Source: a virus (Duplodnaviria; Caudoviricetes). From it: a DNA stretch of 64,000 nucleotides. The notes under the pieces are model-generated. The model did not search any database and had not been told where the DNA came from. It saw only the letters and a program-made list of their open reading frames with translations. Within the stretch, counting starts at the first letter, position 1. Each line of letters opens with the position of its first letter. The stretch spans positions 4,174 to 68,173 of the IMG/VR virus record IMGVR_UViG_3300037467_001298. One strand, written 5' to 3'. The translations under genes were made by a program, and so were the position numbers. Shown piece by piece: positions 1 to 64,000 of the stretch.

Positions 1-158
1 AGAAAATAAAAAGTGGGTTTATTGATAAACTATTGCCTTATTTTCATGTTTCAATATTATGGGATACTGAGGATTTGTTAGATTATAAAGATGCCCCAAC
101 AGATAAAGGTTTGGAAGTATTTAATAAATTATGGAATCAAAAAATTGTAATCACTTGA
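1..158 (+). CDS. 3' end of probable phage DNA primase (partial)
   Basis: Frame from nt 3 reads KIKSGFIDKLLPYFHVSILWDTEDLLDYKDAPTDKGLEVFNKLWNQKIVIT*. This resembles the C-terminus of Bacillus-phage primases, and the position upstream of RecJ matches the SPbeta yorJ-yorK order. Confidence 0.55.
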   Translation, partial: KIKSGFIDKLLPYFHVSILWDTEDLLDYKDAPTDKGLEVFNKLWNQKIVIT

Positions 159-159
159 G

Positions 160-188
160 GTTACAATTTTTTGTTTTTTATGTATAAT
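160..188 (+). promoter_or_regulatory. sigmaA-type promoter
   Basis: GTTACA-N17-TATAAT with extended -10 TG. Confidence 0.65.
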
Positions 189-222
189 AACAATGTATGA
201 AAAATAAAATGGAGGTTATAAT

Positions 223-459
223 ATGAAGCAAATTAAAATTACCTTTTTACAAGGAAAAGGCAATCCTATTGATATTGTCTGTAGTGATAATGAAACATTT
301 TTTATAACTAAATTACTTGATGCAAAAAAAGGTGTATTTACAAATATTGGTTATATTGAAGGTGAAGATGTACAATCTTACACAGTAAATGATTATATTA
401 TGCCAGATGTCGGCCCATCACCTGCTTTAAAAGGAAATGGAGGAAATGAAAATATATGA
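223..459 (+). CDS. hypothetical protein
   Basis: GGAGG RBS, 78 aa ORF, overlaps next gene. Confidence 0.75.
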   Translation: MKQIKITFLQGKGNPIDIVCSDNETFFITKLLDAKKGVFTNIGYIEGEDVQSYTVNDYIMPDVGPSPALKGNGGNENI

Positions 460-665
460 AAACAGTAGAAATTAAAAAAGGAAAAACATTAATAACCTTA
501 GAAGTAGATCTTGAAGAGTTGGGTACGTTTATTTGTGGACTAGGAGCAACTAACAGAGAACAAATTGCTCAAAGTGCAGAGTTTAATAATGTTGAAACTG
601 TTAAGGATAGCTATGACCTATATGAAAAATTGCATGCTATTTATAAAGGAGCGGTAAAAATATGA
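456..665 (+). CDS. hypothetical protein (paralog of 662..886)
   Basis: ATGA overlap; MKTVEIKK...LEELGTFICGLG resembles next ORF. Confidence 0.75.
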   Translation: MKTVEIKKGKTLITLEVDLEELGTFICGLGATNREQIAQSAEFNNVETVKDSYDLYEKLHAIYKGAVKI

Positions 666-886
666 AAACAATAGAAATTATTAGACCAACTGAATCAGAT
701 GTAGTTATTAAATTAACACTTCGTGAATTGGGAACCGTTGTTGCTGCGCTAGGCGAAGCCTCTATAGAAGATTTAAACAAAGGAGCAGAATGGAATAAGA
801 TTAAAACAGTCCTTAATCAAACTGGAGATCCATCATTGAAATTATTTCAACAACTTAGAGATTTATATAAGGAGATGGAACAATGA
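662..886 (+). CDS. hypothetical protein (paralog of 456..665)
   Basis: ATGA overlaps on both sides; MKTIEII...LRELGTVVAALG. Confidence 0.75.
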   Translation: MKTIEIIRPTESDVVIKLTLRELGTVVAALGEASIEDLNKGAEWNKIKTVLNQTGDPSLKLFQQLRDLYKEMEQ

Positions 887-2601
887 AAATAGTTCAAAAA
901 GGAGCCTTTAATGGAAATATTATTAATACAACATTAGAAAACAGAAATATTCCAAACATTGAATTATTTCTTAATCCTGAAGATGCCTTAGAAAGCAATC
1001 CGTTAGAAATTTATAATATTAAAGATGGACATGATTTATTATTGACTCATATGGCACAAAAGAGTTTAATTGTTATTTTAGTTGACTCTGATGCTGATGG
1101 ATTCACTTCAGGTTCTATTATGTTTCAATATCTTGACAGATTGGGTGTTAATGTTGTTTATATAGTTCATGATGGAAAAGCACACGGACTAACAAATAAA
1201 ATCATGGAAGAATTAGAAGATCTACGACCTGATTTATTAATTACTCCTGATTCAACTTCTAATGATGTAGAACAAATTGAAAAACTTTATGAACTTGGAA
1301 TTGATGTTCTTGTAATTGACCATCACCATGTTTCTGAATTTACAGAAAAAGGTGTAGTTATTAATAATCAACTTTGTGAAGTTACTAATCACAGATTTGT
1401 TGGAGCAGGAATGGTTTATAAATTTATTCAAGGACTTGATACAAAATTAGGTTTAAATTATGCAGATGATTATCTTGATTTAGTTGCTATTGGACAAATT
1501 GGAGATGCTTCAGATATTTCAGATCCTGAAATTAGAAAACTTGTTTTCAAAGGAATAAATAATGTTAAAAATAAATTTTTAAAGGTTGCAATTGCAACGA
1601 AATTAGGTTTAGGTGTTAAAGTTGCCCCTAAGGACCTATCGTTTAATGTTATTCCACTTATAAATGCTGTAACTCGAGTTGGTACAGTTGAGGAACGTGA
1701 ATATTTATTTGAAGCATTAAGTGGTATTGATGATGAACGAGAATTTTTTGTTGAAAAGAAAAAGAAAAATCCAACAACTGGCAAGTTTGACAAGGTTACT
1801 TTTAACTATGATATTTATCAGTATGGTTTTGATATTGCTATGAAAGTAAAATCAAGGCAGGATTCCGTTGTTAAGAAAATGGTAGCCCAATTAGAAAAAT
1901 CAGTTGTAGATGATGCTGGAATTATTATTGCTTTTACAGAGGATAATGAAAACCCAGGAGTTACGGGTCTTGTTGCAAATAAATTAATGACAAAGTTTGA
2001 TAAACCTGCATTATTATTAAACACACAAGAAGAAACTTATACAGGTTCAGGTAGAGGTCATGAGAAAACGTTAAAAGATTTTCGTAAATGGTGTGAAGAT
2101 TCAGATCTTGTAGAATTTGCACAAGGGCATGATAACGCTTTTGGTATTAGTATTAGAAAGGATAAATTTGATGCCTTTAAAGATTATTCTAGAACAATCA
2201 AAAAACAAGAGGTTATTTACGAAGTTGATGTCTTATCCGATAGACCTAATAAAGACCAATGTGAACTCGTTGATAGAAATAAGTCCCTGTTTGGCGGAGT
2301 GGTTAGTGAACCTTTTATTGGAATTACTGGTTTAACTGTTCCTAAAAAGTTCATATCTCAAAAAGGTTCAATGTTAACTATTTACTCTTGGGGAGTTTCA
2401 TGTGTAATGTTTAGTGCTCCACAAGATTTAATAGAAAAAATTATTGATAGTGAAGATACTCTTACAATTGATATTGTTGGTTATTATTCAATGAACAATT
2501 GGAATGGCCGTCAAACCCCACAATTAATAATTAAGGATATTGAAATTGTAAATAATAATATTAATGATGAAGAAATAAATGAGGATAATATAATCTTCTA
2601 G
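883..2601 (+). CDS. recJ: RecJ-like ssDNA exonuclease (DHH family)
   Basis: DSDADG, LITPD, IDHHH (DHH), DHHA1 GSGRG and GHDNAFG motifs. Confidence 0.93.
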   Translation: MKIVQKGAFNGNIINTTLENRNIPNIELFLNPEDALESNPLEIYNIKDGHDLLLTHMAQKSLIVILVDSDADGFTSGSIMFQYLDRLGVNVVYIVHDGKAHGLTNKIMEELEDLRPDLLITPDSTSNDVEQIEKLYELGIDVLVIDHHHVSEFTEKGVVINNQLCEVTNHRFVGAGMVYKFIQGLDTKLGLNYADDYLDLVAIGQIGDASDISDPEIRKLVFKGINNVKNKFLKVAIATKLGLGVKVAPKDLSFNVIPLINAVTRVGTVEEREYLFEALSGIDDEREFFVEKKKKNPTTGKFDKVTFNYDIYQYGFDIAMKVKSRQDSVVKKMVAQLEKSVVDDAGIIIAFTEDNENPGVTGLVANKLMTKFDKPALLLNTQEETYTGSGRGHEKTLKDFRKWCEDSDLVEFAQGHDNAFGISIRKDKFDAFKDYSRTIKKQEVIYEVDVLSDRPNKDQCELVDRNKSLFGGVVSEPFIGITGLTVPKKFISQKGSMLTIYSWGVSCVMFSAPQDLIEKIIDSEDTLTIDIVGYYSMNNWNGRQTPQLIIKDIEIVNNNINDEEINEDNIIF

Positions 2602-2612
2602 GAGGAACTATA

Positions 2613-3113
2613 ATGAAAAATGATTTTATAATTCTTATTGGTTCTGATGGAAGTGGTAAATCAACAATAGCCGAGGCATTATCTAATGAACTTGGCTATC
2701 CTGTTGAACACCATGGACCTGTTAAATCATACCAAGAAGGAAAAGATGAATATTTTAAAAACATTCTTGATATTGAGTATTCAGTTATCAAAGATCGTTT
2801 CCATGAAGGTGAAAAAATATATGCTCCAATTTATCGTGGATACGAGGCAGATTATTTTGGTGAACTTGAATATTTATTACAATTAAAATTTAATCCTTTG
2901 CTTGTTTTAATTAGACCACCATTTAAAGTTATTGAACAGAGGTTAGAAGAACGTGGTGAGGATTTTGTAAAACAAGAACATTGGTTTTATTGTTATTTAA
3001 AACTAAATGACATCTATAATCAGTCTAATCTTCCAAAAATAACTATTGATACAAGTGTATATACTGCTGAAGAAAATGTTAAAAAAATAATCAATGCTTT
3101 AGGTTTACATTAA
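2613..3113 (+). CDS. P-loop deoxynucleoside monophosphate kinase (thymidylate-kinase-like)
   Basis: Walker A GSDGSGKST, DRFHEGEKIY (DR motif), lid RLEERGE; lies just upstream of the TS homolog. Confidence 0.8.
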   Translation: MKNDFIILIGSDGSGKSTIAEALSNELGYPVEHHGPVKSYQEGKDEYFKNILDIEYSVIKDRFHEGEKIYAPIYRGYEADYFGELEYLLQLKFNPLLVLIRPPFKVIEQRLEERGEDFVKQEHWFYCYLKLNDIYNQSNLPKITIDTSVYTAEENVKKIINALGLH

Positions 3114-3168
3114 TATTTATTATATATATAATATTTTTGTAATGATAATTTATTTGGAGGTAATAAAA

Positions 3169-3435
3169 ATGAAAGTTATTATGCCCGAGAAAAAACAGTT
3201 CAAATTAAAATTAGGAGATATTCTTCATACAGGTTTTGGTGATATTTACATTGCTTCAAAGTTCACCGATCAAACATTTGCTTGGTTTAATAATAAAGGA
3301 TATTGTGCAAATGGTGTATATAATTCACTTGAGGATTTAGAAAGAGCAAGTCAAAAATATTTTACAGATCCTGAATACACTATTTACAGTTCTGATGACT
3401 ATGATTTACAATTAGTTCCTAAAGGAGTAAAATAA
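3169..3435 (+). CDS. hypothetical protein (dispersed ~90 aa paralog family)
   Basis: GGAGG RBS before ATG 3169; LKLGDIL..G..YI pattern. Confidence 0.75.
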   Translation: MKVIMPEKKQFKLKLGDILHTGFGDIYIASKFTDQTFAWFNNKGYCANGVYNSLEDLERASQKYFTDPEYTIYSSDDYDLQLVPKGVK

Positions 3436-3436
3436 A

Positions 3437-4468
3437 ATGTTTATTATTGAAGGAGAATCATTTGAGGAAGTCTATAAAAAATCAATTATAGAAATTCTTA
3501 AAAATGGTGATGTAGTTGCTCCTCGCGGTTCAGCAACATTTGAATTAGCACCTGCAACTATTGTAATTAAAAACGCTAGAAAATTTTTAACAATGCCAAA
3601 GTTAAGAAAAGGTAATTATACTTTTCAATTAGCAGAAGCATTATGGATGTTACGAGGTTCAAACGACCTTGAAGAAATCGCTCATTATAATAAGGTATGG
3701 CGTAACTTTGAAGATGAAGACGACCCAGGAATTTTAAATGGCGCTTACGGTGAAAGACTTCGTGATTGGGATATGGGTGTAGACCAATTTATTGAGGTTT
3801 ATAATAAATTGAAAAAAGATCCTTATTCACGTCAAGCAGTTGCTATGATTTGGGATCCTGTTAGAGATAATGCCATTCATGAGAATGGGAATTACTCTAA
3901 AGATATCCCTTGTACAAATTACTTCAATTTCCAAATTCGTAATGGTAAACTAAATATGTGGACTGTAATGAGAAGTAATGATTTACACAAAGGGTCTATA
4001 TATGATATTCCAAACTTTATTATTTTCCAACATATTATTGCAGGTTGGTTGGGTGTTGAAGTTGGAAAATATACGCACTCTGCTGCCTCACTTCACATTT
4101 ATGAATCTGATGTAGAAAATTTTATTGATATTTATAATGATAAAGATGATACAGTTGTTTATGATGGTGAAGATTATGGTGACCCAAGAGTTCCACTTTC
4201 TGAATTTAATTTTGTAATGTCTACTATTTCTGTTATTGAATATTCAACAAGACAGGTATTAGATAAAGAAACATTTGATGATTATTTAGAAACTTTATTA
4301 AATGTTATTAGCGATATTAAAAACACTTGGTGGAGATCTGTTGCTGCACAAATTGCTATGTATAATTATAGAAAATTAGGTGCCACTGAAGAAGAATTTA
4401 AGAAATTCTTACCTTTTATTACTAATGAATATAGAAAAAATGTTGAAAAATGGAGGAGTTTAGTATGA
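3437..4468 (+). CDS. thymidylate synthase homolog, predicted dCMP hydroxymethylase-type
   Basis: AEALWML, YGERL, SRQAV, catalytic DIPC, RSNDLHKGSIYD with Asp at the N177-equivalent position, SLHIY. Confidence 0.85.
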   Translation: MFIIEGESFEEVYKKSIIEILKNGDVVAPRGSATFELAPATIVIKNARKFLTMPKLRKGNYTFQLAEALWMLRGSNDLEEIAHYNKVWRNFEDEDDPGILNGAYGERLRDWDMGVDQFIEVYNKLKKDPYSRQAVAMIWDPVRDNAIHENGNYSKDIPCTNYFNFQIRNGKLNMWTVMRSNDLHKGSIYDIPNFIIFQHIIAGWLGVEVGKYTHSAASLHIYESDVENFIDIYNDKDDTVVYDGEDYGDPRVPLSEFNFVMSTISVIEYSTRQVLDKETFDDYLETLLNVISDIKNTWWRSVAAQIAMYNYRKLGATEEEFKKFLPFITNEYRKNVEKWRSLV

Positions 4469-4728
4469 AAATCAGTATAGAACAAATTAGAGGCGAAAAA
4501 CCTAAAACTGAACCTAAACTTGGTCAAATCTATTCTGGTTGCGGTTCTTATTATATTGTATCAAAGGCATATACAAGAAATAATGAAACTCTATATAATC
4601 TAACAAATCTTGAAACTGGTTCACGATGGACAAATGAACTTTCTAAGGATGAATTGGAAGCGGAAATAAATTTCCATAGTTTCAAACTTGTCAATGTAAA
4701 AGAAATAGTAATTAAGGAGGAAATTTAA
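4465..4728 (+). CDS. hypothetical protein (dispersed ~90 aa paralog family)
   Basis: ATGA overlap with TS stop; PKLGQIY..G.YYI...Y.L.NLETG. Confidence 0.75.
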   Translation: MKISIEQIRGEKPKTEPKLGQIYSGCGSYYIVSKAYTRNNETLYNLTNLETGSRWTNELSKDELEAEINFHSFKLVNVKEIVIKEEI

Positions 4729-4731
4729 TTA

Positions 4732-5949
4732 ATGAAGGTACTTGGAGCATTTATTTTTATGGGTTCTGCAACCATTGGCGTAATGAATAATGGTGTAAAG
4801 CCCAACAGAATTTTGGAATTATCAGATGGAATGACACAAGATAATGCTATGCACTTTGTCCATAACTATCCTGAAATTCCTGTTATTGAACCTGCTGTAT
4901 GGGAAAACGATGAATATTTAGAAGAACTTCGTAAAGAGGAATTCGATTTACTGTACGGAAATCCTCCATGTTCGGGATTAAGTTTAGGTGTTCGTGGTGG
5001 GCAATCTCATGAAAAAGGCCCCAACTGTCACCAATATCGCTATATGGAAATTATTAAAAAAGTACAACCTAAAGCATTTATGTATGAGAATGCTCCTACG
5101 TTGATTAGTACAGGAAAACCAATCTTAAATGATTTTATTAAAGGTCTTCCTAATTATAATTTCACTATTATTCGTGAATTTGGTTGCTATCATAATGTTG
5201 CTATGAAGCGTCAAAGAACATTCTTCATTGGATGGCGTAAAGACGTATTTGAAAAAGTTCCTACGCTTCACATGAGTAAAACAGAAAAACCTACAACCGT
5301 TCGTGATATCTTAGGAGATCTTTTCGATGTGCCTGTTGGTCACTCTAATGTATTAAATCACGAGTTAATCCCAGGTCGTCCGTATCAAGACGTAGAATTT
5401 GTTTTTCCTGATGTTCCTTATGTTAAAGGTGGAGAATATACTGTAAACTGGGTAATCTGTAATGAGTATGAAAAGTATGAGCCGCTATTAAAAGAAAAAA
5501 CTAAAAAAGCATTAAAAACTCAATTATTTAAACAAAGAAATGGTTTAGGTTATTGGGATAAATCTTCTCAACGTCCGAATCCTGATAAACAAGCACCATC
5601 AATGACTGGATATGCAAGTTTCATCCATCCTATTCATCACCGTCAATTTACTGTTCGTGAGTACGCTCGTTTAATGGGATATCCCGATACATTTGAAATT
5701 CTTCCGCATAAGGAAGTTGTTCGTCATATGGCTCAAGGAGTACCTGCTCGTTATTTTGAATGGGCATCAGGTGAAGTGCTTGCTGCGTTGCGTGGACAAA
5801 GACATTCTCATCAACAGTTTGAAGATACTCGAGTTATATTCCAACATCATACAAAAGAATTGATGACTGAATTCACAACTGAAGAGTTCTTAAATACATT
5901 AAAAATTGCAGAAGTAAAAAATGAAAAACAACAGAAACTAACGGTTTAA
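4732..5949 (+). CDS. DNA (cytosine-C5) methyltransferase homolog with degenerate motifs I and X
   Basis: Motif IV GNPPCSGLS, VI YENAP, VIII MKRQRTFFIG, IX RQFTVREYARLMGYPD. Motif I reads FIFMGS instead of FxGxG; motif X reads MAQGVP instead of IGNAV. Confidence 0.85.
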   Translation: MKVLGAFIFMGSATIGVMNNGVKPNRILELSDGMTQDNAMHFVHNYPEIPVIEPAVWENDEYLEELRKEEFDLLYGNPPCSGLSLGVRGGQSHEKGPNCHQYRYMEIIKKVQPKAFMYENAPTLISTGKPILNDFIKGLPNYNFTIIREFGCYHNVAMKRQRTFFIGWRKDVFEKVPTLHMSKTEKPTTVRDILGDLFDVPVGHSNVLNHELIPGRPYQDVEFVFPDVPYVKGGEYTVNWVICNEYEKYEPLLKEKTKKALKTQLFKQRNGLGYWDKSSQRPNPDKQAPSMTGYASFIHPIHHRQFTVREYARLMGYPDTFEILPHKEVVRHMAQGVPARYFEWASGEVLAALRGQRHSHQQFEDTRVIFQHHTKELMTEFTTEEFLNTLKIAEVKNEKQQKLTV

Positions 5950-5982
5950 TCCGTTAGTTCTGTTACATAGGAGAATGATAAA

Positions 5983-6387
5983 ATGGAAGAATACATTTAT
6001 AAAGGTGATTTAGTTAATGATTATATTGTTTTACAAGCGTCACCTAAACATTGGCATTTAGTAAATAAAAAAGATTTTAATAGATGGTCAGATTGTGGAA
6101 TTGAATATAGAATTGACAAAGTTTCCAATGAATCATATATAACTCGTGAAGATATTGAAAGAATGTACCCATTTGAATTTAAGGGTTTTAAACTTGTGCG
6201 TAAAAATGATTGGCAAAACAATAAACAAACAACTAAAGCAGAATGTAACCATAATGTAAGTCAAATAGAAATTGAACGTATTATTGCTCATTCTATTTGT
6301 AATACAAGAGATGGGGAACATCAAGGTCTTGTGATTGCAAAAATTGCAAAAAGTATTTTATCATTTTTATCAGAGAAAGGAATATAA
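5983..6387 (+). CDS. hypothetical protein
   Basis: GGAG RBS, 134 aa ORF. Confidence 0.75.
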   Translation: MEEYIYKGDLVNDYIVLQASPKHWHLVNKKDFNRWSDCGIEYRIDKVSNESYITREDIERMYPFEFKGFKLVRKNDWQNNKQTTKAECNHNVSQIEIERIIAHSICNTRDGEHQGLVIAKIAKSILSFLSEKGI

Positions 6388-6390
6388 TAA

Positions 6391-6657
6391 ATGAGTAATA
6401 TTAAGGTTTTAAAATTTGGTGCTACTTGGTGTGGACCGTGTAAGATGTTAGATCCTATTATGTACGAATTAAAAGATGAATACCCTAATATAGAATTTCA
6501 GTTTGTAAACGTTGATGAAGAACCTGAAATAACAGGACAATTTGGTGTTATGGGTATACCTCGAGTTATGGTTTATAAAAATGATGAAAAAGTTGAAGAT
6601 TTTACAGGATTTAAACCTAAAACGGTAATTGAACAAATGATAAATTTTCATATATAA
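6391..6657 (+). CDS. trxA: thioredoxin
   Basis: FGATWCGPCK active site; GVMGIP cis-Pro loop. Confidence 0.95.
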   Translation: MSNIKVLKFGATWCGPCKMLDPIMYELKDEYPNIEFQFVNVDEEPEITGQFGVMGIPRVMVYKNDEKVEDFTGFKPKTVIEQMINFHI

Positions 6658-6666
6658 TAATGAAAC

Positions 6667-6698
6667 AAAACGATATAACTTATGTTATGTCGTTTTTT
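6667..6698 (+). terminator. intrinsic terminator
   Basis: AAAACGATATAAC-ttat-GTTATGTCGTTTTTT hairpin with U-tract. Confidence 0.7.
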
Positions 6699-6723
6699 AT
6701 TTGACAAAATTTTCATTATTATA

Positions 6724-6752
6724 TATACAAATTTATCAAAAATTGTTATAAT
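6724..6752 (+). promoter_or_regulatory. sigmaA-type promoter
   Basis: TATACA-N17-TATAAT, extended TG. Confidence 0.55.
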
Positions 6753-6793
6753 TTAATTGTGGAATTTTTTATTGAATAAGGGAGGTTTTATTA

Positions 6794-6964
6794 ATGACAG
6801 TTATGACAGTTAAAGGCAAGGCTGAAGAGATTTATAAGTTAATCCAACATGCTACTATTGATGAGGTAACTGACTTTTGGCGAGAGCTTGACACAATTGA
6901 CTACCATTTTTCCCTTGAAGTATGTAGAGAATTAATCAGAATGATACAGAATCAGGAAAGATAA
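6794..6964 (+). CDS. small hypothetical protein (56 aa, below ORF-track cutoff)
   Basis: GGGAGG RBS; MTVMTVKGKAEEIYKLIQHATIDEVTDFWRELD... Confidence 0.7.
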   Translation: MTVMTVKGKAEEIYKLIQHATIDEVTDFWRELDTIDYHFSLEVCRELIRMIQNQER

Positions 6965-7027
6965 TTCTGCAGAAGGGGTTGCTCAACGCTTCTCCTTTAT
7001 TTAATGAAAATATTCTAGAAATTTTTG

Positions 7028-7056
7028 TTTACATTTAATTGCTATTGGTATATAAT
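7028..7056 (+). promoter_or_regulatory. sigmaA-type promoter of topoisomerase B subunit
   Basis: TTTACA-N17-TATAAT. Confidence 0.75.
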
Positions 7057-7105
7057 GAAAATATGTTCAATTAAATGAAATTTGTTTTTGATGGAGGAGA
7101 TATTA

Positions 7106-9016
7106 GTGAGTGAAAAACGCGACCAAATAAAGGCACTTACAACGAGAGAACAGTGCCGTGATAAACTTCCAACATGGTTTGGTTCTCGTGAAAATTATCT
7201 TCATGGCTTCCGTGAAGTTTTAGGGAATGCGGTTGATGAAGTTATTAATAACTATAAAAAAGGTATTATAACAATTAAACTTGAAGATGATATGCAAACA
7301 ATTTCAGTATCAGATACAGGAAGGGGAATTCCAATTGACGGTACCACTGACGGTAAGCCTAACTATATTTTACTTTTTGAAACTTTATTTGCTGGAACAA
7401 ACTACGATAACAACGAAAATGGAAAGATTACGGTGGGCACTAATGGAGTCGGTACAACTGTGCTTAATCATACTTCTTGCCTCTTTGAAGTAACATCCTT
7501 CCGAAACGGTAAAAAATCAAAATTAACTTATATAGACGGTGGAAGCAACCAAGGTCTGACTACTGAGACGTGCAAGGACACTTTACACGGTTCTATCTTC
7601 AAATTCAGACTAGATCCTGAAGTTTATACATCTGTTATATATCAGAAGGAAGAAATTGTTGCTATTATAAAACACGTTGCTGCAACTTCAAATCAAATTA
7701 CCTTTAATTTTGATTTTAAAGGAGAACGGGAGACATTTAATTACAATTCACTGTCAGATTACTTCCTAGAAGTAGCCACTGGCCTCACATCTAAGCCGAT
7801 TGTAGGACCTGAAGTTGAATATGACCGTGAAGATGAATTAAATAAAATCGGTATTTTATTTGCTACTGCAAGTGACCCAATTCAAGAATCATTCCTTAAC
7901 TTTAACTGGTTACCTAATAAAGGCTCAATTCATACAGGAATTATTAACGGTGTTAGGTCATTCATTAATAAGGAAGCGCAAGAACAGAAACTAATTGATA
8001 AAAAATCAAATATAACACCCACTGATGTAGAGGATTCAGTAAGTTATGTTTGTTCCTTCCTTTCAACTAATGTTGAATATGCGAACCAAACAAAACTGTC
8101 AACTGATAAAAAATTATACCGTTCATTAGTTAATGAATATGTACAAAGTTTGTTGGAAGCATTCAAGGCTGAACAACCTAAGGAATTTGATAAATTCCTA
8201 AAACATATTGTTCAAGTTAATAAATTCAATAATCGTAATACTGCTGCTAAACAAGCACTAAAAAAGAAATTAAATGAAAGAGCTGATACTTTAACAAACC
8301 GTGTTGAAAAACTTGTTGAGTGTGATAAACATGGTCCTAATGCTGAATTATTTATTGCCGAAGGTGATTCTGCTTTAGGTTCAATCGTTCAGGCCCGTGA
8401 CAGTTTATATCAGGCCGCATATCCATTGAGAGGTAAAATCCTTAACTGTTTAAAAGCCGATTATTTAAAAATATTTGACAATAAGGTTGTTATGGATTTA
8501 ATTAAAGTTATTGGCACAGGAGTTATCGCTGATAAAAAACATAAGGATATTGAAACTTTTGAAATTACTCGTTCTAATTATGGAAAGTATATTATATCAA
8601 CTGATGCCGATGCAGATGGTCAACAAATCTGTTGCTTATTAATAACATTCTTCTATCGTTTAATGAGACCTTTACTTGAACAAGGTATGGTTTATGTTGC
8701 AAAGACACCATTATATGAAGTAAAACTTGAGGATGATTCAATGATTTATTACTTCAGTGAAAAGGAAAAAGATGAAAAACTTCCAAAAGTAAAAGGCAAA
8801 TATGTTATTGCTCGTTGTAAAGGATTAGGTGAACTTGAAGCCGAAACAATGGCATACACTGCAATGGATAAGGATACGCGTGTTCTTGAACGTGTAACTG
8901 TAAATAATGCTGAAGCAATGGTTGCTGCTGTTGAAAAATTCATGGGTGCAGATGTACATGATAGGAAAGAATATATTGAAGAAAATCTTTATAAATATAT
9001 TGCGGCGGTGGATTAA
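7106..9016 (+). CDS. gyrB: type IIA topoisomerase subunit B (GyrB/ParE family)
   Basis: GHKL ATPase EVLGNAVDE, DTGRGIP, GTNGVG; TOPRIM AEGDSA, PLRGKILN, STDADADG; RCKGLGE. GTG start at 7106 follows GGAGGAG. Confidence 0.93.
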   Translation: MSEKRDQIKALTTREQCRDKLPTWFGSRENYLHGFREVLGNAVDEVINNYKKGIITIKLEDDMQTISVSDTGRGIPIDGTTDGKPNYILLFETLFAGTNYDNNENGKITVGTNGVGTTVLNHTSCLFEVTSFRNGKKSKLTYIDGGSNQGLTTETCKDTLHGSIFKFRLDPEVYTSVIYQKEEIVAIIKHVAATSNQITFNFDFKGERETFNYNSLSDYFLEVATGLTSKPIVGPEVEYDREDELNKIGILFATASDPIQESFLNFNWLPNKGSIHTGIINGVRSFINKEAQEQKLIDKKSNITPTDVEDSVSYVCSFLSTNVEYANQTKLSTDKKLYRSLVNEYVQSLLEAFKAEQPKEFDKFLKHIVQVNKFNNRNTAAKQALKKKLNERADTLTNRVEKLVECDKHGPNAELFIAEGDSALGSIVQARDSLYQAAYPLRGKILNCLKADYLKIFDNKVVMDLIKVIGTGVIADKKHKDIETFEITRSNYGKYIISTDADADGQQICCLLITFFYRLMRPLLEQGMVYVAKTPLYEVKLEDDSMIYYFSEKEKDEKLPKVKGKYVIARCKGLGELEAETMAYTAMDKDTRVLERVTVNNAEAMVAAVEKFMGADVHDRKEYIEENLYKYIAAVD

Positions 9017-9109
9017 ATGTTAAAAGAAATTTTATTAGGAACAGTTTCGGGAGTTATAACATTATTTATTATTTTTTGTGGCCTAATGTATTTTATCTTT
9101 GGTTTATAA
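9017..9109 (+). CDS. 30 aa single-TM micro-protein
   Basis: MLKEILLGTVSGVITLFIIFCGLMYFIFGL, directly abutting the gyrB stop. Confidence 0.5.
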   Translation: MLKEILLGTVSGVITLFIIFCGLMYFIFGL

Positions 9110-9116
9110 TTTCCAT

Positions 9117-9145
9117 TTTACAAATCAAATTTAAAATGTTATAAT
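9117..9145 (+). promoter_or_regulatory. sigmaA-type promoter
   Basis: TTTACA-N17-TATAAT, extended TG. Confidence 0.75.
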
Positions 9146-9178
9146 AAATTATACGATTTAATTGGAGGCGATTTTAGT

Positions 9179-9310
9179 ATGGCAAGACATGGAAGTTATA
9201 ATTGTCCAAATTGTGATTCAACTGAGGTTTTTGTTACATTTGAAGGTAAGTTAGTGTGTAATGACTGTATGTGGATAAGTCCTGAACCTGTTGTTGAGGA
9301 GAAAAAGTAA
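9179..9310 (+). CDS. 43 aa zinc-ribbon protein
   Basis: GGAGG RBS; CPNC...CNDC. Confidence 0.7.
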   Translation: MARHGSYNCPNCDSTEVFVTFEGKLVCNDCMWISPEPVVEEKK

Positions 9311-9423
9311 TGGAACAGTGGAAAGGTGGACCAAAAAGGTTAACAAAAACGGGTGAACATATTTTAGGAATTATAATCGGCTGTATAATTGGTATTGCAG
9401 CTGGTTTTCTTGGAGGAATGTAA
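9310..9423 (+). CDS. 37 aa membrane micro-protein
   Basis: TAATG coupling; ILGIIIGCIIGIAAGFLGG hydrophobic segment; contains the RBS for gyrA. Confidence 0.55.
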   Translation: MEQWKGGPKRLTKTGEHILGIIIGCIIGIAAGFLGGM

Positions 9424-9424
9424 A

Positions 9425-11428
9425 ATGAGTGTTATTAATATTAATGCACAAGATTTAGTACAAGATAACATGATGGACTATGGTGCTTATGTTATATTAC
9501 AACGTGCTATTCCTGATATTCGAGATGGTTTAAAACCTGTTCATAGAAGGATCTTATATACAATGCACCTTGAAAAAGCAACAAAGTTTACAAAAAGTGC
9601 AAATATCGAAGGTGCTGTAATGAAGATTCATCCGCATGGTTCATCTTATGGAACAATTGTAAATATGGCACAGCGTGACAGACAATCAGTTTTATTAATA
9701 AACGGTAAAGGGAACTTTGGTCAAGCAACATCAAGAGATTTAGCATATGCTGCTTCACGTTATACTGAAGTTAAATTATCTGATGTTGGAATTGAAATGA
9801 TGAAGGATCTTAATAAAAATTTAGTTGACTTTGTTCCATCATATGATGGTAAAGCAACAGTTCCTGAAGTACTACCTGTTAAATTTCCTGTGATTTTAAC
9901 ACAAGCATCAAGTGGTGTAGCGTATGGTATGGCTTCATCAATTCCATCCTTTAACCTTAAGGAATTAGTAAATGGAATGATTAAGTTTATTCGTGAAGGT
10001 AAAAAACTTTTACTTGTACCTGATTTTTCTACTAAAGGTTTTATTGTGAATAACCGTGAAGTTTTTCGTAAAATTAATCTAGAAGGTTCAGGCTCAGTTC
10101 AATTAAGAGGTAAGGTTGAAGTTGATGGTTATAATGTTATGATAACTGAAATACCTTACTCAACAACTCGTGAAGCAATAATTGATAAGATTGTTGAATT
10201 ATCTAAGGACAAATTTAAAAACGTTGCTGAAGTTAAAGACCTCACAGATTTAAAAGGTTTAAAGGTGAGAGTAAGATTTAAACGTGGAACTGATATGAAT
10301 ACTGAAGTTGAAAAACTATTTCAGTTAACACCTTTGCAATCTTCGTACAGTACTAATTTGAATGTATTAATAAATGGTTCGCCAAAGAATATGTCAGTAT
10401 GGGAAGTTATTGAAGAATGGTTGAAATGGCGGAAGCAAACTATTCAAAGAGGCGTTCAATTTGATATTAATAAAATGGAAAAAGATCTTCACATATTAAA
10501 AGGTTTAGAAAAGGTATTACTTGACATTGACAAAGCAATTGAAATCATTCGGCATAATGAAGAAAAGTATATAATTCAGTTATTAATGGATTATTTTAAA
10601 ATTGATGAATTACAAGCTAATGAAGTTGCTGATATGAAACTTCGATATATTAACCGTGAATATATCATAAAGAAAATAAAAGATATTGATAATCTTGCTC
10701 ATAAAATTGAGAATTATAAAGATCTTGTACAAAATAATGAGAGATTAGACAATATTATTATTAAGGACCTCGAAGATGTCGCTGAAAAGTATGGTGTTGA
10801 ACGTCAAAGTAAATTACTTGAGGTTAACTCATCAAGGGTAAAGGCTGTTAAAAAGAAAATGGAAGAGGTTCCAAATTATCCTACAAAATTGTTTATAACA
10901 AAAGAAGGATATGTTAAAAAGATGGCAATTCATGCAAACTTTGAGGACCAATATGTCAAACCGGGAGATGAGATTATTAATGAATTTAGTACATGGAATA
11001 AAGCTGAATTACTCGTTTTTGGTAAGGACCGTTGCTGTCACAAAATTAAAGTTTCGGAAATTGAAGAATCAACTAACAAGGCGCTTGGTACCTTTATACC
11101 TAGTCTTTGTGATGTTGATGGTATTGTGGGTTGCTCTGTTTTCGATGAGTCTAATAAGTTTATTATTATCGGTTATGATAACAACAAAATAGCAAAGATA
11201 AACCTAAAATCATTTGAAGGCAATAGGAAAAAACTTCAAAATTCACTTGCGGATAATGCAAGCGTTGTAGGAATACTAACATTTAAAGATGAAGGTAAAT
11301 TTATATTTAAAACGACAACTTCAACATTTAAAGTTCCTACATCAAAATTTGATTTAAAAGAAAGATGGACTAAAGGTACTTACGGTCCTCAGAAAGGTAA
11401 ATTGATTGAAATTAGAATGGCTGATTAA
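9425..11428 (+). CDS. gyrA: type IIA topoisomerase subunit A (GyrA/ParC family)
   Basis: RAIPDIRDGLKPVHRRIL, HPHG, catalytic AASRYTE; likely start ATG 9425 after GGAGG. Confidence 0.93.
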   Translation: MSVININAQDLVQDNMMDYGAYVILQRAIPDIRDGLKPVHRRILYTMHLEKATKFTKSANIEGAVMKIHPHGSSYGTIVNMAQRDRQSVLLINGKGNFGQATSRDLAYAASRYTEVKLSDVGIEMMKDLNKNLVDFVPSYDGKATVPEVLPVKFPVILTQASSGVAYGMASSIPSFNLKELVNGMIKFIREGKKLLLVPDFSTKGFIVNNREVFRKINLEGSGSVQLRGKVEVDGYNVMITEIPYSTTREAIIDKIVELSKDKFKNVAEVKDLTDLKGLKVRVRFKRGTDMNTEVEKLFQLTPLQSSYSTNLNVLINGSPKNMSVWEVIEEWLKWRKQTIQRGVQFDINKMEKDLHILKGLEKVLLDIDKAIEIIRHNEEKYIIQLLMDYFKIDELQANEVADMKLRYINREYIIKKIKDIDNLAHKIENYKDLVQNNERLDNIIIKDLEDVAEKYGVERQSKLLEVNSSRVKAVKKKMEEVPNYPTKLFITKEGYVKKMAIHANFEDQYVKPGDEIINEFSTWNKAELLVFGKDRCCHKIKVSEIEESTNKALGTFIPSLCDVDGIVGCSVFDESNKFIIIGYDNNKIAKINLKSFEGNRKKLQNSLADNASVVGILTFKDEGKFIFKTTTSTFKVPTSKFDLKERWTKGTYGPQKGKLIEIRMAD

Positions 11429-11454
11429 TGCCATTCTTTTTTTTATTTACATTA

Positions 11455-11483
11455 TTTACAATGTATAAAAAATATGTTACAAT
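11455..11483 (+). promoter_or_regulatory. sigmaA-type promoter
   Basis: TTTACA-N17-TACAAT, extended TG. Confidence 0.7.
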
Positions 11484-11523
11484 TATTTTGTGTTAAACAA
11501 ATAGAAATGGAAGGTGTTAAACA

Positions 11524-12213
11524 ATGACAAATCAAGTTGAAAAGTTTGAAGCACGCGAATCAAAGAAAAAGGTTGATGAACAAGTAATAAAAACTGAGGA
11601 ATTTAAAAATAGTACGCTTGAAAAACAAGGTCAAAAGGTTGCTAATAAATACGGTTTATCAACTGAAGATATCTTCATGATAATCGCACGAGATGGCATG
11701 GAGATGTGGACAAAGATGTGGAACAACTCAATGGAAAATGTTATTCGTGAGACAATTAGAAATGAAATTAAAACAATTGTTAAAGATGTTGTTCAGGATG
11801 TTGTTCAAGATGAATTATCAGCCGCTGCCAGAGGTTTTATGAGAGGTATTGCTATGGCACAAATGGAAAGCATTAATAAACCTAGCGTCGAATGGACAAA
11901 AGAGGAACAAGCTGAATTTGAACTTGAGCCATTTGAATCTGTTGCAAGTACTGCTATAGTTGAACCTGAGGTTGAATTAAAATCTGAACATAAACCAAGG
12001 TATAAAGAATTTAACGGTACATATAAGTTCCGTGATAAACAAAGACTTGATGAAATGATTAGTGAAATGCAATTAGAAGGTAAAGATCCATCTGTTGCAA
12101 AAAATTTCAAAGAAAAAGGTGCTTCCTATAATACAATGTACCAAAACTTCATGAAGGATAACCCAGGTCGTGGAGTATGGAAGCAATATGTTGAACATAT
12201 TTTAAATAATTAA
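11524..12213 (+). CDS. hypothetical helical protein
   Basis: 229 aa ORF with its own promoter and downstream hairpin. Confidence 0.8.
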   Translation: MTNQVEKFEARESKKKVDEQVIKTEEFKNSTLEKQGQKVANKYGLSTEDIFMIIARDGMEMWTKMWNNSMENVIRETIRNEIKTIVKDVVQDVVQDELSAAARGFMRGIAMAQMESINKPSVEWTKEEQAEFELEPFESVASTAIVEPEVELKSEHKPRYKEFNGTYKFRDKQRLDEMISEMQLEGKDPSVAKNFKEKGASYNTMYQNFMKDNPGRGVWKQYVEHILNN

Positions 12214-12226
12214 TAATGTAAATGAT

Positions 12227-12247
12227 GGTGTGGAAATATTCCACACC
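12227..12247 (+). terminator. hairpin, possible terminator
   Basis: GGTGTGGAA-ATA-TTCCACACC; weak U-tract. Confidence 0.45.
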
Positions 12248-12253
12248 TTCTGG

Positions 12254-12282
12254 TTTACACCAGAATTTTTATTGTATATAAT
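12254..12282 (+). promoter_or_regulatory. sigmaA-type promoter of dnaE
   Basis: TTTACA-N17-TATAAT. Confidence 0.75.
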
Positions 12283-12324
12283 TATATTGATTTAAAAAAA
12301 TGTTTCCAAAGGAGGATTCTAAGA

Positions 12325-15300
12325 TTGCTAAAAACATGGTATTCGAATCATAATCATACAGACCGTTCTAACTTTCGTTTAAAAGATGCAATTAATAAAG
12401 TAGACAAGATGATTGATTATGCTGTTGAAATAGGAATGAGTGGTTTATCAATAACAGACCATGAAACATTGGCCGCTCATGTTGAAGCTATTCAATATGT
12501 TAAAAAGCAAAAGGAAAAAGGTAAAATTCCTAAAGAATTTAAATTAGGTTTAGGTGACGAAATTTATTTGGTCGACCGTCAAGTAGCGACTCATGCTCGT
12601 GAAACAAATGAACCTATTAAATATTACCACTTTTTATTAACTGCTAAAGACCGTTTTGGATATGATGGTTTAAAAGAAATTACATCATTAGCATGGGAAA
12701 ATAGTTTTTGGCATAGAGGTATGGAACGTGTTCCTACATACAAAGATGATTTGGAAAAAATCATGGAAAAGTATAAAGGACATATTATTGCTACAACTGC
12801 GTGCTTGGGTTCTGAATGGGACCAAACAATTTTAAACTGGGTTAAAGAAGAACACGTTGGTAAAAAACAAGAGTTTAAATTAAAAATTCATAAACTTGTA
12901 CTTTGGTATAAAAAATTGTTTGGTGATGATTTTTATATTGAGATTCAGCCATCATTTAATCAAGAGCAAATACTTTATAATAAAAATGCAATCATTATCG
13001 CAGATGCTTATAAAGTTAAAACGGTTGTTGCTACTGATGCCCATTATTTAAATAAAGCACAAGCAATTATTCATGAAACATATTTAAAGGCTGATGAAGG
13101 CGAGAGAGAGGTTGCTGAATTTTATTCTTCAACGTATATGATGTCAGTCGACGAGATGTGGGAATATTTTGATGGTAATATTTCTGCAACTAAGTTTGAG
13201 GAATGTTTACAGAATACATTAGAAATAATGAATAAGATTGAAGAATTTGACTTATATCATCCTACTATTGTACCTGATGTAAAAATTCCTGAATTTAATT
13301 TACTACATTTGTTTGAGCGATTCTATGATAAGTATGAATATATTAGAAAATTTGCATACAGTCCTAGGATTGAGGACCGTTATCATTTAAAACGAGTTGA
13401 AGAAGGATTTATTAAATACAGACAAGAAGCGAATGAAATAAATCTTGATCGTATTAATGAAGAGTATAAAGAATTATGGCTGACAAGTGAAAAATTAGGT
13501 CAGGCTGTTTCATCATATTATTTATTGACACAAAAAGTTGTTGATTTAATGTGGGAAGTTTCACTTGTAGGTGTTAGTCGTGGATCTGCTGCAAGTTGGT
13601 ACACTGTTTATTTATTAGGTATTACACAAATAAATCCTATTAAATATAACTTACCTCACTGGCGACACTTAACGCATGAAAGACCTGAAATGCCAGATAT
13701 TGATATTGATACAGAAGCATCTCAACGTGCTGCTATTATTGAAATAATGAAGCGTGAGTTTGGTGAAAACAATGTTTTAAATATTAGTACATTAACAAAA
13801 GAAAAAACGAGGTCTGCAATATTAACTGCTTGCCGAGGAATGGGTATTGACAATGATATTGCTCAAAATATAGCAAACCTAATACCTACTGATAAAACAG
13901 GTATGTGGACATTAAGGGAGTGTTTAGAAGGCAATGAAGAAGATGGTAAGAAACCTGTTAAGGAATTGGTTGAAGAATTTCAACAGTATCCCGGACTTCT
14001 CGAGGCAATCGAAACTATTGAAGGTTTAGTATCAGGAAGATCTGTTCATGCAAGTGGTGTTTATATTTATAATGATGGTTATCTATCACAAAATGCTATG
14101 ATGAAAACTACAGGTGGTCAGTATGTTACTCAATTTAATATGGGCGATTCTGATTACCAAGGTGGACTAAAACTCGACTTTTTAACAATAAACGCTTTGG
14201 ACCGCGAACGTTCTTGTATGGATTTATTACTTGATGCAGGTAAAATGGAATGGCAAGGTACTTTACGTGCTACCTATGAAAAATATTTACACCCTGATGT
14301 ACTTGAGATGGAAGAACCTGAAATGTTCAAATTGTTATTTGAAGGACAAATTCTTGATGCTTTCCAATTTGATTCTGCTGTAGGTTCACAAGCAGTACAA
14401 AAGATTTATCCACAAAGTTTTTATGAGTTAGAGGCAGGAAACTCATTGATGAGGCTTTCACCAGAAGGTGGAGAATCACCGCTTGATAAATATGTCCGTC
14501 ATAAAAAAGATATTAATGAGTGGTATAATGAAATGAATAAAGCAGGTTTAACTGTTGAAGAACAGGAACTGTTGAAAAGTTATTTATCACAAAACTACGG
14601 GATGTGTGACACTCAGGAGGCCATGATGTTACTTTCAATGGACCCATCAATTGCAGATTTTGGTTTATTGGAGGCAAACAAATTAAGAAAAGGTGTTGCT
14701 AAAAAGAAAAAAGAAATTCTTGATGAATGCCGTGAGATGTTTGTTGAAGGATGTAAAAAAACTAATTGTAGGGATGAGATGCGTGACTACGTTTGGTATG
14801 TACTGTTTGCTCCTCAGTTTGGTTATTCGTTTAGTTTACCTCATATCGCAGGATATACAATGATTCTTATGCAAGAGTTAAATCTTGCAACAAGATATGG
14901 CGTTATTTATTGGAAGACTGCGTGTTTAACAGTTAACTCAGGTTTAATTGGAGAACGTGAAGGAAATACGAACTACGGTGCTGTTGCAAAGGCTGTTGGT
15001 GATATGCGAGGTCTTGTATTAAATCCTGATATTAACCGTTCAGGTAAAGGATTTACACCACTTGAATCTGAAGGTAAAATATTGTTTGGACTAAAACCAA
15101 TATCAGGTTTAGGTAAAGATGCACTTAATGTAATAATGGAAAAACGACCTTTTACATCATTGGAAGATTTTGTTGAAAGGGCTATTGTAGGCAAACCTGA
15201 TGTTCTTGATGATGAAGGTAATCTTGTTTGGCGAGATAATACAATGAGTGAAAAGAAAGGCGTAACAGTTATTAAGTCAGGTTGCTTTGATGGGTTATAT

Positions 15301-16203
15301 CCTGATATTAAAAGAAGACAATTAATGATTAAGTACGTTGATTTAGTTGTTAAAGGAAATGCAAAACTAACATTAACTAACTTACCTTCATTAATTGAAT
15401 TTATACCTAAAGGTAAATTTACAGAAGAACTATGGGTATATACTTTTAGGAATAAACTGTTTGGAAGAAATAAGGTTCCTATGACAAAGGAAATCGAAAA
15501 ACAGTTTATGAATTTTGCTAGAGAGAAAAAAGATATTAAGTATGATTTTGTTGATGGTGTACTTGTGGTTGAACAAAAGTCATTTGACAAAATTTACAAA
15601 AAGATTATTGAACCTTTAAGGCAATGGGTTATCAGCCCCGAAGCATTACAGGCATTCAATCGTAAAAAGAAACAAGAATTTTGGAAAGAAAACTGTATGG
15701 GCATTGAAGAACAGTGGGAAATGGAAACAGTTGTTTTCTATTCCGATAAACATGAACTCGACTACGTACCACTTGATAAATATTTTGATATTATTGACTT
15801 CAATGAACTTCAACCTGACAACATTGTTGAGTGGAAAACATATGGTAGAAAAAGATTTCCTAGGTACGAGCTTGGTATAATTGCAGGAACGGTTGTTGAT
15901 AAGGATAAAGATAAACATATTGTATATCTATCAACTCAGTACGGAGTTATACCAGTAAAATATCACAAGGGTGCGTTCTTACATTATGACAAGAAAATAG
16001 TTGATGTAAGGGGAGAAAAGAAGGAAATTCTTGATGAATCATGGTTTAAAAGAGGAACTAGACTTGTAATTGTTGGTTATCGAAGAGGTGATGAGTTTGT
16101 TCCAAAGGTGTATAAAGACACTGCTTATGAACATACTACCATGAAAATCTTGGGTTATAATAATGAAAATGTACAATTACAAATGAATAAAAAGCATATT
16201 TAG
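12325..16203 (+). CDS. dnaE: DNA polymerase III alpha subunit (DnaE type)
   Basis: PHP domain HNHT/TDHE/TDAHY, SRGSAAS, PDIDIDT, SVHASGV, KLDFL, GYSFSLPH, C-terminal OB fold; TTG start. Confidence 0.96.
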   Translation: MLKTWYSNHNHTDRSNFRLKDAINKVDKMIDYAVEIGMSGLSITDHETLAAHVEAIQYVKKQKEKGKIPKEFKLGLGDEIYLVDRQVATHARETNEPIKYYHFLLTAKDRFGYDGLKEITSLAWENSFWHRGMERVPTYKDDLEKIMEKYKGHIIATTACLGSEWDQTILNWVKEEHVGKKQEFKLKIHKLVLWYKKLFGDDFYIEIQPSFNQEQILYNKNAIIIADAYKVKTVVATDAHYLNKAQAIIHETYLKADEGEREVAEFYSSTYMMSVDEMWEYFDGNISATKFEECLQNTLEIMNKIEEFDLYHPTIVPDVKIPEFNLLHLFERFYDKYEYIRKFAYSPRIEDRYHLKRVEEGFIKYRQEANEINLDRINEEYKELWLTSEKLGQAVSSYYLLTQKVVDLMWEVSLVGVSRGSAASWYTVYLLGITQINPIKYNLPHWRHLTHERPEMPDIDIDTEASQRAAIIEIMKREFGENNVLNISTLTKEKTRSAILTACRGMGIDNDIAQNIANLIPTDKTGMWTLRECLEGNEEDGKKPVKELVEEFQQYPGLLEAIETIEGLVSGRSVHASGVYIYNDGYLSQNAMMKTTGGQYVTQFNMGDSDYQGGLKLDFLTINALDRERSCMDLLLDAGKMEWQGTLRATYEKYLHPDVLEMEEPEMFKLLFEGQILDAFQFDSAVGSQAVQKIYPQSFYELEAGNSLMRLSPEGGESPLDKYVRHKKDINEWYNEMNKAGLTVEEQELLKSYLSQNYGMCDTQEAMMLLSMDPSIADFGLLEANKLRKGVAKKKKEILDECREMFVEGCKKTNCRDEMRDYVWYVLFAPQFGYSFSLPHIAGYTMILMQELNLATRYGVIYWKTACLTVNSGLIGEREGNTNYGAVAKAVGDMRGLVLNPDINRSGKGFTPLESEGKILFGLKPISGLGKDALNVIMEKRPFTSLEDFVERAIVGKPDVLDDEGNLVWRDNTMSEKKGVTVIKSGCFDGLYPDIKRRQLMIKYVDLVVKGNAKLTLTNLPSLIEFIPKGKFTEELWVYTFRNKLFGRNKVPMTKEIEKQFMNFAREKKDIKYDFVDGVLVVEQKSFDKIYKKIIEPLRQWVISPEALQAFNRKKKQEFWKENCMGIEEQWEMETVVFYSDKHELDYVPLDKYFDIIDFNELQPDNIVEWKTYGRKRFPRYELGIIAGTVVDKDKDKHIVYLSTQYGVIPVKYHKGAFLHYDKKIVDVRGEKKEILDESWFKRGTRLVIVGYRRGDEFVPKVYKDTAYEHTTMKILGYNNENVQLQMNKKHI

Positions 16204-16208
16204 GGACG

Positions 16209-16244
16209 TTCTGGTGATGTTTTTTCGTCACCAGAATATGTTTT
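16209..16244 (+). terminator. intrinsic terminator after dnaE
   Basis: TTCTGGTGA...TCACCAGAA stem followed by TATGTTTT. Confidence 0.6.
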
Positions 16245-16413
16245 AATATAAATATACATTGATACAAAAAACATTAAAAAAGTATGGTTCCAGGGATCCC
16301 ATTTATTACAGATTTTATAACGAACGGTAAACAACTATATAGAAAATCTGTAATTTCTATCAATATATTGTAATTTCTCAGTAAAAAAATCAACATATTG
16401 ATAAAAAAAATGT

Positions 16414-16431
16414 ATAAAATTGAAATTTTAT
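16414..16431. promoter_or_regulatory. palindromic motif ATAAAAT-N4-ATTTTAT (copy 1)
   Basis: Directly upstream of the -35 at 16433. Confidence 0.5.
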
Positions 16432-16432
16432 G

Positions 16433-16461
16433 TTTACATTTTTACATTATTTTTATATAAT
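16433..16461 (+). promoter_or_regulatory. sigmaA-type promoter
   Basis: TTTACA-N17-TATAAT. Confidence 0.75.
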
Positions 16462-16530
16462 TGTTTATGTAATCGAATGAATGGAAACAAATGTTCCATA
16501 TCAATTATTTAAACAACAGGGGGAAATAAG

Positions 16531-16752
16531 ATGACGGCAACATCTTCTAACAAAGGACAAATTATCGAGGCACTTAAAAAACTACAACTGGCTGCACTTG
16601 AACTATCTAATGTAATTGATGAAACAGGTTATAAATTTGAAGGAGCACCAGAATACCTACAAGACACTGATGACTTTGCATATGATATTACATCCTTTGT
16701 TGAAGATGAGGTCTCTGAGCTGGAAAAACCACAACTTCTTTTAGTTAAATAG
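16531..16752 (+). CDS. hypothetical protein
   Basis: GGGGG RBS, 73 aa ORF. Confidence 0.75.
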   Translation: MTATSSNKGQIIEALKKLQLAALELSNVIDETGYKFEGAPEYLQDTDDFAYDITSFVEDEVSELEKPQLLLVK

Positions 16753-16763
16753 GAGGAATTAGT

Positions 16764-17156
16764 ATGATAAATACGTTGCAAATGGTACTTGATAAACAAG
16801 CGGAGTTTCAAAAGAAGTTTGGATTTGAAGGATTAGAGCAGACCGATATTGAAACGGTCTCTTCTTTAATCCATACTCATTCACATTTTACAATGGAAGA
16901 ACTTTTTGAAATGGAAAGAGAACTTCCATATCATAAACCCTGGAAAGATTATTCAGGGTTAACTAAATACGAAGTTATAGAAAATTTTCAAAAAGGAAGA
17001 GAAGAATGGATTGATGCTTTTATCTTTCTAATGAATGTTGGGTTATTCTTAGGTTTCGATTCAAAACTAATTGAGCAAATGTATTTAGAAAAACTTGGAA
17101 TAAATCATAAAAGACAAGAAGATCCAAAACTAGGATATATTACGGAGGTAAATTAA
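16764..17156 (+). CDS. all-alpha NTP pyrophosphatase (dimeric dUTPase / T4 gp56 dCTPase-like, MazG superfamily)
   Basis: LDKQAEFQ, MEELFEM, HKPWK, REEWIDAFIFLMNV, KLGINHKRQ. Confidence 0.8.
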   Translation: MINTLQMVLDKQAEFQKKFGFEGLEQTDIETVSSLIHTHSHFTMEELFEMERELPYHKPWKDYSGLTKYEVIENFQKGREEWIDAFIFLMNVGLFLGFDSKLIEQMYLEKLGINHKRQEDPKLGYITEVN

Positions 17157-17342
17157 ATGAGATTAACATTAAGCGGTGGAATATTGAGAGCAGGAAATAT
17201 TGAGGTTGGGTCAACAATTACAACTTTTGGACCAGACGGTGAAGAAACAACAATTGAAAAACCATCATATTTAATTAAAGATGATGGAACAAAGGTAGAG
17301 TTAACAAAAGAACAAGCAAAACAATATGGTATCGGTAAATAA
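17157..17342 (+). CDS. hypothetical protein
   Basis: GGAGG RBS, 61 aa ORF. Confidence 0.7.
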   Translation: MRLTLSGGILRAGNIEVGSTITTFGPDGEETTIEKPSYLIKDDGTKVELTKEQAKQYGIGK

Positions 17343-17444
17343 TGCGATATAACGAACGGATGGTAGGGATTAACGAATCTCTACCATTTGTCGTATTTTG
17401 TCGATATTTGTTTAGAAAAGAGAATGTTTTTAAGACAAATCCTA

Positions 17445-17473
17445 TTTACATAATTTTCATATGATGTTATTAT
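17445..17473 (+). promoter_or_regulatory. sigmaA-type promoter
   Basis: TTTACA-N17-TATTAT, extended TG. Confidence 0.55.
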
Positions 17474-17554
17474 ATACATATACAAATTAATAAAAAAATA
17501 TTTAAAAAAGCGTTTAAAAGTGATAAAATATGTATATAATAATAAAAATATGAA

Positions 17555-17983
17555 ATGAGGATGAATGTAATGGCTGTTCAAACAGATTTAAGTATTATTA
17601 AGGAAATTATTGAAATGACTTGCGAAGAGAAAGTAAAACTAATATTTGCTGAAAAACCAGGTTGGTTACTGATGAAAACAGCCGATAAAAATAAAGGAAT
17701 TGGTGCTATAAGATTAAATAAAAATTCATTTATTACTTTATATGTTGATACTAATGAAGGTTACTTATTAGAAGATAAAATTACTGAACTTGAAACATTT
17801 AAAGGAAAAATTATTGATATAAATTCAAAGGTAACTGGAAACTTTGTACAAAATAAAATTAAACTTTACAGTGAGGATGCTATTGAATTTGCTATTGAAC
17901 TTATAAATAAAGTATTTAATGAAGGTGCTGTATTTACAGGAAAAAGAATAAGAGTATCAAAAACCGAAACAAGCGTCGCCTAG
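17555..17983 (+). CDS. hypothetical monocistronic protein, possible DUF5655/YjbR-like fold
   Basis: C-terminal KIKLYSEDAIEFAIELINKVF pattern; own promoter and terminator. Confidence 0.65.
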   Translation: MRMNVMAVQTDLSIIKEIIEMTCEEKVKLIFAEKPGWLLMKTADKNKGIGAIRLNKNSFITLYVDTNEGYLLEDKITELETFKGKIIDINSKVTGNFVQNKIKLYSEDAIEFAIELINKVFNEGAVFTGKRIRVSKTETSVA

Positions 17984-17999
17984 GCGGCGTTTTTATTTT
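17972..17999 (+). terminator. intrinsic terminator
   Basis: GCGTCGCC/GGCGGCGT GC-rich stem with TTTTTATTTT. Confidence 0.75.
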
Positions 18000-18160
18000 C
18001 CCAATTATCGGAACAGTCCGACAATTTAATAGACAAGTAATTAATATATTTACTATTAGTATTAATATAATAATTCATTACATTCATTATTATAATGGAA
18101 AAAATAGTATCTGTAAACTGAAATTAAAAAATTTCTATTTTAAAATTAAAATATATTTGG

Positions 18161-18189
18161 TTTACATATAATTAAAAAGTATATATAAT
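18161..18189 (+). promoter_or_regulatory. sigmaA-type promoter of the kinase-phosphatase-nucleotidyltransferase-GT operon
   Basis: TTTACA-N17-TATAAT. Confidence 0.75.
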
Positions 18190-18216
18190 ATTGATATATT
18201 TAAATGGAGGTGTCAT

Positions 18217-19251
18217 ATGGGTAAAGTCAATATTTTAAAAGAGTTTAAAGGTGGAAGTATGGCAAGAACCTTTTTAGTCGATAAATATGGACAAAAATAT
18301 GTTAGGAAAATTGCGGCCAATGATAAAGATGGGTTAGGTATTGAAAAACTTTATAAGCAATGGAAATGGCAATTTGACTTTTGTAGAAATGATGAACCAG
18401 GAGTTATGCCTGATACTTCATTTTTTGTGTTTGGGAAGGACTCTGGTTACTATGATATGGAATATGTAGAACTTGGTACTTTTCTTGATTTATTACTTAA
18501 TGAGGAAGATATTGATGGAATGATTCTTCATGATATATTAAAAGCAGGGTCATTAATAGCAAAACCTGTAGATGAAGAACCTAAACATGATTATTTATTA
18601 GTTAATCATTTACAAAAAATGGTAAAAAGAACTCAATCACTACAACCTTATGAGTTTTACAAACATGATTCAATTGATATAAATGGAAAGTCATGTCAAA
18701 ATCTTCATAGAATATTAGAGTTTATTGTAAACGAACCTGGGCTAATTAAGTTATTATCACCTAAAAAATTATATAGGTCTCATGGTGATTTTACTTTCCA
18801 AAACATTCTTGCTGATGAATATGATTTGGTTGTAATAGACCCACGTGGTGAAGGTGCTGACTCAATTTATTATGATATTAGCAAACTTTATCAAAGTTGT
18901 CATGGTAAATATGATTTACTTTTTGATGGTAATTATAGAGTTTGGTCAGATGGTTATACTGATGTTATCAATTATGAGATACTTGATGGTGTAGAAAAAT
19001 TCAATGCTATTTATGATGAGCTTCGTGAACTAATACCTCAGTATTATGAAATTGAAGATGAGCATTGGGAATTAATTACAAAATTTTATGAGGCAAGTCA
19101 CTTCATTTCAATGACACCTTTTAGATTAAAAGAAAATGGAAATATAACAGCAGTCTGTTATGCAATTGGTATAGAATTATTAAATGAGGTAGTGGAGGAA
19201 TATTTAAATGTTAAATCTGAACTTAAAAAACAAGAAAGCATTACTATTTGA
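18217..19251 (+). CDS. APH/choline-kinase-fold small-molecule kinase
   Basis: Gly loop KGGSMART, VRK lysine, YDMEYV hinge, HGDFTFQNIL catalytic loop, IDPRG. Confidence 0.85.
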   Translation: MGKVNILKEFKGGSMARTFLVDKYGQKYVRKIAANDKDGLGIEKLYKQWKWQFDFCRNDEPGVMPDTSFFVFGKDSGYYDMEYVELGTFLDLLLNEEDIDGMILHDILKAGSLIAKPVDEEPKHDYLLVNHLQKMVKRTQSLQPYEFYKHDSIDINGKSCQNLHRILEFIVNEPGLIKLLSPKKLYRSHGDFTFQNILADEYDLVVIDPRGEGADSIYYDISKLYQSCHGKYDLLFDGNYRVWSDGYTDVINYEILDGVEKFNAIYDELRELIPQYYEIEDEHWELITKFYEASHFISMTPFRLKENGNITAVCYAIGIELLNEVVEEYLNVKSELKKQESITI

Positions 19252-19813
19252 TGTAGACGGTACTATCGCTGATACAATGCCAGCACATAATAAAGCATAT
19301 GAGTTAGCATTCCATTTAAACAATGTTCCTTTTGATATTGAACTTCATAAAACATATGCCCCTTTTGGTGGTAATGTATTAATGAGGGAAACTGTTGAAG
19401 CAATAGGTTATGGTGCTCAAGCGCATCAAATCATTAAGGATAAACAAGCATTATTGGGTTTTTGTTTAGATAGATTTATGAGACCCAATACTGAACTCAT
19501 TAATTTTATTAAACAAAATGTTGAGAAATATTATATTGCTTTTGTATCAAATGGTCGTAGAACAAGTATTCAACAAGTACTTGAAAAATTAGGTTTATTA
19601 TATTATGCTGATTATATTACAACATCTGATATTTTGGGCGCTGCGAAGCCCTCACCAGAAGCATATAATTATACAATGCTCATGTTAGGTGTTAATCCTG
19701 ATGAAGTAATTACATTTGAGGATAATGAGATTGGTATTACTGCTGCAACTCGTGCTAAAATAAAAGATATTATTAAAGTTAATACGGAGGATTTTAGATT
19801 TGAAAAACTTTAA
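19208..19813 (+). CDS. HAD-superfamily sugar phosphatase/mutase (beta-PGM-like)
   Basis: FDVDGTIADT, FVSNG, AKPSPEAY, FEDNEIG. Confidence 0.92.
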   Translation: MLNLNLKNKKALLFDVDGTIADTMPAHNKAYELAFHLNNVPFDIELHKTYAPFGGNVLMRETVEAIGYGAQAHQIIKDKQALLGFCLDRFMRPNTELINFIKQNVEKYYIAFVSNGRRTSIQQVLEKLGLLYYADYITTSDILGAAKPSPEAYNYTMLMLGVNPDEVITFEDNEIGITAATRAKIKDIIKVNTEDFRFEKL

Positions 19814-20546
19814 AGGTATTATACTCGCAGGTGGTAGAGGATCTCGCCTATCACCTATAACAGATGTATATAATAAATATTTATGTCCTGTTTATGATAA
19901 ACTCATGATAGAATATTCTATCCTATCATTAAAAGATGCAGGAATAACTGATATAGCAATTATTCTTGGTACAAAGTCTGCTGGTGAAACAATGGACTAT
20001 CTCAAATCAGGTAAAAAATATGGTGTTAAATTTACATATTTTTATCAGGATGAGCCGCTGGGAGTTCCGAATGCTCTGTATCAGGCTAAAGATTGGGCTG
20101 GACTAACTAACGTAGTTGTATTGTGCGCTGATAATATTATTTATGATAATTTAATGCCATTCTTAGAAATGTATAAAGGCGGAGGTTTTATTACAACTAA
20201 ATTCTTTAATGATAAAGAGGAACTAAAGAGATTCGCTGTGCTAGAGTTTGATGAAGATTTAAGTATTAATAAAATTGTAGAAAAACCTGAAAACCCTAAA
20301 TCCTCCCTAGCATTTTGTGGGATACAAATATACGATTTACAATTATGGTCAATTATTAAAGGACTGGAACCTTCTAGACGCGGTGAATATGAAATTGTGG
20401 ATGTATTAAATGAATATATTAATCGTAAAAAGTTTAGTTATGGAACATTAACCAAACAATGGTTCGACTGTGGCAATAAGGATGCTTTGTTTGAAGCACA
20501 ACAATATGCTTTCTTTAATTCGATTGAGGAGGCCCTAAACAAATGA
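19800..20546 (+). CDS. sugar-1-phosphate nucleotidyltransferase (RmlA/SpsI-like)
   Basis: GIILAGGRGSRLSPIT..NK, QDEPLG, ADNI, VEKP, PSRRGEYEIVD, WFDCG; TTG start. Confidence 0.92.
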   Translation: MKNFKGIILAGGRGSRLSPITDVYNKYLCPVYDKLMIEYSILSLKDAGITDIAIILGTKSAGETMDYLKSGKKYGVKFTYFYQDEPLGVPNALYQAKDWAGLTNVVVLCADNIIYDNLMPFLEMYKGGGFITTKFFNDKEELKRFAVLEFDEDLSINKIVEKPENPKSSLAFCGIQIYDLQLWSIIKGLEPSRRGEYEIVDVLNEYINRKKFSYGTLTKQWFDCGNKDALFEAQQYAFFNSIEEALNK

Positions 20547-21994
20547 CCTATCAAATTATTAATTCCCATAAAGACAACCCTAATAAAAAGAATATTATGT
20601 TATTCTTGCTCGAGAGAAATCTCGGCAAGAAAACTAATTTCTTGTCATATTCATATATACTTAATACTGTTAAAATTTTACAAAAAGATTTCAATGTTTT
20701 CCTCGTTGCCCGTTCATCAAGTTCAAGAGGCGCCTGGATAGAGGTAGCATTACAAACACCTATTTTGAAAGACTGTATACTTATTAATCTTGATGCTTCA
20801 GGAAGGTTTATGAGAGTTGAAACAGGCGAACAGGAGTTATATGATGATGATAAAGCCGCATACAATTATACTTATAAGTATATGGATACTTTGTTTACTA
20901 ACCTCATTCATGGTGAGCCATGGATATTTAATAATCTCGTTGGCACTATTTCTTCTGCTCTTTTTCTTGTATATGAAAGGAATCACGAAATTATACCATA
21001 CGATGAAAGAACTGAAAAACTCTCAGCAGGAGCCATGGAAACAGCCCGTAAACGACTTACAGGGGAACGTCAATTCTTCTCGTTCCGAATGATTAGTCAG
21101 AGATGTATGTATCCTTTATACTTCCTCACAAGACTTATGAGGGACTATCCAAATTTATGGCATTACTCATTCTGTCACGATACTAGCTCAATATGGTACC
21201 CATGGTCTGCTAAGGTAAATCCTCTTACAAAAAATGTTAAATGTTTTTACTTTGTAAATGATGATAGAGGACCTATGAGGGATTTTAAAGAATTCCCATC
21301 TGCGCAGATTCAAGATGCCTTTGGTAAAAAACAATTGACAAAGGATGAGTTAAATGATATTCTCAATAATAAAAAACATGATTTTATCTTTGGCGGAACT
21401 TTTCCTTATGATGTTAGTTACCGCTTGGCGGATTGGGTACGTTATTTTAATGACCTTAATTGTGATGCTACTATTCGTACTCAAACTGATGGTACTTCCA
21501 CTATTACTTGTACAGAGATTAAGGATCCACTCGAAACAAAGAAATTCAAAGGTAAAAAGATAAAAGATGAAAAGGCGTTAGATGTTATTAGAAGTATTTC
21601 TGTCAATAAGAATGTTAAACCTACTGTATCTCAACAAGAGTATCACGAGGAACAAAAGGATTATATGTTTACAATTATTTTAAAATGCTTTTATGGTAAG
21701 TATGATTCTTTAAACTTTAGGATTTATTCTTCATTAGCAAATGGCGTTATTCCTTTATTAGCTAATGACTATGATGTTGATTGCCTTCAAATTCCGTTAT
21801 TATTTAAACAACTATTAACGGTTAGAGATAATATTGATATTGAAGAAAAGATTGAATATTATAAAAATAACCCTGAAAAATATAAGGAACTATTTTGGGC
21901 ACTCTATAATCACTATGTAAAGCCTGAACACTATCAAAATGAGTGGTATGAAAAAGTGTTCAAAGAAAATTATTTTAATGAATTATATAAATAA
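20543..21994 (+). CDS. GT-B glycosyltransferase, T4 beta-glucosyltransferase-like (GT1)
   Basis: KKHDFIFGGTF resembles T4 BGT KTLDVIYGGSF; LNFRIYSSLANGVIPLLANDYD resembles ITLRVWETMASDAVMLIDEEFD; final helices IEEKIEYYKNNPEKYKEL. By-eye alignment. Confidence 0.65.
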   Translation: MTYQIINSHKDNPNKKNIMLFLLERNLGKKTNFLSYSYILNTVKILQKDFNVFLVARSSSSRGAWIEVALQTPILKDCILINLDASGRFMRVETGEQELYDDDKAAYNYTYKYMDTLFTNLIHGEPWIFNNLVGTISSALFLVYERNHEIIPYDERTEKLSAGAMETARKRLTGERQFFSFRMISQRCMYPLYFLTRLMRDYPNLWHYSFCHDTSSIWYPWSAKVNPLTKNVKCFYFVNDDRGPMRDFKEFPSAQIQDAFGKKQLTKDELNDILNNKKHDFIFGGTFPYDVSYRLADWVRYFNDLNCDATIRTQTDGTSTITCTEIKDPLETKKFKGKKIKDEKALDVIRSISVNKNVKPTVSQQEYHEEQKDYMFTIILKCFYGKYDSLNFRIYSSLANGVIPLLANDYDVDCLQIPLLFKQLLTVRDNIDIEEKIEYYKNNPEKYKELFWALYNHYVKPEHYQNEWYEKVFKENYFNELYK

Positions 21995-22010
21995 AAAGAA
22001 TTTTATATGG

Positions 22011-22039
22011 TTTACGAAAACACATTACATATATATAAT
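22011..22039 (+). promoter_or_regulatory. sigmaA-type promoter
   Basis: TTTACG-N17-TATAAT. Confidence 0.65.
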
Positions 22040-22082
22040 TGTAATGTGTTTTTTAATTTATTAATTGAATGGAGGTATTATT

Positions 22083-22739
22083 ATGAGCAGTTTGGAAAAA
22101 TATAATATTATTAAATCAGATGAGGAAACACCAGATGGGATAAGTGAAAAAACATTCGGTTATGTAGAAGGTAAAAAGGTTTTGATTAAAACAGATTATA
22201 GGCCGACTGAGATACTTGCAGAATACTTTGCATACAAATTAGGTGAAGCATTAGAAATTCCTGTTAACAAAGTCAAATTAATTGATTGTGGCACACTTTT
22301 AGGTTTAAAAAATAACCTGTGTTCAGTTCACTGGTGGGAAGAATGTTTTATTGATTCTGCAGATTATGTAGGAATTGAAGAGCAAAAAGATTTAGATATG
22401 ATGAAGTTCTTTGACGCTATAATTGGAAATGATGATAGGCACCATCATAATTATGGGTTTATAGATGATTGTATATTCTTAATTGACCACGGTCTATCAT
22501 ATCCTTGGAAAAGTTTTTATTCTGAAAACATTAATGACCTTCATCAAACATGGCATAAAGTACCTGAAATTACAAATAAATTTTTATCTTTAACAGAAGA
22601 TAATTTTAGAAAAATGTTAGAACTTCCAGATGATTTAGAACATAATATACCTGATGGAAAATTCAATAAAATTGTAGAAAGAATGTTTGAAGCACAAGAT
22701 ATTTTAAAGGAGGCAATAGCAAATGCAAACGCAGCCTAA
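22083..22739 (+). CDS. HipA-like / PI3K-like kinase
   Basis: VLIK, AEYFAYKLGEALEIP, DAIIGNDDRHHHNY, LIDHG; ATG 22083 after GGAGG. Confidence 0.8.
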   Translation: MSSLEKYNIIKSDEETPDGISEKTFGYVEGKKVLIKTDYRPTEILAEYFAYKLGEALEIPVNKVKLIDCGTLLGLKNNLCSVHWWEECFIDSADYVGIEEQKDLDMMKFFDAIIGNDDRHHHNYGFIDDCIFLIDHGLSYPWKSFYSENINDLHQTWHKVPEITNKFLSLTEDNFRKMLELPDDLEHNIPDGKFNKIVERMFEAQDILKEAIANANAA

Positions 22740-22749
22740 TAATATACCA

Positions 22750-22778
22750 TTTACAATTTTCATAATTTAATATATAAT
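22750..22778 (+). promoter_or_regulatory. sigmaA-type promoter
   Basis: TTTACA-N17-TATAAT. Confidence 0.7.
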
Positions 22779-22784
22779 TAAATT

Positions 22785-23513
22785 ATGGAGGTGTTTAATT
22801 TGGAATATGGGTTTATTTATATTACAACTAACAATATTAATAATAAAAAATATATTGGCAAATGTAAATATAAACCAGGTAGTAAAAATTACTTAGGTTC
22901 AGGCTTACATTTGAAACGTGCTATTAATAAATATGGAAAAGAAAACTTTTCAAGAGATATTATTGATACTGCTAAAAATGAAAATGAATTAAATAAAAAA
23001 GAAAAGTATTGGATTGATTTTTATAATGCTATACATTCTGATAATTTTTATAATATAGCAGAAGGTGGGCATGGTGGTAATACATTAGCTGGGAAAACAG
23101 AAGAGGAATTAAAACAATTTGGCGAAATTATAAGTAATGCAAATAAAGGAAGAAAATGGTCGGATGAAAGCAAACTTAATAGAAGTAAAGAAAGGAAAGG
23201 CAAATTTACAGGTAAAGACCATCATATGTTTGGTAAAAAACTTTCTGACGAACAAAAAAAGAAAATTAGTAATAAAGTAAAAGGTGGTAAGAATCCATCA
23301 GCAAAGAAAGTTTATATTTATAAAGGTAGTGAATTAATAAAAGTTTGTAATACTTTTGATGAGACAGTTCATTGGTTTTATAAACAATATCGTGCTTATT
23401 CTCTTACTACAAGTAATAAATTAATAAGAAATTTAAGAAAAAGTGGTGGTACTTGTATTAAAACAGGATTAAGTTTTAGTGATAAAAAATTAGGAGGTAT
23501 TAACAATGAGTAG
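22785..23513 (+). mobile_element. free-standing GIY-YIG homing endonuclease with NUMOD3-like repeats
   Basis: GFIY...KKYIG, YLGSG, ELNKKEKYWI, YNIAEGG, HHMFGKKLSDEQKKKIS. Confidence 0.88.
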
Positions 23514-24717
23514 GGTTGGCTTCGGGAAAATGGGCCGTTCAATATATTTTGATAGAAAAAAATGGAAAGAAAATGCGGGAAATAATGAAGCACCAATATT
23601 AATAAGTGCCATTGCAAAACTTCAACCTAATACTACTTACTATTTAATTGGTAAATCTGATTTCAGTAGGGTGTCAGATGATATTAGGAAAGAATGGTTT
23701 CCACATAATAATGTAATTGATTGTTGGAAAGATTTCAATCCTAAGCAACACGACCCAACAACATGGATTTGGGAACAGTTAAAAAATAAAAATTTAGATT
23801 ATTGTATAATTCACGGTGGGATGGCTTCTCTAAGTATACCAAATAAAATATATTGCTTAGATAGAAAAACAAAAAAACCTGACTACTCAAAACTAAGACA
23901 ACCTCTTGCATCACTTGTTAATTATTGCTCACCAATAACATATTTTTTAAATGAGTCAAAAATAGATTGGTTAACAATTACATCAGATGGAAGGTATATG
24001 CCTCTACCTGCTCGCGATTTAATTAATCCTGAGAAAATTAGTTTGGGTGTTAGAGAAGGTGTTGTAGAAATCGAACGAATGAAATCCTATGAGGACCAAG
24101 AAACAATGGTTAAGCATAAAGTAGATTTACGTTACGCTGCTGCCGAATTTCAATATTTACTTGATCCTAAATTCAGCACATTTAGGTATAACGAGGAAAA
24201 AACTCAAAAAGTTGGTTTATTCTTTCATCAATATGATAATAAAAAACGTGTAGCTGCAATTCAAGATATTATTGAGCAATTTGGTGAAGATGAAATTGCA
24301 GTATATGGAAAATGGGAATTAGCAGGTCATGATAAAAGGTATAAAGGTCCTGTGAACTTTGAAGAATTACAAGATATTTTACCTTCTGTTAAATATACTT
24401 TCTGCTATCCTATAATTCCTAATGACTTTTCAGGTAAATGGGTTGAAAGTGTTCGAGCTGGTATAATTCCGTTCTTCCATTCAACTTATGGTGATAGGAA
24501 AATAATGTCAAGATATGATAAATCATTTGAGTGGCTTTATGTTGATAATGGACAAGAAATGAAACAAAAGATAGAATATCTTGAACAAAATCCTACAGCG
24601 TATTATAGGATGAAAAATTTACTTATATCAACAGTTAGTCGTTTCCCTAAAAATGGCGCCTCATTTGTTAATGCAATAAACAAAGCAGTAAAAGACATGA
24701 AAGGTATGAGAAAATAA
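23506..24717 (+). CDS. GT-B glycosyltransferase, T4 beta-glucosyltransferase-like (GT2)
   Basis: N-terminal RVGFGKMG...NNEAPILISAI resembles BGT KIAIINMG...SSETIYLFKVI; YKGPVNFEEL, FSGKWVESVRAGIIPFF, LYVDNGQEMKQKIEYLEQNP resemble the BGT C-terminus. By-eye alignment. Confidence 0.65.
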   Translation: MSRVGFGKMGRSIYFDRKKWKENAGNNEAPILISAIAKLQPNTTYYLIGKSDFSRVSDDIRKEWFPHNNVIDCWKDFNPKQHDPTTWIWEQLKNKNLDYCIIHGGMASLSIPNKIYCLDRKTKKPDYSKLRQPLASLVNYCSPITYFLNESKIDWLTITSDGRYMPLPARDLINPEKISLGVREGVVEIERMKSYEDQETMVKHKVDLRYAAAEFQYLLDPKFSTFRYNEEKTQKVGLFFHQYDNKKRVAAIQDIIEQFGEDEIAVYGKWELAGHDKRYKGPVNFEELQDILPSVKYTFCYPIIPNDFSGKWVESVRAGIIPFFHSTYGDRKIMSRYDKSFEWLYVDNGQEMKQKIEYLEQNPTAYYRMKNLLISTVSRFPKNGASFVNAINKAVKDMKGMRK

Positions 24718-24869
24718 TGCAAACAGCAATAGCAACTCCAGAACCTGAAAATGATTATAATTTTTTTATGGTTGATGGTAAATTAATTAAAGTTGAAAAT
24801 ATTGAAAAATTTATTAATACTTTGGTTTACAACAATAAAAATTCTACGTATAATCACAATGTAAATTAA
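24717..24869 (+). CDS. possible 50 aa hypothetical protein
   Basis: TAATG coupling to GT2; 3' part overlaps the next promoter. Confidence 0.35.
   Translation: MQTAIATPEPENDYNFFMVDGKLIKVENIEKFINTLVYNNKNSTYNHNVN
24826..24854 (+). promoter_or_regulatory. sigmaA-type promoter
   Basis: TTTACA-N17-TATAAT. Confidence 0.75.
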
Positions 24870-24887
24870 AACGATGGAGGTTACAAA

Positions 24888-25109
24888 ATGAATGATTTAA
24901 ATATTTTGTTAGGTCAATCTTTTACTCACATGGTAGGATCTGAATCACAAGCAAAACGTGTGGTTGAGGATTATAAAGCCGAATATACAATTAAAAAGTC
25001 AACAATTGACAAAAAGGTTAAAAAAGGTATGGAATATTGGAAAGTAACTGTTGTTATTGACCATGTTTCTGAAAAGGATGCTTTCGGTATGTACTTTGAT
25101 GAGGTGTAG
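24888..25109 (+). CDS. hypothetical protein
   Basis: GGAGG RBS, 73 aa ORF. Confidence 0.75.
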   Translation: MNDLNILLGQSFTHMVGSESQAKRVVEDYKAEYTIKKSTIDKKVKKGMEYWKVTVVIDHVSEKDAFGMYFDEV

Positions 25110-25114
25110 AAAAA

Positions 25115-25810
25115 ATGACCTCTCAAATGATTGTAGATGAGCCTTATGGGTTCATCTACGTCACAGAAAATTTATTAAATGGTAAAAAGTATATTGGCCA
25201 ACATACTAATTTTAATGATAAGTATTTAGGTAGTGGTACAGTAATTAAAAAAGCAATAGGAAAGTATGGTAATAAAAACTTTAAAAGAAAAATCATATAT
25301 ATTGCTTATAACGAAAGTGAATTGAATTTTGCTGAAAAATTGTTTATCCGTTCAAGAAATGCTGTTAAAAGTAATATGTATTATAATATTGCTGAAGGTG
25401 GATTAGGTGGTAATTCTTGGGCAGGAAAAACAAATGAAGAAATTGAAATTATTAAATATAAAATAAGTGAAGGTATGAAAGGTAATAAAAATCCTGTATT
25501 TGGTAAAACAGGAATAAATGCTCCTTTCTTTGGAAAAACTTATACTCATACAAATGAGGCTAAACAAAAAATTGGAATAGCAAATAAAATTGCTCAACAA
25601 AAGAAAGTATTACTTGTTGATATTAAAGGCAATATAATTGAAATATTTCAATCTGTTGATGAAGTAAAGAAAGGAAACTGGAGGAAACAATTTCCAAAGC
25701 CAAATGGTATGGATTATGTTATGAACTGTTTGAGAAATAAGTTATTATTTCATAATCATTATTTAATTTACGAAGGTGATTATAATGAGTTCAAGTCAAA
25801 TGCGTTCTGA
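25115..25810 (+). mobile_element. second free-standing GIY-YIG homing endonuclease
   Basis: GFIY...KKYIG, YLGSG, ELNFAEKLFI, YNIAEGG, NPVFGK and HTNEAKQKI NUMOD3-like segments. Confidence 0.88.
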
Positions 25811-25930
25811 GGTTATATTTGCTTATGCAGGAAAATATAAAGGAACACCTTGGGAACGGAAGGTTAATAAAATGTCAGATAATCAAGTTTTATCAATATA
25901 TTTAAATTTAAAAAAACGAGGTAAAATCAA

Positions 25931-26188
25931 ATGATTATTAAAAATATTGGAAAACCTATTGATATTACTTATGATTGTGGTAATTTCTTTATTAATGAGG
26001 ACGGAGAACTACGAAGAATAATTGAGGTAGGAAACAATGAATTTGGCGTCCAAAATGTTAAAAATGGAACACTCGCTATAGGAAATAGAAAAAATAGTAT
26101 TGATGAACTAATTAAGCATTATGTTACTCATAATGGGAATATTAAAAAAGTTGAAGTTAAAGAAATTAATTACGTGGAGGTACGATAA
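25931..26188 (+). CDS. hypothetical protein (dispersed ~90 aa paralog family)
   Basis: GAGG RBS; YDCGNFF..DGE...I...F.V.NVKNG. Confidence 0.72.
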   Translation: MIIKNIGKPIDITYDCGNFFINEDGELRRIIEVGNNEFGVQNVKNGTLAIGNRKNSIDELIKHYVTHNGNIKKVEVKEINYVEVR

Positions 26189-26190
26189 AA

Positions 26191-26709
26191 ATGAATAAAG
26201 TACGTGGATTTGAAGTTGCGAAAGGTTTTGAACAAAAAGGAATTAATTTACCAGCAAGACAAACAAAAAATGCTGCAGGTTATGATTTTGAAGCCGCTGA
26301 ATATACTACAATCCCTTCAATTTGGAAACAAGGTTTCAAATATATCTTCAATAAAATTTTTAGTGGCGGAAATGAAGTTGATGAAAAACTATTCAAACCA
26401 ACATTAGTTGCTACAGGAGTTAAATCTTATATGGGAACAGATGAAGTATTATATCTGTATAACCGTTCGTCAAATCCATTGAAAAAATTCTTATTGCTTG
26501 GAAATGGAGTGGGCGTTATTGATTCGGATTATTATGAGAACCCTGATAATGATGGTCATATCATGTTTCAGTTTATTAACTTTGGTATTCTTGATAAAAC
26601 TATTGCGCCAGGTGATAGAATAGGCCAAGGTGTATTCGCTCAATTTCTAAAAGCCGATAATGATACTGTAAATAAAGAACGTCAGGGTGGATTTGGAAGT
26701 ACTAATTAA
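26191..26709 (+). CDS. dut: trimeric dUTPase
   Basis: AGYDF, RSS, GVIDSDYY, PGDRIGQGVF, RQGGFGST motifs I-V. Confidence 0.95.
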   Translation: MNKVRGFEVAKGFEQKGINLPARQTKNAAGYDFEAAEYTTIPSIWKQGFKYIFNKIFSGGNEVDEKLFKPTLVATGVKSYMGTDEVLYLYNRSSNPLKKFLLLGNGVGVIDSDYYENPDNDGHIMFQFINFGILDKTIAPGDRIGQGVFAQFLKADNDTVNKERQGGFGSTN

Positions 26710-26724
26710 TCGGAGGTAATTAAA

Positions 26725-26817
26725 ATGAATATTGAATTACTTATTGAACAAGCCGAAAGCAATTTCCCTTATGTAGAAATTCAAAATATCCGTGAACAAT
26801 TAATGGAGGAAAAATAA
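26725..26817 (+). CDS. 30 aa hypothetical protein
   Basis: GGAGG RBS; MNIELLIEQAESNFPYVEIQNIREQLMEEK. Confidence 0.5.
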   Translation: MNIELLIEQAESNFPYVEIQNIREQLMEEK

Positions 26818-26818
26818 T

Positions 26819-27451
26819 ATGACAACTAATACTCATTTCGTAAATACTCATCTTTTAAAACAGTTAACAAAGGAACAGTTAATTGATCTTATCGAAGTAA
26901 CAAATAAAGAATTGAGAAATCGTATTGTTGGTGAAAATGTTAAAGTTAATGAACCTGTTAGTAAGCCCGTTAGTGAACCAGTTGAAAGTGTTAGTGAAAG
27001 ACGTAAACGTGCTATTGAGTTCGCAAAAGAGTCAATTGAAACTCTCAAAAAATCATCTAATAAACTACATTATTTAGCGAAAGGTCGTTTTCTAACTGAT
27101 GCCAAATTCTTTATTAATAAAGAAAAACGTACTGTGGTTGTACTACTAAAAGGTGTTGTATCGGGTGACTTATATAGCAAAGGCGTTGCAAAATGTGACC
27201 CATCTGATGTATTTAATATCCATATTGGTAAAGCAATTGCTTTGTACCGTGCATTAGATATTGAAATTCCTTCATTATTACTAACCGCTGAACATGATAG
27301 CAAAGTTGAACTTGGTGATATTGTTGATTATAACGGAAATGTATACAGAGTAGGTACTGATTGGAAACCTAATAATGGAGTAGCGATGATTAACTCATTG
27401 GCTGCAACAAAAGGAAAAGTAATTGATGATTCTAAAGAATTAGTTAAATAA
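26819..27451 (+). CDS. conserved phage hypothetical protein
   Basis: INKEKRTVVVL...GVAKCDPSDVFNIHIGKAIALYRA domain, common in Bacillota phages. Confidence 0.75.
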   Translation: MTTNTHFVNTHLLKQLTKEQLIDLIEVTNKELRNRIVGENVKVNEPVSKPVSEPVESVSERRKRAIEFAKESIETLKKSSNKLHYLAKGRFLTDAKFFINKEKRTVVVLLKGVVSGDLYSKGVAKCDPSDVFNIHIGKAIALYRALDIEIPSLLLTAEHDSKVELGDIVDYNGNVYRVGTDWKPNNGVAMINSLAATKGKVIDDSKELVK

Positions 27452-27453
27452 TT

Positions 27454-27480
27454 GAGGAACCTTCGGGTTCCTTTTACTTT
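27454..27480 (+). terminator. intrinsic terminator, UUCG loop
   Basis: AGGAACC-TTCG-GGTTCCT followed by TTTACTTT. Confidence 0.8.
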
Positions 27481-27498
27481 CTATGGAGGTCTTAAAAA

Positions 27499-28116
27499 AT
27501 GGAATACGCAACACTTGAAGATAATAATAAAAGTAAAATGAAAATAATTGCAATTGAAGGTCTTGATAAATCAGGAAAACATACTCAAACAAATATGCTT
27601 GTTGAACATTTAAGGAACCAAGGATTTAATGTTGTTCAGTCTGAATTCCATCGTTATGACACCCCTACTGGCGAACTAATAATGAAGTGGTTGCGTAAGG
27701 AATGGAATGTCAGTCAAACTACAATTGAATTGATTATGGCAGCCGATAAGCAAGCACAACAAGAGTGGTTTGATAAGTTAGAGAAAAATAATGTTGATTT
27801 TTTAGTCTTGGATAGGTATACAATGTCACAATTTGTATACTCGCTTGCAAATGATATGGAAAAATCATGGGTACTTCAACTCCAGCGGTTTATGAGAAAA
27901 CCAGATTTAAATATATTCATTGATATACCGGGTGAAGAGAGTATGAAAAGGAAAGGCAAATGGGGAGAAAACGACCGATACGAGTCTGACCTTGCTCTAT
28001 TAAATGAAGTAAGATCTTTGTTTTTCTGGTATTCTAAAAATATAGTTGACGGAATGGGTACTCCGGAGGAAGTTCATAAAGATATTGTTGAATTGGTAGA
28101 TGGTATAATTGACTAA
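27499..28116 (+). CDS. tmk: thymidylate kinase
   Basis: IAIEGLDKSGKHTQ P-loop, LIMAADK, LDRY, KPDL. Confidence 0.9.
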   Translation: MEYATLEDNNKSKMKIIAIEGLDKSGKHTQTNMLVEHLRNQGFNVVQSEFHRYDTPTGELIMKWLRKEWNVSQTTIELIMAADKQAQQEWFDKLEKNNVDFLVLDRYTMSQFVYSLANDMEKSWVLQLQRFMRKPDLNIFIDIPGEESMKRKGKWGENDRYESDLALLNEVRSLFFWYSKNIVDGMGTPEEVHKDIVELVDGIID

Positions 28117-28510
28117 TAAATACGGTGCAAAAAAGGTTATAATTGATGGTATCAAGTTTGATTCTAAAATGGAAGCCGATTATTTTTTATATCTAAAACA
28201 GCAACCTAATGTAATTGCTTTTCGTCTACAGCCCAAATTCCTTCTTCAGGATAAGTTTGTTAAAAGAGGGATAACATTCAGAAAGATTGAATACAAAGCA
28301 GATTTTGATGTTTTATATGAAGGTGGACGTATAGAAACTATAGACATTAAAGGTGCTGAAACTGAAGTATTTAAAATAAAAAGAAAATTATTTGAAGCAA
28401 AATTTCCTCAAGAACTTATTCTTTTAACCTTTGTTAAAAAACATGGTGGATGGATAACTATTGAAAAGTTAAAAGAAATAAGGAAGGTTAACAAGAAATC
28501 GAAGAAATAA
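28109..28510 (+). CDS. DUF1064-family PD-(D/E)XK nuclease
   Basis: NKYGAKKVIIDGIKFDSKMEA, YKADF, DIKG. Confidence 0.85.
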   Translation: MTNKYGAKKVIIDGIKFDSKMEADYFLYLKQQPNVIAFRLQPKFLLQDKFVKRGITFRKIEYKADFDVLYEGGRIETIDIKGAETEVFKIKRKLFEAKFPQELILLTFVKKHGGWITIEKLKEIRKVNKKSKK

Positions 28511-28527
28511 TTTCGATTTCTTTTTTT
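28493..28527 (+). terminator. intrinsic terminator
   Basis: AAGAAATCGAA/TTCGATTTCTT stem with U-tract. Confidence 0.7.
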
Positions 28528-28536
28528 ATTTTCTAG

Positions 28537-28565
28537 TATACAAAATTTTCATATTATGTTATAAT
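28537..28565 (+). promoter_or_regulatory. sigmaA-type promoter
   Basis: TATACA-N17-TATAAT, extended TG. Confidence 0.6.
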
Positions 28566-28592
28566 TAAATTAAATCGAATGGAGGTATTGAA

Positions 28593-28847
28593 ATGGAACT
28601 GAATTTAGAAAATATCAGCGACGTATCAGAAAAACAACTATATTATGCAAAGCTGGGAGATCTTTTTGTAGAAGACGTCTGGGCTCATATTGATGTGGTT
28701 AAGTTTAGTAAAAAACTAGCAGAGGCTGATGATATGCTTGATAGTAGTCAAGTAAAATGGCTGATTGATAATGTCCCAGGGATAAGGTTATTTAAAGTTA
28801 AACTTATTATTGAGGAAAATGAAATTGACCAATCTTTAATATTCTGA
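28593..28847 (+). CDS. hypothetical protein
   Basis: GGAGG RBS, 84 aa ORF. Confidence 0.75.
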   Translation: MELNLENISDVSEKQLYYAKLGDLFVEDVWAHIDVVKFSKKLAEADDMLDSSQVKWLIDNVPGIRLFKVKLIIEENEIDQSLIF

Positions 28848-28933
28848 GAAAAAAAGATTCTGGAACATATTTACATTATATGAAAAATATGTTAATATTA
28901 AATTGTGGTAAACGTTATGATGGAGGATTGAAA

Positions 28934-29131
28934 ATGAACGAACAGTTTAAGGTATTAAAACAACGTGCAGATGAAGCGAGAATACTTTACAAAAAGAATT
29001 TAATTACTCGTGCAGAAGCAAATGCTGAAATAATTCCTTATATACTTGCTTTCAATAAACAATCTGATATTATAGCAAAGAAATACAATGTAAAACCAAG
29101 GCATATAAATTTTAACTCGTACATACGATAA
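28934..29131 (+). CDS. hypothetical protein
   Basis: GGAGG RBS before ATG 28934. Confidence 0.7.
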   Translation: MNEQFKVLKQRADEARILYKKNLITRAEANAEIIPYILAFNKQSDIIAKKYNVKPRHINFNSYIR

Positions 29132-29142
29132 GGAGGAAAATT

Positions 29143-30420
29143 ATGTCAGAATTAATTACATTAAAAAATCAGTTCGAAGAAATCGGACAAGCTACAGGAA
29201 ATTCAAAACAGCCTTTAATTAAAAGGTTTGGGGATGAAAGTGAACTGTTTAAAGAAACATTAAACTTTGTTTTTAATCCTTATATTATTACAGGATTAGC
29301 AAAAAAGAAAATGGAAAAAAATCTTCCATTAATGAATATTTCAGATAACAAATCACTTAAAGAAATGTTTAATTATGTTAAATCAAATAATTCAGGTAGT
29401 GATAAAGTTATTAGAATTATGAAATCATGGATTGCTCAACAACCTGAAGAAACTCATGAGTTTTTGAAAGGTGTATTTACAAAAGATATTCAGATTGGAA
29501 TTTCACTTAAAACAATTAATAAAGTATTGGGTAAAAATTTCATTCCTGAATATTCTGTACAACTTGCGAAGAAATATGAAGATGAAAAACATAAGATTAA
29601 AGGTCGTTTCGGAGTGTCGTTAAAACTTGATGGTATTCGTTGTACTGTTTTTAATGGTGAAGATGGTCCCAAATTCTTTTCACGAAAAGGATTACCAATT
29701 GAAGGACTTCATCAATTAGAAAATGAATTTAAAAAATTTCCAACAGGAATGGTTTATGATGGTGAATTAGTTCATATTGAAAATGGCATGACATCTGATG
29801 ATTTATTCCGTCTAACTCAAAAAATCGTTCGTGCTGATGGTCCTAAGGAGAATATTAGATTTATTATGTTCGACATGCTGCCTGTAGATGAATTTTTTGC
29901 AGGTAAATCGAAAACTGGTTGGGAAGAAAGATATTATGATTTCCAAACAGCCATTGACATCTATGAACCTGAATTAATTGAGTGTGTACCTGTTTATTAT
30001 ATAGGCGATGATAAAGACGTAATTGCTCATTACCTAAAACGTGTTACAGATCAAGGGTATGAAGGTTTAATGGTAAATACGGCTAATGGAAAGTACCAAA
30101 CAAAACGAACTGATGACCTGTTAAAAGTTAAAAAAATGGATTCGGCTGATTTAAAAATTATTGGTTTTGAGGAACACCGCAAGGTAAAAGGATTGTTAGG
30201 TTCTTTAATTGTTGATTATAAAGGGTATAAAGTCAATGTAGGTTCAGGTTTTACTGATGGTGACCGTGCTGAACTTTGGTCGAGAAGGTTGAATCTCGTT
30301 GGCAAAATTGCTGAAGTTCAATATTTTGAGGAAAGTAAAAATCAAAACGGCGGATTATCACTTAGGTTCCCTGTATTCTTGCAGTTAAGAGATGACAAAA
30401 CTGAACCTTCGTACTATTAA
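29143..30420 (+). CDS. lig: ATP-dependent DNA ligase
   Basis: Motif I LKLDGIR, YDGEL, MFD, YEGLMV, LLKVK, VGSGFTD, LRFPVF. Confidence 0.95.
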   Translation: MSELITLKNQFEEIGQATGNSKQPLIKRFGDESELFKETLNFVFNPYIITGLAKKKMEKNLPLMNISDNKSLKEMFNYVKSNNSGSDKVIRIMKSWIAQQPEETHEFLKGVFTKDIQIGISLKTINKVLGKNFIPEYSVQLAKKYEDEKHKIKGRFGVSLKLDGIRCTVFNGEDGPKFFSRKGLPIEGLHQLENEFKKFPTGMVYDGELVHIENGMTSDDLFRLTQKIVRADGPKENIRFIMFDMLPVDEFFAGKSKTGWEERYYDFQTAIDIYEPELIECVPVYYIGDDKDVIAHYLKRVTDQGYEGLMVNTANGKYQTKRTDDLLKVKKMDSADLKIIGFEEHRKVKGLLGSLIVDYKGYKVNVGSGFTDGDRAELWSRRLNLVGKIAEVQYFEESKNQNGGLSLRFPVFLQLRDDKTEPSYY

Positions 30421-30421
30421 T

Positions 30422-30481
30422 ATTACAATTTTTTTACAAACTCTTGAACTGGTTAACAGATTACCGTCATTTATATATAAT
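30422..30481 (+). promoter_or_regulatory. promoter with upstream WalR-box-like direct repeat
   Basis: TTAACA-N17-TATAAT at 30453-30481; bottom strand TGTAAA-N5-TGTAAT at 30422-30438. Confidence 0.5.
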
Positions 30482-30525
30482 TTATATATGTGACGGTAGT
30501 CACCAATAAAACAAGGAGTGATTTG

Positions 30526-31134
30526 ATGAAGAAGCTAATTGTTACAACTGCGGTAACAGCGGTATTATTGTCAGGCATGATTACTGAAGCCCACACAATT
30601 AATACTACCAAGGACCAGGTTGAACAGTTGCGGTATAAGTACAATATGCAACTCAACCAAAACAAAAAGTTAGAAAAGAACGTAGAAAAGGTTACTAAAC
30701 AAACTAAGGAACTTCAAGATGTAAATGATGCCCTCCAAAGTAAAGTTAATGAGAAGGACCAACAATTGCAAAGTCAATCTGAACAGATAACTCAATTGAA
30801 AAAACAGATTGACGAAAGTCCCAGGTGGATGACATTTAGTGCAAGTGCGTATACTGTAGGCGATGACTATACTAGCGGAAAATGGGGAAATAAAACGGCT
30901 TCAGGAACAGTTCCTTCACAAGGTAGAACTATTGCAGTTGATAATAATTTAATACCTTTGGGTACTAAACTTCGAGTAGAATTTCCTGAACCATATAGTT
31001 ATCTCAATGGTACTTATATCGCTGAAGATACAGGTAATGCAATTAAAGGTCATAAAGTTGACTTATACCTTAGTTCCATTAATGCTTGTTTGAATTTTGG
31101 TGTTAGAGATATAAAAATCAGTATTATAAATTAA
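30526..31134 (+). CDS. secreted coiled-coil + 3D-domain cell-wall protein (YocH/Sps-like)
   Basis: Signal peptide MKKLIVTTAVTAVLLSG, coiled coil, ASAYT, TASG, IAVD, AEDTG, VDLY. Confidence 0.88.
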   Translation: MKKLIVTTAVTAVLLSGMITEAHTINTTKDQVEQLRYKYNMQLNQNKKLEKNVEKVTKQTKELQDVNDALQSKVNEKDQQLQSQSEQITQLKKQIDESPRWMTFSASAYTVGDDYTSGKWGNKTASGTVPSQGRTIAVDNNLIPLGTKLRVEFPEPYSYLNGTYIAEDTGNAIKGHKVDLYLSSINACLNFGVRDIKISIIN

Positions 31135-31143
31135 AAATTCTAG

Positions 31144-31173
31144 TTTACAAAGTGGTTACTATTATGTTACAAT
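31144..31173 (+). promoter_or_regulatory. sigmaA-type promoter of the phage sigma factor
   Basis: TTTACA-N18-TACAAT with TGn extended -10. Confidence 0.55.
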
Positions 31174-31253
31174 ATTAATATATTAATATATTGGTATAAC
31201 ATTTAGTAACCCAAACAAAAACTATTTTGACAACCTGAGGGGAGAATTAAACA

Positions 31254-31856
31254 ATGACAAAAGCAATTATTTTGAGTAACGGTGTAATTAAACAAATGAA
31301 TTATGAGGATGTTCTTAAACAATTTGACCAAATGGTTAACAAATTTGCTAACCAAGCGATAGAAAAATTTATTTATAATAAACCTGAAAAGGAGGAAATT
31401 ATGCAAGAACTTCGTATTCAAGTTTGGGAAGCATATCGCCGTTACAATGGAAAAAATGCTTTTTCTACATATCTCGTACCTAGGTTGCAACATGGTGTAC
31501 ATAGAGCAACAATGAAAATGTATGCAAAGAAAAGAAGTCATAACGGTCTATTAAAAAGGATTGACGAGGAAATTGGCGGAAGCGATGGAAATACAACAAC
31601 TCTTGCCGATATTTTAGGCGAGGAGGATGAGAACTTAACATCAATTCACTTCAAGGAACTTATGAATTATTTAGAAAAAACGCTAGAACCTTGTGAAAAA
31701 CTTATGTTGAAATCAATGATAAATAAAAAGGATTTCTCAATTATGGATCTTGCTGACGAATTAGGTATGAGTCGTCAAGGCGCTAATAAAAAATATAATA
31801 AGTTCAAAGAAAAAATGGCTAGAATCCTTCGTGAAATGGGTTATGTAGCCTGCTAA
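31254..31856 (+). CDS. phage-encoded sigma70-family RNA polymerase sigma factor
   Basis: Region 2 EEIMQELRIQVWEAYRRY...FSTYL; region 4 HTH SIMDLADELGMSRQGANK. Confidence 0.85.
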   Translation: MTKAIILSNGVIKQMNYEDVLKQFDQMVNKFANQAIEKFIYNKPEKEEIMQELRIQVWEAYRRYNGKNAFSTYLVPRLQHGVHRATMKMYAKKRSHNGLLKRIDEEIGGSDGNTTTLADILGEEDENLTSIHFKELMNYLEKTLEPCEKLMLKSMINKKDFSIMDLADELGMSRQGANKKYNKFKEKMARILREMGYVAC

Positions 31857-31870
31857 GGAGTGTAGAAAAA

Positions 31871-31996
31871 ATGAAAAAAATTAATATGTTTTTCTTTGGT
31901 GAGGAATATATTACATTAAGTGATTTTTTATGGTTCTATGGTGTCAATGCTTTTACTGCAATTGTATTTATCTTAACTATGTGGAGTGTGAAATAA
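31871..31996 (+). CDS. 41 aa membrane micro-protein
   Basis: AAGGAG RBS; hydrophobic FLWFYGVNAFTAIVFILTMW. Confidence 0.55.
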   Translation: MKKINMFFFGEEYITLSDFLWFYGVNAFTAIVFILTMWSVK

Positions 31997-31997
31997 A

Positions 31998-32144
31998 ATG
32001 ACAAGAATCGAATTATTAAAAAAGCGTATTGAATCCTACAAATCTCAAATTACTGAGTTGGAGGATAAATTAGAACAAACGTTCTATGAACTTGATAAGG
32101 AGTTGGAAAAAGATGGAACAGTTAGTAGCGAGAACGATAGTTGA
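31998..32144 (+). CDS. 48 aa coiled-coil protein
   Basis: GGAG RBS; MTRIELLKKRIESYKSQITELEDKLE. Confidence 0.55.
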   Translation: MTRIELLKKRIESYKSQITELEDKLEQTFYELDKELEKDGTVSSENDS

Positions 32145-32409
32145 TGATATGATGCTTGTAAGGCCAATGGCTAAAAAGGATATTGAAAGATATATTAAAG
32201 TAAATTTAGCAAGGTCATTGTCTGAAGAATTGGTTAAACAAAATCTTGATTATATTACAGTTCAAAGGCCTTTCTATTATGGGTATGACCCACGTAATCA
32301 AGCAGGAACTGAATATACAATGAAAGTATTTGTACTCACTCAAGATGAGTATAAGGAATTTGAAGATTTAAAACAATTTAGAAAACATATGCAAAACTTT
32401 ATTAAATAG
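32113..32409 (+). CDS. hypothetical protein
   Basis: AAGGAG RBS before ATG 32113. Confidence 0.7.
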   Translation: MEQLVARTIVDDMMLVRPMAKKDIERYIKVNLARSLSEELVKQNLDYITVQRPFYYGYDPRNQAGTEYTMKVFVLTQDEYKEFEDLKQFRKHMQNFIK

Positions 32410-32421
32410 GAGGAATTTAAA

Positions 32422-32685
32422 ATGAAAGTTAATATTGAAAATAACGTTAGACGTACTGCAGATATCGGTGATTTGATAGTTTGTGAAAAAGGAAATTTTC
32501 TTATAGTACGGGATGAAACAAATCACCCATTTACTTATATGGCAATAGATCTTGATACATTTGAAAAAGTTAATGGATTTAAGGAATTAATTCATATTGG
32601 TCTCCATAACAATGATGTATGTAATGGAAGTGGTCAAATTCTTGAAATTGTTAAATCTAGTGAATTAGAACTTCGTCGGGGTTGA
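32422..32685 (+). CDS. hypothetical protein (dispersed ~90 aa paralog family)
   Basis: GGAGG RBS; ADIGDLI...GNFLI...YMAIDLDT. Confidence 0.75.
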   Translation: MKVNIENNVRRTADIGDLIVCEKGNFLIVRDETNHPFTYMAIDLDTFEKVNGFKELIHIGLHNNDVCNGSGQILEIVKSSELELRRG

Positions 32686-32716
32686 CTAGACAACGTTTCT
32701 GGGAGCTAATTTTGCA

Positions 32717-32734
32717 ATAAAATATAAATTTTAT
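32717..32734. promoter_or_regulatory. palindromic motif ATAAAAT-N4-ATTTTAT (copy 2)
   Basis: Preceded by TTTTGCA, immediately before an RBS. Confidence 0.5.
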
Positions 32735-32749
32735 ATTGGAGGAGAAATA

Positions 32750-32908
32750 ATGGAAATAACTGATAAAAAATTGCTTTCAGTAATGGAAGGAATAAAAAAT
32801 AATTTGAACTCTGCATATCAAACAAGTTATACAGATTTTAAGGACCAATATATTTCTACTGTTATTGGTAAAATTAATGTTCTTATTGAAATGTTAAAAG
32901 AGGAATAA
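32750..32908 (+). CDS. 52 aa hypothetical protein
   Basis: GGAGGAG RBS. Confidence 0.6.
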   Translation: MEITDKKLLSVMEGIKNNLNSAYQTSYTDFKDQYISTVIGKINVLIEMLKEE

Positions 32909-32910
32909 CT

Positions 32911-33048
32911 ATGGAACAAAAATTTAAAAGCAAATTTGATAAATATGAGTCTGTTCTCAACTTTGGTTTTACTGACAGAGATGCTACACCTCCTGATTGG
33001 GAAAGACGTAGAAAACCTATTAAAAAACAAAAGGAGAATGTAAAATGA
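32911..33048 (+). CDS. 45 aa hypothetical protein
   Basis: GAGG RBS; ATGA overlap with next gene. Confidence 0.55.
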   Translation: MEQKFKSKFDKYESVLNFGFTDRDATPPDWERRRKPIKKQKENVK

Positions 33049-33359
33049 ATATTCAAGAAAAAATGCAACATATTGCTGATGAGGTTAAACAAGTTGAGAC
33101 ATGGGCAAAAGCCAATAATAACTCATATTGGTATAATGAATATGTTAGTCGAATTGAAACAAAACTCAGACCTATTAGAGAATTTGCTAAATTCCATAAA
33201 CTTCCATTTACTATTGATGCTGAAACTATTGCTGATAAAAACTATGATGATACTGACGGGTATTCTGAGGAAGAATCATCAAGTAGTTACTATGAGGAAG
33301 ATTATTCATCTGATTATGATGAATCAGAATATGAAGAAGATGAGAGTTCAGAGTGGTAA
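33045..33359 (+). CDS. small protein with highly acidic Ser/Tyr-rich C-terminal tail
   Basis: C-terminal DDTDGYSEEESSSSYYEEDYSSDYDESEYEEDESSEW. Confidence 0.75.
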   Translation: MNIQEKMQHIADEVKQVETWAKANNNSYWYNEYVSRIETKLRPIREFAKFHKLPFTIDAETIADKNYDDTDGYSEEESSSSYYEEDYSSDYDESEYEEDESSEW

Positions 33360-33377
33360 AATAAGGAGGAACCTAAA

Positions 33378-34355
33378 ATGATTATTATTGGCTCAAGAGC
33401 AATGGCTTATCAATTTTTAATTCCACAACGTATTACTGAAAAAACCGATTATGATGTTATTATGAGTCTAATTGAATTTAATGATTGGGCTGTAATGTAT
33501 AAACAGTATATTAAAACTTTAATACCGCGTTCTGACCATAAATATAAGGCTATTGTAGAAAAAGATGGAAAAAGAGTTCAATATGAAATTGAGTTAGGTT
33601 TTGAAGGAACATCATCCAAGTGGTTGTTAGACCACAAGGGTGATTGTTGCTACGGAACTAGAATGGGATTCTTTGGTGAATTAATCAATACTTTGGATCC
33701 TGATTACCTAATGTTAACGAAACGTTCTCACCTCACTTACCCTATTCATTTTGAAAAGAATATGAATGACTATCAGTTTATGAAACAACGAATTGGCTCC
33801 TTACATAAAACGCCTCTTATGGAGGAATACTATAACCTTAGATTTAATGAGGCTAAGGAGCGAAATAAACAAAGAACTCCTAAATTAAATGTTACAACTG
33901 AAGATTTCTTTAGTTCCAAATTACCTGTTCAAACATATTTTGTTCATGACCATATCCATGAAGTAATGGCTCATTATGATAAACCTGTCTATACTATGAT
34001 GCAAAAAGACATATCAAAAGCATGGTGTGAAAAGGATATGTTTTTCAAACTTCCATATTCGACCCAGGTTCGTGCAGTAATGGAGGAAGCATATGTAATA
34101 GCACTTGAACGTTATATAATTCCTCAACACGGTGAAAATTGTAATGATTATCATGACTGTTATACTCGTGCTGTTAAAAGGATCTGTACAACTTTAACGT
34201 CAGGTTGGTTTAGAGATTTTGCTATTGAAAATTATAATAAGGTTCTCGAGTTTTACAATCCTGATTTTGTAAATAAGTTTATAAAAGCATATAAAAGTGG
34301 AAAAATAAAATATAAGGAAGGCATTAAATCATGCCCATTAATGGAGGTAATTTAA
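33378..34355 (+). CDS. putative Pol-beta-superfamily nucleotidyltransferase-like phage protein
   Basis: N-terminal IIIGSRA...TDYDVI (hGS...DxD); C-terminal HDHIHE and EEAYVIALER. Confidence 0.65.
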   Translation: MIIIGSRAMAYQFLIPQRITEKTDYDVIMSLIEFNDWAVMYKQYIKTLIPRSDHKYKAIVEKDGKRVQYEIELGFEGTSSKWLLDHKGDCCYGTRMGFFGELINTLDPDYLMLTKRSHLTYPIHFEKNMNDYQFMKQRIGSLHKTPLMEEYYNLRFNEAKERNKQRTPKLNVTTEDFFSSKLPVQTYFVHDHIHEVMAHYDKPVYTMMQKDISKAWCEKDMFFKLPYSTQVRAVMEEAYVIALERYIIPQHGENCNDYHDCYTRAVKRICTTLTSGWFRDFAIENYNKVLEFYNPDFVNKFIKAYKSGKIKYKEGIKSCPLMEVI

Positions 34356-34664
34356 ATGTTAAAAGCAGGAGATAAAGTTAAAAAGAAAAACGGTACAACA
34401 TTTTCAAACGGAGAATACATTGCAACGGTATCAAAAGTAGAATATTATGGTAATGGAAACGTTGTTTGGTTAGTTGAGACAGGGAGCTGGTTGTCACCAA
34501 AATCGTTAGAACATGCTCATAAACAAAAGAAAACTGAAATTGACATTGTAAAAGAAAAAGTTCAAAAAATCATTGATGAAAAACAAGAAAAAATTAAATC
34601 ATTAGAAGATGATATTAAAAAATTAAACTATACACTTGCAACATTGGAGGAAATAGATGAGTGA
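34356..34664 (+). CDS. hypothetical protein (SH3-like N-terminus + coiled coil)
   Basis: LKAGDKVK...TVSKV; helical C-terminus. Confidence 0.72.
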   Translation: MLKAGDKVKKKNGTTFSNGEYIATVSKVEYYGNGNVVWLVETGSWLSPKSLEHAHKQKKTEIDIVKEKVQKIIDEKQEKIKSLEDDIKKLNYTLATLEEIDE

Positions 34665-34818
34665 CCAACAACTTCAACAAATACACCAACAACTGTTCTT
34701 CCAGTTAAATGTAGGAAAAATTGACTTATACCATTTTGAAAAGATCCGTGAGATTGTAGTTGTTAAGGAAGGTATGGAATGTAAACCTGAAAATGCAATT
34801 AAAGTATTTAAATATTAA
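34657..34818 (+). CDS. 53 aa hypothetical protein
   Basis: GGAGG RBS; ends in a terminator. Confidence 0.55.
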   Translation: MSDQQLQQIHQQLFFQLNVGKIDLYHFEKIREIVVVKEGMECKPENAIKVFKY

Positions 34819-34848
34819 AATAGAACCCAAGTGGTTCTATTTTTTTTT
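34817..34848. terminator. bidirectional intrinsic terminator
   Basis: AAAATAGAACC-caagt-GGTTCTATTTT with flanking A and T tracts. Confidence 0.75.
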
Positions 34849-34906
34849 ATTTAAGTGGAATAATAAAAATAATTGTGGAAATAATAATAATGTAACAATT
34901 AAACAA
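34847..34906 (-). CDS. 19 aa hydrophobic micropeptide
   Basis: GGAGG-N7-TTG; MFNCYIIIISTIIFIIPLK*, ending at the bidirectional terminator. Confidence 0.45.
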   Translation of the reverse strand: MFNCYIIIISTIIFIIPLK

Positions 34907-34971
34907 ATAATTACCTCCATAACATTGGTACAGTTTAATTGTTACCACTAAACCGAATGGAGTGGTGTTAA

Positions 34972-35325
34972 GTGGCTAATCGTCGTCGTAATGCTTTAGT
35001 TGTTCCAGGTGTTGACCAATACTTGAATCAATTTAAACTTGAAATTGCTAAGGAACTTGGTATTCAAGATTACGATAATATAGATAAAGGCGCTTTACCT
35101 GCTCGTGTACATGGTATGATTGGTGGTACAATGACTAAACGCTTGATTGAAATGGGACAACAGATGTTAGCTGGACAAGATACAACGCAGTCCAATTTGA
35201 AACCACAAGAATATGTTCAGCAAATGCAAGAAGAAATTACTGATGAGGCACAAAATGCTTATGCTAAAGCACCTGTTGTTCCTATTCCTGGTGAGATAGT
35301 TGAAACACAATCTACGCTGCATTAA
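34972..35325 (+). CDS. alpha/beta-type small acid-soluble spore protein with C-terminal extension
   Basis: NALVVPGVDQYLNQFKLEIAKELG...LPARVHGMIGGTMTKRLIEMGQQML SASP signature; GTG start. Confidence 0.9.
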   Translation: MANRRRNALVVPGVDQYLNQFKLEIAKELGIQDYDNIDKGALPARVHGMIGGTMTKRLIEMGQQMLAGQDTTQSNLKPQEYVQQMQEEITDEAQNAYAKAPVVPIPGEIVETQSTLH

Positions 35326-35385
35326 AGGTTTTAGTGAAATGGGAGGTGGGATTATTCCTGCCTTCCTTAATATAAGGAGGGTTAT

Positions 35386-35517
35386 ATGACAAGTAAGAAG
35401 ATTATAATGTGGGTAGCATTATTTCATGCTATTAGTGGGACCTTAGCAACAATATCATTAATTATACAAACAAAACAAATAATAAAATCAATTAAAACAT
35501 ATTCTGGACGACACTAG
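35386..35517 (+). CDS. 43 aa membrane micro-protein
   Basis: AAGGAGG RBS; IIMWVALFHAISGTLATISLII. Confidence 0.6.
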   Translation: MTSKKIIMWVALFHAISGTLATISLIIQTKQIIKSIKTYSGRH

Positions 35518-35648
35518 AGGAATGATTATTTTTTTTATGAATAATATATAATTAAATTTTTAAAAAGGACTAGAAGACAATTTTGCCCTCTAGTCAAAAG
35601 GAGAAATAATTATGGTGGGAGTTAAACTCCCATAATAGAAAGGGGAGA

Positions 35649-36077
35649 CTATTCATCTCCCAAGTATTTTTTAACATCAGCTTCGAATTTATCTAATGCT
35701 TCTTCAGTCATATATTTTTGAAGAATCCAAATAGGATACTCCATATCGTGAATACCAAATCCAGGCTGTCTGTGATGCTTCTCGCATAGTACCATCATTT
35801 GGTCTAAATCATCAACAGATGTAACATTAGGAAAATCCTTTTTAACTTTATCCCAATCTACTTCAGTTGATGCTGAATACTCAATAATATTATGATGTAC
35901 TTCCAAGTGACCTTCACATCTGCCGTTGTTAATAAAACATGGAACATTGTGTTGATGAAGGTATTTTTTAGATTGTCTAAATTCAGCTGATTCAGTACGT
36001 TTATCATGAGCTTCGTAGTGAGCCACCTCAACTAAACGTTTTACATCTGAATGAGCAGGTATAACTTTTTTATCCAT
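35649..36077 (-). CDS. HNH-like endonuclease
   Basis: C....GRC, LEVHH, VLCEKHH, GIH; AGGAG RBS before ATG 36077. Confidence 0.7.
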   Translation of the reverse strand: MDKKVIPAHSDVKRLVEVAHYEAHDKRTESAEFRQSKKYLHQHNVPCFINNGRCEGHLEVHHNIIEYSASTEVDWDKVKKDFPNVTSVDDLDQMMVLCEKHHRQPGFGIHDMEYPIWILQKYMTEEALDKFEADVKKYLGDE

Positions 36078-36089
36078 TTGTAACACTCC

Positions 36090-37067
36090 TTATTGTAAGC
36101 CTAATGCTTGATAAAGTTTTTCTTGACCTTTGTCTTTTAAGTAAGATTCAGTTGTTGAAATATCAGAGTGGTTTGCTAATACCTTCAACATATTAATATC
36201 AAGTTTATCTACACCGATTTCTCTTAATACATAGTGAGTTCCCTCACCATAGTTTTCAAGTGCAGAGTGACGCAATGAGTGAGGATTAAAGTCTATTTCC
36301 TCTTTAAATAATTCTTTTGCAATATCACGGAAAGTCATTACCCAATTGTATAAAGTCTCATACGAAGCAGGTTTTTTATTTTCACCTTTACCTGTTATCC
36401 ACATTGAGTCAATATTGTCTTCACCACGTTGTTTAAAATAAAGTTTTGCAATTTCTTTTGATTTACCAAAGTATAATAATGGAAACTTCTTACCGCGCTT
36501 CCCCTGCACAATATTTGTTTTATTGTCGTCCAGAAAATTATGTTTTAATACTTGGTGAACTTCATTCCTTCTGCCAGCGGATTCGTATGATAATGACAAA
36601 TATAATGCACGTTGATATTTTTCGTTCTGGACGAGGTAATCTAAGATGCCCTCAATTTGTTCATTTGTCAAGAAATGAATTTCTCTAACTTTTTCTTTTT
36701 GTAAACCTTTGATATTTCTCATTATATTAATCTCATATTCATCATACTCATCATCGTCTTGAGTACAAAATTCGAGTAAGTTTCTAATTGAACACTGCAT
36801 ACGGTTAATACGAGCAGGTGATTTTTCTTCTAAAAACAAGAAAAATTTACGGAAGTCCCTTTTCTTTAATTCAAGAATTGGTTTGTTTTTTAAATTGTCG
36901 TGGGCCCAACATAAAAATGCTTTTATATCTGCTGTATATTGATAAATGGTACCATCAGATTTTTTCTTAGACTTTAATTCAAGTATATAATCATTAAGTA
37001 TATTTTTATTATCCTCATTTACATTCAGCCATGTTTGATTGCTATACATCTGAATTCTTTTTGACAT
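36090..37067 (-). CDS. tyrosine recombinase (Xer/integrase family)
   Basis: SAGRRNEV, GKRGK, HSLRH, NHSDISTTESY catalytic residues; N-terminal core-binding domain. Confidence 0.92.
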   Translation of the reverse strand: MSKRIQMYSNQTWLNVNEDNKNILNDYILELKSKKKSDGTIYQYTADIKAFLCWAHDNLKNKPILELKKRDFRKFFLFLEEKSPARINRMQCSIRNLLEFCTQDDDEYDEYEINIMRNIKGLQKEKVREIHFLTNEQIEGILDYLVQNEKYQRALYLSLSYESAGRRNEVHQVLKHNFLDDNKTNIVQGKRGKKFPLLYFGKSKEIAKLYFKQRGEDNIDSMWITGKGENKKPASYETLYNWVMTFRDIAKELFKEEIDFNPHSLRHSALENYGEGTHYVLREIGVDKLDINMLKVLANHSDISTTESYLKDKGQEKLYQALGLQ

Positions 37068-37083
37068 AACTATTATCTCCTAA

Positions 37084-37107
37084 CTAAAAGAGACCCGAAG
37101 GTCTCCC
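37084..37107 (-). terminator. intrinsic terminator, UUCG loop
   Basis: Minus strand GGGAGACC-TTCG-GGTCTC-TTTT. Confidence 0.75.
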
Positions 37108-37111
37108 ATTT

Positions 37112-37399
37112 TTATCTAATTCTAATATTTTGTCCGTTTACTAACTTTACATAGACATTGTTAAAACTATTTAGTAATAATATTTTTTGAACACCAACAC
37201 CGTGAGTGAATGAAAGTGATTGGATTGTGTCTCCTTCATGCACTTCAATTACTCCTTCAGGCAATGATGGTGGATAATATACAACGGGTTCAATAACTGG
37301 TTCAACAATAATTGGGGCTTGTTCCTCTACAGGTTGCTCAACAATTGTTTCCTCTACTTGTTGTTCTTGAACATCATTAACTACATTCTTTTTAGCCAT
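37112..37399 (-). CDS. small LysM-domain protein
   Basis: VHEGDTIQSLS..HGVGVQKILLLN....KLVNGQNIRI. Confidence 0.75.
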   Translation of the reverse strand: MAKKNVVNDVQEQQVEETIVEQPVEEQAPIIVEPVIEPVVYYPPSLPEGVIEVHEGDTIQSLSFTHGVGVQKILLLNSFNNVYVKLVNGQNIRIR

Positions 37400-37401
37400 T
37401 T

Positions 37402-39036
37402 TTATTTACCTCCAAAAAATTTTGACAAGAAATCAATTATTGCTTGCATTAGTTTATTCAATAAACCAACATTAATTTTCTCATCAGTATTTGTAGCAGG
37501 TGTTGGTTGAACAGTAATTACTGGTACTTCAACAGAAGGTTGAGGTTTTTCAATAACAATTGGTTGCTCAACTACAACTGGAGGAACATATGCTAACACT
37601 TTATTAAATAATGCCAAAATATCTTCACCATAGTGACTATTAGCTGCCCAGTTATTATTAAGATCCTCCCAATGAGGAGCAATGCCTAATTTTCCTCCAC
37701 TAACAAGATATTTATAACGTGTATCAATAACCTTATTAGGGTCTAACTGTTCTTTAACAGCATAACCATATAAATGTTGAATCTGTACTTCGACGCCTTC
37801 TGTGATAGTTGCAAATGAACTTCCTTTTAAACCTTTTTGTGTTACTCCATGTCCACAATAATTATGTTGGTCGGGAGTGACTGCCGTGCCTAAATCAAAT
37901 AGGAAATAATGAGTCTCTAAAACAGATTGAGTAAATGCTATATCTCCACGGACGCCATATTTATCTCCAACTTCTAAAAATGCTTTAGCAATAGCCTCAA
38001 GATCCGCAAAATCAGGATTTTGGGTTTTAACAAAACCTACCATTTGCTCAACAGTTGCAACCGATTTTCCAAGGATATCATGATGACCCGTATGGTCAAT
38101 TACAGGAACAGTAGGTACAGCAGCGGGCGGTGCTGGAGCAGGCTGCGGTATTGGTTGAGTTGATATAACAGGTTGCGGTGTATAAACATTATTACCACTT
38201 GAATCGAATACGCTGTAACCCAGATTTTTATCTGCAGTAGCTTTTGCATTATCTAAATCTCCGAATGCTCCGATTTGTGAAGTTGCGTCAGTCCAAGATT
38301 TCCTTACACGATATAGTTGAGCTGTAGCAGGTTGAGGTGCTGCAACAGTAGGATATGCTTGATTTCCATTGTTATCAAATGCGATATAACCAGGATGAGA
38401 ATCAACAACTGCTTTTGCATTTAATAGATCTCCAAATGCGCCAATTTGAGATGTAGCATCTGCCCATGTCTTTCTTACACGGTAAAGTGTAGTAGGTGCA
38501 GTAACTGGATGTGCTTCAGCTTCTTGTTTGTTCCATTCTGCTTCTAGATTTACAATGTGTTGTGCCCAGCTAATTCCATGGGAAGCAAGATGTCCAATAG
38601 GATCTGTGTGAGTAGAACCACCGTATTTAGCCGCGATATCTTTGTGACTATAAACCGTTTGTTTATCAATAACCTTTTGATTTTTTTGACGAAGTAACCA
38701 AATTGTTAACCATACATAACGGTCATAAGCATTTTTAAAACGAGTTGGGTCTGAAAATTCACAAAGTTCAATTTGTACTACACCATACTTATTACCATTT
38801 CCACAACCATAACATAAATAATTAATATCAGCAACTTGAATAATTGAAATATCATCAACAAAATAATGGACGAAAGCATCATTAAAATGTGATGCTTCAT
38901 AAGTACGTTCTGCGGCCGCTGTTGCATTAGGTGTAGCAGTTGAGTGATTTACTACTGCATTCCATGCTCCAACGCCATTAATATATGGTGTTTTAGGTAA
39001 TCCTGGGATAAGATTAACTGTAATAGGATAACTCAT
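37402..39036 (-). CDS. endolysin: Amidase_2 + two wall-binding repeats + glucosaminidase domain
   Basis: NHSTATP, FVHYFVD, IELC, HKD...HTDP amidase; repeats LYRVRK.WADATSQIGAF; QSVLETHY, HNYCG, EGVEVQIQHLYGYA, WAANSHYG glucosaminidase. Confidence 0.92.
   Translation of the reverse strand: MSYPITVNLIPGLPKTPYINGVGAWNAVVNHSTATPNATAAAERTYEASHFNDAFVHYFVDDISIIQVADINYLCYGCGNGNKYGVVQIELCEFSDPTRFKNAYDRYVWLTIWLLRQKNQKVIDKQTVYSHKDIAAKYGGSTHTDPIGHLASHGISWAQHIVNLEAEWNKQEAEAHPVTAPTTLYRVRKTWADATSQIGAFGDLLNAKAVVDSHPGYIAFDNNGNQAYPTVAAPQPATAQLYRVRKSWTDATSQIGAFGDLDNAKATADKNLGYSVFDSSGNNVYTPQPVISTQPIPQPAPAPPAAVPTVPVIDHTGHHDILGKSVATVEQMVGFVKTQNPDFADLEAIAKAFLEVGDKYGVRGDIAFTQSVLETHYFLFDLGTAVTPDQHNYCGHGVTQKGLKGSSFATITEGVEVQIQHLYGYAVKEQLDPNKVIDTRYKYLVSGGKLGIAPHWEDLNNNWAANSHYGEDILALFNKVLAYVPPVVVEQPIVIEKPQPSVEVPVITVQPTPATNTDEKINVGLLNKLMQAIIDFLSKFFGGK
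38180..38492 (-). repeat. two ~50 aa tandem cell-wall-binding repeats in the endolysin
   Basis: LYRVRKTWADATSQIGAFGDLLNAKA / LYRVRKSWTDATSQIGAFGDLDNAKA; coordinates approximate. Confidence 0.8.
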
Positions 39037-39090
39037 TATTATTCCTCCTTTAAATTAGTTGGGGAATCAAGGACTCCCCTCATATTATTT

Positions 39091-39369
39091 CTATGGAGTC
39101 TCGATTTTTTCTGTCTCTACTTTAACAGTGTTTTCAGCGGCATCAACAGCACTTGTTACTACTTCTTTTGCAATATCTACAACTTGTTTTTTATCATGTG
39201 TTTTCCAAACACCATATAAACCAATAAGTGTAAATACTACTGTAAGTGCAGCATCTAAAGCACCTTTTAGAGTTTCAATCTGCGCGGTGGAAAGTCCTAA
39301 CAAATTTCCAATACCCAAAGCAAGAACGCCAACGACAGGTACAAGCATACTTTTCCAATCTTTGCCCAT
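39091..39369 (-). CDS. probable holin
   Basis: Two hydrophobic segments, C-terminal GVWKTH, directly upstream of the endolysin. Confidence 0.7.
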   Translation of the reverse strand: MGKDWKSMLVPVVGVLALGIGNLLGLSTAQIETLKGALDAALTVVFTLIGLYGVWKTHDKKQVVDIAKEVVTSAVDAAENTVKVETEKIETP

Positions 39370-39371
39370 TG

Positions 39372-39608
39372 TCAATCCTCCATATTCTTATCTAGCGTAA
39401 CTTCAATTCTTTCTATACGCTCTGTAAGTTTTTCTTGATTTGTTGCGAGTTTCTCAAATGACGAAGTTAACTCACCTAATATATCTTGTTGTTTCAATAG
39501 GAAGTCGTTTTGTGACTTTTTTTCTTGCTGTTGTATGTACAATAAGTACACAAATAAACAGAAAAATACAGTTTCCTTTGTCATTAAAGCGTTAATTAGA
39601 GCTTCCAC
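39372..39608 (-). CDS. BhlA/UviB-like holin
   Basis: ETVFFCLFVYLLYIQQQE.K.....L..Q coiled-coil pattern; GTG start. Confidence 0.8.
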   Translation of the reverse strand: MEALINALMTKETVFFCLFVYLLYIQQQEKKSQNDFLLKQQDILGELTSSFEKLATNQEKLTERIERIEVTLDKNMED

Positions 39609-39633
39609 ACTCTTTTCCCTCCCAACTTTTACA

Positions 39634-39651
39634 ATAAAATCAATGTTTTAT
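39634..39651. promoter_or_regulatory. palindromic motif (copy 3, one mismatch)
   Basis: TTTTACA-ATAAAAT-CAAT-GTTTTAT upstream of the holin genes. Confidence 0.5.
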
Positions 39652-39656
39652 ACACT

Positions 39657-39687
39657 AAAAAAGGAATGACGGTATTTCCGTCATCCC
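39657..39687 (-). terminator. intrinsic terminator
   Basis: Minus strand GGATGACGG-AAATA-CCGTCATTCC-TTTTTT. Confidence 0.75.
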
Positions 39688-39703
39688 TCTCAATTAAATT
39701 ATA

Positions 39704-40000
39704 TTATTCGGCCTTTTCGCCAGTAGCTTGTAATTGTAGGATACGATTCTCTAAAGCAATAGCATATTGAGACATATCTTCAAGGTTTGTTTTAATAACA
39801 ATTAACTCATCATGAAGTTGGTTTATCTTTTGTTGTTGGAAAATAATAATATTTTGAGGATTTGGATTCTCAAGAATTTGTTGAATGTTCGTTTTTTGTT
39901 GTGGTGGTGCAGCTTCAACAGTTTTTTCCTCAACTGGTTTTTTAACCTGCTCAACCTTGTTTACTTGTTGTGGTTTATTATTGTGATTACGTTTAGTCAT
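39704..40000 (-). CDS. hypothetical coiled-coil protein
   Basis: GGAGG RBS before ATG 40000. Confidence 0.7.
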   Translation of the reverse strand: MTKRNHNNKPQQVNKVEQVKKPVEEKTVEAAPPQQKTNIQQILENPNPQNIIIFQQQKINQLHDELIVIKTNLEDMSQYAIALENRILQLQATGEKAE

Positions 40001-40092
40001 AATTATTTCCTCCGAATTATCTATATTTTGTAATTGAATTACATAAATATTATATATAGAAAAAATATAATTGTAAACTAAAAATATAAAAA

Positions 40093-40650
40093 TTAAATCA
40101 TTATTCCCCAAGAAATTGAATTAATTTCGTTATCTGTCTGTGCTTTGTATAACTTATTTAGTAAAAGGTCATTATATTTAGCAGTTACATCACACTTATG
40201 ATGAAATTGTGCTAATTGCATAGACTCAAAATCACTTAATGTGAGATTTAGTCTCACTCTATTTCCATTTGGGTCATAAGCTGTCCAAGGAATAAAAGGT
40301 ACAATTCCTTTTTCTAAAAGTGGTTTTCCACCTTGAAAGTTTAATTGTGCTTCTATATCGAAACTAAAACGATACTGCACACCATCTTTAATGTATTGAT
40401 ACCCATAAGCGAGGTCATCAGCGCAAGATAATTCAAGTTCCTTTTGTTTTGCTTTACGAAGATTTACTATCCTTTGTTCTTCTGTAACAGTAATACCAGA
40501 TTTTTCAATCCACATGCCGTCCATTAATTCTTGCATGGACGGCTGTATGGATTTACTATTCCACTTGCTGATAAAGGTACCATCCCCATTATCAGCAAGT
40601 TCAAACTCCGCATCAGGATATTTTGACTTTATATAACTTTGTAAATCCAT
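40093..40650 (-). CDS. tail-fibre assembly/chaperone-like protein (DUF4376/XkdW-like)
   Basis: Follows the fibre gene; YPDAEF...WN...QPS N-terminus, RFSFD.EAQLNF C-terminus. Confidence 0.65.
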   Translation of the reverse strand: MDLQSYIKSKYPDAEFELADNGDGTFISKWNSKSIQPSMQELMDGMWIEKSGITVTEEQRIVNLRKAKQKELELSCADDLAYGYQYIKDGVQYRFSFDIEAQLNFQGGKPLLEKGIVPFIPWTAYDPNGNRVRLNLTLSDFESMQLAQFHHKCDVTAKYNDLLLNKLYKAQTDNEINSISWGIMI

Positions 40651-40668
40651 TGGTGTTTACTCCCTTCT

Positions 40669-43600
40669 CTAATACTTAATCATAAAGTTGAACGAGATGT
40701 ATGGTTGTAAGTTATTATGAGCTCCACCGCCGCCAGCTGCGTCTTCTGTAACCTGTGTTACGCCACCACCTGTTGTCCATCCTGTTAATAGGTAGTCACC
40801 TGTTGACCCACTACCCATAGACATGGAGGCGCCTCCAAATTTGATATTGTGGCTGTGAGACGGCATTTCAGTAGTTGACAAAGTATGAGTTTTTTCTCCA
40901 CCAGTTTTACCAAGTGAACTGAATTCAGTTTGGTTAACGTCAGTACCAACAGGAACACGTCCACCCATATTTGGTAGGTTGAATGTTGTCGAACCATCAC
41001 CTGTACCATAGGTAGTTCCAATTGCACTATACAAAGCTGAGTATGTTGTTCTTGATACGGCTTGACCTTGGCACCATAACCAACCAGATGGTAAACTACC
41101 GCCAGCAAACATTGTAATAGCACCAGCAGGAATAGCATCTGCACCAGCAGCGATACCGTCTAATTTTGATTTATCAGCAGCACTCATTGCACCATCAGCA
41201 GATGCTGTGGCATTAGCAATATCAAATGTTACTTTATCATTTGTCGTATCAGCAGTAATAGTAATAGGAGCAGTTGCTACAAGTGTTAATGAATCAGTAG
41301 CAGTATCTGCTGCAATAGTAGAAGAACCTACCACAATATTGCTAAATGCATTTTGGTTCGTATAATAGGAACCACTTTGTCCGTCAAGCAAATCTGCATT
41401 AAGATTAGTTACAAGAGTTGTTGATGCAACAGTTAATGGAGCAGTTCCTGTTGCTACAGTTGAGTGGAAAGTATTACCATAATAGTCACCAGCATCTGTT
41501 ATATAAGCATTGGTTGAACCTGCTGTATTTGTAAAACCAATGTTTCCTGCACTACTTAAGTAAACACTTCTTGAATAGGTGGCTGCTGCTGTACCGTTCC
41601 AATAGCTACTCTTAAATTGCATTAATTCAGAGTTATAGTTTGCTGAACTTGTCGCAGTTCCTTGTGCATTCATTGTAGCTGAGTTATAAAATGACGCTGT
41701 ACCGTTTACTGTTAAACCGGCGAAAGTTACGCTGTTTGTTGTTTGTAAGCTTTGATTAAAACTGTAACCATCTACCATATCAGCATTTAAATTAGTTACC
41801 TTTGTTGTAGATGTTACTGTAAATGGAGCAGTTCCTGTTGCAACGCTAGAAATAAGAACGGGTGCAGTAATATTGCCTGTAAAAGTTTGACCAGTTACAT
41901 TGGCATATCTTGCATCTCCCCATGTAGTATCAAATGACAATGTTAGGTTACCACTTAAAGCACCGCCACCAGTTAAACCTGTACTAGTTGATACCGTACG
42001 AGCAGTTGTAACAGCATCAGTAATACCATAACCTGAAACCGTAGTCGGCTTACCAGTCGTGATTTTTGACCAGTCTAATGATGGAATATCTGCAGCAACA
42101 AGTGCAGTATTTACCCAAGCAGTTCCGTTATACCTTAAGAAGTTTCCTGAAGCAGCAGATGTAATAGTTGTATCAGTTAATGATGTTATCGACTTGTAAG
42201 TATCAGTTACAGTCAAAGTTACGTTGGCTGAACCATCAAGTGATACAGAACCGCTCACATCACCGCCAAGAGTAATCGTTCTTGCAGTAGCCCATTTAGA
42301 AGCAGTACTTGCATTGCCTGTAAGAGAACCCGTAATAGTCCCAGTTACTGTTAATTTTCCAGAGATATTAGTATCACCAGTAGCACCGTCTACAAGGAAT
42401 TTTTGAGTTGTTCCAGCATCAGAATAAATATAAAAATCAGCAGCATTTTCTAACTTTACATTTCCTGAACCATCAATCAAGAAATTATCTTTTGATGTGT
42501 CACCGTCAGTAACAACAAAAGCATTAGATGTGCCCGAGTTTTTAATTTGTACGCCGTTACCAGCACCACGAGAATTAACATAAAAAGCATAAGTTCCAGA
42601 ATCATTATATAAGTCATATGACATTTTACCACGAGTATTAGTAACAATATCTCTTGTATCTGTCACATTTCCAGCAGGAATTAGCCCTGAAGCAGGAACA
42701 ATAACAGTAGCCAAATCAGCATAATCACCAGTTGGTGCAGTGGAAGAGGCAGTTATAACTCCTGATGTATTGACATAAATATATTGAGTTGTACTTGCAG
42801 TTAATGTTAAATTTGTACTAACAGGTGTATATCTTACTCCTCCAACATAAACAGTACCGGCTGCAACAGTAACCATTAGGTTAGTTGTTGTAGAGGCGGT
42901 TGTAGTTAAACCAGTTGAAACGAAATTATCAATGGTTTCATTTCTAACCGTATTTATTTCAGATTTAGTATAAGCATCTGTAATACCATAACCACTAATT
43001 GTTGTAGGATTGGTTCCTCCAGTAACAAGACCTTTTGCATTAACGGTTACAGACCTGTAAGTACCAGCGGTAACACCAGAGTTTGCAAGTGTTGTTGCAA
43101 TTGATATATTTGCAGAACCATCAAAAGTTACAGCAGAAGCAGTAGTATCACCAGTTAAAGTGATTGTGCGTCCTGTTTGTAATTTTGTTGCAGTAGCAGC
43201 ATTTCCAGTAACTGAAGCAGGTAAATTACCACTTGCATCCAAATATAACAATTTATTTGCGGTAGCCGTTGTAACAGCTGCTGATGTATTAATACCATCA
43301 GTTATTCCATAACCACTTAATGTAGTTGGTTTACCAGTTGTAATTTTAGACCAGTCGAGTGAAGGAATATCTCCTGCTACCAATGCTGTATTCAACCAAC
43401 TTGTACCATTATATCGTAGGAAATTTCCTGTTCCTGGTGAGGTTATAGTAGTATCAGTTAGTGAAGAAAGAGATTTATAATTATTTGTTAATGTAAGAGT
43501 TGCATTTGCAGAACCGTCTAAAGAAACAGAACCAGAAGCATCTCCAGCCAAACTAATTGTACGAGCCGTTGCCCATTTACTCGCTGTGGCTGCATTACCA

Positions 43601-46119
43601 TCTGCATTCCCTGTAATGGAAGCTGGCAATTTAGAGTTAGCGTCTAATTGAAGTACTTTATTAGCAGTTGCAGTAGTTACAATTGTTGAACTTGCAACAG
43701 CATCTGTAATCCCGTATCCGCTTAAAGTAGTTGGGTTTGTTCCAGCTGTAACACGTCCCTTAGAATCAACAGTAACAGATTTATATGTTCCAGCAGTTAC
43801 ACCACTATTAGCTAATGTCATAGCAATAGTTACATCTGCAGTTCCGTCAAACGAAGCAGAACCTGTTACATCACCGCTATGTCCAATCGCACGAGCAGTT
43901 GCCAGTTTAGTAGCAGTAGCAGCATTTCCGTCAGCATTGCCTGTTATGTTTGCAGGGAGTTTAGCATTAGCATCAAGATATAATAACTTGTTAGCGGTAG
44001 CGGTAGTAGTTGCACTTGAACTATTAACAGCATCTGTGATGCCATATCCAGAAAGAGTCGTTGGTTTTCCTGAAGAAATCTTTGACCAATCCAAAGATGG
44101 GATATCACTTGCTGATAATGTTGTATTAACCCAGTTTGTTCCATTGTGTCTTAAAATGTTTCCTGAAGCTGGTGAAGTAATAACAAACGTATCAAGTTTA
44201 GCTTTATCTGTAGAAATCATAAAACCATTTGTTGATGTTGTTACGGCTGAATGAAGACTTCCTCCGCCACGACTTCCATGGAGTGTGTCATCCATTGAAA
44301 CACCAATTGTAGCTGTTGTTCCGCTACCTGTAATACTAATACCTGTACCATTAGCCAATGTTAATGATGAAGTAGGAGAACTAGCAGACAATGTTGTTCC
44401 ACCTGCAACTACACTTGCAAATCCGTTAGGACTTGTTACGCCAATAGTTACTTTTTTATTTGTTGTGTCAGGAGTTAATGTAATATTACTTCCTGCCGCA
44501 AATGTTAAAGTATCACCAGTTGTTGAGGCAATAATGTTTGATGCTCCGACAGCGATATAAGTAAAAGTATTCTGTGGTGCTGAAGCATTAGCAGCAATAC
44601 CATCTAACTTTTGTTTATCTGACGCAGACATAAAACCATCAACTGATTGAGTTGCCTGTGCATGAGCACTGCCACCACTTCCAATATGTGATGAAGGAGT
44701 TGCGTCTGTAATTCCATAACCTGATAAAGTAGTTGGCTTTGAGCCAATCTCAGAAAATAAAACTTGTCCCCATGCAGCAGAATTAGCAGTAGAACCGGCT
44801 TTAAGAACTTTTGTATTATTTGTAGTTCCTGTTGCAGGTACATGAGAATAACCATCTCCGCTTGGGTGAGTATAGTTATTTGCATTATTTTCAATACCAT
44901 CTAATTTGCTTTTATCGGTTGCAGCCATGAAACCATTAACAGAAGTAGTAACTACTGCATGGGCCGAACCACCTGAGCCAACGTGAGATAGAGGAGCAAT
45001 ACCTGCATTTGATAATGAACTATTTGCCCACTTTCCTGTCGCTGTACTATAAATAAGTAAATCATTTGTTGCAGGAGTTGTAACAGTAACGTCTGTAACA
45101 GCACTCAAGGTATGAGTATGGTCAGAACGAGATACAGTACTTGCGGAGCCTGTACCTGCAAAACTAACAGACACTGTCCTATCTGCAGTTAGATCTCCAC
45201 CACCAGTTAAACCACTACCAGCAGTAACTTTACGAGCAGAAAGAGCATACTTTGAAGATAATGCCGTGCCACCCTCTGTAAATGAAACAGCAGCCATATT
45301 TCCTGATATTGAGCCTGAGGCGGCTGCAATTTGTGCTGGTACAGTGAAGTTGCCATTTGCGTCAAATACGAATTGACTTGATGTATTCCAATCTTCTTGA
45401 TCTGCAGTTGTGGAAAATTGTAAGGCCAATTGATTCCCACTTAAATGAGTAAACGCTGCAGATTTATATGTTGAAAGTTTAGAGATAAAAGGGTTAGCTG
45501 TAGTGCTTTTAAGTGAGCCGGTAAGCGTGTCGCCAGTTATTCTTACATAAGTACCATCATGGTTATGAGTTGCAGTTGCATAGTAAGAACCATGTTGTCC
45601 ATCTAATAGGTCAGCATTCATTCCTGATGTAGGACCTTGATTGCCTGAAGTCCATACTGTATTGCCACCAAGTGTAGCACCTGTAGAAGAAATAATCATT
45701 TCTCCAGTTGTTGATGAATCACTAACAGGGCGAATACTTACTGTTCCTCCGTTTGCTGCAATCATTAAGGAGTTATTATTTGTTCCAAAACCTTTTATTC
45801 GGTTTGAGAAAATATTTAAAATATTTGTTAAATTAATAGGAGTACCGACAGGAACGGCACCATTAACAAATTGTACTAAATCTGTAGCATGCTTACCATC
45901 TACAGTGTCAGCATCTTTACCAGTCAATGTTGCAGGTATCTGACTTAAAGGAATTAAAGCATTCACATCAAGTGTAGGAATACCGCTTGCAACACCTTTT
46001 TCTGCTTTACCGACTGCATTTGTATCAATAGCATCAATCAAAGCATCATAATTCGACAGGTTAAAGTAATCTGCGGACTCTGCTCTAGGCAAAGACAATT
46101 TAGGCGTAGTGGTTGACAT
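40669..46119 (-). CDS. long tail fibre with C-terminal tail-collar domain
   Basis: 1816 aa, G/S/T/A-rich, repeated PTTLSGYGITDA; collar PAGAITMFAG..LPSGWLWCQG..VSRTTYSALY; C-terminal HNNLQPY. Confidence 0.93.
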   Translation of the reverse strand: MSTTTPKLSLPRAESADYFNLSNYDALIDAIDTNAVGKAEKGVASGIPTLDVNALIPLSQIPATLTGKDADTVDGKHATDLVQFVNGAVPVGTPINLTNILNIFSNRIKGFGTNNNSLMIAANGGTVSIRPVSDSSTTGEMIISSTGATLGGNTVWTSGNQGPTSGMNADLLDGQHGSYYATATHNHDGTYVRITGDTLTGSLKSTTANPFISKLSTYKSAAFTHLSGNQLALQFSTTADQEDWNTSSQFVFDANGNFTVPAQIAAASGSISGNMAAVSFTEGGTALSSKYALSARKVTAGSGLTGGGDLTADRTVSVSFAGTGSASTVSRSDHTHTLSAVTDVTVTTPATNDLLIYSTATGKWANSSLSNAGIAPLSHVGSGGSAHAVVTTSVNGFMAATDKSKLDGIENNANNYTHPSGDGYSHVPATGTTNNTKVLKAGSTANSAAWGQVLFSEIGSKPTTLSGYGITDATPSSHIGSGGSAHAQATQSVDGFMSASDKQKLDGIAANASAPQNTFTYIAVGASNIIASTTGDTLTFAAGSNITLTPDTTNKKVTIGVTSPNGFASVVAGGTTLSASSPTSSLTLANGTGISITGSGTTATIGVSMDDTLHGSRGGGSLHSAVTTSTNGFMISTDKAKLDTFVITSPASGNILRHNGTNWVNTTLSASDIPSLDWSKISSGKPTTLSGYGITDAVNSSSATTTATANKLLYLDANAKLPANITGNADGNAATATKLATARAIGHSGDVTGSASFDGTADVTIAMTLANSGVTAGTYKSVTVDSKGRVTAGTNPTTLSGYGITDAVASSTIVTTATANKVLQLDANSKLPASITGNADGNAATASKWATARTISLAGDASGSVSLDGSANATLTLTNNYKSLSSLTDTTITSPGTGNFLRYNGTSWLNTALVAGDIPSLDWSKITTGKPTTLSGYGITDGINTSAAVTTATANKLLYLDASGNLPASVTGNAATATKLQTGRTITLTGDTTASAVTFDGSANISIATTLANSGVTAGTYRSVTVNAKGLVTGGTNPTTISGYGITDAYTKSEINTVRNETIDNFVSTGLTTTASTTTNLMVTVAAGTVYVGGVRYTPVSTNLTLTASTTQYIYVNTSGVITASSTAPTGDYADLATVIVPASGLIPAGNVTDTRDIVTNTRGKMSYDLYNDSGTYAFYVNSRGAGNGVQIKNSGTSNAFVVTDGDTSKDNFLIDGSGNVKLENAADFYIYSDAGTTQKFLVDGATGDTNISGKLTVTGTITGSLTGNASTASKWATARTITLGGDVSGSVSLDGSANVTLTVTDTYKSITSLTDTTITSAASGNFLRYNGTAWVNTALVAADIPSLDWSKITTGKPTTVSGYGITDAVTTARTVSTSTGLTGGGALSGNLTLSFDTTWGDARYANVTGQTFTGNITAPVLISSVATGTAPFTVTSTTKVTNLNADMVDGYSFNQSLQTTNSVTFAGLTVNGTASFYNSATMNAQGTATSSANYNSELMQFKSSYWNGTAAATYSRSVYLSSAGNIGFTNTAGSTNAYITDAGDYYGNTFHSTVATGTAPLTVASTTLVTNLNADLLDGQSGSYYTNQNAFSNIVVGSSTIAADTATDSLTLVATAPITITADTTNDKVTFDIANATASADGAMSAADKSKLDGIAAGADAIPAGAITMFAGGSLPSGWLWCQGQAVSRTTYSALYSAIGTTYGTGDGSTTFNLPNMGGRVPVGTDVNQTEFSSLGKTGGEKTHTLSTTEMPSHSHNIKFGGASMSMGSGSTGDYLLTGWTTGGGVTQVTEDAAGGGGAHNNLQPYISFNFMIKY
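41990..44745 (-). repeat. internal fibre repeats
   Basis: Six (K/N)PTT(L/I/V)SGYGITD units, GNA.TA.K.ATARTI.L.GD and GVTAGTY.SVTV..KG.VT modules; coordinates approximate. Confidence 0.8.
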
Positions 46120-47315
46120 TATCCTAACCCTCCATTATCTACTTCACTCCATAACAATGATTTAGAGTCAATAGTTACCCATTGTTCTTTCTCACCATCA
46201 ATATCAGAGAATGTCATATATCTATACTGATATTTAAAGTCAAGATGAGAAGGTATAATGTTTCTTAACGAAATTGTTAAGTCTCTAACCTTTAAAGGCA
46301 TACCATAAATACTCATAAATTTAATTGTTATTATGTGATTTGGATTATCTTCTAAAATATCTACTTCTCCTCCACCATAGATAGAACACATATCTGAAAG
46401 CAGAGTTTTTGTTACTGTTCCTAATGATCTAAGTTGAAGCATTAGTAGAGCACGTTTTTCATCATATGACCTTGCATATGTTATATAAGTATGCCATTCA
46501 TATTCAACATCTAACTTCACATAGTCAATATTAACTACGGATGGGATAGTTGAAGATGCGGGATATGTTGCGTGAACAAGCACATATACTTTTTGATTGT
46601 TTGTTAATCTGTCACCTAATATGCTTGAATCATTTGAATATGTTGTTATTGTCCCACCTGTAATAACACTACCTAAGTCATCCCATGCTCCTGTTGTTGG
46701 ATTCCACCATTTAACTGTTAATCCATTTGCAGAAACACCTCCGTTATTACCTGACCCATAACCAGATATAGAAAACGTTAATGCTCTTAATTGGTTTTTC
46801 ATTTGTGATAATGTTAAGCCCAGATATGAAAAATCAAATTCAAATAATCTTTGTGCATATTGACCAGAAGTAGTCATTGTGCTAGAAAGTAAACTACCAT
46901 CTTGTTTTGACCCACTATCATAGTTACCTTGTGTAACTTCTGATGTATTAGTGCTTGGAGATTCAAATAAGTTTGCATTCGCTGTTCTATACAACATCCT
47001 ATTCGGATTCTCAAGAGTACTTCCTGATATTTTACCAGCAAAATCATAAGTCCTTTGTTCTATTGATAATTGGTCTTCAATATACGGACTAAGATCGATA
47101 TTCATTTCTGCTCCCCATCTATCTAACGATGTATCAGCAGTTTTAATAAATCTTTGGTTTAATACATTTTGTACTTCTGTATATATATCCTCTAACTCGT
47201 CGGCATCAATACCAACAAGATTCGTTACAACCTTAGAGTTTTGATAAAAGTATGGCATGTATTTAAGCAGTGAATCATGTACAGAACGGTCATAATCATC
47301 ACCAACAAACCTCAT
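46119..47315 (-). CDS. baseplate protein (XkdU/YmfQ-like) with large internal insertion
   Basis: N-terminal YMPYFYQNS...NQRFIKTA..SLDRW and C-terminal LRNIIPSHL separated by a ~200 aa insert. Confidence 0.8.
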   Translation of the reverse strand: MRFVGDDYDRSVHDSLLKYMPYFYQNSKVVTNLVGIDADELEDIYTEVQNVLNQRFIKTADTSLDRWGAEMNIDLSPYIEDQLSIEQRTYDFAGKISGSTLENPNRMLYRTANANLFESPSTNTSEVTQGNYDSGSKQDGSLLSSTMTTSGQYAQRLFEFDFSYLGLTLSQMKNQLRALTFSISGYGSGNNGGVSANGLTVKWWNPTTGAWDDLGSVITGGTITTYSNDSSILGDRLTNNQKVYVLVHATYPASSTIPSVVNIDYVKLDVEYEWHTYITYARSYDEKRALLMLQLRSLGTVTKTLLSDMCSIYGGGEVDILEDNPNHIITIKFMSIYGMPLKVRDLTISLRNIIPSHLDFKYQYRYMTFSDIDGEKEQWVTIDSKSLLWSEVDNGGLG

Positions 47316-48352
47316 AATAGATTCACCGCCACAAGAACAGGAACTTGATTGTCTCCTATAGGAACATTCGCGGTTCCATCATTAACAGTTAAAGTACCAT
47401 AATCTATAACTCCATCTACACTTAATATGGAAGTTACTATTTTTGAAAATTTTACTTCAGTATCAATAAAGGCCATAGATTTAAAATAATCCTTTATTGC
47501 TTGTGATACTAGTGGTTGTATTTGTTGAGGTGTATAGTTAGTATTTAAAGTTAATTGTACATCTACTGTTATATTAACTGGCTGTGCAGACTCAACTGTT
47601 ACATCAACGCCAACAGGTCTAACATCTTCAATGTGAGAAGCAACCTCAGAAACTTTTGTATCAGAAACAGGAAGTTTATCTAAATCAACAACTGTTACTT
47701 TAACAGTTCCTGGTCCACTAAATATAGGGAATACCTTTGCGTCTCCTATTCCATCAACTTCTAAACACCATTGTTTATAATGATAAACGTTACCACTTGT
47801 AGCAGGTTCTCTAACTTTTTCATAATACCTTGTAAGTAATGCAGCATCAGATTCTGTATCTGTACCCCCTGCTGTAGACTGGTCATTTGTACAAGCTACA
47901 CCATTAACTCCGTTATTAATTATTGAGTTAGCAGCAACATTTCCATTATTACCGCCAACCATTGCAGTAATTGTTACAGTTGCCGTCCCACTATTTAAAG
48001 TAACATCATAGTCAGTGTTAAACTGAATACCGTCATCAGTTGAAACGATTGTTCCTTCTGGAATTACAAGACCATCTGGTGTTCCTGTAAATGTTACGCT
48101 TCCCTTAGCTTGAATAGCAGTTAATCGTGAAATACCCACTTCAGCAACTTTTAAATCTATCCAGTTTCCATAAGTAGTATCTGCAAACCCGAAGTTCAAT
48201 ATATTATCTAACTCAATATATATTTGTGCTAATTCAATTGCTTTAGGTGCTAACATATCCCATGCTACAGAACCTTCGCGCTTGTCAATATCATCAGGTA
48301 TATTATTAAGCATCCTATTAAAAATTACTTCAAATGTTTGACTCTCATACAT
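47312..48352 (-). CDS. baseplate J-like protein (XkdT-like)
   Basis: DKREGS, GNVAA, GGTDTESD..L..R, SGNVYHYKQW, GPGTVKV. Confidence 0.93.
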   Translation of the reverse strand: MYESQTFEVIFNRMLNNIPDDIDKREGSVAWDMLAPKAIELAQIYIELDNILNFGFADTTYGNWIDLKVAEVGISRLTAIQAKGSVTFTGTPDGLVIPEGTIVSTDDGIQFNTDYDVTLNSGTATVTITAMVGGNNGNVAANSIINNGVNGVACTNDQSTAGGTDTESDAALLTRYYEKVREPATSGNVYHYKQWCLEVDGIGDAKVFPIFSGPGTVKVTVVDLDKLPVSDTKVSEVASHIEDVRPVGVDVTVESAQPVNITVDVQLTLNTNYTPQQIQPLVSQAIKDYFKSMAFIDTEVKFSKIVTSILSVDGVIDYGTLTVNDGTANVPIGDNQVPVLVAVNLL

Positions 48353-48783
48353 TAAATTGTCACCTCCACTTTAATATCGTTACCAGCAGAACTATCAACT
48401 TCAAATGTTATATAAAGTGTTCCACCATCAACACTAATATCGTAGTTCTTAGTTCCATATACTCTATCGTCAACAGATAAAGCATCATTTATTAACCTTG
48501 GCACTTCCATTTGTAAATATTCTAAAGAATATGTTCTTGGTCCACCAATAAGTTCTTTTATTTCACAGCCATAGTCAGTTGTGTAAATCATGTATCTCTG
48601 TCGAGTTGTCATTATTGCTTTCATTACAGCTTGTAGTATGGCATCTTGACCATCAATGAATTGAGAAATTATATCTCCCGTTTCAAAATCCATTAAATAT
48701 GTTTTACTTGGTTTAGGTTCATCAGACTGAATCTGTATAATATTGTCAAGTTGATCGTTTGTTATTAAAATTGGAGTTAACAT
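48352..48783 (-). CDS. baseplate wedge protein (XkdS/DUF2634, gp25-like)
   Basis: DFETGD, AI.T.R.RY.IYTTDYG.E, EALSVDDRV-like segment. Confidence 0.88.
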   Translation of the reverse strand: MLTPILITNDQLDNIIQIQSDEPKPSKTYLMDFETGDIISQFIDGQDAILQAVMKAIMTTRQRYMIYTTDYGCEIKELIGGPRTYSLEYLQMEVPRLINDALSVDDRVYGTKNYDISVDGGTLYITFEVDSSAGNDIKVEVTI

Positions 48784-49043
48784 TATGCGACCACCTTATC
48801 TAGTACAAATATTTCATTTCCATCAATAATAACAATTACTTTATCATTCGTTTTATATCCTGAATTATTAAACGCACTAGCTTTAATTATATCAGAACTA
48901 ACTACAGAAAAATCTCCTAAGTTTATTTTAAGTGGGGAGACATTTGTTATTATACCTAATTTTACAACTATGTCTTTATTGTATCCTTGTTCTTTCATTA
49001 GTTTTAAAATGTTTGTGAAGGCTCCACCTTCTCTACTTAACAT
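48783..49043 (-). CDS. baseplate spike-like protein (XkdR/DUF2577-like)
   Basis: LGIITNVSPLKI...DKVIV...EIFVLDKV; position in operon. Confidence 0.75.
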   Translation of the reverse strand: MLSREGGAFTNILKLMKEQGYNKDIVVKLGIITNVSPLKINLGDFSVVSSDIIKASAFNNSGYKTNDKVIVIIDGNEIFVLDKVVA

Positions 49044-49056
49044 AATATCTCACCCC

Positions 49057-50055
49057 TTAATTATTACTTATAACATTAATATCTGATGATAATTGTAAAG
49101 TCATTTTATGAAGACCTTGAGAAATACTGTGAGAGTCATTCGTTATATAATATAAACCACTTGTCATGGTATGAGGTTCGTATACATGAAGTTGATTACC
49201 AGTTATACATGAAAAGTCTCCCAAAAAATCAATAGAAGTAACATCATCTTTCCTATTAAGTTCAGAAAGTTTTGAATTTGCCAAACTTTGCATTTGAGCA
49301 GTTGTTGAACTACTATCAATACTTTCAATATGTTGCATTAACCCATATTTATTAACTGATGTTTGGTCTTTAGATGTATATGTTGAATACTTATCATCCG
49401 TGCTGTCTATTGAACCTTTTTCAACCATTACTTGTGTTCTCATATTTTCTATTGAAATATCTCTATTAGCAGTAAAAACATTATCCGTTGTTATTGTTTG
49501 TTTAGCAGAGTTTTGACGAGAGTACATATATGCTTTACCTTGCTTTGAAAATAATATATAACCTTTTCCCGTTATCGCCGTAGTAGTTGTTAAACAATCA
49601 TTTATTATCTGACCTAAATCAGAATTTGTAAATACTTGTTTATCAATTTTATACGTTGTTGGTTCAATATATCCTATAGGAATATTAAATTTTGTAAATA
49701 AACTATTAACAACATTAGAAGCGGTCATATCTTTAACTAACATAGTATAGCTATTTTTAGATAAGTATACCAATTGGTCATAAGCAGTAAATGAATCACT
49801 ACCTTCATTATCTAAACTTCTTTTAAAAATATACCCTCTAAATAACTCGTTGCCCTTAATATCATACATTAAAGCAATATTTCCTAAATCATAATTAAAA
49901 ATATTTGATGCTTTAATATTTCTCGCATTAGCCATTTTAACTTCTAATGTACGTGAAAAAGTATTTATATCACCACTCCAAGTTATTTCTTCAACAAAAC
50001 TACTTATATCAATTGTATTTTTCGAACTATCAATGATAATTACCTTAGCTATCAT
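49057..50055 (-). CDS. baseplate hub protein (XkdQ-like)
   Basis: ITWSGD....RTLE, AYDQLVYL, KYGLMQ, GLYYITNDSH. Confidence 0.88.
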   Translation of the reverse strand: MIAKVIIIDSSKNTIDISSFVEEITWSGDINTFSRTLEVKMANARNIKASNIFNYDLGNIALMYDIKGNELFRGYIFKRSLDNEGSDSFTAYDQLVYLSKNSYTMLVKDMTASNVVNSLFTKFNIPIGYIEPTTYKIDKQVFTNSDLGQIINDCLTTTTAITGKGYILFSKQGKAYMYSRQNSAKQTITTDNVFTANRDISIENMRTQVMVEKGSIDSTDDKYSTYTSKDQTSVNKYGLMQHIESIDSSSTTAQMQSLANSKLSELNRKDDVTSIDFLGDFSCITGNQLHVYEPHTMTSGLYYITNDSHSISQGLHKMTLQLSSDINVISNN

Positions 50056-50969
50056 GGAATCACCAATCTTTGTCCAGGTTGGATAATGTTTGGATTAGGA
50101 CCTATAACTGATTTATTTGCATTATAAATCGTCATATATTTACTTCCTGTACCATATACTTTTTTAGATATATTCCATAAGGAATCACCTTTTACTACAG
50201 TATATGTTTGTTGTTGAGGAGTTGTAACAGCCCTTGTAGTAGTTGTAGGAATTATTTGAGAAACACCCGAACTTGCCTCAACTATATCTTGTTCTAAAAC
50301 CCATGAATTAATAGGTTCTAATAAATATGCACGAGCTGAAGTACCTTTAGACCATGCTTTTTCCTGCTTGATAGTATATTTACTTCCCAATACAAATGAA
50401 GCTATATGTTCTCCAGTTGCATAGTTTGTAGCAGTTGTTTTAACTGTAACTGTTGAACCTACACTTAATAATTTGTAACCACTAGTTCCACTACCTGATT
50501 GAGTACCACCTGATGAAGTTGGTGGGGGAGGTGGTGGAGGCGGTGGTGGGGGAGCAATAATATTAACAGTGATTGGTTGATATTCTTTTAACTCTAAAGT
50601 AAAATCATAATCACCAACTATGCCACCACTTTCACTCCATTGGAATGAGCGGATAGTTACAGGTTCGTTTATAATTGTAGTTGTAACTTGTAGCTGCAGT
50701 ACAACTTGATTGTCCATCCATGTTTTAATTTTACTTATATATTCTAATGGAGTCATCATATTAGAACTTGATAAATAAAATGGTTTTTGAACAGGGAAAA
50801 AAGAGGATATTGAGTATGTTCGTTGACTTCTACCACTTAATACTGTTTTCTCATCACCGTTCGCAGTAACAATATCTTGGTGGTTTCTTGCATCTGTATA
50901 TCCAATTGTCTCAGGATTAATTGGCAATTGTATTTTATCAGATACACCATTACTTAACCAAATTTCCAC
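50052..50969 (-). CDS. tail-tube initiator/LysM protein (XkdP-like)
   Basis: QLPINPETI, SSFFP, FTLELKEY, C-terminal LysM YTVVKGDSLWNIS..VYG. Confidence 0.9.
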   Translation of the reverse strand: MEIWLSNGVSDKIQLPINPETIGYTDARNHQDIVTANGDEKTVLSGRSQRTYSISSFFPVQKPFYLSSSNMMTPLEYISKIKTWMDNQVVLQLQVTTTIINEPVTIRSFQWSESGGIVGDYDFTLELKEYQPITVNIIAPPPPPPPPPPPTSSGGTQSGSGTSGYKLLSVGSTVTVKTTATNYATGEHIASFVLGSKYTIKQEKAWSKGTSARAYLLEPINSWVLEQDIVEASSGVSQIIPTTTTRAVTTPQQQTYTVVKGDSLWNISKKVYGTGSKYMTIYNANKSVIGPNPNIIQPGQRLVIP

Positions 50970-50983
50970 AAACTATAACCTCC

Positions 50984-51543
50984 TTACTTATTATTCTTTT
51001 GTTGTTCTTCGATATAAACAAGAGTAGAGGCATAGATGAAATTTTTGACTCCGCGTGGTTTTTTATAGACTTCATCAGGCATTATATTTCGTTCCTGCAA
51101 AAGAATATGCAGCATACTCGCCTCAAAATCCTCTTTAATTAGTTTTTTATTTCTTCGATTTGTTCATCGTCTGATTGGTCAAAACCATTTAGTTCATTGA
51201 TTTCTTTGAGTAGAGTAGCAACTTCACCGAACAGTAAACGCTTTTTAACTGCGTCAACAGCATCAAAAACTTCCAATGCTTCTAACAATTTTTCATCTTC
51301 CCAGTTAGGAATGATACAAGACTTAACAATCATTAAGTTATTGAATAGTTCTTCGTCAAATTTCTTTTGATTTTTTCCTACAAGACGTGTTGCCCGTTCA
51401 GTAATTTTATTAACTTCATCAGTTTCTAGCGCTTTGATTTCGAAGTCAATACCAAATCTTTTCATAAAAACTGTTTTTCTAACATCATTACTTGCACCAA
51501 GCAAGGCTTCAAGAATATCTTTAGTATTTTTAGTTTCAGCCAT
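50984..51543 (-). CDS. tail assembly chaperone, long form via predicted -1 frameshift
   Basis: A AAA AAC slippery heptamer at 51148-51142; the -1 frame stays open to TAA at 50984, followed by the RBS of the next gene. Confidence 0.7.
51139..51543 (-). CDS. tail assembly chaperone (XkdN-like), short form
   Basis: FEIKAL, D.ELFN..MIV, LLFGE...L..EI.ELNGF; ends EEIKN*. Confidence 0.9.
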   Translation of the reverse strand: MAETKNTKDILEALLGASNDVRKTVFMKRFGIDFEIKALETDEVNKITERATRLVGKNQKKFDEELFNNLMIVKSCIIPNWEDEKLLEALEVFDAVDAVKKRLLFGEVATLLKEINELNGFDQSDDEQIEEIKN

Positions 51544-51627
51544 AATTATTTCCTCCATTTTAGTATTTACATTATATATGTCTTAGAAACGTTGATTTGT
51601 CAACCATTATTTAAGCATTTTTTTGCA

Positions 51628-51645
51628 ATAAAATATACATTTTAT
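51628..51645. promoter_or_regulatory. palindromic motif (copy 4)
   Basis: TTTTGCA-ATAAAAT-ATAC-ATTTTAT upstream of the tail chaperone gene. Confidence 0.5.
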
Positions 51646-51662
51646 TATTTAATTAAATCAAT

Positions 51663-51694
51663 AAAAAAAATAGGAAGGTCATAAGACCCTCCTA
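51663..51694 (-). terminator. intrinsic terminator after tube gene
   Basis: AGGAAGGTC/GACCCTCCT stem with A-tract on + strand. Confidence 0.7.
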
Positions 51695-51695
51695 A

Positions 51696-52151
51696 TTAAG
51701 AAACCTTGTCAAGGAATTCATATCCAGCGAAAGTGAATGAAAAGTCCTGTTGGGCAATATCCCCAGCTGTGAAACTTCCTAAAGGAATGCTAGTAAATAC
51801 AACATTTTTTAGTCGTACACGATATGTCTTGCCAGTGTCAGGATTTTCGTTCTTAACAACAATCTCAGTTCTGAATTCTTTACCACTTGTAATTGAACCG
51901 ATTTTTTCCATCAATTGAGTGTTAATGAAAACTCCTTTGATTGTTCCTGTACCTTTAAGACCAACGTTACGGTGAACTGTCCACCAGTTGCCTAAAAGTT
52001 TAAGATCTGTCTGGTCGATTTCAACTGTTGCTTCAACAGAACTTACATTAGACATCCAAGCGCCTTCCATATAAATTTCAGCGTCAGTACCACGGAATAC
52101 AGATTGTGGTGAAAGTGGGACATATGATGGAGTAGCATTTGTAGTAGCCAT
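51696..52151 (-). CDS. tail tube protein (XkdM-like)
   Basis: FRGTDAEIY, GLKGTGT, V.LKNV.F..IPL..F, F.F.GYEFLD. Confidence 0.9.
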   Translation of the reverse strand: MATTNATPSYVPLSPQSVFRGTDAEIYMEGAWMSNVSSVEATVEIDQTDLKLLGNWWTVHRNVGLKGTGTIKGVFINTQLMEKIGSITSGKEFRTEIVVKNENPDTGKTYRVRLKNVVFTSIPLGSFTAGDIAQQDFSFTFAGYEFLDKVS

Positions 52152-52173
52152 ATTCTATTACCTCCTATTTTAA

Positions 52174-53256
52174 TTAAACAGAAATTGTTAAGTAAACAAA
52201 TTCAATAGAGTCAAGATATCTAACAGCGATATTAACATACATTTCTGCACCAACAGAAGCGATTGTTTTATCAATTGCAACATTATATGTTTGGTCAATA
52301 ACATTTGCATTAGCCAATGTTTCAAGATATACTTTGATTGCATTGATAACTGCAAGTTGTCCGTCGTAGTTGTTCGTAATACGACCGATGTAGTTATCTC
52401 TTACAGCAGAGTCAATATCGTCAATCATAGCTTGTTTAGCACGTACTGTACGAATTTTGAAGAATGGAGTTCCTTGGTCGCCAAGAGTTAAACCTTGTTC
52501 GATTCTTGGAGTATCACCATCTGTAACAGTTACGAGAACACCAGCTGCTAACAATGTTTTAATATCCGAAGGAAGAAAACGGTAAATAGTTTCGGCATAA
52601 GGAACATCAACATAAGTTAGAGATCCATCAAGTGGAGTACCAGCAATTAATCCAGCAATATATTGAGCATATTGTGGAGCAGGTTTTTGAGTTCCGTCTG
52701 CATTTTTAACACCGTTACCAACAAAAACAACAGTTTCATCTTTGAGAGTATTTGCTTTTGCAACGATATCTGTAACCTTTCCTTCTTTGTCTGATCCAGC
52801 GAAAAATACTGTAACGAAGTTTTTACCGTCATTACGAGCACTCTGTAGCCAAGAATAAACAATAGTTTCAAGGTTTGAATCAGCAGTTGAAGGTAATGAA
52901 AATACATGGAATTCATAAGTCTGAATCAAATTAAGTGCTGCTGTATATGCAGTAGTATCAGCAAGTTGGTCAACTGTTGCAACTACTACTTCAGAAGCAC
53001 CACCAGTAAAGTAATCTACAATATCGTCTACATTACTAGCACCAAATAAAGTAGTTGCTTGATCTAAGTTTGTAACACGATAAACATTTTTGCTAACTGC
53101 TGTTCCAGTGAAAACAGATTTAATAGTAGCAACTTTTGAACGTGAACCTACGCCAATAGTAGTAAGAGCCTTTTGAACGAAACGAACATATAGTCCTGGT
53201 TGTTGGCCGTTTTGTGAAGTTGGGAAAGTGCCACCAGAAGTAACTGTGACTGCCAT
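52174..53256 (-). CDS. tail sheath protein (XkdK-like)
   Basis: PGLYVRF, IAGLIAG..L..SLTY, KIRTVR..D, YIGRITN..DG. Confidence 0.9.
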   Translation of the reverse strand: MAVTVTSGGTFPTSQNGQQPGLYVRFVQKALTTIGVGSRSKVATIKSVFTGTAVSKNVYRVTNLDQATTLFGASNVDDIVDYFTGGASEVVVATVDQLADTTAYTAALNLIQTYEFHVFSLPSTADSNLETIVYSWLQSARNDGKNFVTVFFAGSDKEGKVTDIVAKANTLKDETVVFVGNGVKNADGTQKPAPQYAQYIAGLIAGTPLDGSLTYVDVPYAETIYRFLPSDIKTLLAAGVLVTVTDGDTPRIEQGLTLGDQGTPFFKIRTVRAKQAMIDDIDSAVRDNYIGRITNNYDGQLAVINAIKVYLETLANANVIDQTYNVAIDKTIASVGAEMYVNIAVRYLDSIEFVYLTISV

Positions 53257-53289
53257 CTATTTTTCCTCCTATTTTTAAATTAAGTTGAA

Positions 53290-53736
53290 TTATATAATCC
53301 CGAAAGATTCTAATAATTCAAACTCATCTAGACTTACATTATGAGTTGTATCGAAACCAAAGTTGATTTCAACACAGTAAAGGTCATTTTGGTCCACAGG
53401 TATTTCAATAGATTCTATATCTTCGATTCTAATATATCTACCTGTTTCTGAACCGTCTTCATTTAATATAGGTAATTTCCTATAGTTAGCGAAAACTTGT
53501 TGAACTACATTATTTATTCTATTTTTTAAATCGACTTCGTCATTACTAAAGCATCTTACATATAAATGAACATTATTCATAAAATAATAAGAATTAATCG
53601 GCTTTGTAGTAATATCACATTTATTTAACAGGTAGCAAGGATACTTAACGGTGTTAGGCATTTTTTGAACATAAACATTCATTGGCTCTATAGATACAAA
53701 ATATGAGAGTACAGATTTTACAAATTGTTCTAACAT
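53290..53736 (-). CDS. tail terminator/completion protein (XkdJ-like)
   Basis: VYVQKMP..VKYPC; position upstream of sheath. Confidence 0.75.
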   Translation of the reverse strand: MLEQFVKSVLSYFVSIEPMNVYVQKMPNTVKYPCYLLNKCDITTKPINSYYFMNNVHLYVRCFSNDEVDLKNRINNVVQQVFANYRKLPILNEDGSETGRYIRIEDIESIEIPVDQNDLYCVEINFGFDTTHNVSLDEFELLESFGII

Positions 53737-54413
53737 TACTGTACCTCCGTCCTTGTAACATAAACTTGAATCATATCATTTTCATCCTTAACAACCATAT
53801 CAACTTTAAATTTACCATGTATAGGAGAAATAATAAAATCTTCATCTTTAATATCAGCGTTTTTATTAAATCGCACAATTAAAGAATCATGCTCAACTTC
53901 TAGTTTACTATCATCTAAATACCTATTTCTATTTGTATCGAACCTACATTTAATACCTGTATATAATGGATTATCGAAGTCATATTGGTAGCTGTAAGAT
54001 GTTATACCAAAACTTGATTGTTCTATCTTCTCCATACGGTAAACAGATACAATATCTGGGAATAGCTCACCATCAAATACATTGTCGGAATCGGCAATTT
54101 GTTTTACGATTATCTCTACCCAGTTTCTTTTATCATAAGCAAGTTTTTCCCATGAGAATATAGAAAACATTCTTTCATTCCATCTCATTCTATTACCTAC
54201 TTGAAGTAAATCGTAGAGGGACTTGTGGTCCCTCACAATTATTCTGAACCAATCGTCAGTTTCACTTCGTGTGAATCCATCTTTTTCGACATAAGCCCAA
54301 AGTTTTGTATTGTCAGTATAAGAGCCATCAGATTCTAATTGAACAAATGTAACTCTTTCCCTCATTGAAGAATAGAAAATAGAGATGTTAAATGCTGTCC
54401 TACGTCTTACCAT
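53736..54413 (-). CDS. head-closure protein with two gp16-like domains
   Basis: RERVTFVQ...LWAYV...RIIVR...RMRWNERMFSI, then a second D.VSVYR...IKCRF...FKVD unit. Confidence 0.7.
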   Translation of the reverse strand: MVRRRTAFNISIFYSSMRERVTFVQLESDGSYTDNTKLWAYVEKDGFTRSETDDWFRIIVRDHKSLYDLLQVGNRMRWNERMFSIFSWEKLAYDKRNWVEIIVKQIADSDNVFDGELFPDIVSVYRMEKIEQSSFGITSYSYQYDFDNPLYTGIKCRFDTNRNRYLDDSKLEVEHDSLIVRFNKNADIKDEDFIISPIHGKFKVDMVVKDENDMIQVYVTRTEVQ

Positions 54414-54417
54414 TTAA

Positions 54418-57243
54418 TCACCCCATGATATGTTTTGCTTCATATAATTTTTTAAACAGAGCATCAGCAATAGAATCTATATCTGATTCTTTACGTACTA
54501 TGAACGTATTTCCTGTAACTGTTACGCCCTTATTCCCGTTATCATAGTCATCAGCTGCCTGAGCCGTTAAAACACGCTCGTCTTTATGCAATTGAGCAAC
54601 ATAACCATCGTAAGGAACACGACCTAAACCAGTTCTGTGACTATGTGTAGCCATATAAGCACCATTAACAGTACCTGCTCCATCATAACCACCTGTGTTG
54701 CCATCGTTCTTTGCGGTTCCCCAGCTAACTTTACCAATGGTAGGAACCTTGGGCAAGTGCACACTTGGTATTTTATTAATAAGATCTATTAATTTATTTA
54801 TACCGCCTATCATAAAGTTTATACCGCTAATAACGCCATTAACCATATCAGCTGCTCCACGTTGAATTGCTGCAAATGCTCGTTTCATTCCACTACTAAC
54901 AGTATCCCAGTTCTTCCACAATAAGATACCACCAGCAACCACAGCAGCGATTGCGAGTGCAATCCACGTACCTGGGAACAATAATAATCTAGCATTCATT
55001 ATTGCTTGTGCCGCTGCGGCTAATAACATTCCTGAACGATATAATCTTATAGCCATAGTCAAACCTTTAAAGAAAGGAGTAAGAAATACTGCTGCCTTAT
55101 ATGCCATCAGTCCAGCAAATAATCCACCAACTAATGCTTCTACGCCATTAAAATGGTCATTAATAAAATTAACCAATTTTGATATAGCACTAAAAATAGT
55201 TTGAATTACATTCGATATTGAACTACCTTTACCTGCGCTAAACTGAGCAAAGAATTTTGAAATGATTCCACCTGCAGCCGATAATGTTGACTTAATACTA
55301 GGCCATGATTTAACAAGACCATCTGCAATTTGTTTAATTGCATCAACAATAGGTTTCGCTTTTGCTTTGAATGCAGACGAATTAACTGCAGTAATTAATT
55401 TTCTGCCAAATTCCATTGCTTTAGCAGCAGCATTACCCAAACCATTGCTAATGTTTTTGAATGTTTGGTTAAATTTACCTGCGCTAAATGCTTTATTGAA
55501 TTTGGTTAATTCAGGAGTTATTTTATTAAGCATCCCCATACCCATTTGACCCATTGCATTTGAAGCATGGTTTTTAATGGCTTGGAATTGCATTAATGGT
55601 GATTGTTTCATTTTCTGAACGTTCTCAACAGAATAACCGTACTCTTTACCCAACATAGCACTTAACATTTCTGCCTGTTTCATTGGATCAGTTTCTTTTT
55701 TAATTGGCTTCAAGTATTGTTTTGAAATATCAAAACGGTTTGCTAATGAAGTAATCTGTCCACCTGCAAGTTCACGCATAGCGAACGCGGCACCTTCAAG
55801 TCCTTGTTGAGGCATTAAAGTTGCCAACTGTTCCATTGTATACATATACTTGTTAAGTTGGTCTTTGTTTTGAACTTTCTTCATTACAGACGTTAACTGT
55901 TGAGCCCATTCTGTAGGAGCATATTGTGTAGTAGATGCAAAGTCCTGAACAGCTTTATAGTATTCAGCACCTTTTTGTTGGTCGCCAACAATAATACCAA
56001 AGTTCTTTCTACCGAAATCTTGTTGAGCAGCGTTATTAAGCATTGATTCAATTGGTTGTTTAATTCTTTCTCCGACGTTCATCGCCATGTTAGCACCAAA
56101 TTGTATTTTCTGAATGCTCGCTATACTTGAAATACCTGATTTCATTTTACCTAATAGACTATTACTCCTACTTAATTCCGAGTTTAAATTCTGAATTTGT
56201 CTATTAAGTCTAGCATTAGCATCAGCCAATTGATTAAATGTAGCACGTCCACGTGATTCAGTGCCCTCGGCTGTAGTATTAAAATTCCTCAAACCCTGAA
56301 TATTACGCTGAATTCCGCTCCATATTCTTTGTAGAGGACTTGTAATTCTGTTAAGGGCATTTCCTATTGTTTCTGCCGTTCGTGAACTATTACGCCATAG
56401 TTCAAACGCTAATCTTGCAGCAACAAGTTTTTGTTTAACCATTTCAACAGAAATAGACATTGTCCTAAAAGCATCAGATGTCCTAACGATAGTTGGAACA
56501 TCTCCGACCCATGTTTTCAATGCTTGACTAGTTAATACTATCTGTCCACGTAAGTCACTAATTACATGAGACATTAATTGGTATCCGAAAGATTGTTTTA
56601 ATGATTGAGACATATATTGTCCCATTAATCTAACGTTTTGTCCTGCTTGAATAAATCCTCGTCCAACTATCCTCAGATTTTGGCCAAGCTCGTTTACTAA
56701 AAAGAAATCCCTTACAGTATTTCTAATATTAGTACCTAACATACGAACTCCCATTGAGAGTTGTTGTATAGGCTCGAGTCCTCTAAACCAGTTAAATAAT
56801 GCAGAAGATCCACGTTGAATATCCCAAGTTACATTTGAAACAGCAGCGCGTAATCCATTAAAAGTTGTAGTTAAAACTTTAGCGGAAGCTTGAGCGAGCC
56901 TATTTTGAGTTGCAAAACTATATATAGCTTTAGCAATACCTTCAACTTCATACGCAAATACACGAAGAGGAGCAGGTAAGGATTGAAACGCACGAGCAAA
57001 CATGCCTACTTGGTTTGTAGCACCGCCAATTCTTTGGCCTAATTGCTGATATTGTTCGGATAGTATACGCTGCTGTACAGAAGCATTTCTTATAGAGTTC
57101 CCATTTCTTGTAAAAGCATTACCCAAATTTCCAAGTCTGCTTTGCAATTCTTGAGAAGCCCTAGCTGCATTTTGAAGTGGTCTTGACATGCCATCTTGTG
57201 CTTCAAGCATGATACTTAACCTACTAAACCTTTTTGTTGCCAT
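54418..57243 (-). CDS. tape measure protein
   Basis: N-terminal I.LEAQDGMS.PL, helical low-complexity body, FASTTQY tape-measure domain, hydrophobic segments, GLGRVPYDGYVAQLHKDERVLTA C-terminus. Confidence 0.92.
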   Translation of the reverse strand: MATKRFSRLSIMLEAQDGMSRPLQNAARASQELQSRLGNLGNAFTRNGNSIRNASVQQRILSEQYQQLGQRIGGATNQVGMFARAFQSLPAPLRVFAYEVEGIAKAIYSFATQNRLAQASAKVLTTTFNGLRAAVSNVTWDIQRGSSALFNWFRGLEPIQQLSMGVRMLGTNIRNTVRDFFLVNELGQNLRIVGRGFIQAGQNVRLMGQYMSQSLKQSFGYQLMSHVISDLRGQIVLTSQALKTWVGDVPTIVRTSDAFRTMSISVEMVKQKLVAARLAFELWRNSSRTAETIGNALNRITSPLQRIWSGIQRNIQGLRNFNTTAEGTESRGRATFNQLADANARLNRQIQNLNSELSRSNSLLGKMKSGISSIASIQKIQFGANMAMNVGERIKQPIESMLNNAAQQDFGRKNFGIIVGDQQKGAEYYKAVQDFASTTQYAPTEWAQQLTSVMKKVQNKDQLNKYMYTMEQLATLMPQQGLEGAAFAMRELAGGQITSLANRFDISKQYLKPIKKETDPMKQAEMLSAMLGKEYGYSVENVQKMKQSPLMQFQAIKNHASNAMGQMGMGMLNKITPELTKFNKAFSAGKFNQTFKNISNGLGNAAAKAMEFGRKLITAVNSSAFKAKAKPIVDAIKQIADGLVKSWPSIKSTLSAAGGIISKFFAQFSAGKGSSISNVIQTIFSAISKLVNFINDHFNGVEALVGGLFAGLMAYKAAVFLTPFFKGLTMAIRLYRSGMLLAAAAQAIMNARLLLFPGTWIALAIAAVVAGGILLWKNWDTVSSGMKRAFAAIQRGAADMVNGVISGINFMIGGINKLIDLINKIPSVHLPKVPTIGKVSWGTAKNDGNTGGYDGAGTVNGAYMATHSHRTGLGRVPYDGYVAQLHKDERVLTAQAADDYDNGNKGVTVTGNTFIVRKESDIDSIADALFKKLYEAKHIMG

Positions 57244-57258
57244 GGTTTACCTCCTTCC

Positions 57259-57780
57259 CTATACAGAGCCTTTTCGTCTTTTTCTTTTAGCCTGTTTCAT
57301 AACAAATGAAGTATCATTGACCAACATATCTAAATCATTTCCGAAACGTTGTTCAGCCATGATAGATATTTTGTCAAAAGAAGGATTAAAGAAATGAGCG
57401 CCTTCATAATAATCATATCGTTGGTTTTCCTTCTTACGCCTTCTCTGTCTACGATAGTCCTTTTTATAACCGGGAGGGACAATCGCATGTCCTGCATCTA
57501 CCATTCCAGCATAATAAAGAGCAGAACCGAAAACCACGTCTCGTTCACCAACATCATATACACAAAGTTTATTACCTAATTGAAATGAATCAAGTAACCT
57601 TCCTGTATGTTCCTGAGTTCTAATCATAGCATTATCTTGAAGTATAAATAAACCTTCCTCTGCAACTTGGTGCATGGTGGCTAACATAGCATCAAAACCA
57701 CTATGTCCTATAGTAGCTAAATGAGTTGTAAAATCTCTAAATTCTTTAGAGTTAGTCCTAAAATAAATAGGTCCTGGCAT
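57259..57780 (-). CDS. HK97 gp10-like neck/tail completion protein
   Basis: HTGRLLDSF, YAGMVDAGH, GAHFFNPS. Confidence 0.8.
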   Translation of the reverse strand: MPGPIYFRTNSKEFRDFTTHLATIGHSGFDAMLATMHQVAEEGLFILQDNAMIRTQEHTGRLLDSFQLGNKLCVYDVGERDVVFGSALYYAGMVDAGHAIVPPGYKKDYRRQRRRKKENQRYDYYEGAHFFNPSFDKISIMAEQRFGNDLDMLVNDTSFVMKQAKRKRRKGSV

Positions 57781-57782
57781 TA

Positions 57783-58124
57783 TTACTCACCATACTCTTT
57801 AAAAGGTTTTTTATAGACATCAATTAATGCACTGATAGCAAAGTTAACTTCATTACCTAATTGACCTGCAGTTTGTACTTCCCTATTGACGTACCAATGA
57901 CTTATTAACATTAAAGCACAAATAGTTAAATCAGTAGGTATATCATCTCTTACAGGCCATTCATCTGTTATATTATAGCCTAGAACTTGTTGGATATATG
58001 ATACAGCACCATAAATAAGCACTTGAACTAATGAATCTTCATCATCATAATCTATTTTAAGAAAATCTTTGACAAAGGTTAAATCTAATTCAGTGATTTT
58101 TTTGTCGTTTATCTGTGCGGTCAT
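57783..58124 (-). CDS. HK97 gp6-like head-tail connector
   Basis: LTFVKDFLKIDYDDED.L, ALMLISHWY.NRE. Confidence 0.9.
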   Translation of the reverse strand: MTAQINDKKITELDLTFVKDFLKIDYDDEDSLVQVLIYGAVSYIQQVLGYNITDEWPVRDDIPTDLTICALMLISHWYVNREVQTAGQLGNEVNFAISALIDVYKKPFKEYGE

Positions 58125-58306
58125 TATTCTTCACCAACTTTTTTACTAGCCTTAACAACCTTGGGTTGTTTAACAACTACCTCTTCAACGTAGTTTGCAT
58201 TAATTAGATCTTTTGCATGAGCATCTTTTACTTCAATTTCTTCACCAACGTTAACTAGTCTTTCTTTTTCGTGGTAATAGAAGTTTTGTTTTACTTTAAC
58301 CTTCAA
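58124..58306 (-). CDS. small head-associated hypothetical protein
   Basis: MKVKVKQNF...GEEIEV....AKDLI.ANYVEEV; TTG start after GGAGG. Confidence 0.7.
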   Translation of the reverse strand: MKVKVKQNFYYHEKERLVNVGEEIEVKDAHAKDLINANYVEEVVVKQPKVVKASKKVGEE

Positions 58307-58376
58307 TATTCACACCTCCAATTTTATGTATTAAACGAACCCAATACTGGTATGGCTTCAAAAGTTTATTTTTATA

Positions 58377-58394
58377 ATAAAATCAACATTTTAT
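58377..58394. promoter_or_regulatory. palindromic motif (copy 5)
   Basis: TTTTATA-ATAAAAT-CAAC-ATTTTAT upstream of the neck genes. Confidence 0.5.
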
Positions 58395-58405
58395 ATTTGA
58401 CATTA

Positions 58406-58495
58406 TGGGAGATTGAGTGGGAATCGAACCCATACTGCCTTCTTGTTTCGACGCATCTACTAAAAGATGGAGTGCTACCATTACACTACTCAAAC
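58406..58495 (-). pseudogene. degenerate type II tRNA-like element
   Basis: D arm GTG-TAATGGTAG-CAC, T loop GGTTCGATTCC, long variable arm, 3' CCA; anticodon loop is 6 or 8 nt and the acceptor stem is imperfect. Confidence 0.55.
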
Positions 58496-58499
58496 ATAA

Positions 58500-58571
58500 T
58501 ACGGGTGACAGGACTCGAACCTACAACCCCTCCGTCCCAAACGGAGTGCTCTACCATTGAGCTACACCCAT
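58500..58571 (-). tRNA. tRNA-Pro(UGG)
   Basis: Full cloverleaf: acceptor ATGGGTG/CACCCGT, D GCTC/GAGC, anticodon stem CTCCG/CGGAG with loop TTTGGGA, T loop TTCGAGT; CCA not encoded. Confidence 0.93.
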
Positions 58572-58574
58572 GAA

Positions 58575-58720
58575 TTGACCTATCCTGGTCCGCTTCCTAG
58601 AGAGGCGTGATAGGTTCTATTAGATCTTCCATTTTAAAGGTAATGGAGAACCCGGCAGTTGTTCCTAAGGTGCATCCACACAGTCAGCTGCCATAAAAGT
58701 CCACATCGACATTGAGGTTT
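58575..58720 (-). ncRNA. candidate structured RNA upstream of the tRNAs
   Basis: GC-richer non-coding segment with helices GGCAG/CTGCC, GGGTTCT/AGAACCT, CCATT/AATGG, ACCTATC/GATAGGT. Confidence 0.35.
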
Positions 58721-58774
58721 ATACCTTACATTAGATATGTGTATTGTAAAGCAATTTGTAAACCAAAAATAAGC

Positions 58775-58813
58775 AAAAAAAATAATGGGACTCCCGAAGG
58801 AATCCCCAATTAT
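58775..58813 (-). terminator. intrinsic terminator after major capsid, UUCG loop
   Basis: Minus strand GGGGATTCC-TTCG-GGAGTCCC-ATTATTTTTTTT. Confidence 0.85.
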
Positions 58814-58815
58814 AA

Positions 58816-59997
58816 TTAAGCATGAACTTGCAAGAATTTAGCAGCGTCAGGATTTAGAACTTTACCATCGAAGTAACCGTCAAGTAACAACAGGTGAGAA
58901 CCACGAAGTGCTTGAGTAGTATCTCCGAAGATATGTTGCATGTTCAATCCACGTTTAGTCATAGTAGCATATGCTTCATAGAAGTTAGCCATTAATACAG
59001 CTTTAGCACCTGCTGCAAGGTCAGGCATAGCATCAGTGATTAATACAGGAAGTCCGAACAAACGGTATCCAGCAGACTCAGATGTAATATCACGGATGAA
59101 GTAGTATTGATTCATAGCATCTTTCAATTTAACAAGAGTATTGAAAGTAGCACGAGACATTACGAATACAGCTCCAGCTTGGTAGTCTGGGTGAATGCTG
59201 TTATAAAGATCTAATAGGTCGTCAGTTCCAACAACACCAGCAGCAGCTGAAGTAACAGAAGCGATAGAAGAAGTTAACATACCTTCAAATTGGTTGTTAG
59301 CATCGCCAGTTCCTTGAAGAATGTTACGGTCAAGAGTCATACCAAGACGACGAGAAAGAAGATTAATAGAATAACCAACTACGTCAATACCAGAATCATT
59401 GATGATGTGTTGAGATAACTCAATAGCAGTACCAGCACGTTTTTGAGTTAAACGAACTTTGTCCATTGAGAAGTCATCTGGAGTAAGGTCAGTTAATTCT
59501 CCGACGAATCCAGCAGCACCAATAGTTTGTTCACGAAGGATCTCAAGAACCCCAGCGATTGGTGAGAAATTACGAGTACGAGAGAAGATTGGTGCAACCT
59601 CGAACAATTTCTCAACGATTAAATTAGATAGATTAGTAGGTACAGTTAAAGAACCAGGAGCAGCAGCTGCAGTTACAGGTTGGTCTGCACGGATCTCACG
59701 AAGTTCTTCACCTTCTTGTTTACGAAGGAACTGTTCTACGGCACGTTTTTCATAAGCTAAATCTTTTTCCACTTCACGTACCTCCTCAGGTTTTTCAACT
59801 ACAATCACGTCTTCTTTAGAACGCGATTCAGCAAGTTTGATTGCTTTATCTAGGCCAGCAACTTCGCCTTGTAGACGTGCAACTTCTGCATCTTCTGCTT
59901 CAGTTAGTCCACGAACTTCAGTTTCAACTGATTGAGCAATTTTATCTAGCTCATCTAGAGCAGCATTACGCTTTTCGATTAATGCTTTTAAATTCAT
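58816..59997 (-). CDS. major capsid protein, HK97 family
   Basis: N-terminal coiled-coil delta domain, GSLTVP, AGFVGE, ILQGTG, LFGLPV. Confidence 0.95.
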   Translation of the reverse strand: MNLKALIEKRNAALDELDKIAQSVETEVRGLTEAEDAEVARLQGEVAGLDKAIKLAESRSKEDVIVVEKPEEVREVEKDLAYEKRAVEQFLRKQEGEELREIRADQPVTAAAAPGSLTVPTNLSNLIVEKLFEVAPIFSRTRNFSPIAGVLEILREQTIGAAGFVGELTDLTPDDFSMDKVRLTQKRAGTAIELSQHIINDSGIDVVGYSINLLSRRLGMTLDRNILQGTGDANNQFEGMLTSSIASVTSAAAGVVGTDDLLDLYNSIHPDYQAGAVFVMSRATFNTLVKLKDAMNQYYFIRDITSESAGYRLFGLPVLITDAMPDLAAGAKAVLMANFYEAYATMTKRGLNMQHIFGDTTQALRGSHLLLLDGYFDGKVLNPDAAKFLQVHA

Positions 59998-60013
59998 TAT
60001 TTATTTCCTCCAA

Positions 60014-60892
60014 TTATTTGTATTGATTAATAAAGTCACGGATTTTTGAAGCAGCATTATTATCCTCTTGTGGAGTAGAAACATCAACTTGAGGATCTAC
60101 AACTACATCTAACCCGTCACCATCAGGGTCATTTTCTGGGTCAATATCATTGTCCCCATCATTGTCTGGGTCAATTACTTGTTCAGGATCTTGTTCAGTA
60201 TCATCTACTACATCAACTTCAATAGCAGGATCTACAGGAACAGGATCTTGTGCAGGATCTTGTTGTTCAGCAATTTTCATGTTGCTTGACAACATTTCAA
60301 ATATTTTTTTAGCAATTGCTTCAATATCAGCATCTGAACGGATTTCAATAGTTCGAAGATTTAGTTCTTCAGTTGGAACCTCATCCTCAACTAAATCAAT
60401 TCCACGAGCTGAAATAGATGAAGAAGCATATGCAGGATCTCTTACAACTGATACTTCAAATAATTCAAGGTCGCTTACAGTGCGTTCAAAATAGTCGCCC
60501 ATATTACGCCAAGAATCTTTAATAGCCCTAAATCCAAAAGACATATTTTGTAAAATACCATCTTTAATTAATTGGTAGTAATCTTTACCCCAAGATGTAG
60601 GACTAATAGTAGCAGTCATATGCAACCCTTGTTCATCCTCCCTGAGTTCCAATGAACCGTTTCGAGTAGAAGCAAGGATTTTATTTTTATCGTGTTCAGC
60701 ATAGAAATGAATTTCTTTTGCCTTTTCAATAGCACGTTGCCAAACTCCCGGTTTAATAACTTCCTTAAACCTTGATTCACGACCTAACATTTCACTATAC
60801 TGATTAGTTTTATTTACATAACCAGATACAGTTAGGCTTCCATCATCGTTTGTTTCCATGCTCGCTTGATTTACACGAAGTTCCATTTTCAT
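60014..60892 (-). CDS. HK97-family prohead protease with acidic C-terminal extension
   Basis: SGYVN, F.E.IKPG, H, SLEL.ED..GL, MSFGF, LFEVSVV..PAY. Confidence 0.92.
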   Translation of the reverse strand: MKMELRVNQASMETNDDGSLTVSGYVNKTNQYSEMLGRESRFKEVIKPGVWQRAIEKAKEIHFYAEHDKNKILASTRNGSLELREDEQGLHMTATISPTSWGKDYYQLIKDGILQNMSFGFRAIKDSWRNMGDYFERTVSDLELFEVSVVRDPAYASSSISARGIDLVEDEVPTEELNLRTIEIRSDADIEAIAKKIFEMLSSNMKIAEQQDPAQDPVPVDPAIEVDVVDDTEQDPEQVIDPDNDGDNDIDPENDPDGDGLDVVVDPQVDVSTPQEDNNAASKIRDFINQYK

Positions 60893-60906
60893 TCGCTAAA
60901 CACCTC

Positions 60907-62325
60907 CTATGACTTATTATTAGAAGCGCTCGGCTTCGACTGGCCTTTCGCCTTATCATTATTTTGAGGTTTTTGTTGCGGAGCATTTTTAGCAGGTAGT
61001 GGTTTCATATTTGGACCAGAACCTTGTTGGTTCATATTTACAGGACCTTCATCAAGATCTGCACTACCTTGCATATTAGGAACAAACATATCATGAGTTT
61101 TAGGATTATAAAGTATATTACCTAACGACCACATAAAGTAATCATCATCTAACTTGTGCATATCAAATTTAGCACGAGTCTCATTTAATGATACGTATCC
61201 TGCTTTTAGTGCAATTCCTGCAGCCTCAGCACGTTCCTTCTCAGTAGTACGAAGAATTTCAGTTGTATCAAATCTGAAATAATATCCTTCTTCTTTTTCT
61301 GTTTCCAATAAAAGTGATTTATCTAATGCTGATTCAATCGCCGCAATTATTGGTGAAAGAGTATATTGAAGGAAGTATAAGTTATTTTGTTCGTTAGAAG
61401 CATATTTATTAGCATCTGCATTAATCATACTTTCAGGTATATTAAATAAACGAGCAATTTCAGAGATTGTTACTTTTCTTCCATCTACCAATTGCATATC
61501 ATTTGGTTTAATTGAAATAGGTTTATATTCTAAACCTTCTTCTAATATAACTGTTTTACCACTGTTTTTTGAACCACTGTATAGTGATTCCCAACCAGCT
61601 CGTAATCTAGTAATCGCTTTTTCAGATAAACGATTAACTGTTTCAATTACACCAATTGGCAACGCTCCATTTTTAAGAATGTTTGAAGTGTATTCAATTT
61701 CATTAAGAGCAAGACCTAAAATATCTGTACCTGATTGTAATACTCCTTCAGATGATACACCATCTTCAGAGTCCTTAAGAACCATCATTAGCTCAATAGG
61801 TTTAAATATTCGTTGTTTTTGTTTACCATTATTTCCATAAGTTGTTAAAACAATATCAGCATCCCATTTATAACCATCTTGGAGATATCTTGTTACTTGA
61901 ACATATTTCATGTCTAAAGGGTTGAGTTCAATAACATTATTCCTTGCAGTTTCCTTTTTAATATAACTTACACCATAGAATAAATAATCTTTTGCTATTC
62001 TTTTCTTTAAGTTATATCCATTCAATAATGTATTAGGTTCATTATTTAAAAGGTATATCCGCCTGTCATTAGGAACTCTTTCAACTTCACCTTTATCATT
62101 TTCTTTATAAAGGTATACAGGAAGTTGTGCTATAGAACCTGTTATTAGTTCAACACAAGCAACTACTGATGGTATTTTTAAAGCCTGGTCTTCAGAAACG
62201 GGGGTTGCAACATTAAACGTTGAGAATATAGCACCATTGTGATAAGTTCCACCGTAGTTAACTATTCCACGTTCTTCAACATCAGTATCTTTTAGTTTTT
62301 TACGCCAACCATCAAATAATCCCAC
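60907..62325 (-). CDS. portal protein, HK97 family
   Basis: ALKIPSVVACV, IAQLP, LLNNEPN, EIARLFNIP, NETRA; GTG start. Confidence 0.95.
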   Translation of the reverse strand: MGLFDGWRKKLKDTDVEERGIVNYGGTYHNGAIFSTFNVATPVSEDQALKIPSVVACVELITGSIAQLPVYLYKENDKGEVERVPNDRRIYLLNNEPNTLLNGYNLKKRIAKDYLFYGVSYIKKETARNNVIELNPLDMKYVQVTRYLQDGYKWDADIVLTTYGNNGKQKQRIFKPIELMMVLKDSEDGVSSEGVLQSGTDILGLALNEIEYTSNILKNGALPIGVIETVNRLSEKAITRLRAGWESLYSGSKNSGKTVILEEGLEYKPISIKPNDMQLVDGRKVTISEIARLFNIPESMINADANKYASNEQNNLYFLQYTLSPIIAAIESALDKSLLLETEKEEGYYFRFDTTEILRTTEKERAEAAGIALKAGYVSLNETRAKFDMHKLDDDYFMWSLGNILYNPKTHDMFVPNMQGSADLDEGPVNMNQQGSGPNMKPLPAKNAPQQKPQNNDKAKGQSKPSASNNKS

Positions 62326-62339
62326 GTACTTCCTCCTTC

Positions 62340-64000
62340 CTATAAAAAGATGAATCCTAAATCACGGTCTTCATCATCTTCATGGTCATATACACTAAGT
62401 CCGTCTTGGATTTCTTGATTCCAAAGAACCATAGCGTTTATTGTAGCAGCGACCATATCGATTTTACCTACAGATTTTTTCTTGTTGATATAACTGTTTA
62501 ACATGTTATCATGTACTTCACGAGCATTACTAAAGTTGATTTCATAAAGACGATTGTTCTCATACTCGAACTGTTCCTTTAATACAACCTCTTTTAATAG
62601 TTTAGTCGCTGGATGAAGGACACTTGAGTGTTGCTTAATTTCGACAACCTCGAGTCCTTCCTCATACCATCTATTAACAGAAGATATAGCATTATATTTA
62701 TCATAGCCAATTCCTTTAATATTTACGCCATATTCTTTAGATAATGATAAAACAAAGTCCTCAACAAACTTGTATGATATTATTCTATCACCACAAGGAT
62801 AACAAAAACCTTCTCTAGTGAAGAGCCAATAGTCAACTTTCTCAAGTTTTGACTTGTTTTCAACGTTATCTTGAGGTAAAAACGCCCATGACTTGGCATA
62901 AAATTTTTGTTTTATTGAATCATAATGAACCATTGTAACTGCTGTGTTATCAGTAGATATTGATAAGTCAACACCAATAAATACATCTTTACCATGCCAA
63001 TCAAATGGTTCTGTACGACGGCACTTTATTAAGTCATCAGTAGAAATATATACTTCTGAATCATCACCGTCTACGAAGATATTCATATGCTTTGTTAAAA
63101 AGTTTTTACGCGAGCTTGGCATTTCAATTGCCGTCTTACGTTGTTTAACTAAGTAATCAAAGTTTTCTTTAATATCAACAATTAGTGGATTTGCTTCAAT
63201 CAGAGATTTATCGCTCATCCAATCTTTTGGGTCATCAGGTTTATATAATAGAGCGAAAGTAGTTTCATCATCTATTAAACCATCAAGTACTTTTTCACAA
63301 TACTCGATTTCTTCTGTCATTGGATTATTCAGGGATTCATACGCTGTACTTATAAGTATTCCTGTACGGTTAATCATATTCATCTGTGAAGACTGCATGG
63401 CATCAATTGGATAACGAGATCTTAATGCACCAACTTCGTCAGCCACAAATACGTTAGCTTTACGACCATCCATACGGTTTTCAGAAGTTGCAAGAGGAAT
63501 AAATTTAGATTTAGTAACCTTACAACGTGTCTCTGCACGAGTTGTTTCAAAATACTTCAATAGATAAGGAGAAGACTGAATCATTTGTTCAAGTTCCTTC
63601 TTAACGATTGAAGATAATTCACGGTCAGGAGCTACAGAATAAAATTCCGAGAACTGTGGTTCAATTAATAATAGGATAATAAAAATTAAACCTACTAAGA
63701 ATGATTTACCAGATTTACGGGCAATCAATAATACTGAACGTTCGTATCTACGCTTCTCATGTCTATCTTTATGTTTCCAACACAAAGCATTTAATATGAA
63801 ATACCACTGAAATCCTGCCAAAGCGTCATGAGTTGGTTTACCAACTGCTGGGCCTGATGCCATATTAATGAGTTTAGTTAGATTTGTAATCTTTTCGACT
63901 TCATCCAAGTCGAGGAAATATTTAAAATCCTCTTCATCTTGTCGGTCAATATCATCAATAAACTTTTTACATTCTTTTTTGATATACTTACCAGCTATGA
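62340..64000 (-). CDS. terL: terminase large subunit (5' end truncated by the window edge)
   Basis: Walker A IARKSGKS, Walker B FVADE, LISTA, nuclease GVDLS and KIDMVAA; frame stays open to the window edge beyond the ORF-track start at 63908. Confidence 0.95.
   Translation of the reverse strand, partial: IAGKYIKKECKKFIDDIDRQDEEDFKYFLDLDEVEKITNLTKLINMASGPAVGKPTHDALAGFQWYFILNALCWKHKDRHEKRRYERSVLLIARKSGKSFLVGLIFIILLLIEPQFSEFYSVAPDRELSSIVKKELEQMIQSSPYLLKYFETTRAETRCKVTKSKFIPLATSENRMDGRKANVFVADEVGALRSRYPIDAMQSSQMNMINRTGILISTAYESLNNPMTEEIEYCEKVLDGLIDDETTFALLYKPDDPKDWMSDKSLIEANPLIVDIKENFDYLVKQRKTAIEMPSSRKNFLTKHMNIFVDGDDSEVYISTDDLIKCRRTEPFDWHGKDVFIGVDLSISTDNTAVTMVHYDSIKQKFYAKSWAFLPQDNVENKSKLEKVDYWLFTREGFCYPCGDRIISYKFVEDFVLSLSKEYGVNIKGIGYDKYNAISSVNRWYEEGLEVVEIKQHSSVLHPATKLLKEVVLKEQFEYENNRLYEINFSNAREVHDNMLNSYINKKKSVGKIDMVAATINAMVLWNQEIQDGLSVYDHEDDEDRDLGFIFL

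Follow-up and report, generated by a model that had tools for sequence, protein, structure and literature searches.

Phage DNA glycosylation

The locus studied here raises the question of whether a phage can itself make the activated sugar with which its DNA is to be glycosylated. Three overlapping genes for a kinase, a phosphatase and a nucleotidyltransferase (ORFs A, B and C, hereafter the trio) lie in a stretch of 64,000 nucleotides (hereafter the window) that belongs to a 68-kb IMG/VR fragment, about 77% complete, from an uncultured Bacillus-type phage. No DNA near-identical to the window was found in isolated phages. The trio is mentioned neither in a jumbo-phage comparative paper nor in a preprint on viral DNA glycosyltransferases, and the literature yielded nothing relevant for the Atlas cluster name 'WeoK'.

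A kinase-phosphatase-nucleotidyltransferase route to UDP-arabinofuranose was published in 2026 for RB69, DLP3 and HY126 (PMC13326640). In this route (hereafter the Afh route) Ara5P is converted through Araf-1,5-P2 and Araf-1-P into UDP-Araf, the genes involved being those for AfhE/AfhF in HY126, gp51, gp52:53 and gp55 in RB69, and gp81-83 in DLP3 (PMC13326640). We consider it probable that the trio is a self-contained sugar-activation pathway serving the DNA glycosylation of the phage, with an Afh-like order of reactions and 5-hydroxymethylcytosine (5hmC) as the acceptor.

Organization of the operon

The coordinates and gene content of the trio (Table 1) match the original prediction, with the ORFs overlapping and belonging to the folds and families that it had described. 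The overlap amounts to 44 nt between ORFs A and B and to 14 nt between ORFs B and C, and a GGAGG sequence is located 9 nt upstream of the TTG of ORF C. The kinase and the nucleotidyltransferase are encoded apart, by ORFs that flank the HAD gene. At position 20543 an ATGA is shared by the start of GT1 and the stop of ORF C, which confirms the proposed translational coupling of the nucleotidyltransferase to this glycosyltransferase gene. A signal scan of positions 17400-25200 revealed only one terminator-like hairpin, directly upstream of the trio. A single promoter had also been postulated to drive the overlapping ORFs. The overlaps are real and a site with an 11/12 match is present, although this AT-rich DNA abounds in promoter-like sites (67 found versus 49 expected), so that the promoter itself is plausible and unproven.

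Table 1. Position of the trio, its signals and the associated genes in the window
Feature	Position	Strand	Remarks
Thymidylate-synthase (TS) homologue, dCMP-hydroxymethylase type	3437..4468	+	Top PDB match MilA CMP hydroxymethylase, 4.5e-26
Intrinsic-terminator-like hairpin and T run	17971..17992	+	Closes upstream unit
Promoter-like TTTACA-17-TATAAT	18161..18189	+	11/12 match
ORF A, APH/choline-kinase-fold small-molecule kinase	18217..19251	+	344 aa; GGAGG 7 nt upstream
ORF B, capped HAD, beta-phosphoglucomutase (beta-PGM) family	19208..19813	+	201 aa; own GGAGG
ORF C, RmlA/SpsI-like sugar-1-phosphate nucleotidyltransferase	19800..20546	+	248 aa; TTG start
GT1, glycosyltransferase	20543..21994	+	483 aa; ATGA overlap with ORF C
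K2, HipA/PI3K-like small kinase	22065..22739	+	Weak HipA_C match; phrog_3162, 2.5e-14
GIY-YIG/NUMOD3 homing endonuclease	22785..23513	+	Pfam matches; inserted between K2 and GT2
GT2, T4 beta-glucosyltransferase (BGT)-like GT-B enzyme	23506..24717	+	Weak profile match to T4 BGT; 1bgt the top fold match, nearly tied with others

Features of the three enzymes

ORF A contains the motifs SHGDFTFQNIL and IDPRG, and its assignment to the APH/choline-kinase fold was borne out by the AlphaFold model (pLDDT 91.7). The model shows a bilobal, protein-kinase-like fold, which Foldseek matched to APH-type kinases with a probability of 1.00. The structural matches, with VIA Z values of 17-19 over ~280 residues, were MtnK, maltokinase, FN3K, glucosamine kinase, APHs including APH(4), and LicA. 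The VRK, HGDxxxQN and IDPRG motifs are invariant among 43 close homologues, and K31 (VRK), H189-G-D191...N196 and D208 (IDPRG) are invariant in 26 sequences; the HxDxxxxN catalytic loop, the metal-binding Asp and the strand-3 Lys are all present in ORF A. The protein matched phrog_21938 (3.5e-58) and no Pfam family at E <= 0.01, including PF01636 (APH), which was reached, weakly, by remote fused relatives of ORF A alone. Single-sequence and profile searches found no sequence-level relative among solved structures or characterised kinases, so the substrate is not readable from a characterised homologue, and the fold ranking was tied across substrates (MtnK, FN3K, maltokinase, glucosamine kinase and APHs). 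Remote homologues of ORF A are fused to nucleotidyltransferases. In a small local search the kinase HMM gave a remote match (E 1.2e-11) to the Straboviridae nucleotidyltransferase-kinase fusion that is the analogue of AfhE. ORF A is a putative sugar or sugar-phosphate 1-kinase.

ORF B was confirmed as a HAD enzyme by its matches to the Pfam families Hydrolase (3e-23, spanning residues 10-183) and HAD_2 (2.5e-21). HAD motifs I-IV (D15-x-D17, the DxD motif, S114, K147 and E171-D172) are invariant, and the distance of ~95 residues between motifs I and II accommodates a helical cap. Scores remained below the cut-offs both for TIGR02009 (3e-23, 83 bits; cut-off 153.35) and for the bPGM equivalog (59.9 bits; cut-off 189.4), and the PDB ranking was headed by the TM_1254 sugar phosphatase, followed by CbbY and beta-PGM. 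The family to which ORF B belongs includes a true mutase, beta-PGM. Enterococcus phage 9183 combines a GT2 orthologue and a nucleotidyltransferase-kinase fusion with a capless HAD of 114 aa, which speaks for simple removal of a phosphate rather than a mutase reaction. ORF B is predicted to be a sugar phosphate or bisphosphate phosphatase.

The RmlA/SpsI-like character of ORF C was also upheld, with values of 2.7e-45 for PF00483 (NTP_transferase) and 1.1e-48 for B. anthracis RfbA (3hl3). Against the RmlA equivalog models (TIGR01207 / TIGR01208) it scored below the cut-offs: 175.9 bits for rmlA_long (1e-51; cut-off 320.25) and 159.3 bits for rmlA (cut-off 360.65). When 34 sequences of its phage clade were compared with 86 RmlA-like neighbours, residues G11, G12, R16, K26, Q83, G88, D111, N112, E161, K162, R194 and D223 were invariant in both groups. 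The catalytic, nucleotide-binding and phosphate-binding residues of RmlA are all retained in ORF C, whose nucleotide partner would be dTTP or UTP. Placing the phage 9183 fusion in the ORF C clade, and hence assigning the same sugar to it, was rejected, the N-terminal domain of the fusion belonging to another subfamily.

Conservation of the trio and linkage to DNA-glycosyltransferase families

In 8/8 phage loci examined the trio is uninterrupted and its gene order unchanged (identity 42-80%), and in all eight it is followed by a gene for a BGT-like GT2 or a PF11440 AGT. An IMG/VR scan for further trio loci provided one new locus. In Bacillus phage G, gp311, gp310 and gp309 share 47, 52 and 60% identity with ORFs A, B and C, respectively, and a TS (gp319) and a C5-MTase-like protein (gp301) are kept as partners.

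GT2 always accompanies the trio in the lineage of the window, and in locus L008 it comes directly after it. The sole significant PDB match of the GT2 family profile was T4 BGT, a weak match restricted to the C-terminal domain (E 2.6e-4); with the GT2 model (pLDDT 92.1), Foldseek ranked 1bgt first, by a narrow margin over BshA and other GT-B enzymes. The C-terminal domains of GT1 and GT2 are homologous (hhalign 97.3%, E 1.7e-11). GT1 is kept in L002 and L003, has a 27%-identical relative in L007 and showed no relation to the AGT profile. Neither GT1 nor GT2, used as a single sequence, drew any useful match from the PDB, and neither had a BLAST match to the phage G glycosyltransferases. K2 travels with GT2, being located directly 5' of it in L002, L003 and L013. 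The GIY-YIG/NUMOD3 endonuclease is missing at the matching position of these three loci and lies outside the sugar pathway. Among the AGT genes, that of L005 matched the T4 alpha-GT at 3.7e-22, and in the trio-linked AGT homologues H116 is replaced by Leu or Ile and H140 by Phe. The phages phiVPE25/phiVFW, in which glycosylation of cytosine DNA is experimentally established (PMC4999554), were dropped as a direct anchor for the window, no GT2 orthologue being found at 1e-5.

In distant relatives, nucleotidyltransferase-kinase fusions of 550-600 aa were found, together with one nucleotidyltransferase-HAD fusion and one HAD gene adjoining a nucleotidyltransferase-kinase fusion. Distant cellular homologues of the trio are located in polysaccharide gene clusters, and surface glycans are the normal use of RmlA/SpsI-like enzymes, as would be expected if the sugar were destined for host surface polymers such as wall teichoic acid, or for virion proteins, for instance in superinfection exclusion or capsid glycosylation. 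Such a target is very unlikely: the operon belongs to the arm for replication and nucleotide metabolism, genes for a flippase, a polymerase or a membrane glycosyltransferase are absent from its neighbourhood, and the trio travels with a dCMP-hydroxymethylase-type TS homologue and has after it, in every case, members of the two glycosyltransferase families whose only known role is in DNA glucosylation.

The three genes might also not form a single pathway. The HAD would then be a pyrimidine 5'-nucleotidase that depletes a canonical dNMP, the kinase would act on an unrelated substrate, and the nucleotidyltransferase alone would deal with sugars, regenerating dTDP- or UDP-glucose from host glucose-1-phosphate. 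Base-replacing phages often encode dNMP phosphatases, and ORF B weakly matches YjjG (1e-11) and pyrimidine 5'-nucleotidase models (7e-8). However, the genes overlap and their order is invariant in the 8/8 loci, the fusions of the nucleotidyltransferase with either partner and the HAD gene beside a nucleotidyltransferase-kinase fusion occur in cellular sugar clusters, and the nucleotide pool is already edited by P-loop dNMP kinases, a dUTPase and a MazG-like enzyme, all of which makes this arrangement extremely improbable. Synteny with BGT-like/AGT genes, the distant fusions and the dCMP-hydroxymethylase-type TS point instead to one pathway that feeds DNA-aimed glycosyltransferases.

The acceptor base

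The TS homologue of the window has the motif R-S-N-D...D, in which D169 of EcThyA is kept and N177 is changed to Asp; the equivalent motif in the IME523 TS homologue is R-S-Q-N. An Asn at EcThyA position 169 is diagnostic of 5-hydroxy-dCMP synthase (PMC13326640). 5-Hydroxycytosine, the base in RB69, was ruled out for the window on account of the retained D169. Given this hydroxymethylase-type signature, the trio most likely makes a dTDP- or UDP-sugar from a host sugar phosphate, for use on 5hmC.

Proposed pathway and order of the reactions

As regards the substrate, the reaction order, DNA as the acceptor and the chemistry of the pathway as a whole, we infer the following scheme. ORF A would phosphorylate the anomeric OH of a host sugar phosphate to give a sugar 1,n-bisphosphate, from which ORF B would remove the distal phosphate, and ORF C would condense the resulting sugar-1-phosphate with dTTP or UTP. 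The NDP-sugar would be transferred by the BGT-like GT2 and GT1 to 5hmC, which would enter DNA through the TS homologue.

The same genes could yield the same product in a salvage order, like that of MupP-AmgK-MurU in Pseudomonas, with the HAD freeing a host sugar from its 6-phosphate, the kinase forming the 1-phosphate and the nucleotidyltransferase acting last, so that no bisphosphate appears. MtnK and maltokinase, which are characterised APH-fold matches, take unphosphorylated sugars at the anomeric carbon, capped HADs of the beta-PGM family are mostly sugar monophosphate phosphatases, and ORFs C and B weakly match MurU (6e-21) and MupP (7e-5), respectively. Nevertheless, the NCBIfam scores are far under the cut-offs (75 versus 250 bits for ORF C and MurU, 23 versus 359 bits for ORF B and MupP), and the sequence-closest phage precedent, the AfhE-type kinase domain, turns a sugar 5-phosphate into a bisphosphate (PMC13326640). 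The kinase, HAD, nucleotidyltransferase gene order of the 8/8 loci also speaks for the bisphosphate scheme, although gene order is no proof of reaction order. The salvage order is, on balance, unlikely.

Nature of the sugar

Positions 110, 146, 172 and 176 of ORF C, which we take from RmlA structures to be the sugar pocket, distinguish the phage clade (A110 in 34/34, A146 in 32/34, F172 in 34/34 and Q176 in 34/34) from its RmlA-like neighbours (G110 in 85/86, G146 in 85/86, V172 in 67/86 and Y176 in 84/86). This pocket assignment agrees with the PDB titles of the Y177F and W224H variants. The clade-specific pocket, together with the loss of two glucose-contacting His residues in the linked AGT homologues, may be a hint, at the level of sequence, of a sugar other than glucose. 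Towards glucose or a close hexose point the O6-binding Asn, the Glu-Lys-Pro motif, the beta-PGM-family HAD, the two glucosyltransferase families and the fact that no sugar-modifying enzyme is encoded. A hexopyranose is the most likely sugar, and the odds that it is glucose are roughly even. A pentose, heptose or polyol donor, as originally envisaged, is not favoured, given the RmlA-type enzyme.

We tentatively put forward a more specific possibility, which is somewhat doubtful: the trio might produce a dTDP- or UDP-activated non-glucose hexose that Bacillota hosts lack, to be placed on 5hmC by GT2 and GT1, perhaps with a K2 step. This would be an undescribed hypermodification common to phage G, a clade of uncultured Bacillaceae phages and, in a fused form of the module, the 9183 group of Enterococcus phages.

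Comparison with known systems

The experimentally described Afh systems, and by prediction the window, owe the donor for GT-B enzymes acting on C5-modified cytosine to a phage-encoded set of three activities: a kinase of the APH-like type, a HAD phosphatase and a nucleotidyltransferase. Between the kinase families there is remote homology (E 1.2e-11), and the genes adjoin a TS homologue and nucleotide-metabolism genes. The differences are several. The window enzymes are separate, whereas Afh has a bifunctional protein with an N-terminal nucleotidyltransferase and a C-terminal kinase; the nucleotidyltransferase is RmlA-type instead of MurU/LicC-type, and the HAD is a capped member of the beta-PGM family instead of a small, capless one. 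The window TS keeps D169 and is of the hydroxymethylase type, in contrast to the 5-hydroxycytosine synthase type of Afh; phages of the window type have hosts among the Bacillota and probably use a hexose. In addition, the window has no SIS arabinose-5-phosphate isomerase. The Straboviridae nucleotidyltransferase-kinase fusion adjoins a SIS isomerase and a D169N TS homologue, whereas a search of the 68-kb record for the SIS domain PF01380 gave no match at E <= 0.1, an absence that is not fully certain because of the incompleteness of this record.

With the T-even phages (T4 gp42, alpha-GT of GT72 and beta-GT of GT63) the window shares a dCMP-hydroxymethylase-type TS homologue. Its GT2 weakly resembles T4 BGT, and glycosyltransferases of phage G, L005 and L007 are related to T4 AGT. 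T4 takes its UDP-glucose from the host and has no genes for making the donor; the trio-linked AGT homologues differ from T4 AGT in the replacement of H116 and H140. Phage G has an orthologous trio in matching order, with gp306, gp313, gp319 and gp301 as partners, but two alpha-GT homologues instead of BGT-like enzymes, and no matches to GT1, GT2 or K2. Its gp311 is unannotated in the record, and the literature consulted discusses gp306 and gp313 only.

The original prediction had drawn an analogy with NDP-heptose synthesis (GmhA, HddA/HldE, GmhB and HddC). The logic of that pathway, with phosphorylation of a sugar phosphate at the anomeric position, loss of the distal phosphate to a HAD phosphatase and a final nucleotidyltransferase step, holds for the trio, but membership does not, as no ORF is orthologous to HddA/HldE, GmhB or HddC. 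The window kinase has the APH fold and is not of the GHMP or ribokinase type, the HAD is capped and not GmhB-type, no GmhA isomerase is present, and ORF C reached only 37 bits with the HddC model (2.4e-9; cut-off 300). The Afh route provides a direct phage precedent for the kinase-phosphatase-nucleotidyltransferase logic, closer than the heptose pathway (PMC13326640). The MupP-AmgK-MurU pathway of Pseudomonas also leads to a UDP-sugar by means of an APH-fold anomeric kinase, a HAD and an NTP_transferase-family enzyme; there, however, the phosphatase acts first and the pathway belongs to the recycling of the cell wall, not to phage DNA. Most likely, the trio is a split and in part non-orthologous variant of an Afh-like route, without the isomerase, and constitutes a new gene set.

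Significance for phage biology

DNA sugar coats decide the survival of phages against restriction enzymes, CRISPR and anti-phage DNA glycosylases, a recent discovery, and the systems that make them also yield enzymes for epigenetic sequencing. Before 2026 the donor sugar was viewed as borrowed from the host, until the RB69-like arabinose pathway showed self-supply. The trio would be a second, independently assembled gene set for donor synthesis, in phages of Gram-positive bacteria, and its cassette moves as a three-gene block that partners either classical DNA glucosyltransferase family. As a cultured carrier of the trio, phage G would allow both sugar and pathway to be worked out directly. 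A new sugar would add one more modified base to those known; if it is glucose, the trio would represent a phosphoglucomutase-independent escape from the host supply of UDP-glucose.

Organization of the operon

The IMG/VR virus record, of which the window is the larger part, is 68 kb long and ~77% complete; GC content is ~30%. Three ORFs encoding an APH-fold kinase (ORF A), a capped HAD enzyme (ORF B) and an RmlA-like nucleotidyltransferase (ORF C), hereafter the trio, lie inside its arm for replication and nucleotide metabolism. The stop codon of ORF C overlaps the ATG of the glycosyltransferase gene GT1 in an ATGA. This reading of the sequence bore out the operon of the original prediction in its coordinates, its overlapping ORFs and its coupling to GT1. 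The promoter is graded as plausible, since AT-rich DNA such as this contains many promoter-like sites. In contigs L002 and L008 a gene similar to the MazG-like one occupies the equivalent position and a trimeric dUTPase is encoded separately, an arrangement that would fit a dCTPase role.

Features of the window and of two related loci
Feature	Position	Remarks
Replication and nucleotide metabolism arm	1-35 kb, + strand	RecJ, thymidylate synthase (TS) homologue, C5-methylase-like protein, topoisomerase subunits, Pol III alpha, MazG-like enzyme, dUTPase, thymidylate kinase, ligase
TS homologue	3437-4468	
C5-cytosine-methylase-like protein	4732-5949	
MazG/dimeric-dUTPase-like protein	16764-17156	Upstream of trio operon
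Hairpin with T run	17971-17992	Sole terminator-like site within 17400-25200
Promoter-like site	18161-18189	TTTACA-17-TATAAT; 3' of hairpin
ORF A	18217-19251	GGAGG upstream; end overlaps ORF B
ORF B	19208-19813	GGAGG upstream; end overlaps ORF C
ORF C	19800-20546	TTG start; GGAGG upstream
GT1	20543-21994	
K2	22065-22739	HipA/PI3K-like, 224 aa
GIY-YIG/NUMOD3 homing endonuclease	22785-23513	Insertion between K2 and GT2; 8-nt overlap with GT2 start
Second GIY-YIG/NUMOD3 homing endonuclease	25115-25810	
GT1 relative, contig L007	8463-9821, - strand	27% identity
Enterococcus phage 9183 locus (MT939241)	6701-11134	TS homologue with window-like dCMP signature, dUTPase, capless 114-aa HAD, nucleotidyltransferase-kinase fusion, GT2 orthologue (38% identity)

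Conservation of the three genes

Eight loci were compared (the window, phage G and six further phage-like contigs), with all ORFs scored by local profiles. The order kinase, HAD, nucleotidyltransferase was found in all eight, usually with overlapping ends, and each had a glycosyltransferase 3' of the trio. This enzyme was of the 400-aa GT2 type in the window, L002, L003, L008 and L013, and of the PF11440 AGT family (T4 alpha-glucosyltransferase) in phage G, L005 and L007. Phage G gp311, gp310 and gp309 share 47, 52 and 60% identity with ORFs A, B and C, in identical order; they are flanked by two T4 alpha-glucosyltransferase homologues, with the conserved TS and C5-methylase-like genes nearby. 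In cellular polysaccharide clusters a nucleotidyltransferase-kinase fusion adjoins a HAD matching the family of ORF B, and in one such cluster the nucleotidyltransferase is fused to a HAD of that family. These fusions link the three activities, independently of synteny, to one pathway. That the genes have unrelated functions is unlikely in view of such fusions and of the invariant, overlapping gene order. In two cellular metagenome contigs (L004 and L006) trio relatives lie in polysaccharide clusters beside an SDR epimerase/dehydratase, a cupin and B12-binding radical SAM enzymes; in a 938-aa protein among them, two tandem kinase domains come after a nucleotidyltransferase.

The kinase and the probable phosphatase

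ORF A had no match in Pfam or NCBIfam, nor any sequence match among solved structures, even with a 26-sequence profile. It is a member of phrog_21938 and also of a family of 43 clusters, nearly all from metagenomes plus phage G, in whose alignment VRK, HGDxxxQN and IDPRG are invariant. Its AlphaFold model (pLDDT 91.7) superposes on APH-type small-molecule kinases with Z 17-19. The ranking of its structural neighbours (among them methylthioribose kinase, maltokinase, fructosamine-3-kinase, glucosamine kinase, LicA and aminoglycoside kinases) was flat, so that the superposition settles the fold but not the substrate. An exhaustive search of representatives retrieved 781 remote relatives of the kinase, many of them 550-600 aa long with an N-terminal nucleotidyltransferase.

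ORF B has all four HAD motifs and a helical cap. Its nearest models were beta-phosphoglucomutase (beta-PGM)-family hydrolases, every score being under cut-off, and its nearest structures were the sugar phosphatase TM_1254, a pyrophosphatase, the sugar bisphosphate phosphatase CbbY and beta-PGM. In Enterococcus phage 9183 a capless phosphatase occupies the HAD slot, which argues by analogy that ORF B is a phosphatase and not a mutase. A salvage order, in which phosphatase, anomeric kinase and nucleotidyltransferase act in turn as in MupP-AmgK-MurU, would leave the product unchanged and is, in our view, a less likely alternative to the kinase-first order.

Comparison with the phage route to UDP-arabinofuranose

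The DNA of phages RB69 and DLP3 contains arabinosylated 5-hydroxycytosine (PMC13326640, 2026). In this phage synthesis of UDP-arabinofuranose (Afh route), an SIS isomerase yields arabinose 5-phosphate, a bifunctional protein (HY126 AfhE) forms the 1,5-bisphosphate with its kinase half, a small HAD (AfhF) removes the 5-phosphate and the nucleotidyltransferase half of the bifunctional protein produces the UDP-sugar (PMC13326640). The ORF A family HMM matched the equivalent of the AfhE fusion in one Straboviridae phage at 1.2e-11, and there this fusion protein adjoins an SIS protein and a TS homologue with the D169N signature (EcThyA numbering) of PMC13326640. Because of this precedent and the remote kinase match, the kinase-phosphatase-nucleotidyltransferase logic originally proposed is right in kind; the analogy drawn with heptose pathways stands for that logic, but the Afh route is the closer precedent.

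The window differs from the Afh route in every component. Its kinase and nucleotidyltransferase are separate proteins instead of halves of one, the latter being of RmlA type, a capped beta-PGM-family HAD stands in place of the small AfhF, the TS keeps D169, and no SIS or epimerase gene was found in the 68-kb, ~77% complete record. Enterococcus phage 9183, an isolated phage whose Pol III alpha is shared with the window phage (44% identity), has an intermediate design. Its TS homologue, dUTPase, HAD, fusion protein and GT2 orthologue together predict glycosylated hmC DNA with a phage-made donor; no report of such DNA was found in the literature on 9183 or the Planchet or TJE4 group.

A phage route to its own DNA-sugar donor has thus been known in kind since 2026, and the present cassette is a variant of it. 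No discussion of this cassette was found in the literature: gp311 is unannotated in the phage G sequence record, and the publications found (including PMC6024577 and the NAR 2026 paper) discuss only gp306 and gp313. Since phage G is cultured and carries the trio, the cassette is open to direct testing there.

Glycosyltransferases and expected acceptor base

When the GT2 family profile was searched against all PDB sequences, the sole significant match was T4 beta-glucosyltransferase (BGT; E 2.6e-4). In Foldseek, the GT2 model (pLDDT 92.1) had 1bgt at the top of the list, with other GT-B enzymes close behind. The AGT of L005 matched T4 alpha-glucosyltransferase at 3.7e-22. The T4 members of both families glucosylate 5-hydroxymethylcytosine (5hmC) in DNA. 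BGT and AGT families are exclusive to phages (NAR 2026 paper). The DNA-type glycosyltransferases constantly beside the trio and the genomic position of the operon make it unlikely that the NDP-sugar is intended for a target other than DNA.

The C-terminal domain of GT1 is a divergent paralogue of that of GT2 (hhalign 97%). The GT1 relative of L007 adjoins a second nucleotidyltransferase-kinase fusion (559 aa), so GT1-type enzymes may draw on a second sugar with an activation route of its own. In the window, L002, L003 and L013 the gene immediately 5' of GT2 is K2, a small kinase that could phosphorylate sugar or base; K2 is absent from L008 and the AGT-type loci. The homing endonuclease between K2 and GT2 is missing at that site in related contigs.

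The window TS homologue keeps D169, has the cytosine-specifying Asp at the N177 position and finds its best match in MilA CMP hydroxymethylase, so that 5hmC would be the expected acceptor base. This protein has a C-terminal extension of ~100 aa that the phage G (gp319) and L005 proteins also conserve, whereas the homologues of Enterococcus phage 9183 and IME523 lack it. The C5-methylase-like protein shares 47% identity with phage G gp301 and has a homologue beside the trio-AGT block in L005; its gene accompanies the glycosylation module, though the DNA should hold hmC instead of C.

Identity of the sugar

ORF C, a full-length nucleotidyltransferase of RmlA/SpsI-like type, matches B. anthracis RfbA best among solved structures by sequence (1.1e-48) and scores well under the RmlA equivalog cut-offs. 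A sharp gap separates the phage clade (n=34; at least 54% identity to ORF C) from the 86 nearest RmlA/SpsI-like proteins (at most 47%). All catalytic and phosphate-binding residues are common to both groups, whereas Ala110, Ala146, Phe172 and Gln176, fixed in the phage clade, are Gly, Gly, Val and Tyr in the neighbours. These positions presumably line the sugar pocket; the equivalents of Tyr177 and Leu89 have been targets of RmlA specificity engineering, with which the RmlA variant entries among the PDB matches to ORF C are consistent. All four trio-linked AGT homologues keep the UDP-binding residues and His114, with His116 replaced by Leu/Ile and His140 by Phe; the three histidines are the glucose contacts of T4 alpha-glucosyltransferase (PMC6024577). 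The pocket residues and the histidine replacements point to a non-glucose sugar, as had been proposed. Four features speak instead for glucose or a close hexose: ORF C keeps the O6-binding Asn and the Glu-Lys-Pro motif, the HAD family of ORF B is that handling glucose 1,6-bisphosphate, there is no gene for an enzyme that would modify the sugar, and both glycosyltransferase families beside the trio are glucosyltransferases. We consider the two outcomes about evenly balanced. The pentose, heptose or polyol derivative originally suggested seems less likely, because the nucleotidyltransferase is RmlA-type.

If the sugar is glucose, the route would run from Glc-6-P through Glc-1,6-P2 and Glc-1-P to NDP-glucose. 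Phosphoglucomutase and UDP-glucose pyrophosphorylase functions are readily lost by Bacillus under phage pressure, and such a route would make the phage independent of both host enzymes.

Follow-up and report, generated by a model that had tools for sequence, protein, structure and literature searches.

Sugar-coated cytosine is among the best-studied phage defenses against restriction enzymes and CRISPR, and the known DNA glucosyltransferase families (GT63, GT72, and TAGT) are considered narrow and largely T-even specific. T4 BGT (PF09198, CAZy GT63) relies on host UDP-glucose. The T4 AGT family (PF11440, CAZy GT72), which includes gp306 and gp313 of Bacillus phage G, likewise comprises GT-B DNA glycosyltransferases. 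The arabinosyl-5-hydroxycytosine (5hoC) pathway of RB69, DLP3, and HY126 (AfhE/AfhF and GT-B arabinosyltransferases; PMC13326640) resembles the locus described here in that the acceptor nucleotide comes from a thymidylate synthase (TS) homologue, a kinase, a HAD phosphatase, and a nucleotidyltransferase lead to an NDP-sugar, and several GT-B enzymes act on DNA. According to a 2026 study, TAGT homologues occur without an alpha- or beta-GT in 288 of 753 GT-carrying phage genomes, and unknown transferases were proposed. Here, we analyzed a 64,000-nucleotide stretch ("the window") of a Caudoviricetes record, IMGVR_UViG_3300037467_001298, and one of its proteins, GT1. In our main reading (probability roughly 0.72), GT1 is a soluble, BGT-related GT-B enzyme that would glycosylate the phage's own 5-hydroxymethylcytosine (5hmC)-DNA, likely with a second or alternative sugar, using a donor made by its operon.

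GT1 is a distant and enlarged relative of T4 BGT

The GT1 open reading frame and the motifs quoted for it in the original prediction were confirmed; the protein had no family match in Pfam (above cutoff), PHROG, or NCBIfam and, as predicted, neither a TM segment nor a signal peptide. The structural model (pLDDT 89.7) had the predicted GT-B fold, with T4 BGT as the clear best match in two fold searches, and it superposed better on BGT than on other GT-B enzymes. Sequence identity between GT1 and BGT was only 13%, and Pfam PF09198 matched 42 of 42 BGT homologues but neither GT1 nor any of 58 members of its family. Profile-profile comparison (hhalign) of a 58-sequence GT1 family alignment (A3) with a BGT family alignment (A5) paired GT1 residues 245 to 472 with BGT residues 154 to 348 (97%, E 9.7e-11, 185 columns), and alignment A1 against A5 gave 96% and an E value of 2.3e-9. 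Global hhalign of the two families reached 98.4%, with an N-domain register that was inconsistent between global runs. The donor domain is therefore homologous to that of BGT, as had been claimed for the C-terminal domain, but the likeness was not confined there and covered the whole protein. AGT, which had been named alongside BGT as a comparison, was not matched (hhalign against T4 AGT, E 0.34; no Pfam match to PF11440), in contrast to BGT, which was matched by both fold and hhalign. Sequence searches of the PDB with GT1 and with a GT1 profile returned a single match, a tRNA isopentenyltransferase (E 0.01), that was judged spurious.

Several donor-site residues were kept: G284-G285-T286-F287 corresponds to BGT 187 to 190, R294 to R195, and R393 to R269. 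Arg191, Arg195, and Arg269 of BGT are UDP phosphate ligands; in A5, R191 and R269 were invariant and R195 nearly so, and in the GT1 alignment Arg191 fell on D290. Glu272, the ribose binder of BGT and also invariant in A5, was replaced by S396 in GT1, at a position that was variable across the wider GT1 family. Asp100, the catalytic base in the N-domain of BGT, was likewise invariant in A5. The N-terminal (acceptor) domain of GT1 was larger and divergent, as predicted, with about 130 extra residues (483 amino acids in all versus 351 in T4 BGT); because it aligns unreliably with BGT, GT1 has no confirmed counterpart of Asp100, and D213 and D240, nearly invariant across the 58 sequences of A3, are candidates. 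Judged by these profile comparisons, GT1 shares ancestry with T4 BGT and is a very distant, enlarged BGT relative that founds a metagenome-only enzyme family. Tblastn with GT1 and two divergent family members detected no homologue in 50,697 phage records, and megablast of the region against the same records returned nothing. Known from metagenomes, the family ranged over large Bacillota siphoviruses, T4-like myoviruses, and a 558-kb jumbo phage; in contrast to T4 BGT, GT1 belongs to phages of the Bacillota type and to uncultured ones.

An operon predicted to make the donor sugar

GT1 lay between DnaE and ligase, in a module for replication and nucleotide metabolism, as the last of four overlapping genes that follow a terminator and then a promoter-like site (Table 1). 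Unlike T4 BGT, it appears coupled to a phage-made NDP-sugar. The APH-fold kinase was 47% identical to phage G gp311, its Atlas structure matched APH and NTP_transferase fusions (TM ~0.8), and it matched the C-terminal half of one such fusion, from lineage L004 (E 6e-15). The HAD-IA protein scored 83 bits against the NCBIfam PGMB-YQAB subfamily, below that family's cutoff. For the RmlA-like protein, 60% identical to phage G gp309, the best solved relatives were all glucose-1-phosphate thymidylyltransferases (top, 3hl3; E 1e-48). The donor trio as a whole was orthologous to phage G gp309 to gp311, which adjoin an annotated alpha-glucosyltransferase and a TS homologue 42% identical to that of the window; phage G pairs this same trio with the AGT-family gp306 and gp313.

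Table 1. Features of the GT1 locus and of the associated nucleotide genes (positions in the window)
Feature	Position	Strand	Description or predicted role	Basis
Candidate dNMP kinase	2613..3113	+	candidate kinase for modified nucleotide	weak P-loop, dNK, and thymidylate-kinase matches
TS homologue	3437..4468	+	predicted dCMP hydroxymethylase, 5hmC acceptor supply	'KDIPC...MRSND...D', T4 gp42 pattern
Candidate dCTPase	16764..17156	+	all-alpha dUTPase_2/gp56-like, 130 aa	weak: Pfam dUTPase_2 E 0.0012; pairwise T4 gp56 E 6e-4
Intrinsic-terminator-like hairpin	17971..17992	+	closes upstream unit	only terminator-like site in 17400-25200
Promoter-like site TTTACA-17-TATAAT	18161..18189	+	ahead of kinase-HAD-NTP-transferase-GT1 operon	consensus scan 11/12, pattern match only
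APH-fold kinase	18217..19251	+	predicted C1 phosphorylation of sugar or sugar phosphate	
HAD-IA protein	19208..19813	+	predicted sugar-phosphate phosphatase or mutase (beta-PGM/YqaB-like)	Pfam Hydrolase E 3e-23
RmlA-like sugar-1-phosphate nucleotidylyltransferase	19800..20546	+	predicted NDP-sugar donor maker	Pfam NTP_transferase E 3e-45
RBS GAGGAGG and ATGA overlap	20529..20546	+	GT1 start over NTP-transferase stop, translational coupling	direct sequence reading
GT1	20543..21994	+	483-aa GT-B glycosyltransferase, distant enlarged T4 BGT relative	ORF confirmed
HipA/protein-kinase-like	22065..22739	+	224 aa, between GT1 and GT2	weak Pfam HipA_C and phrog_3162
GIY-YIG homing endonuclease	22785..23513	+	mobile insertion, not pathway part	Pfam and PHROG matches
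GT2	23506..24717	+	403-aa second BGT-like glycosyltransferase, nearer BGT than GT1	

The downstream GT2 retained the ribose glutamate as E314 (BGT Glu272), and its alignment with BGT extended from residue 85 on and through the Asp100 position, in a register that was not secure. Members of the GT2 family (e.g., PLANC_61 of Enterococcus phage Planchet) were found without GT1 in cultured phages, whereas no cultured phage was found to carry GT1. Between the two transferases, the HipA-like gene was syntenic in three lineages (L006, L018, and L019), and the GIY-YIG endonuclease was missing from the corresponding position in L006 and L007. Assignment of the HipA-like protein to the 5-HMUDK family of DNA base kinases was rejected, as 5-HMUDK is a P-loop kinase.

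Recurrent gene neighborhoods of GT1 homologues

Locus scans for GT1 relatives returned 2 viral and 3 metagenome loci, and co-occurrence was scored over nine lineages with an HMM table partly trained on the same loci. On that basis, donor genes were found within 10 kb of the GT1 homologue in six of the nine lineages, and a second transferase (GT2-like, AGT-like, or other GT) accompanied it in eight. An NTP-transferase gene lay just upstream on the same strand in four lineages (the window, L004, L010, and the P0047 contig), and in some lineages the GT1 homologue adjoined fused NTP-transferase and kinase proteins of AfhE architecture. An AGT-family protein was its immediate neighbor in L002, L004, and L010, and L016 encoded two TAGT proteins in the order GT1h-GT2h-TAGT-TAGT. 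Also nearby were TS homologues, dCMP deaminases, nucleotide kinases, TAGT proteins, and T4-type structural genes. The more canonical partners (GT2-like and AGT-like) were found alone in cultured phages.

The acceptor base, the target, and the order of action

The record has a single TS-family gene, and in an alignment with T4 gp42, RB69 gp48, and T4-type td (A4) its product showed the catalytic Cys, L143D, a retained D169, and N177D. The TS homologue is predicted to be of the T4 gp42 type and not of the 5hoC-synthase type. The candidate dCTPase, which would exclude unmodified dCTP, was syntenic in L006. The window also has a gene for a trimeric Dut-fold protein (26191-26709). Neither a TET/JBP gene nor an AGT-family gene was found in the record, and a TET/JBP route to 5hmC was rejected on the former absence. 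Bacillus phages classically use 5-hydroxymethyluracil (hmU), so the acceptor might be hmU, or else 5hoC, instead of 5hmC. Phage TS homologues with MilA-like best matches can be 5hoC synthases (PMC13326640), and the kinase, HAD, and NTP-transferase logic is common to the RB69/HY126 arabinosyl-5hoC pathway; we nevertheless consider a base other than 5hmC improbable. By the diagnostic rule, 5hoC synthases carry D169N (PMC13326640), a substitution that is absent here, and the window protein has MRSND where RB69 gp48 has MRSQN (td differs too). At position 177 the protein has the cytosine-specifying Asp and not Asn. A SIS-domain (arabinose-5-phosphate isomerase) gene was also absent from the 68-kb record, itself about 77% complete, and the 5hoC/arabinose reading was rejected because D169 is retained and the isomerase is missing.

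That GT1 might instead modify host teichoic acid, a phage protein, or a small molecule is very improbable, given BGT as the clear best structural match, a protein that carries no export or membrane signal, a location away from lysis and structural genes, and partners across lineages that include AGT, TAGT, and enzymes of nucleotide metabolism. A closer question is which transferase acts first. GT1 could be the primary, base-proximal enzyme that places the first sugar on 5hmC, with the GT2- or AGT-like partner adding a second sugar or the other anomer; its translational coupling to donor synthesis, the same-strand NTP-transferase gene immediately upstream in four lineages, and the two parallel primary enzymes of T4 (PMC13216743) would fit such a role. 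We regard it as doubtful, however, as the two known primary hmC transferases resemble GT2 and the AGT-like proteins much more closely than GT1, such partners occur without GT1 in the cultured phages Planchet and G, which share the donor module and have a TS of the hmC type, and a GT2- or AGT-type partner accompanied GT1 in eight of nine contexts. GT1 is thus probably not the sole primary transferase. Since GT2 is nearer to BGT and GT1 recurrently has such a partner, its substrate may be glycosyl-hmC or any hmC left over, and the more canonical GT2 downstream makes a second or alternative glycosylation its most likely role.

Proposed pathway and implications

In the pathway that we favor, the phage TS homologue would make 5hm-dCMP, which kinases and the DnaE polymerase would place in DNA, so that cytosine would be replaced by 5hmC. 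The APH-fold kinase, the HAD phosphatase, and the RmlA-like nucleotidyltransferase would yield an NDP-sugar, in the simplest case a dTDP- or UDP-hexose such as glucose, and GT1, translated in step with the donor genes, would transfer its sugar to the modified base after replication. As to order of action and stereochemistry, we infer that GT1 would add a sugar to a sugar or use another linkage on the remaining hmC. The original proposal of a DNA glycosyltransferase using a donor from the upstream genes is supported by the fold, the donor-domain homology, the TS signature, the translational coupling, and the recurrent linkage, and all available computational tests agree with it.

A bolder reading, which we put forward tentatively and hold to be rather unlikely, is that GT1 represents a new class of GT-B enzymes that would extend the sugar placed on 5hmC by a BGT- or AGT-like partner, leaving the base untouched. 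Its donor would be made by the phage and would be a dTDP-sugar, not a UDP-sugar, given that the ribose-binding Glu is lost in GT1; phages of Gram-positive bacteria might then carry disaccharide-hmC DNA, and GT1 and GT2 together might be the "missing" first-step enzymes in at least some of the many TAGT phages that have no recognizable alpha- or beta-GT. The L016 gene order offers concrete candidates for the transferases proposed in the 2026 study. Literature searches found no DNA-modification experiments on phage G or Enterococcus phage Planchet/9183 and no report that phages of spore-forming Firmicutes carry glycosylated hmC, to which GT1 would point. DNA glycosyltransferases with new donors or linkages are potential 5hmC-labeling reagents. 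The GT1 family widens the reach of BGT ancestry to Bacillota siphoviruses, T4-like myoviruses, and a jumbo phage and links that ancestry with NDP-sugar synthesis by phage genes.

GT1 is a divergent relative of T4 beta-glucosyltransferase

The GT1 reading frame (483 amino acids) was uninterrupted. Its ATG overlapped the stop of the preceding gene (caaATGAcc), with a GAGGAGG site about 10 nt 5' of this ATG. Metagenomes contained 38 full-length homologues (33 to 84% identity), many on contigs of 95 to 100 kb and all unnamed or "hypothetical," which shows that GT1 is a real gene under selection. As originally predicted, the protein was unannotated, with a sole, subthreshold Pfam match (Glyco_trans_1_2, 16.4 bits versus a threshold of 25) and no matches in PHROGs, NCBIfam, or PDB sequence searches, and it was without a transmembrane segment (19-residue windows peaked at a hydropathy of 1.19, below the transmembrane level).

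The likeness to T4 beta-glucosyltransferase (BGT) had first been proposed from three motifs; all were present (residues 277-287, 361-371, and 390-411), and a weak alignment of the single T4 BGT sequence fell on exactly these (E = 0.004). When a GT1 profile broadened with distant representatives (58 sequences) was compared with a BGT family profile (25 sequences), GT1 245-472 matched BGT 154-348 at 97% probability (E = 9.7e-11), in agreement with the BGT-like C-terminal domain first proposed. Global alignment (GT1 16-480, BGT 1-351) reached 98.4% over ranges equal to those of the structural alignment. Together, these alignments indicate that the donor-binding domains are homologous. The BGT architecture extends throughout GT1, and the larger N-terminal domain that had been claimed corresponds to about 130 extra residues.

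In the profile-profile mapping, BGT G187-G188-S189-F190, R195, and R269 were conserved (GT1 G284-G285-T286-F287, R294, and R393); R191 and E272 were not (D290 and S396). Conservation of the mapped residues within the BGT family was seen in its own alignment. In BGT structures, E272 binds ribose and Asp100 is catalytic. Asp100 had no fixed GT1 counterpart because the N-domain register was unstable; D213 and D240, nearly invariant among the 58 sequences, are candidates. Since the Pfam BGT model (PF09198, GT63) matched no member of this set, the GT1 family is separate from but related to GT63: GT1 fails the GT63 sequence model and lacks two of its invariant donor ligands.

Donor synthesis and acceptor base

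GT1 was the last of four overlapping genes, preceded by a terminator-like hairpin and then a near-consensus promoter-like site. The first gene encoded a 344-amino-acid protein of APH-kinase structure, whose structural neighbors included APH plus NTP-transferase fusions; the second, a HAD-IA hydrolase of the beta-PGM/YqaB type; and the third, a 248-amino-acid nucleotidyltransferase whose solved relatives were all RmlA (best, Bacillus anthracis RmlA; E = 1e-48). This kinase-phosphatase-nucleotidyltransferase logic is common to the NDP-heptose and AfhE/AfhF UDP-arabinose routes, but a search of the 68-kb record found no sugar-phosphate isomerase; with the RB69 enzyme, the kinase had only the catalytic motif in common. 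Our best guess for the donor is a dTDP- or UDP-hexose, most simply glucose. Speculatively, the missing ribose-binding Glu would suit a deoxyribose-containing dTDP donor.

The window makes up 64 kb of the source IMG/VR record (68 kb, roughly 77% complete). Its products include topoisomerase II, RecJ, and ligase alongside a DnaE-type polymerase and a sigma factor; a further gene encodes a small acid-soluble spore protein of the alpha/beta type (Pfam SASP, E = 2e-19). DnaE identities of 55% to Geobacillus phage GR1 and 44 to 46% to ~90-kb Staphylococcus and Enterococcus siphoviruses point to a host within the Bacillota, and the SASP gene to a host that is probably a spore former.

The record's only thymidylate synthase (TS)-family gene best matched the CMP hydroxymethylase MilA. 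Phage TS homologues can yield either 5hm-dCMP or 5-hydroxy-dCMP; in E. coli ThyA numbering, N177D denotes a cytosine substrate, L143D/E a nonmethyl product, and D169N a hydroxylase (2026; PMC13326640). Aligned together with reference sequences, the window protein (Cys region KDIPC, "RS" motif MRSND...D) read, like T4 gp42 (SDFMC, MRSND...D), as a cytosine hydroxymethylase, RB69 gp48, the proven 5-hydroxycytosine synthase (LEYPC, MRSQN), as a hydroxylase, and T4-type td (TLPPC, QRSVD...N) as a true TS. These diagnostic residues predict dCMP hydroxymethylase activity for the window protein. A search of the 68-kb record for TET/JBP genes found none, and only weak candidates were seen in the window for a dCTPase resembling gp56 and for a dNMP kinase.

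Coordinates of features in the window and in relatives
Feature	Window	Relatives
TS homologue	3437-4468	
C5-cytosine DNA-methylase homologue	4732-5949	L016:3441-4718; L021:8387-9637
Terminator-like hairpin	17971-17992	
Promoter-like site	18161-18189	
GT1	20543-21994 (+)	
HipA-like kinase	22065-22739	L006:11539-12306; L018:11529-12227; L019:13564-14319
GIY-YIG/NUMOD3 homing endonucleases	22785-23513; 25115-25810	
GT2 (second BGT-like glycosyltransferase)	23506-24717 (+)	
SASP	34972-35325	
NTP-transferase+kinase fusion		L019:11837-13453; L020:1938-3563
Phage G gp309-313 and gp319		L012:271-4693 and 8001-9047
PLANC_62; PLANC_63		L017:7353-8984; L017:7012-7356

Gene context in relatives

The comparison covered nine lineages, each with 9 kb or more of context. 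Donor genes lay within 10 kb of the GT1 homologue in six and a second glycosyltransferase (GT) was present in eight, counts based on HMMs partly trained on the same loci; matches in L009, L018, L019, L020, and L021 were independent of the training set.

Genes accompanying GT1 homologues in nine lineages
Lineage	Genes
Window, L006, L018	kinase, HAD, NTP-transferase, GT1, HipA-like kinase, GT2
L019, L020	GT1, NTP-transferase+kinase fusion, HipA-like kinase, GT2
L002 (T4-like myovirus)	GT1 adjoining Pfam AGT (T4 alpha-glucosyltransferase family) protein (E = 4e-13)
L004	fusion, GT1, AGT-like protein (50% identity to that of L002), topoisomerase II
L009	HAD and kinase, GT1, kinase/UDG protein, dCMP deaminase, hmC-type TS
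L010 (558-kb jumbo phage)	AGT-like protein, one GT1 paralogue, GT1 orthologue (40% identity) directly 3' of fusion
L016	GT1, GT2 homologue (E = 1.5e-56), C5-methylase homologue, two TAGT proteins, T4-type RNase H
L021	TS, GT1, GT2 homologue, C5-methylase homologue
P0047 contig	HAD, fusion, GT1, three further GTs, C5-methylase homologue, TS

In L019 and L020 (GT1 66% identical), kinase and nucleotidyltransferase were not separate genes but parts of a single fused gene 3' of GT1, and the HAD model had no match in the region retrieved. Genes of the donor module have here been fused and rearranged within a single phage group.

In the window and L019 lineages, GT1 and GT2 flanked a conserved small HipA/protein-kinase-like protein that could phosphorylate a sugar or the modified base. 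It does not belong to the P-loop 5-HMUDK family. Of two GIY-YIG/NUMOD3 endonuclease genes, the one between the kinase-like gene and GT2 (8-nt overlap with the GT2 start) was absent at that site in L006 and L007 and, given its absence from L006, is an insertion. Four lineages (the window, L016, L021, and the P0047 contig) had a C5-cytosine DNA-methylase homologue next to GT1/GT2 homologues, the window and L016 versions sharing just 23% identity (E = 5e-14). A conventional C5 methylase would seemingly find little substrate in a phage whose cytosines are predicted to carry a C5 substituent already, so this homologue may have another part in hypermodification.

Two cultured phages, both without GT1, carried related genes. 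In Bacillus phage G, the donor trio was orthologous (identities of 47% for the kinase and 60% for the nucleotidyltransferase; HAD detected by the HAD model) and was accompanied by an AGT-family gene (53% identity to the L002 partner) and a TS homologue (42% identity). The trio adjoins the AGT-family gene, and the TS homologues of phage G, the window, and L009 had in common a ~100-amino-acid C-terminal extension and an hmC-type signature. Enterococcus phage Planchet encoded an hmC-type TS, a small HAD, an NTP-transferase+kinase fusion, and a GT2 homologue. The public annotation looks wrong for PLANC_62 ("Glycosyltransferase"; an NTP-transferase+APH/EcKL kinase fusion) and PLANC_63 ("Polynucleotide kinase"; a small HAD phosphatase). 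Together with the hmC-type TS and the GT2 homologue, these two genes predict glycosylated hmC in Planchet-type cultured phages; in the literature searched, no modified DNA was described for either phage G or Planchet.

Role of GT1 and relation to known systems

GT2-like and AGT-like enzymes resemble both known primary hmC transferases and occur without GT1 in cultured phages, and GT1 is nearly always accompanied by one of them. This pattern favors a second or alternative transferase role for GT1, which would act on glycosyl-hmC or residual hmC. That GT1 is instead the primary transferase seems less likely, yet this reading stays live, since it is GT1 that donor synthesis is coupled to.

The system follows the same logic as T-even type DNA glycosylation, a hydroxymethylase with GT-B transferases. 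The GT1 family, known from metagenomes only, is tied to phage-encoded NDP-sugar synthesis. Pairs of alpha- and beta-GTs were found only in Tequatrovirus in a 2026 T4 study, which also described many solitary TAGT genes without an identified first-step enzyme (PMC13216743); the GT1+AGT pairs of L002, L004, and L010 and the GT1-GT2-TAGT-TAGT array of L016 are relevant to both observations.

Follow-up and report, generated by a model that had tools for sequence, protein, structure and literature searches.

Two open reading frames (ORFs) resembling T4 beta-glucosyltransferase (BGT), here called GT1 and GT2, lie close together in a viral genome record (IMG/VR IMGVR_UViG_3300037467_001298), and this raises the question of which base they modify, with which sugar, and in what order. 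The initial annotation had described GT2 as a second, divergent BGT-like transferase, pointing to two-step or alternative glycosylation of 5-hydroxymethylcytosine (hmC). We analyzed the 64,000-nt stretch at positions 4,174 to 68,173 of the record, hereafter the window, in which the following features lead up to and include GT2:

18161-18189: promoter-like site by the APH-fold kinase gene
18217..19251, + strand: APH/choline-kinase-fold kinase (phrog_21938), candidate sugar kinase
19208..19813, + strand: HAD-IA hydrolase, similar to beta-phosphoglucomutases and sugar phosphatases
19800..20546, + strand: RmlA-like sugar-1-phosphate nucleotidylyltransferase
20543..21994, + strand: GT1, a second, larger BGT-like GT-B protein, 483 aa, its start overlapping the nucleotidyltransferase stop
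22065..22739, + strand: HipA_2/PI3-4K-like kinase with K42, D124-R-H-x-x-N129 and D141 intact
22785..23513, + strand: GIY-YIG/NUMOD3 homing endonuclease, inserted between the HipA-like kinase and GT2
23492..23497, + strand: Shine-Dalgarno AGGAGG, 8 nt 5' of the GT2 ATG (23506) and inside the 3' end of the homing-endonuclease ORF
23506..24717, + strand: GT2, predicted T4 BGT-like GT-B DNA glycosyltransferase, 403 aa, ORF intact

All of the GT2 motifs quoted in the initial annotation were present in the 23506..24717 ORF, and the kinase and homing endonuclease that it had placed between GT1 and GT2 were both found (22065-22739 and 22785-23513). An N-terminal GK-G-S-F block (x-V/I-x-x-G-K-x-G-R/K-S-I-x-F) was kept across 39 GT2 homologs, indicating that the ATG at 23506 is the right start; the public gene call begins at M9, 8 residues later, and is probably too short by that much. 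The residues invariant across the family were G25, P41, N69, G105, N149, D161, D171, G268, W270, K311, G319, P322 and F323.

Curated-library searches with GT2 gave no PF09198, PHROG or NCBIfam match, and the only Pfam hit (hmmscan, E up to 0.1) was a sub-threshold one to PF13524 Glyco_trans_1_2 (E 0.005, 17.2 bits, cut-off 25). Precomputed PF09198 matches were likewise present for 0 of 60 GT2 homologs, versus all T4 BGT relatives, and a single-sequence phmmer search of the PDB with GT2 returned nothing meaningful, BGT being found by the family profile alone. That profile, built from 39 members, had T4 BGT as its top match among PDB sequences (E 7e-4, in the C-domain). Using hhalign, GT2 aligned with T4 BGT alone at E 7e-6, and the GT2 family aligned with a 25-sequence BGT-family alignment at 98.1% and E 8.7e-14 over 247 columns (GT2 136-399 / BGT 86-351); the N-terminal (acceptor) domain of GT2 taken alone gave no significant sequence alignment with BGT (E about 0.1). 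A BGT-family HMM matched GT2-family ORFs directly (E 2e-17 to 1e-5), with no match to the window's own GT2 at E 1e-3 or better. The AlphaFold (AF2) model of GT2 was confident (pLDDT 94, pTM 0.91), and a Foldseek search with this model ranked T4 BGT first, other GT-B enzymes being close behind.

GT2 thus has the GT-B fold on which the initial annotation hinged, with T4 BGT as its nearest solved structure, and the resemblance to T4 BGT was borne out, beyond chance, by profile search, hhalign, the AF2 model and Foldseek. We conclude that GT2 is a true, distant relative of T4 BGT and that it belongs to a large sister family of that enzyme (CAZy GT63) which is missed by the Pfam, PHROG and NCBIfam models. 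Relative to T4 BGT (CAZy GT63; PF09198; PDB 1J39, 1BGT and 1QKJ), GT2 is about 12% identical, about 50 residues longer and without an above-threshold match to the curated PF09198/GT63 model. Isoelectric point was considered as an indicator and rejected: the values for GT2 (9.1) and T4 BGT (9.05) are close, but family medians are ~6.5. When a 10-kb region was compared with isolated phages by megablast, a dUTPase fragment was the sole match.

We also mapped GT2 onto the active site of BGT, in which S189, R191, R195, R269 and E272 bind UDP and Asp100, part of a T99-D100 pair that the BGT family keeps without exception, is the catalytic general base. Profile matching and hhalign paired the invariant K311 of GT2 with R269, E314 with E272, and R248 with R195. 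The GG-S-x-R191 phosphate loop is not conserved in the clade of GT2, where F240-H241-Q242 and D244 take the place of G187-G188-S189 and R191. D161, invariant in 39/39 GT2-family sequences and followed by R/K163, forms a D161-x-R163 motif after a predicted strand, as does D100-x-R102 in BGT, and a regional hhalign paired the two motifs (E 0.07). Full-length hhalign placed N149/E150, not D161, opposite T99/D100, which renders the assignment ambiguous; D161 is, on these alignments, a candidate general base of GT2.

Three genes elsewhere in the window bear on the identity of the acceptor base:

2613..3113, + strand: nucleotide kinase adjoining the thymidylate-synthase (TS) homolog, candidate hm-dCMP kinase
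3437..4468, + strand: TS homolog with a gp42-type signature, predicted 5-hydroxymethyl-dCMP synthase
16764..17156, + strand: all-alpha NTP pyrophosphohydrolase with weak similarity to T4 gp56, candidate dCTPase

The TS homolog was aligned with E. coli ThyA, T4 gp42 and RB69 gp48 and judged by L143D/E, retention of D169, and N177D in E. coli ThyA numbering (PMC13326640), a kept D169 denoting the 5-hydroxymethyl-dCMP synthase type (T4 gp42) and D169N the 5-hydroxy-dCMP synthase type, as in RB69 (Lee et al. 2026, PMC13326640). We observed L143D, a kept D169 and N177D in the window protein, so that the diagnostic positions read D, D, D versus E, N, D in RB69. Of 48 gp42-like TS homologs beside GT2-family genes, 47 carried the same D/C/RSND/D signature (L143D, D169, N177D); the single exception reads RSSD with all three diagnostic residues kept, and the RB69 5-hydroxy-dCMP synthase reads RSQN at this site. 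These gp42-type residues point to 5-hydroxymethylcytosine, not 5-hydroxycytosine, as the predicted acceptor, and to that extent support the hmC acceptor named in the initial annotation. The kinase (2613) and the gp56-like pyrophosphohydrolase (16764) would fit T4-style exclusion of dCTP and supply of hm-dCTP.

The sugar donor is addressed by the operon at 18217-20546, which contains all three of the kinase, HAD phosphatase and nucleotidyltransferase of an Afh-type module. The Afh systems (arabinosyl-5-hydroxycytosine; RB69, DLP3, HY126; AfhE/AfhF; PMC13326640) combine, as the window does, a TS-homolog base synthase and several DNA glycosyltransferases with a kinase, a HAD phosphatase and a nucleotidyltransferase that lead to an NDP-sugar. 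Arabinose-5-phosphate isomerase (SIS, PF01380), which also belongs to the Afh-type module, had no match in the 68-kb record (77% complete), and no homolog of RB69 gp55 was found in 80 related loci. The combination of 5-hydroxycytosine and arabinose seen in RB69 was rejected on the basis of the retained D169 and the absence of this isomerase.

The GT2 family comprises 60 clusters in the protein collection and at least 294 IMG/VR relatives (contigs), with cultured members in Enterococcus phages Planchet, 9183 and TJE4 (38-39% identity) and in Pseudoalteromonas phage XG4. To describe its gene neighborhoods, 80 loci, many of them short fragments, were screened by tblastn and HMMs, and counts were taken from the 24 in which the GT2-like gene has 8 kb or more of flank on each side. 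The counts, which take in related contigs and so lack phylogenetic independence, were as follows: near the GT2-like gene, a HAD phosphatase was present in 24/24 loci, a nucleotidyltransferase and an APH-fold kinase in 22/24 each, and a gp42-type TS in 21/24, the three loci lacking a nearby TS being those of the window's own clade, where it lies about 20 kb off. A second BGT-like ORF was present in only 3/24 loci and a T4 AGT-like gene in 0/24, in a screen that covered BGT-like and AGT-like transferases and would leave room for other GT families; arabinose-5-P isomerase was found in 0/24. Most GT2-family loci have the nucleotidyltransferase and kinase fused in the domain layout of AfhE, together with a small HAD like AfhF, and the 543-aa "glycosyltransferase" of Planchet is really such an NTP_transferase and kinase fusion; in the window's clade, the APH-fold kinase, the beta-PGM-like HAD and the RmlA-like transferase are separate genes. 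The tie of the family to a gp42-type synthase and the sugar trio implies sugars other than host UDP-glucose, and its linkage to phage sugar-activation genes makes GT2 probably independent of host UDP-glucose, unlike T4 BGT.

GT1-like genes were far more restricted. We found them in eight contexts only, each with another DNA transferase gene, which was GT2-like in the window, L008, L009, L013, L014 and L091 and T4 AGT-like in L087 and L089. A close relative, L007, encodes the kinase, HAD, nucleotidyltransferase, HipA-like kinase and a GT2 that is 71% identical, and GT1 was absent from both this locus and its 37.5-kb contig (a fragment, estimated 24% complete). The "little visible identity" initially noted between GT1 and GT2 holds pairwise (BLASTP E 0.008 over 75 aa); at the level of family profiles the two have the C-terminal subdomain in common (96.5%, E 9e-10), and each is about as near to BGT as to the other. 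On these comparisons, GT1 and GT2 belong to one superfamily but parted long ago; they did not arise by recent duplication. The N-domain of GT1 contains a helical insertion of roughly 100 residues, and GT1 has a Ser at the position of BGT E272, where GT2 keeps Glu. The GT1 profile had no match among PDB sequences, and neither GT1 nor the HipA-like kinase had a tblastn match in 50,697 phage records. The HipA-like kinase is clade-specific and always directly upstream of GT2; in relatives L007 and L009 the homing endonuclease is absent from the kinase-GT2 junction and the kinase ORF abuts GT2.

Taken as a whole, the initial interpretation stood in part: the GT-B/BGT likeness and the hmC acceptor were upheld, and the role of GT2 as the "second" enzyme was not. 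The GT2 family is widespread and usually supplies the sole BGT-like gene beside the hmC synthase and sugar-activation genes, while GT1-like genes are rare and always accompanied, and L007 keeps GT2 without GT1. That GT2-like genes occur alone with sugar genes and GT1-like genes are always partnered favors GT2 as the base-proximal enzyme and GT1 as the extender, reversing the roles that their labels suggest. GT2 appears to be the principal enzyme for attaching sugar here, not a secondary one, and we consider it probable, with real room for doubt, that GT2 is an autonomous, base-proximal hmC glycosyltransferase using a phage-activated sugar, and that GT1 extends or complements its product.

The scheme that we propose would run as follows; in it, DNA as the acceptor of GT2, the donor used, which enzyme acts first, the anomer formed and the residue that catalyzes transfer are all predictions. 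The gp42-type TS homolog would make 5-hydroxymethyl-dCMP, probably with use of the dNMP kinase and the gp56-like pyrophosphatase, and the phage would replicate with hmC instead of C. GT2 would then bind the duplex and move a sugar from a nucleotide-sugar to the 5-hydroxymethyl group, by analogy with BGT flipping the base out and inverting the anomeric configuration; the candidate general base is the invariant Asp161. Its donor would most likely be the product of the 18217-20546 operon, not just host UDP-glucose. GT1, as the more derived BGT-like paralog with an enlarged N-domain, may extend the first sugar or cover the sites or anomers that GT2 leaves.

Several observations run against this reading. 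The gene that overlaps the last one of the sugar-nucleotide operon in the window is GT1 rather than GT2; the BGT phosphate-loop residues are replaced in the clade of GT2; no curated model puts GT2 in the BGT family; its acceptor domain and candidate general base align poorly or ambiguously with BGT; and other GT families could be present in the loci, many of them short, that were screened for BGT-like and AGT-like transferases. The overlap of the GT1 start with the nucleotidyltransferase stop, together with the BGT likeness of both proteins and the existence of di- and tri-saccharides on cytosine derivatives (PMC13326640; Pyle et al., bioRxiv 10.1101/2023.12.21.572611), is what the initially proposed order would draw on, in which the operon-coupled GT1 acts on hmC first and GT2 then adds a further sugar, so that a disaccharide results, as it does in T2/T6. 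We regard that order as unlikely, since no GT1-like gene accompanies GT2 in 21 of the 24 full-flank GT2-family loci or in L007, where a strictly second-step GT2 would be without a substrate, and GT1-like genes are never alone in their eight contexts. The same translational coupling of GT1 to the operon, and the standing of T4 BGT as the closest relative of GT2, would also suit a GT2 that acts as a plain hmC beta-glucosyltransferase with host UDP-glucose, the operon serving GT1 only; this is doubtful, as GT2-like genes have the kinase/HAD/nucleotidyltransferase trio nearby in 22-24 of 24 loci, also where GT1 is missing, and GT2 and BGT differ in their donor phosphate loops.

A division of labor like that of T4 AGT and BGT is also possible, although not the outcome we would expect: both enzymes would be primary hmC transferases acting in differing sequence contexts or with differing anomers or sugars, and each hmC would carry a monosaccharide. 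The GT1-like and T4 AGT-like genes of L087 and L089 reproduce the T4 alpha and beta layout, and their resemblance to the two primary enzymes of T4 means that GT1 may be co-primary rather than an extender; the ancient divergence of GT1 and GT2, each about as near to BGT as to the other, and the Ser/Glu difference in their donor sites would fit as well. Both proteins, however, are BGT-like and presumably inverting, so that one donor would not be expected to yield both anomers, and the helical N-domain insertion of GT1 would suit a bulkier acceptor. That GT2 instead works off DNA, glycosylating a host or phage surface polymer or protein such as teichoic acid, strikes us as highly improbable, because its nearest structure and sequence family is the DNA-specific T4 BGT, its gene sits in the replication/nucleotide-metabolism arm, and a gp42-type hmC synthase is linked in 21 of the 24 full-flank loci.

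In having two DNA glycosyltransferases, the window resembles hmC phages such as T2/T6, with gentiobiosyl-hmC, and T4, with AGT and BGT, the latter paralleled in L087 and L089, where GT1-like genes pair with AGT-like ones; the T2/T6 and T4 parallels drawn in the initial annotation remain analogies, and the disaccharide, two anomers or two different sugars that it named are candidate outcomes. Enzymes of this general kind are known: an existing survey covers ThyS-linked metavirome clusters that encode BGT-like GT-B DNA glycosyltransferases near APH kinases and secondary GTs (Pyle et al. 2023, bioRxiv 10.1101/2023.12.21.572611). In that work, GT53, GT66 and GT94 are T4-bGT-like GT-B enzymes of 419-429 aa that act on 5hmC; GT53, a HAD/APH enzyme and a cytidylyltransferase make mono- and di-heptosyl-hmC; the downstream GT is base-proximal in a two-GT cluster; and GT-B HMM matches often occur with ThyS, APH kinases, dCMP deaminase and a second GT (Pyle et al. 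2023, bioRxiv 10.1101/2023.12.21.572611). This neighborhood is the one seen around GT2, a likeness that for GT53, GT66 and GT94 was drawn from their descriptions only. The clusters tested by Pyle et al. obtain hmC post-replicatively, through a C5-methyltransferase and a TET-like oxygenase, in contrast to the pre-replicative ThyS route predicted here. In the window, moreover, the kinase, HAD and nucleotidyltransferase are each encoded by a gene of their own and differ in subtype, the HAD being beta-PGM-like and the transferase RmlA-like, and the window has two BGT-like paralogs and a HipA-like kinase.

With respect to this kinase, the 5-hmU DNA kinases (5-HMUDK) are P-loop kinases (PMC8989533), and we rejected the HipA-like kinase as a homolog of them, since its fold is HipA/PI3-4K and not P-loop. 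We entertain, at long odds, that it acts on the DNA-linked sugar or on hmC, which would give this clade a glycosyl-hmC bearing phosphate, in the form of a disaccharide or phosphosugar that two BGT-like enzymes assemble from a dTDP/UDP-hexose made by the phage. If this were true, the kinase would open a new class, that of DNA-glycan kinases, and cytosine would have its own counterpart of the phospho-sugar found on thymine in Bacillus phage SP-15.

What appears to be new is the definition of the GT2 family and its tight tie to a gp42-type synthase and the trio of sugar-activation genes, the finding of the GT2 cassette in phages that infect Gram-positive bacteria, some of them cultured enterococcal phages, and the co-occurrence of two BGT-like paralogs and a HipA-like kinase confined to the clade. 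Of the cultured phages, Planchet and 9183 carry the TS, HAD, nucleotidyltransferase-kinase and GT2-like genes. The host of the window phage is a Gram-positive spore-former, and a relative comes from a Pseudoneobacillus MAG. Glycosylated-hmC genomes are thereby predicted both in this spore-former phage and in the Enterococcus faecium phages Planchet, 9183 and TJE4; DNA modification was not reported in the Planchet isolation paper, and phage isolates that already exist allow the claim to be tested directly. Whether a phage is sensitive to restriction, type IV systems and CRISPR is decided by modifications of this type, which makes the prediction relevant to the use of enterococcal phages as well as to the search for new DNA-labelling enzymes.

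Upstream of GT2, the T4 BGT-like DNA glycosyltransferase at 23506–24717, lies a kinase gene, and homing endonuclease genes flank GT2 on both sides:

22065–22739, + strand, HipA_2/PI3-4K-like kinase, catalytic loop intact
22785–23513, + strand, GIY-YIG/NUMOD3 homing endonuclease, first of the two
25115–25810, + strand, GIY-YIG/NUMOD3 homing endonuclease, second of the two

Across the 80 loci screened, we found this kinase only in the window's clade, every time immediately 5′ of GT2, and a search of 50,697 isolated phage genomes returned no homolog of it. In relatives L007 and L009, no homing endonuclease separates the kinase from GT2, and because the endonuclease at 22785–23513 is missing from this junction in both, it is a recent insertion. 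The ribosome-binding site of GT2 falls inside the 3′ end of that endonuclease gene. The public gene call for GT2 starts at Met9 (23530) and yields 395 aa; a Shine-Dalgarno site, together with conservation among homologs, favors the ATG farther upstream, at 23506, as the start instead.

Distant homologs of GT1, the larger BGT-like paralog, adjoin T4 AGT-like genes at two comparison loci (L087:8001–10922 and L089:3592–6777; tblastn E = 3e-22 and 2e-16 for the respective AGT-like genes). One of these pairs is located within a T4-like myovirus structural module, and the other downstream of a nucleotidyltransferase-kinase fusion. In Enterococcus phage Planchet, PLANC_62 (543 aa, L001:7353–8984), annotated "Glycosyltransferase," is not a glycosyltransferase; it joins an NTP_transferase at its N terminus to an APH/EcKL-like kinase, a domain layout identical to that of AfhE from arabinosyl-5-hydroxycytosine phages. 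The protein labelled "polynucleotide kinase" next to it, 114 aa long, belongs instead to the small HAD phosphatases.

Two further window genes, and two from L019, a typical marine locus, concern cytosine modification and GT2 surroundings:

3437–4468, + strand, hmC-type TS homolog with a C-terminal extension of ~100 residues (about 240–343)
4732–5949, + strand, C5-cytosine DNA methyltransferase homolog, two genes past the TS
L019, 11250–12383, 377-aa protein flanked by the GT2-like gene and the C5-methylase
L019, 12385–13599, C5-cytosine DNA methyltransferase homolog

The TS extension is missing in E. coli ThyA, T4 gp42, and RB69 gp48, and is present only in part in the Planchet TS. In L019, a redoxin and a dCMP deaminase (6848–8144) separate the gp42-type TS from the sugar-activation genes, and Pfam and PHROG searches with the 377-aa protein gave no match. 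DNA fully substituted with hmC should offer a C5-methylase no substrate. The association of the C5-methylase with GT2-family genes is conserved: the methylase homolog occurs at 61 of the 80 loci (L019 and 60 others), and lies 1.3–2.6 kb downstream of most GT2-family genes.
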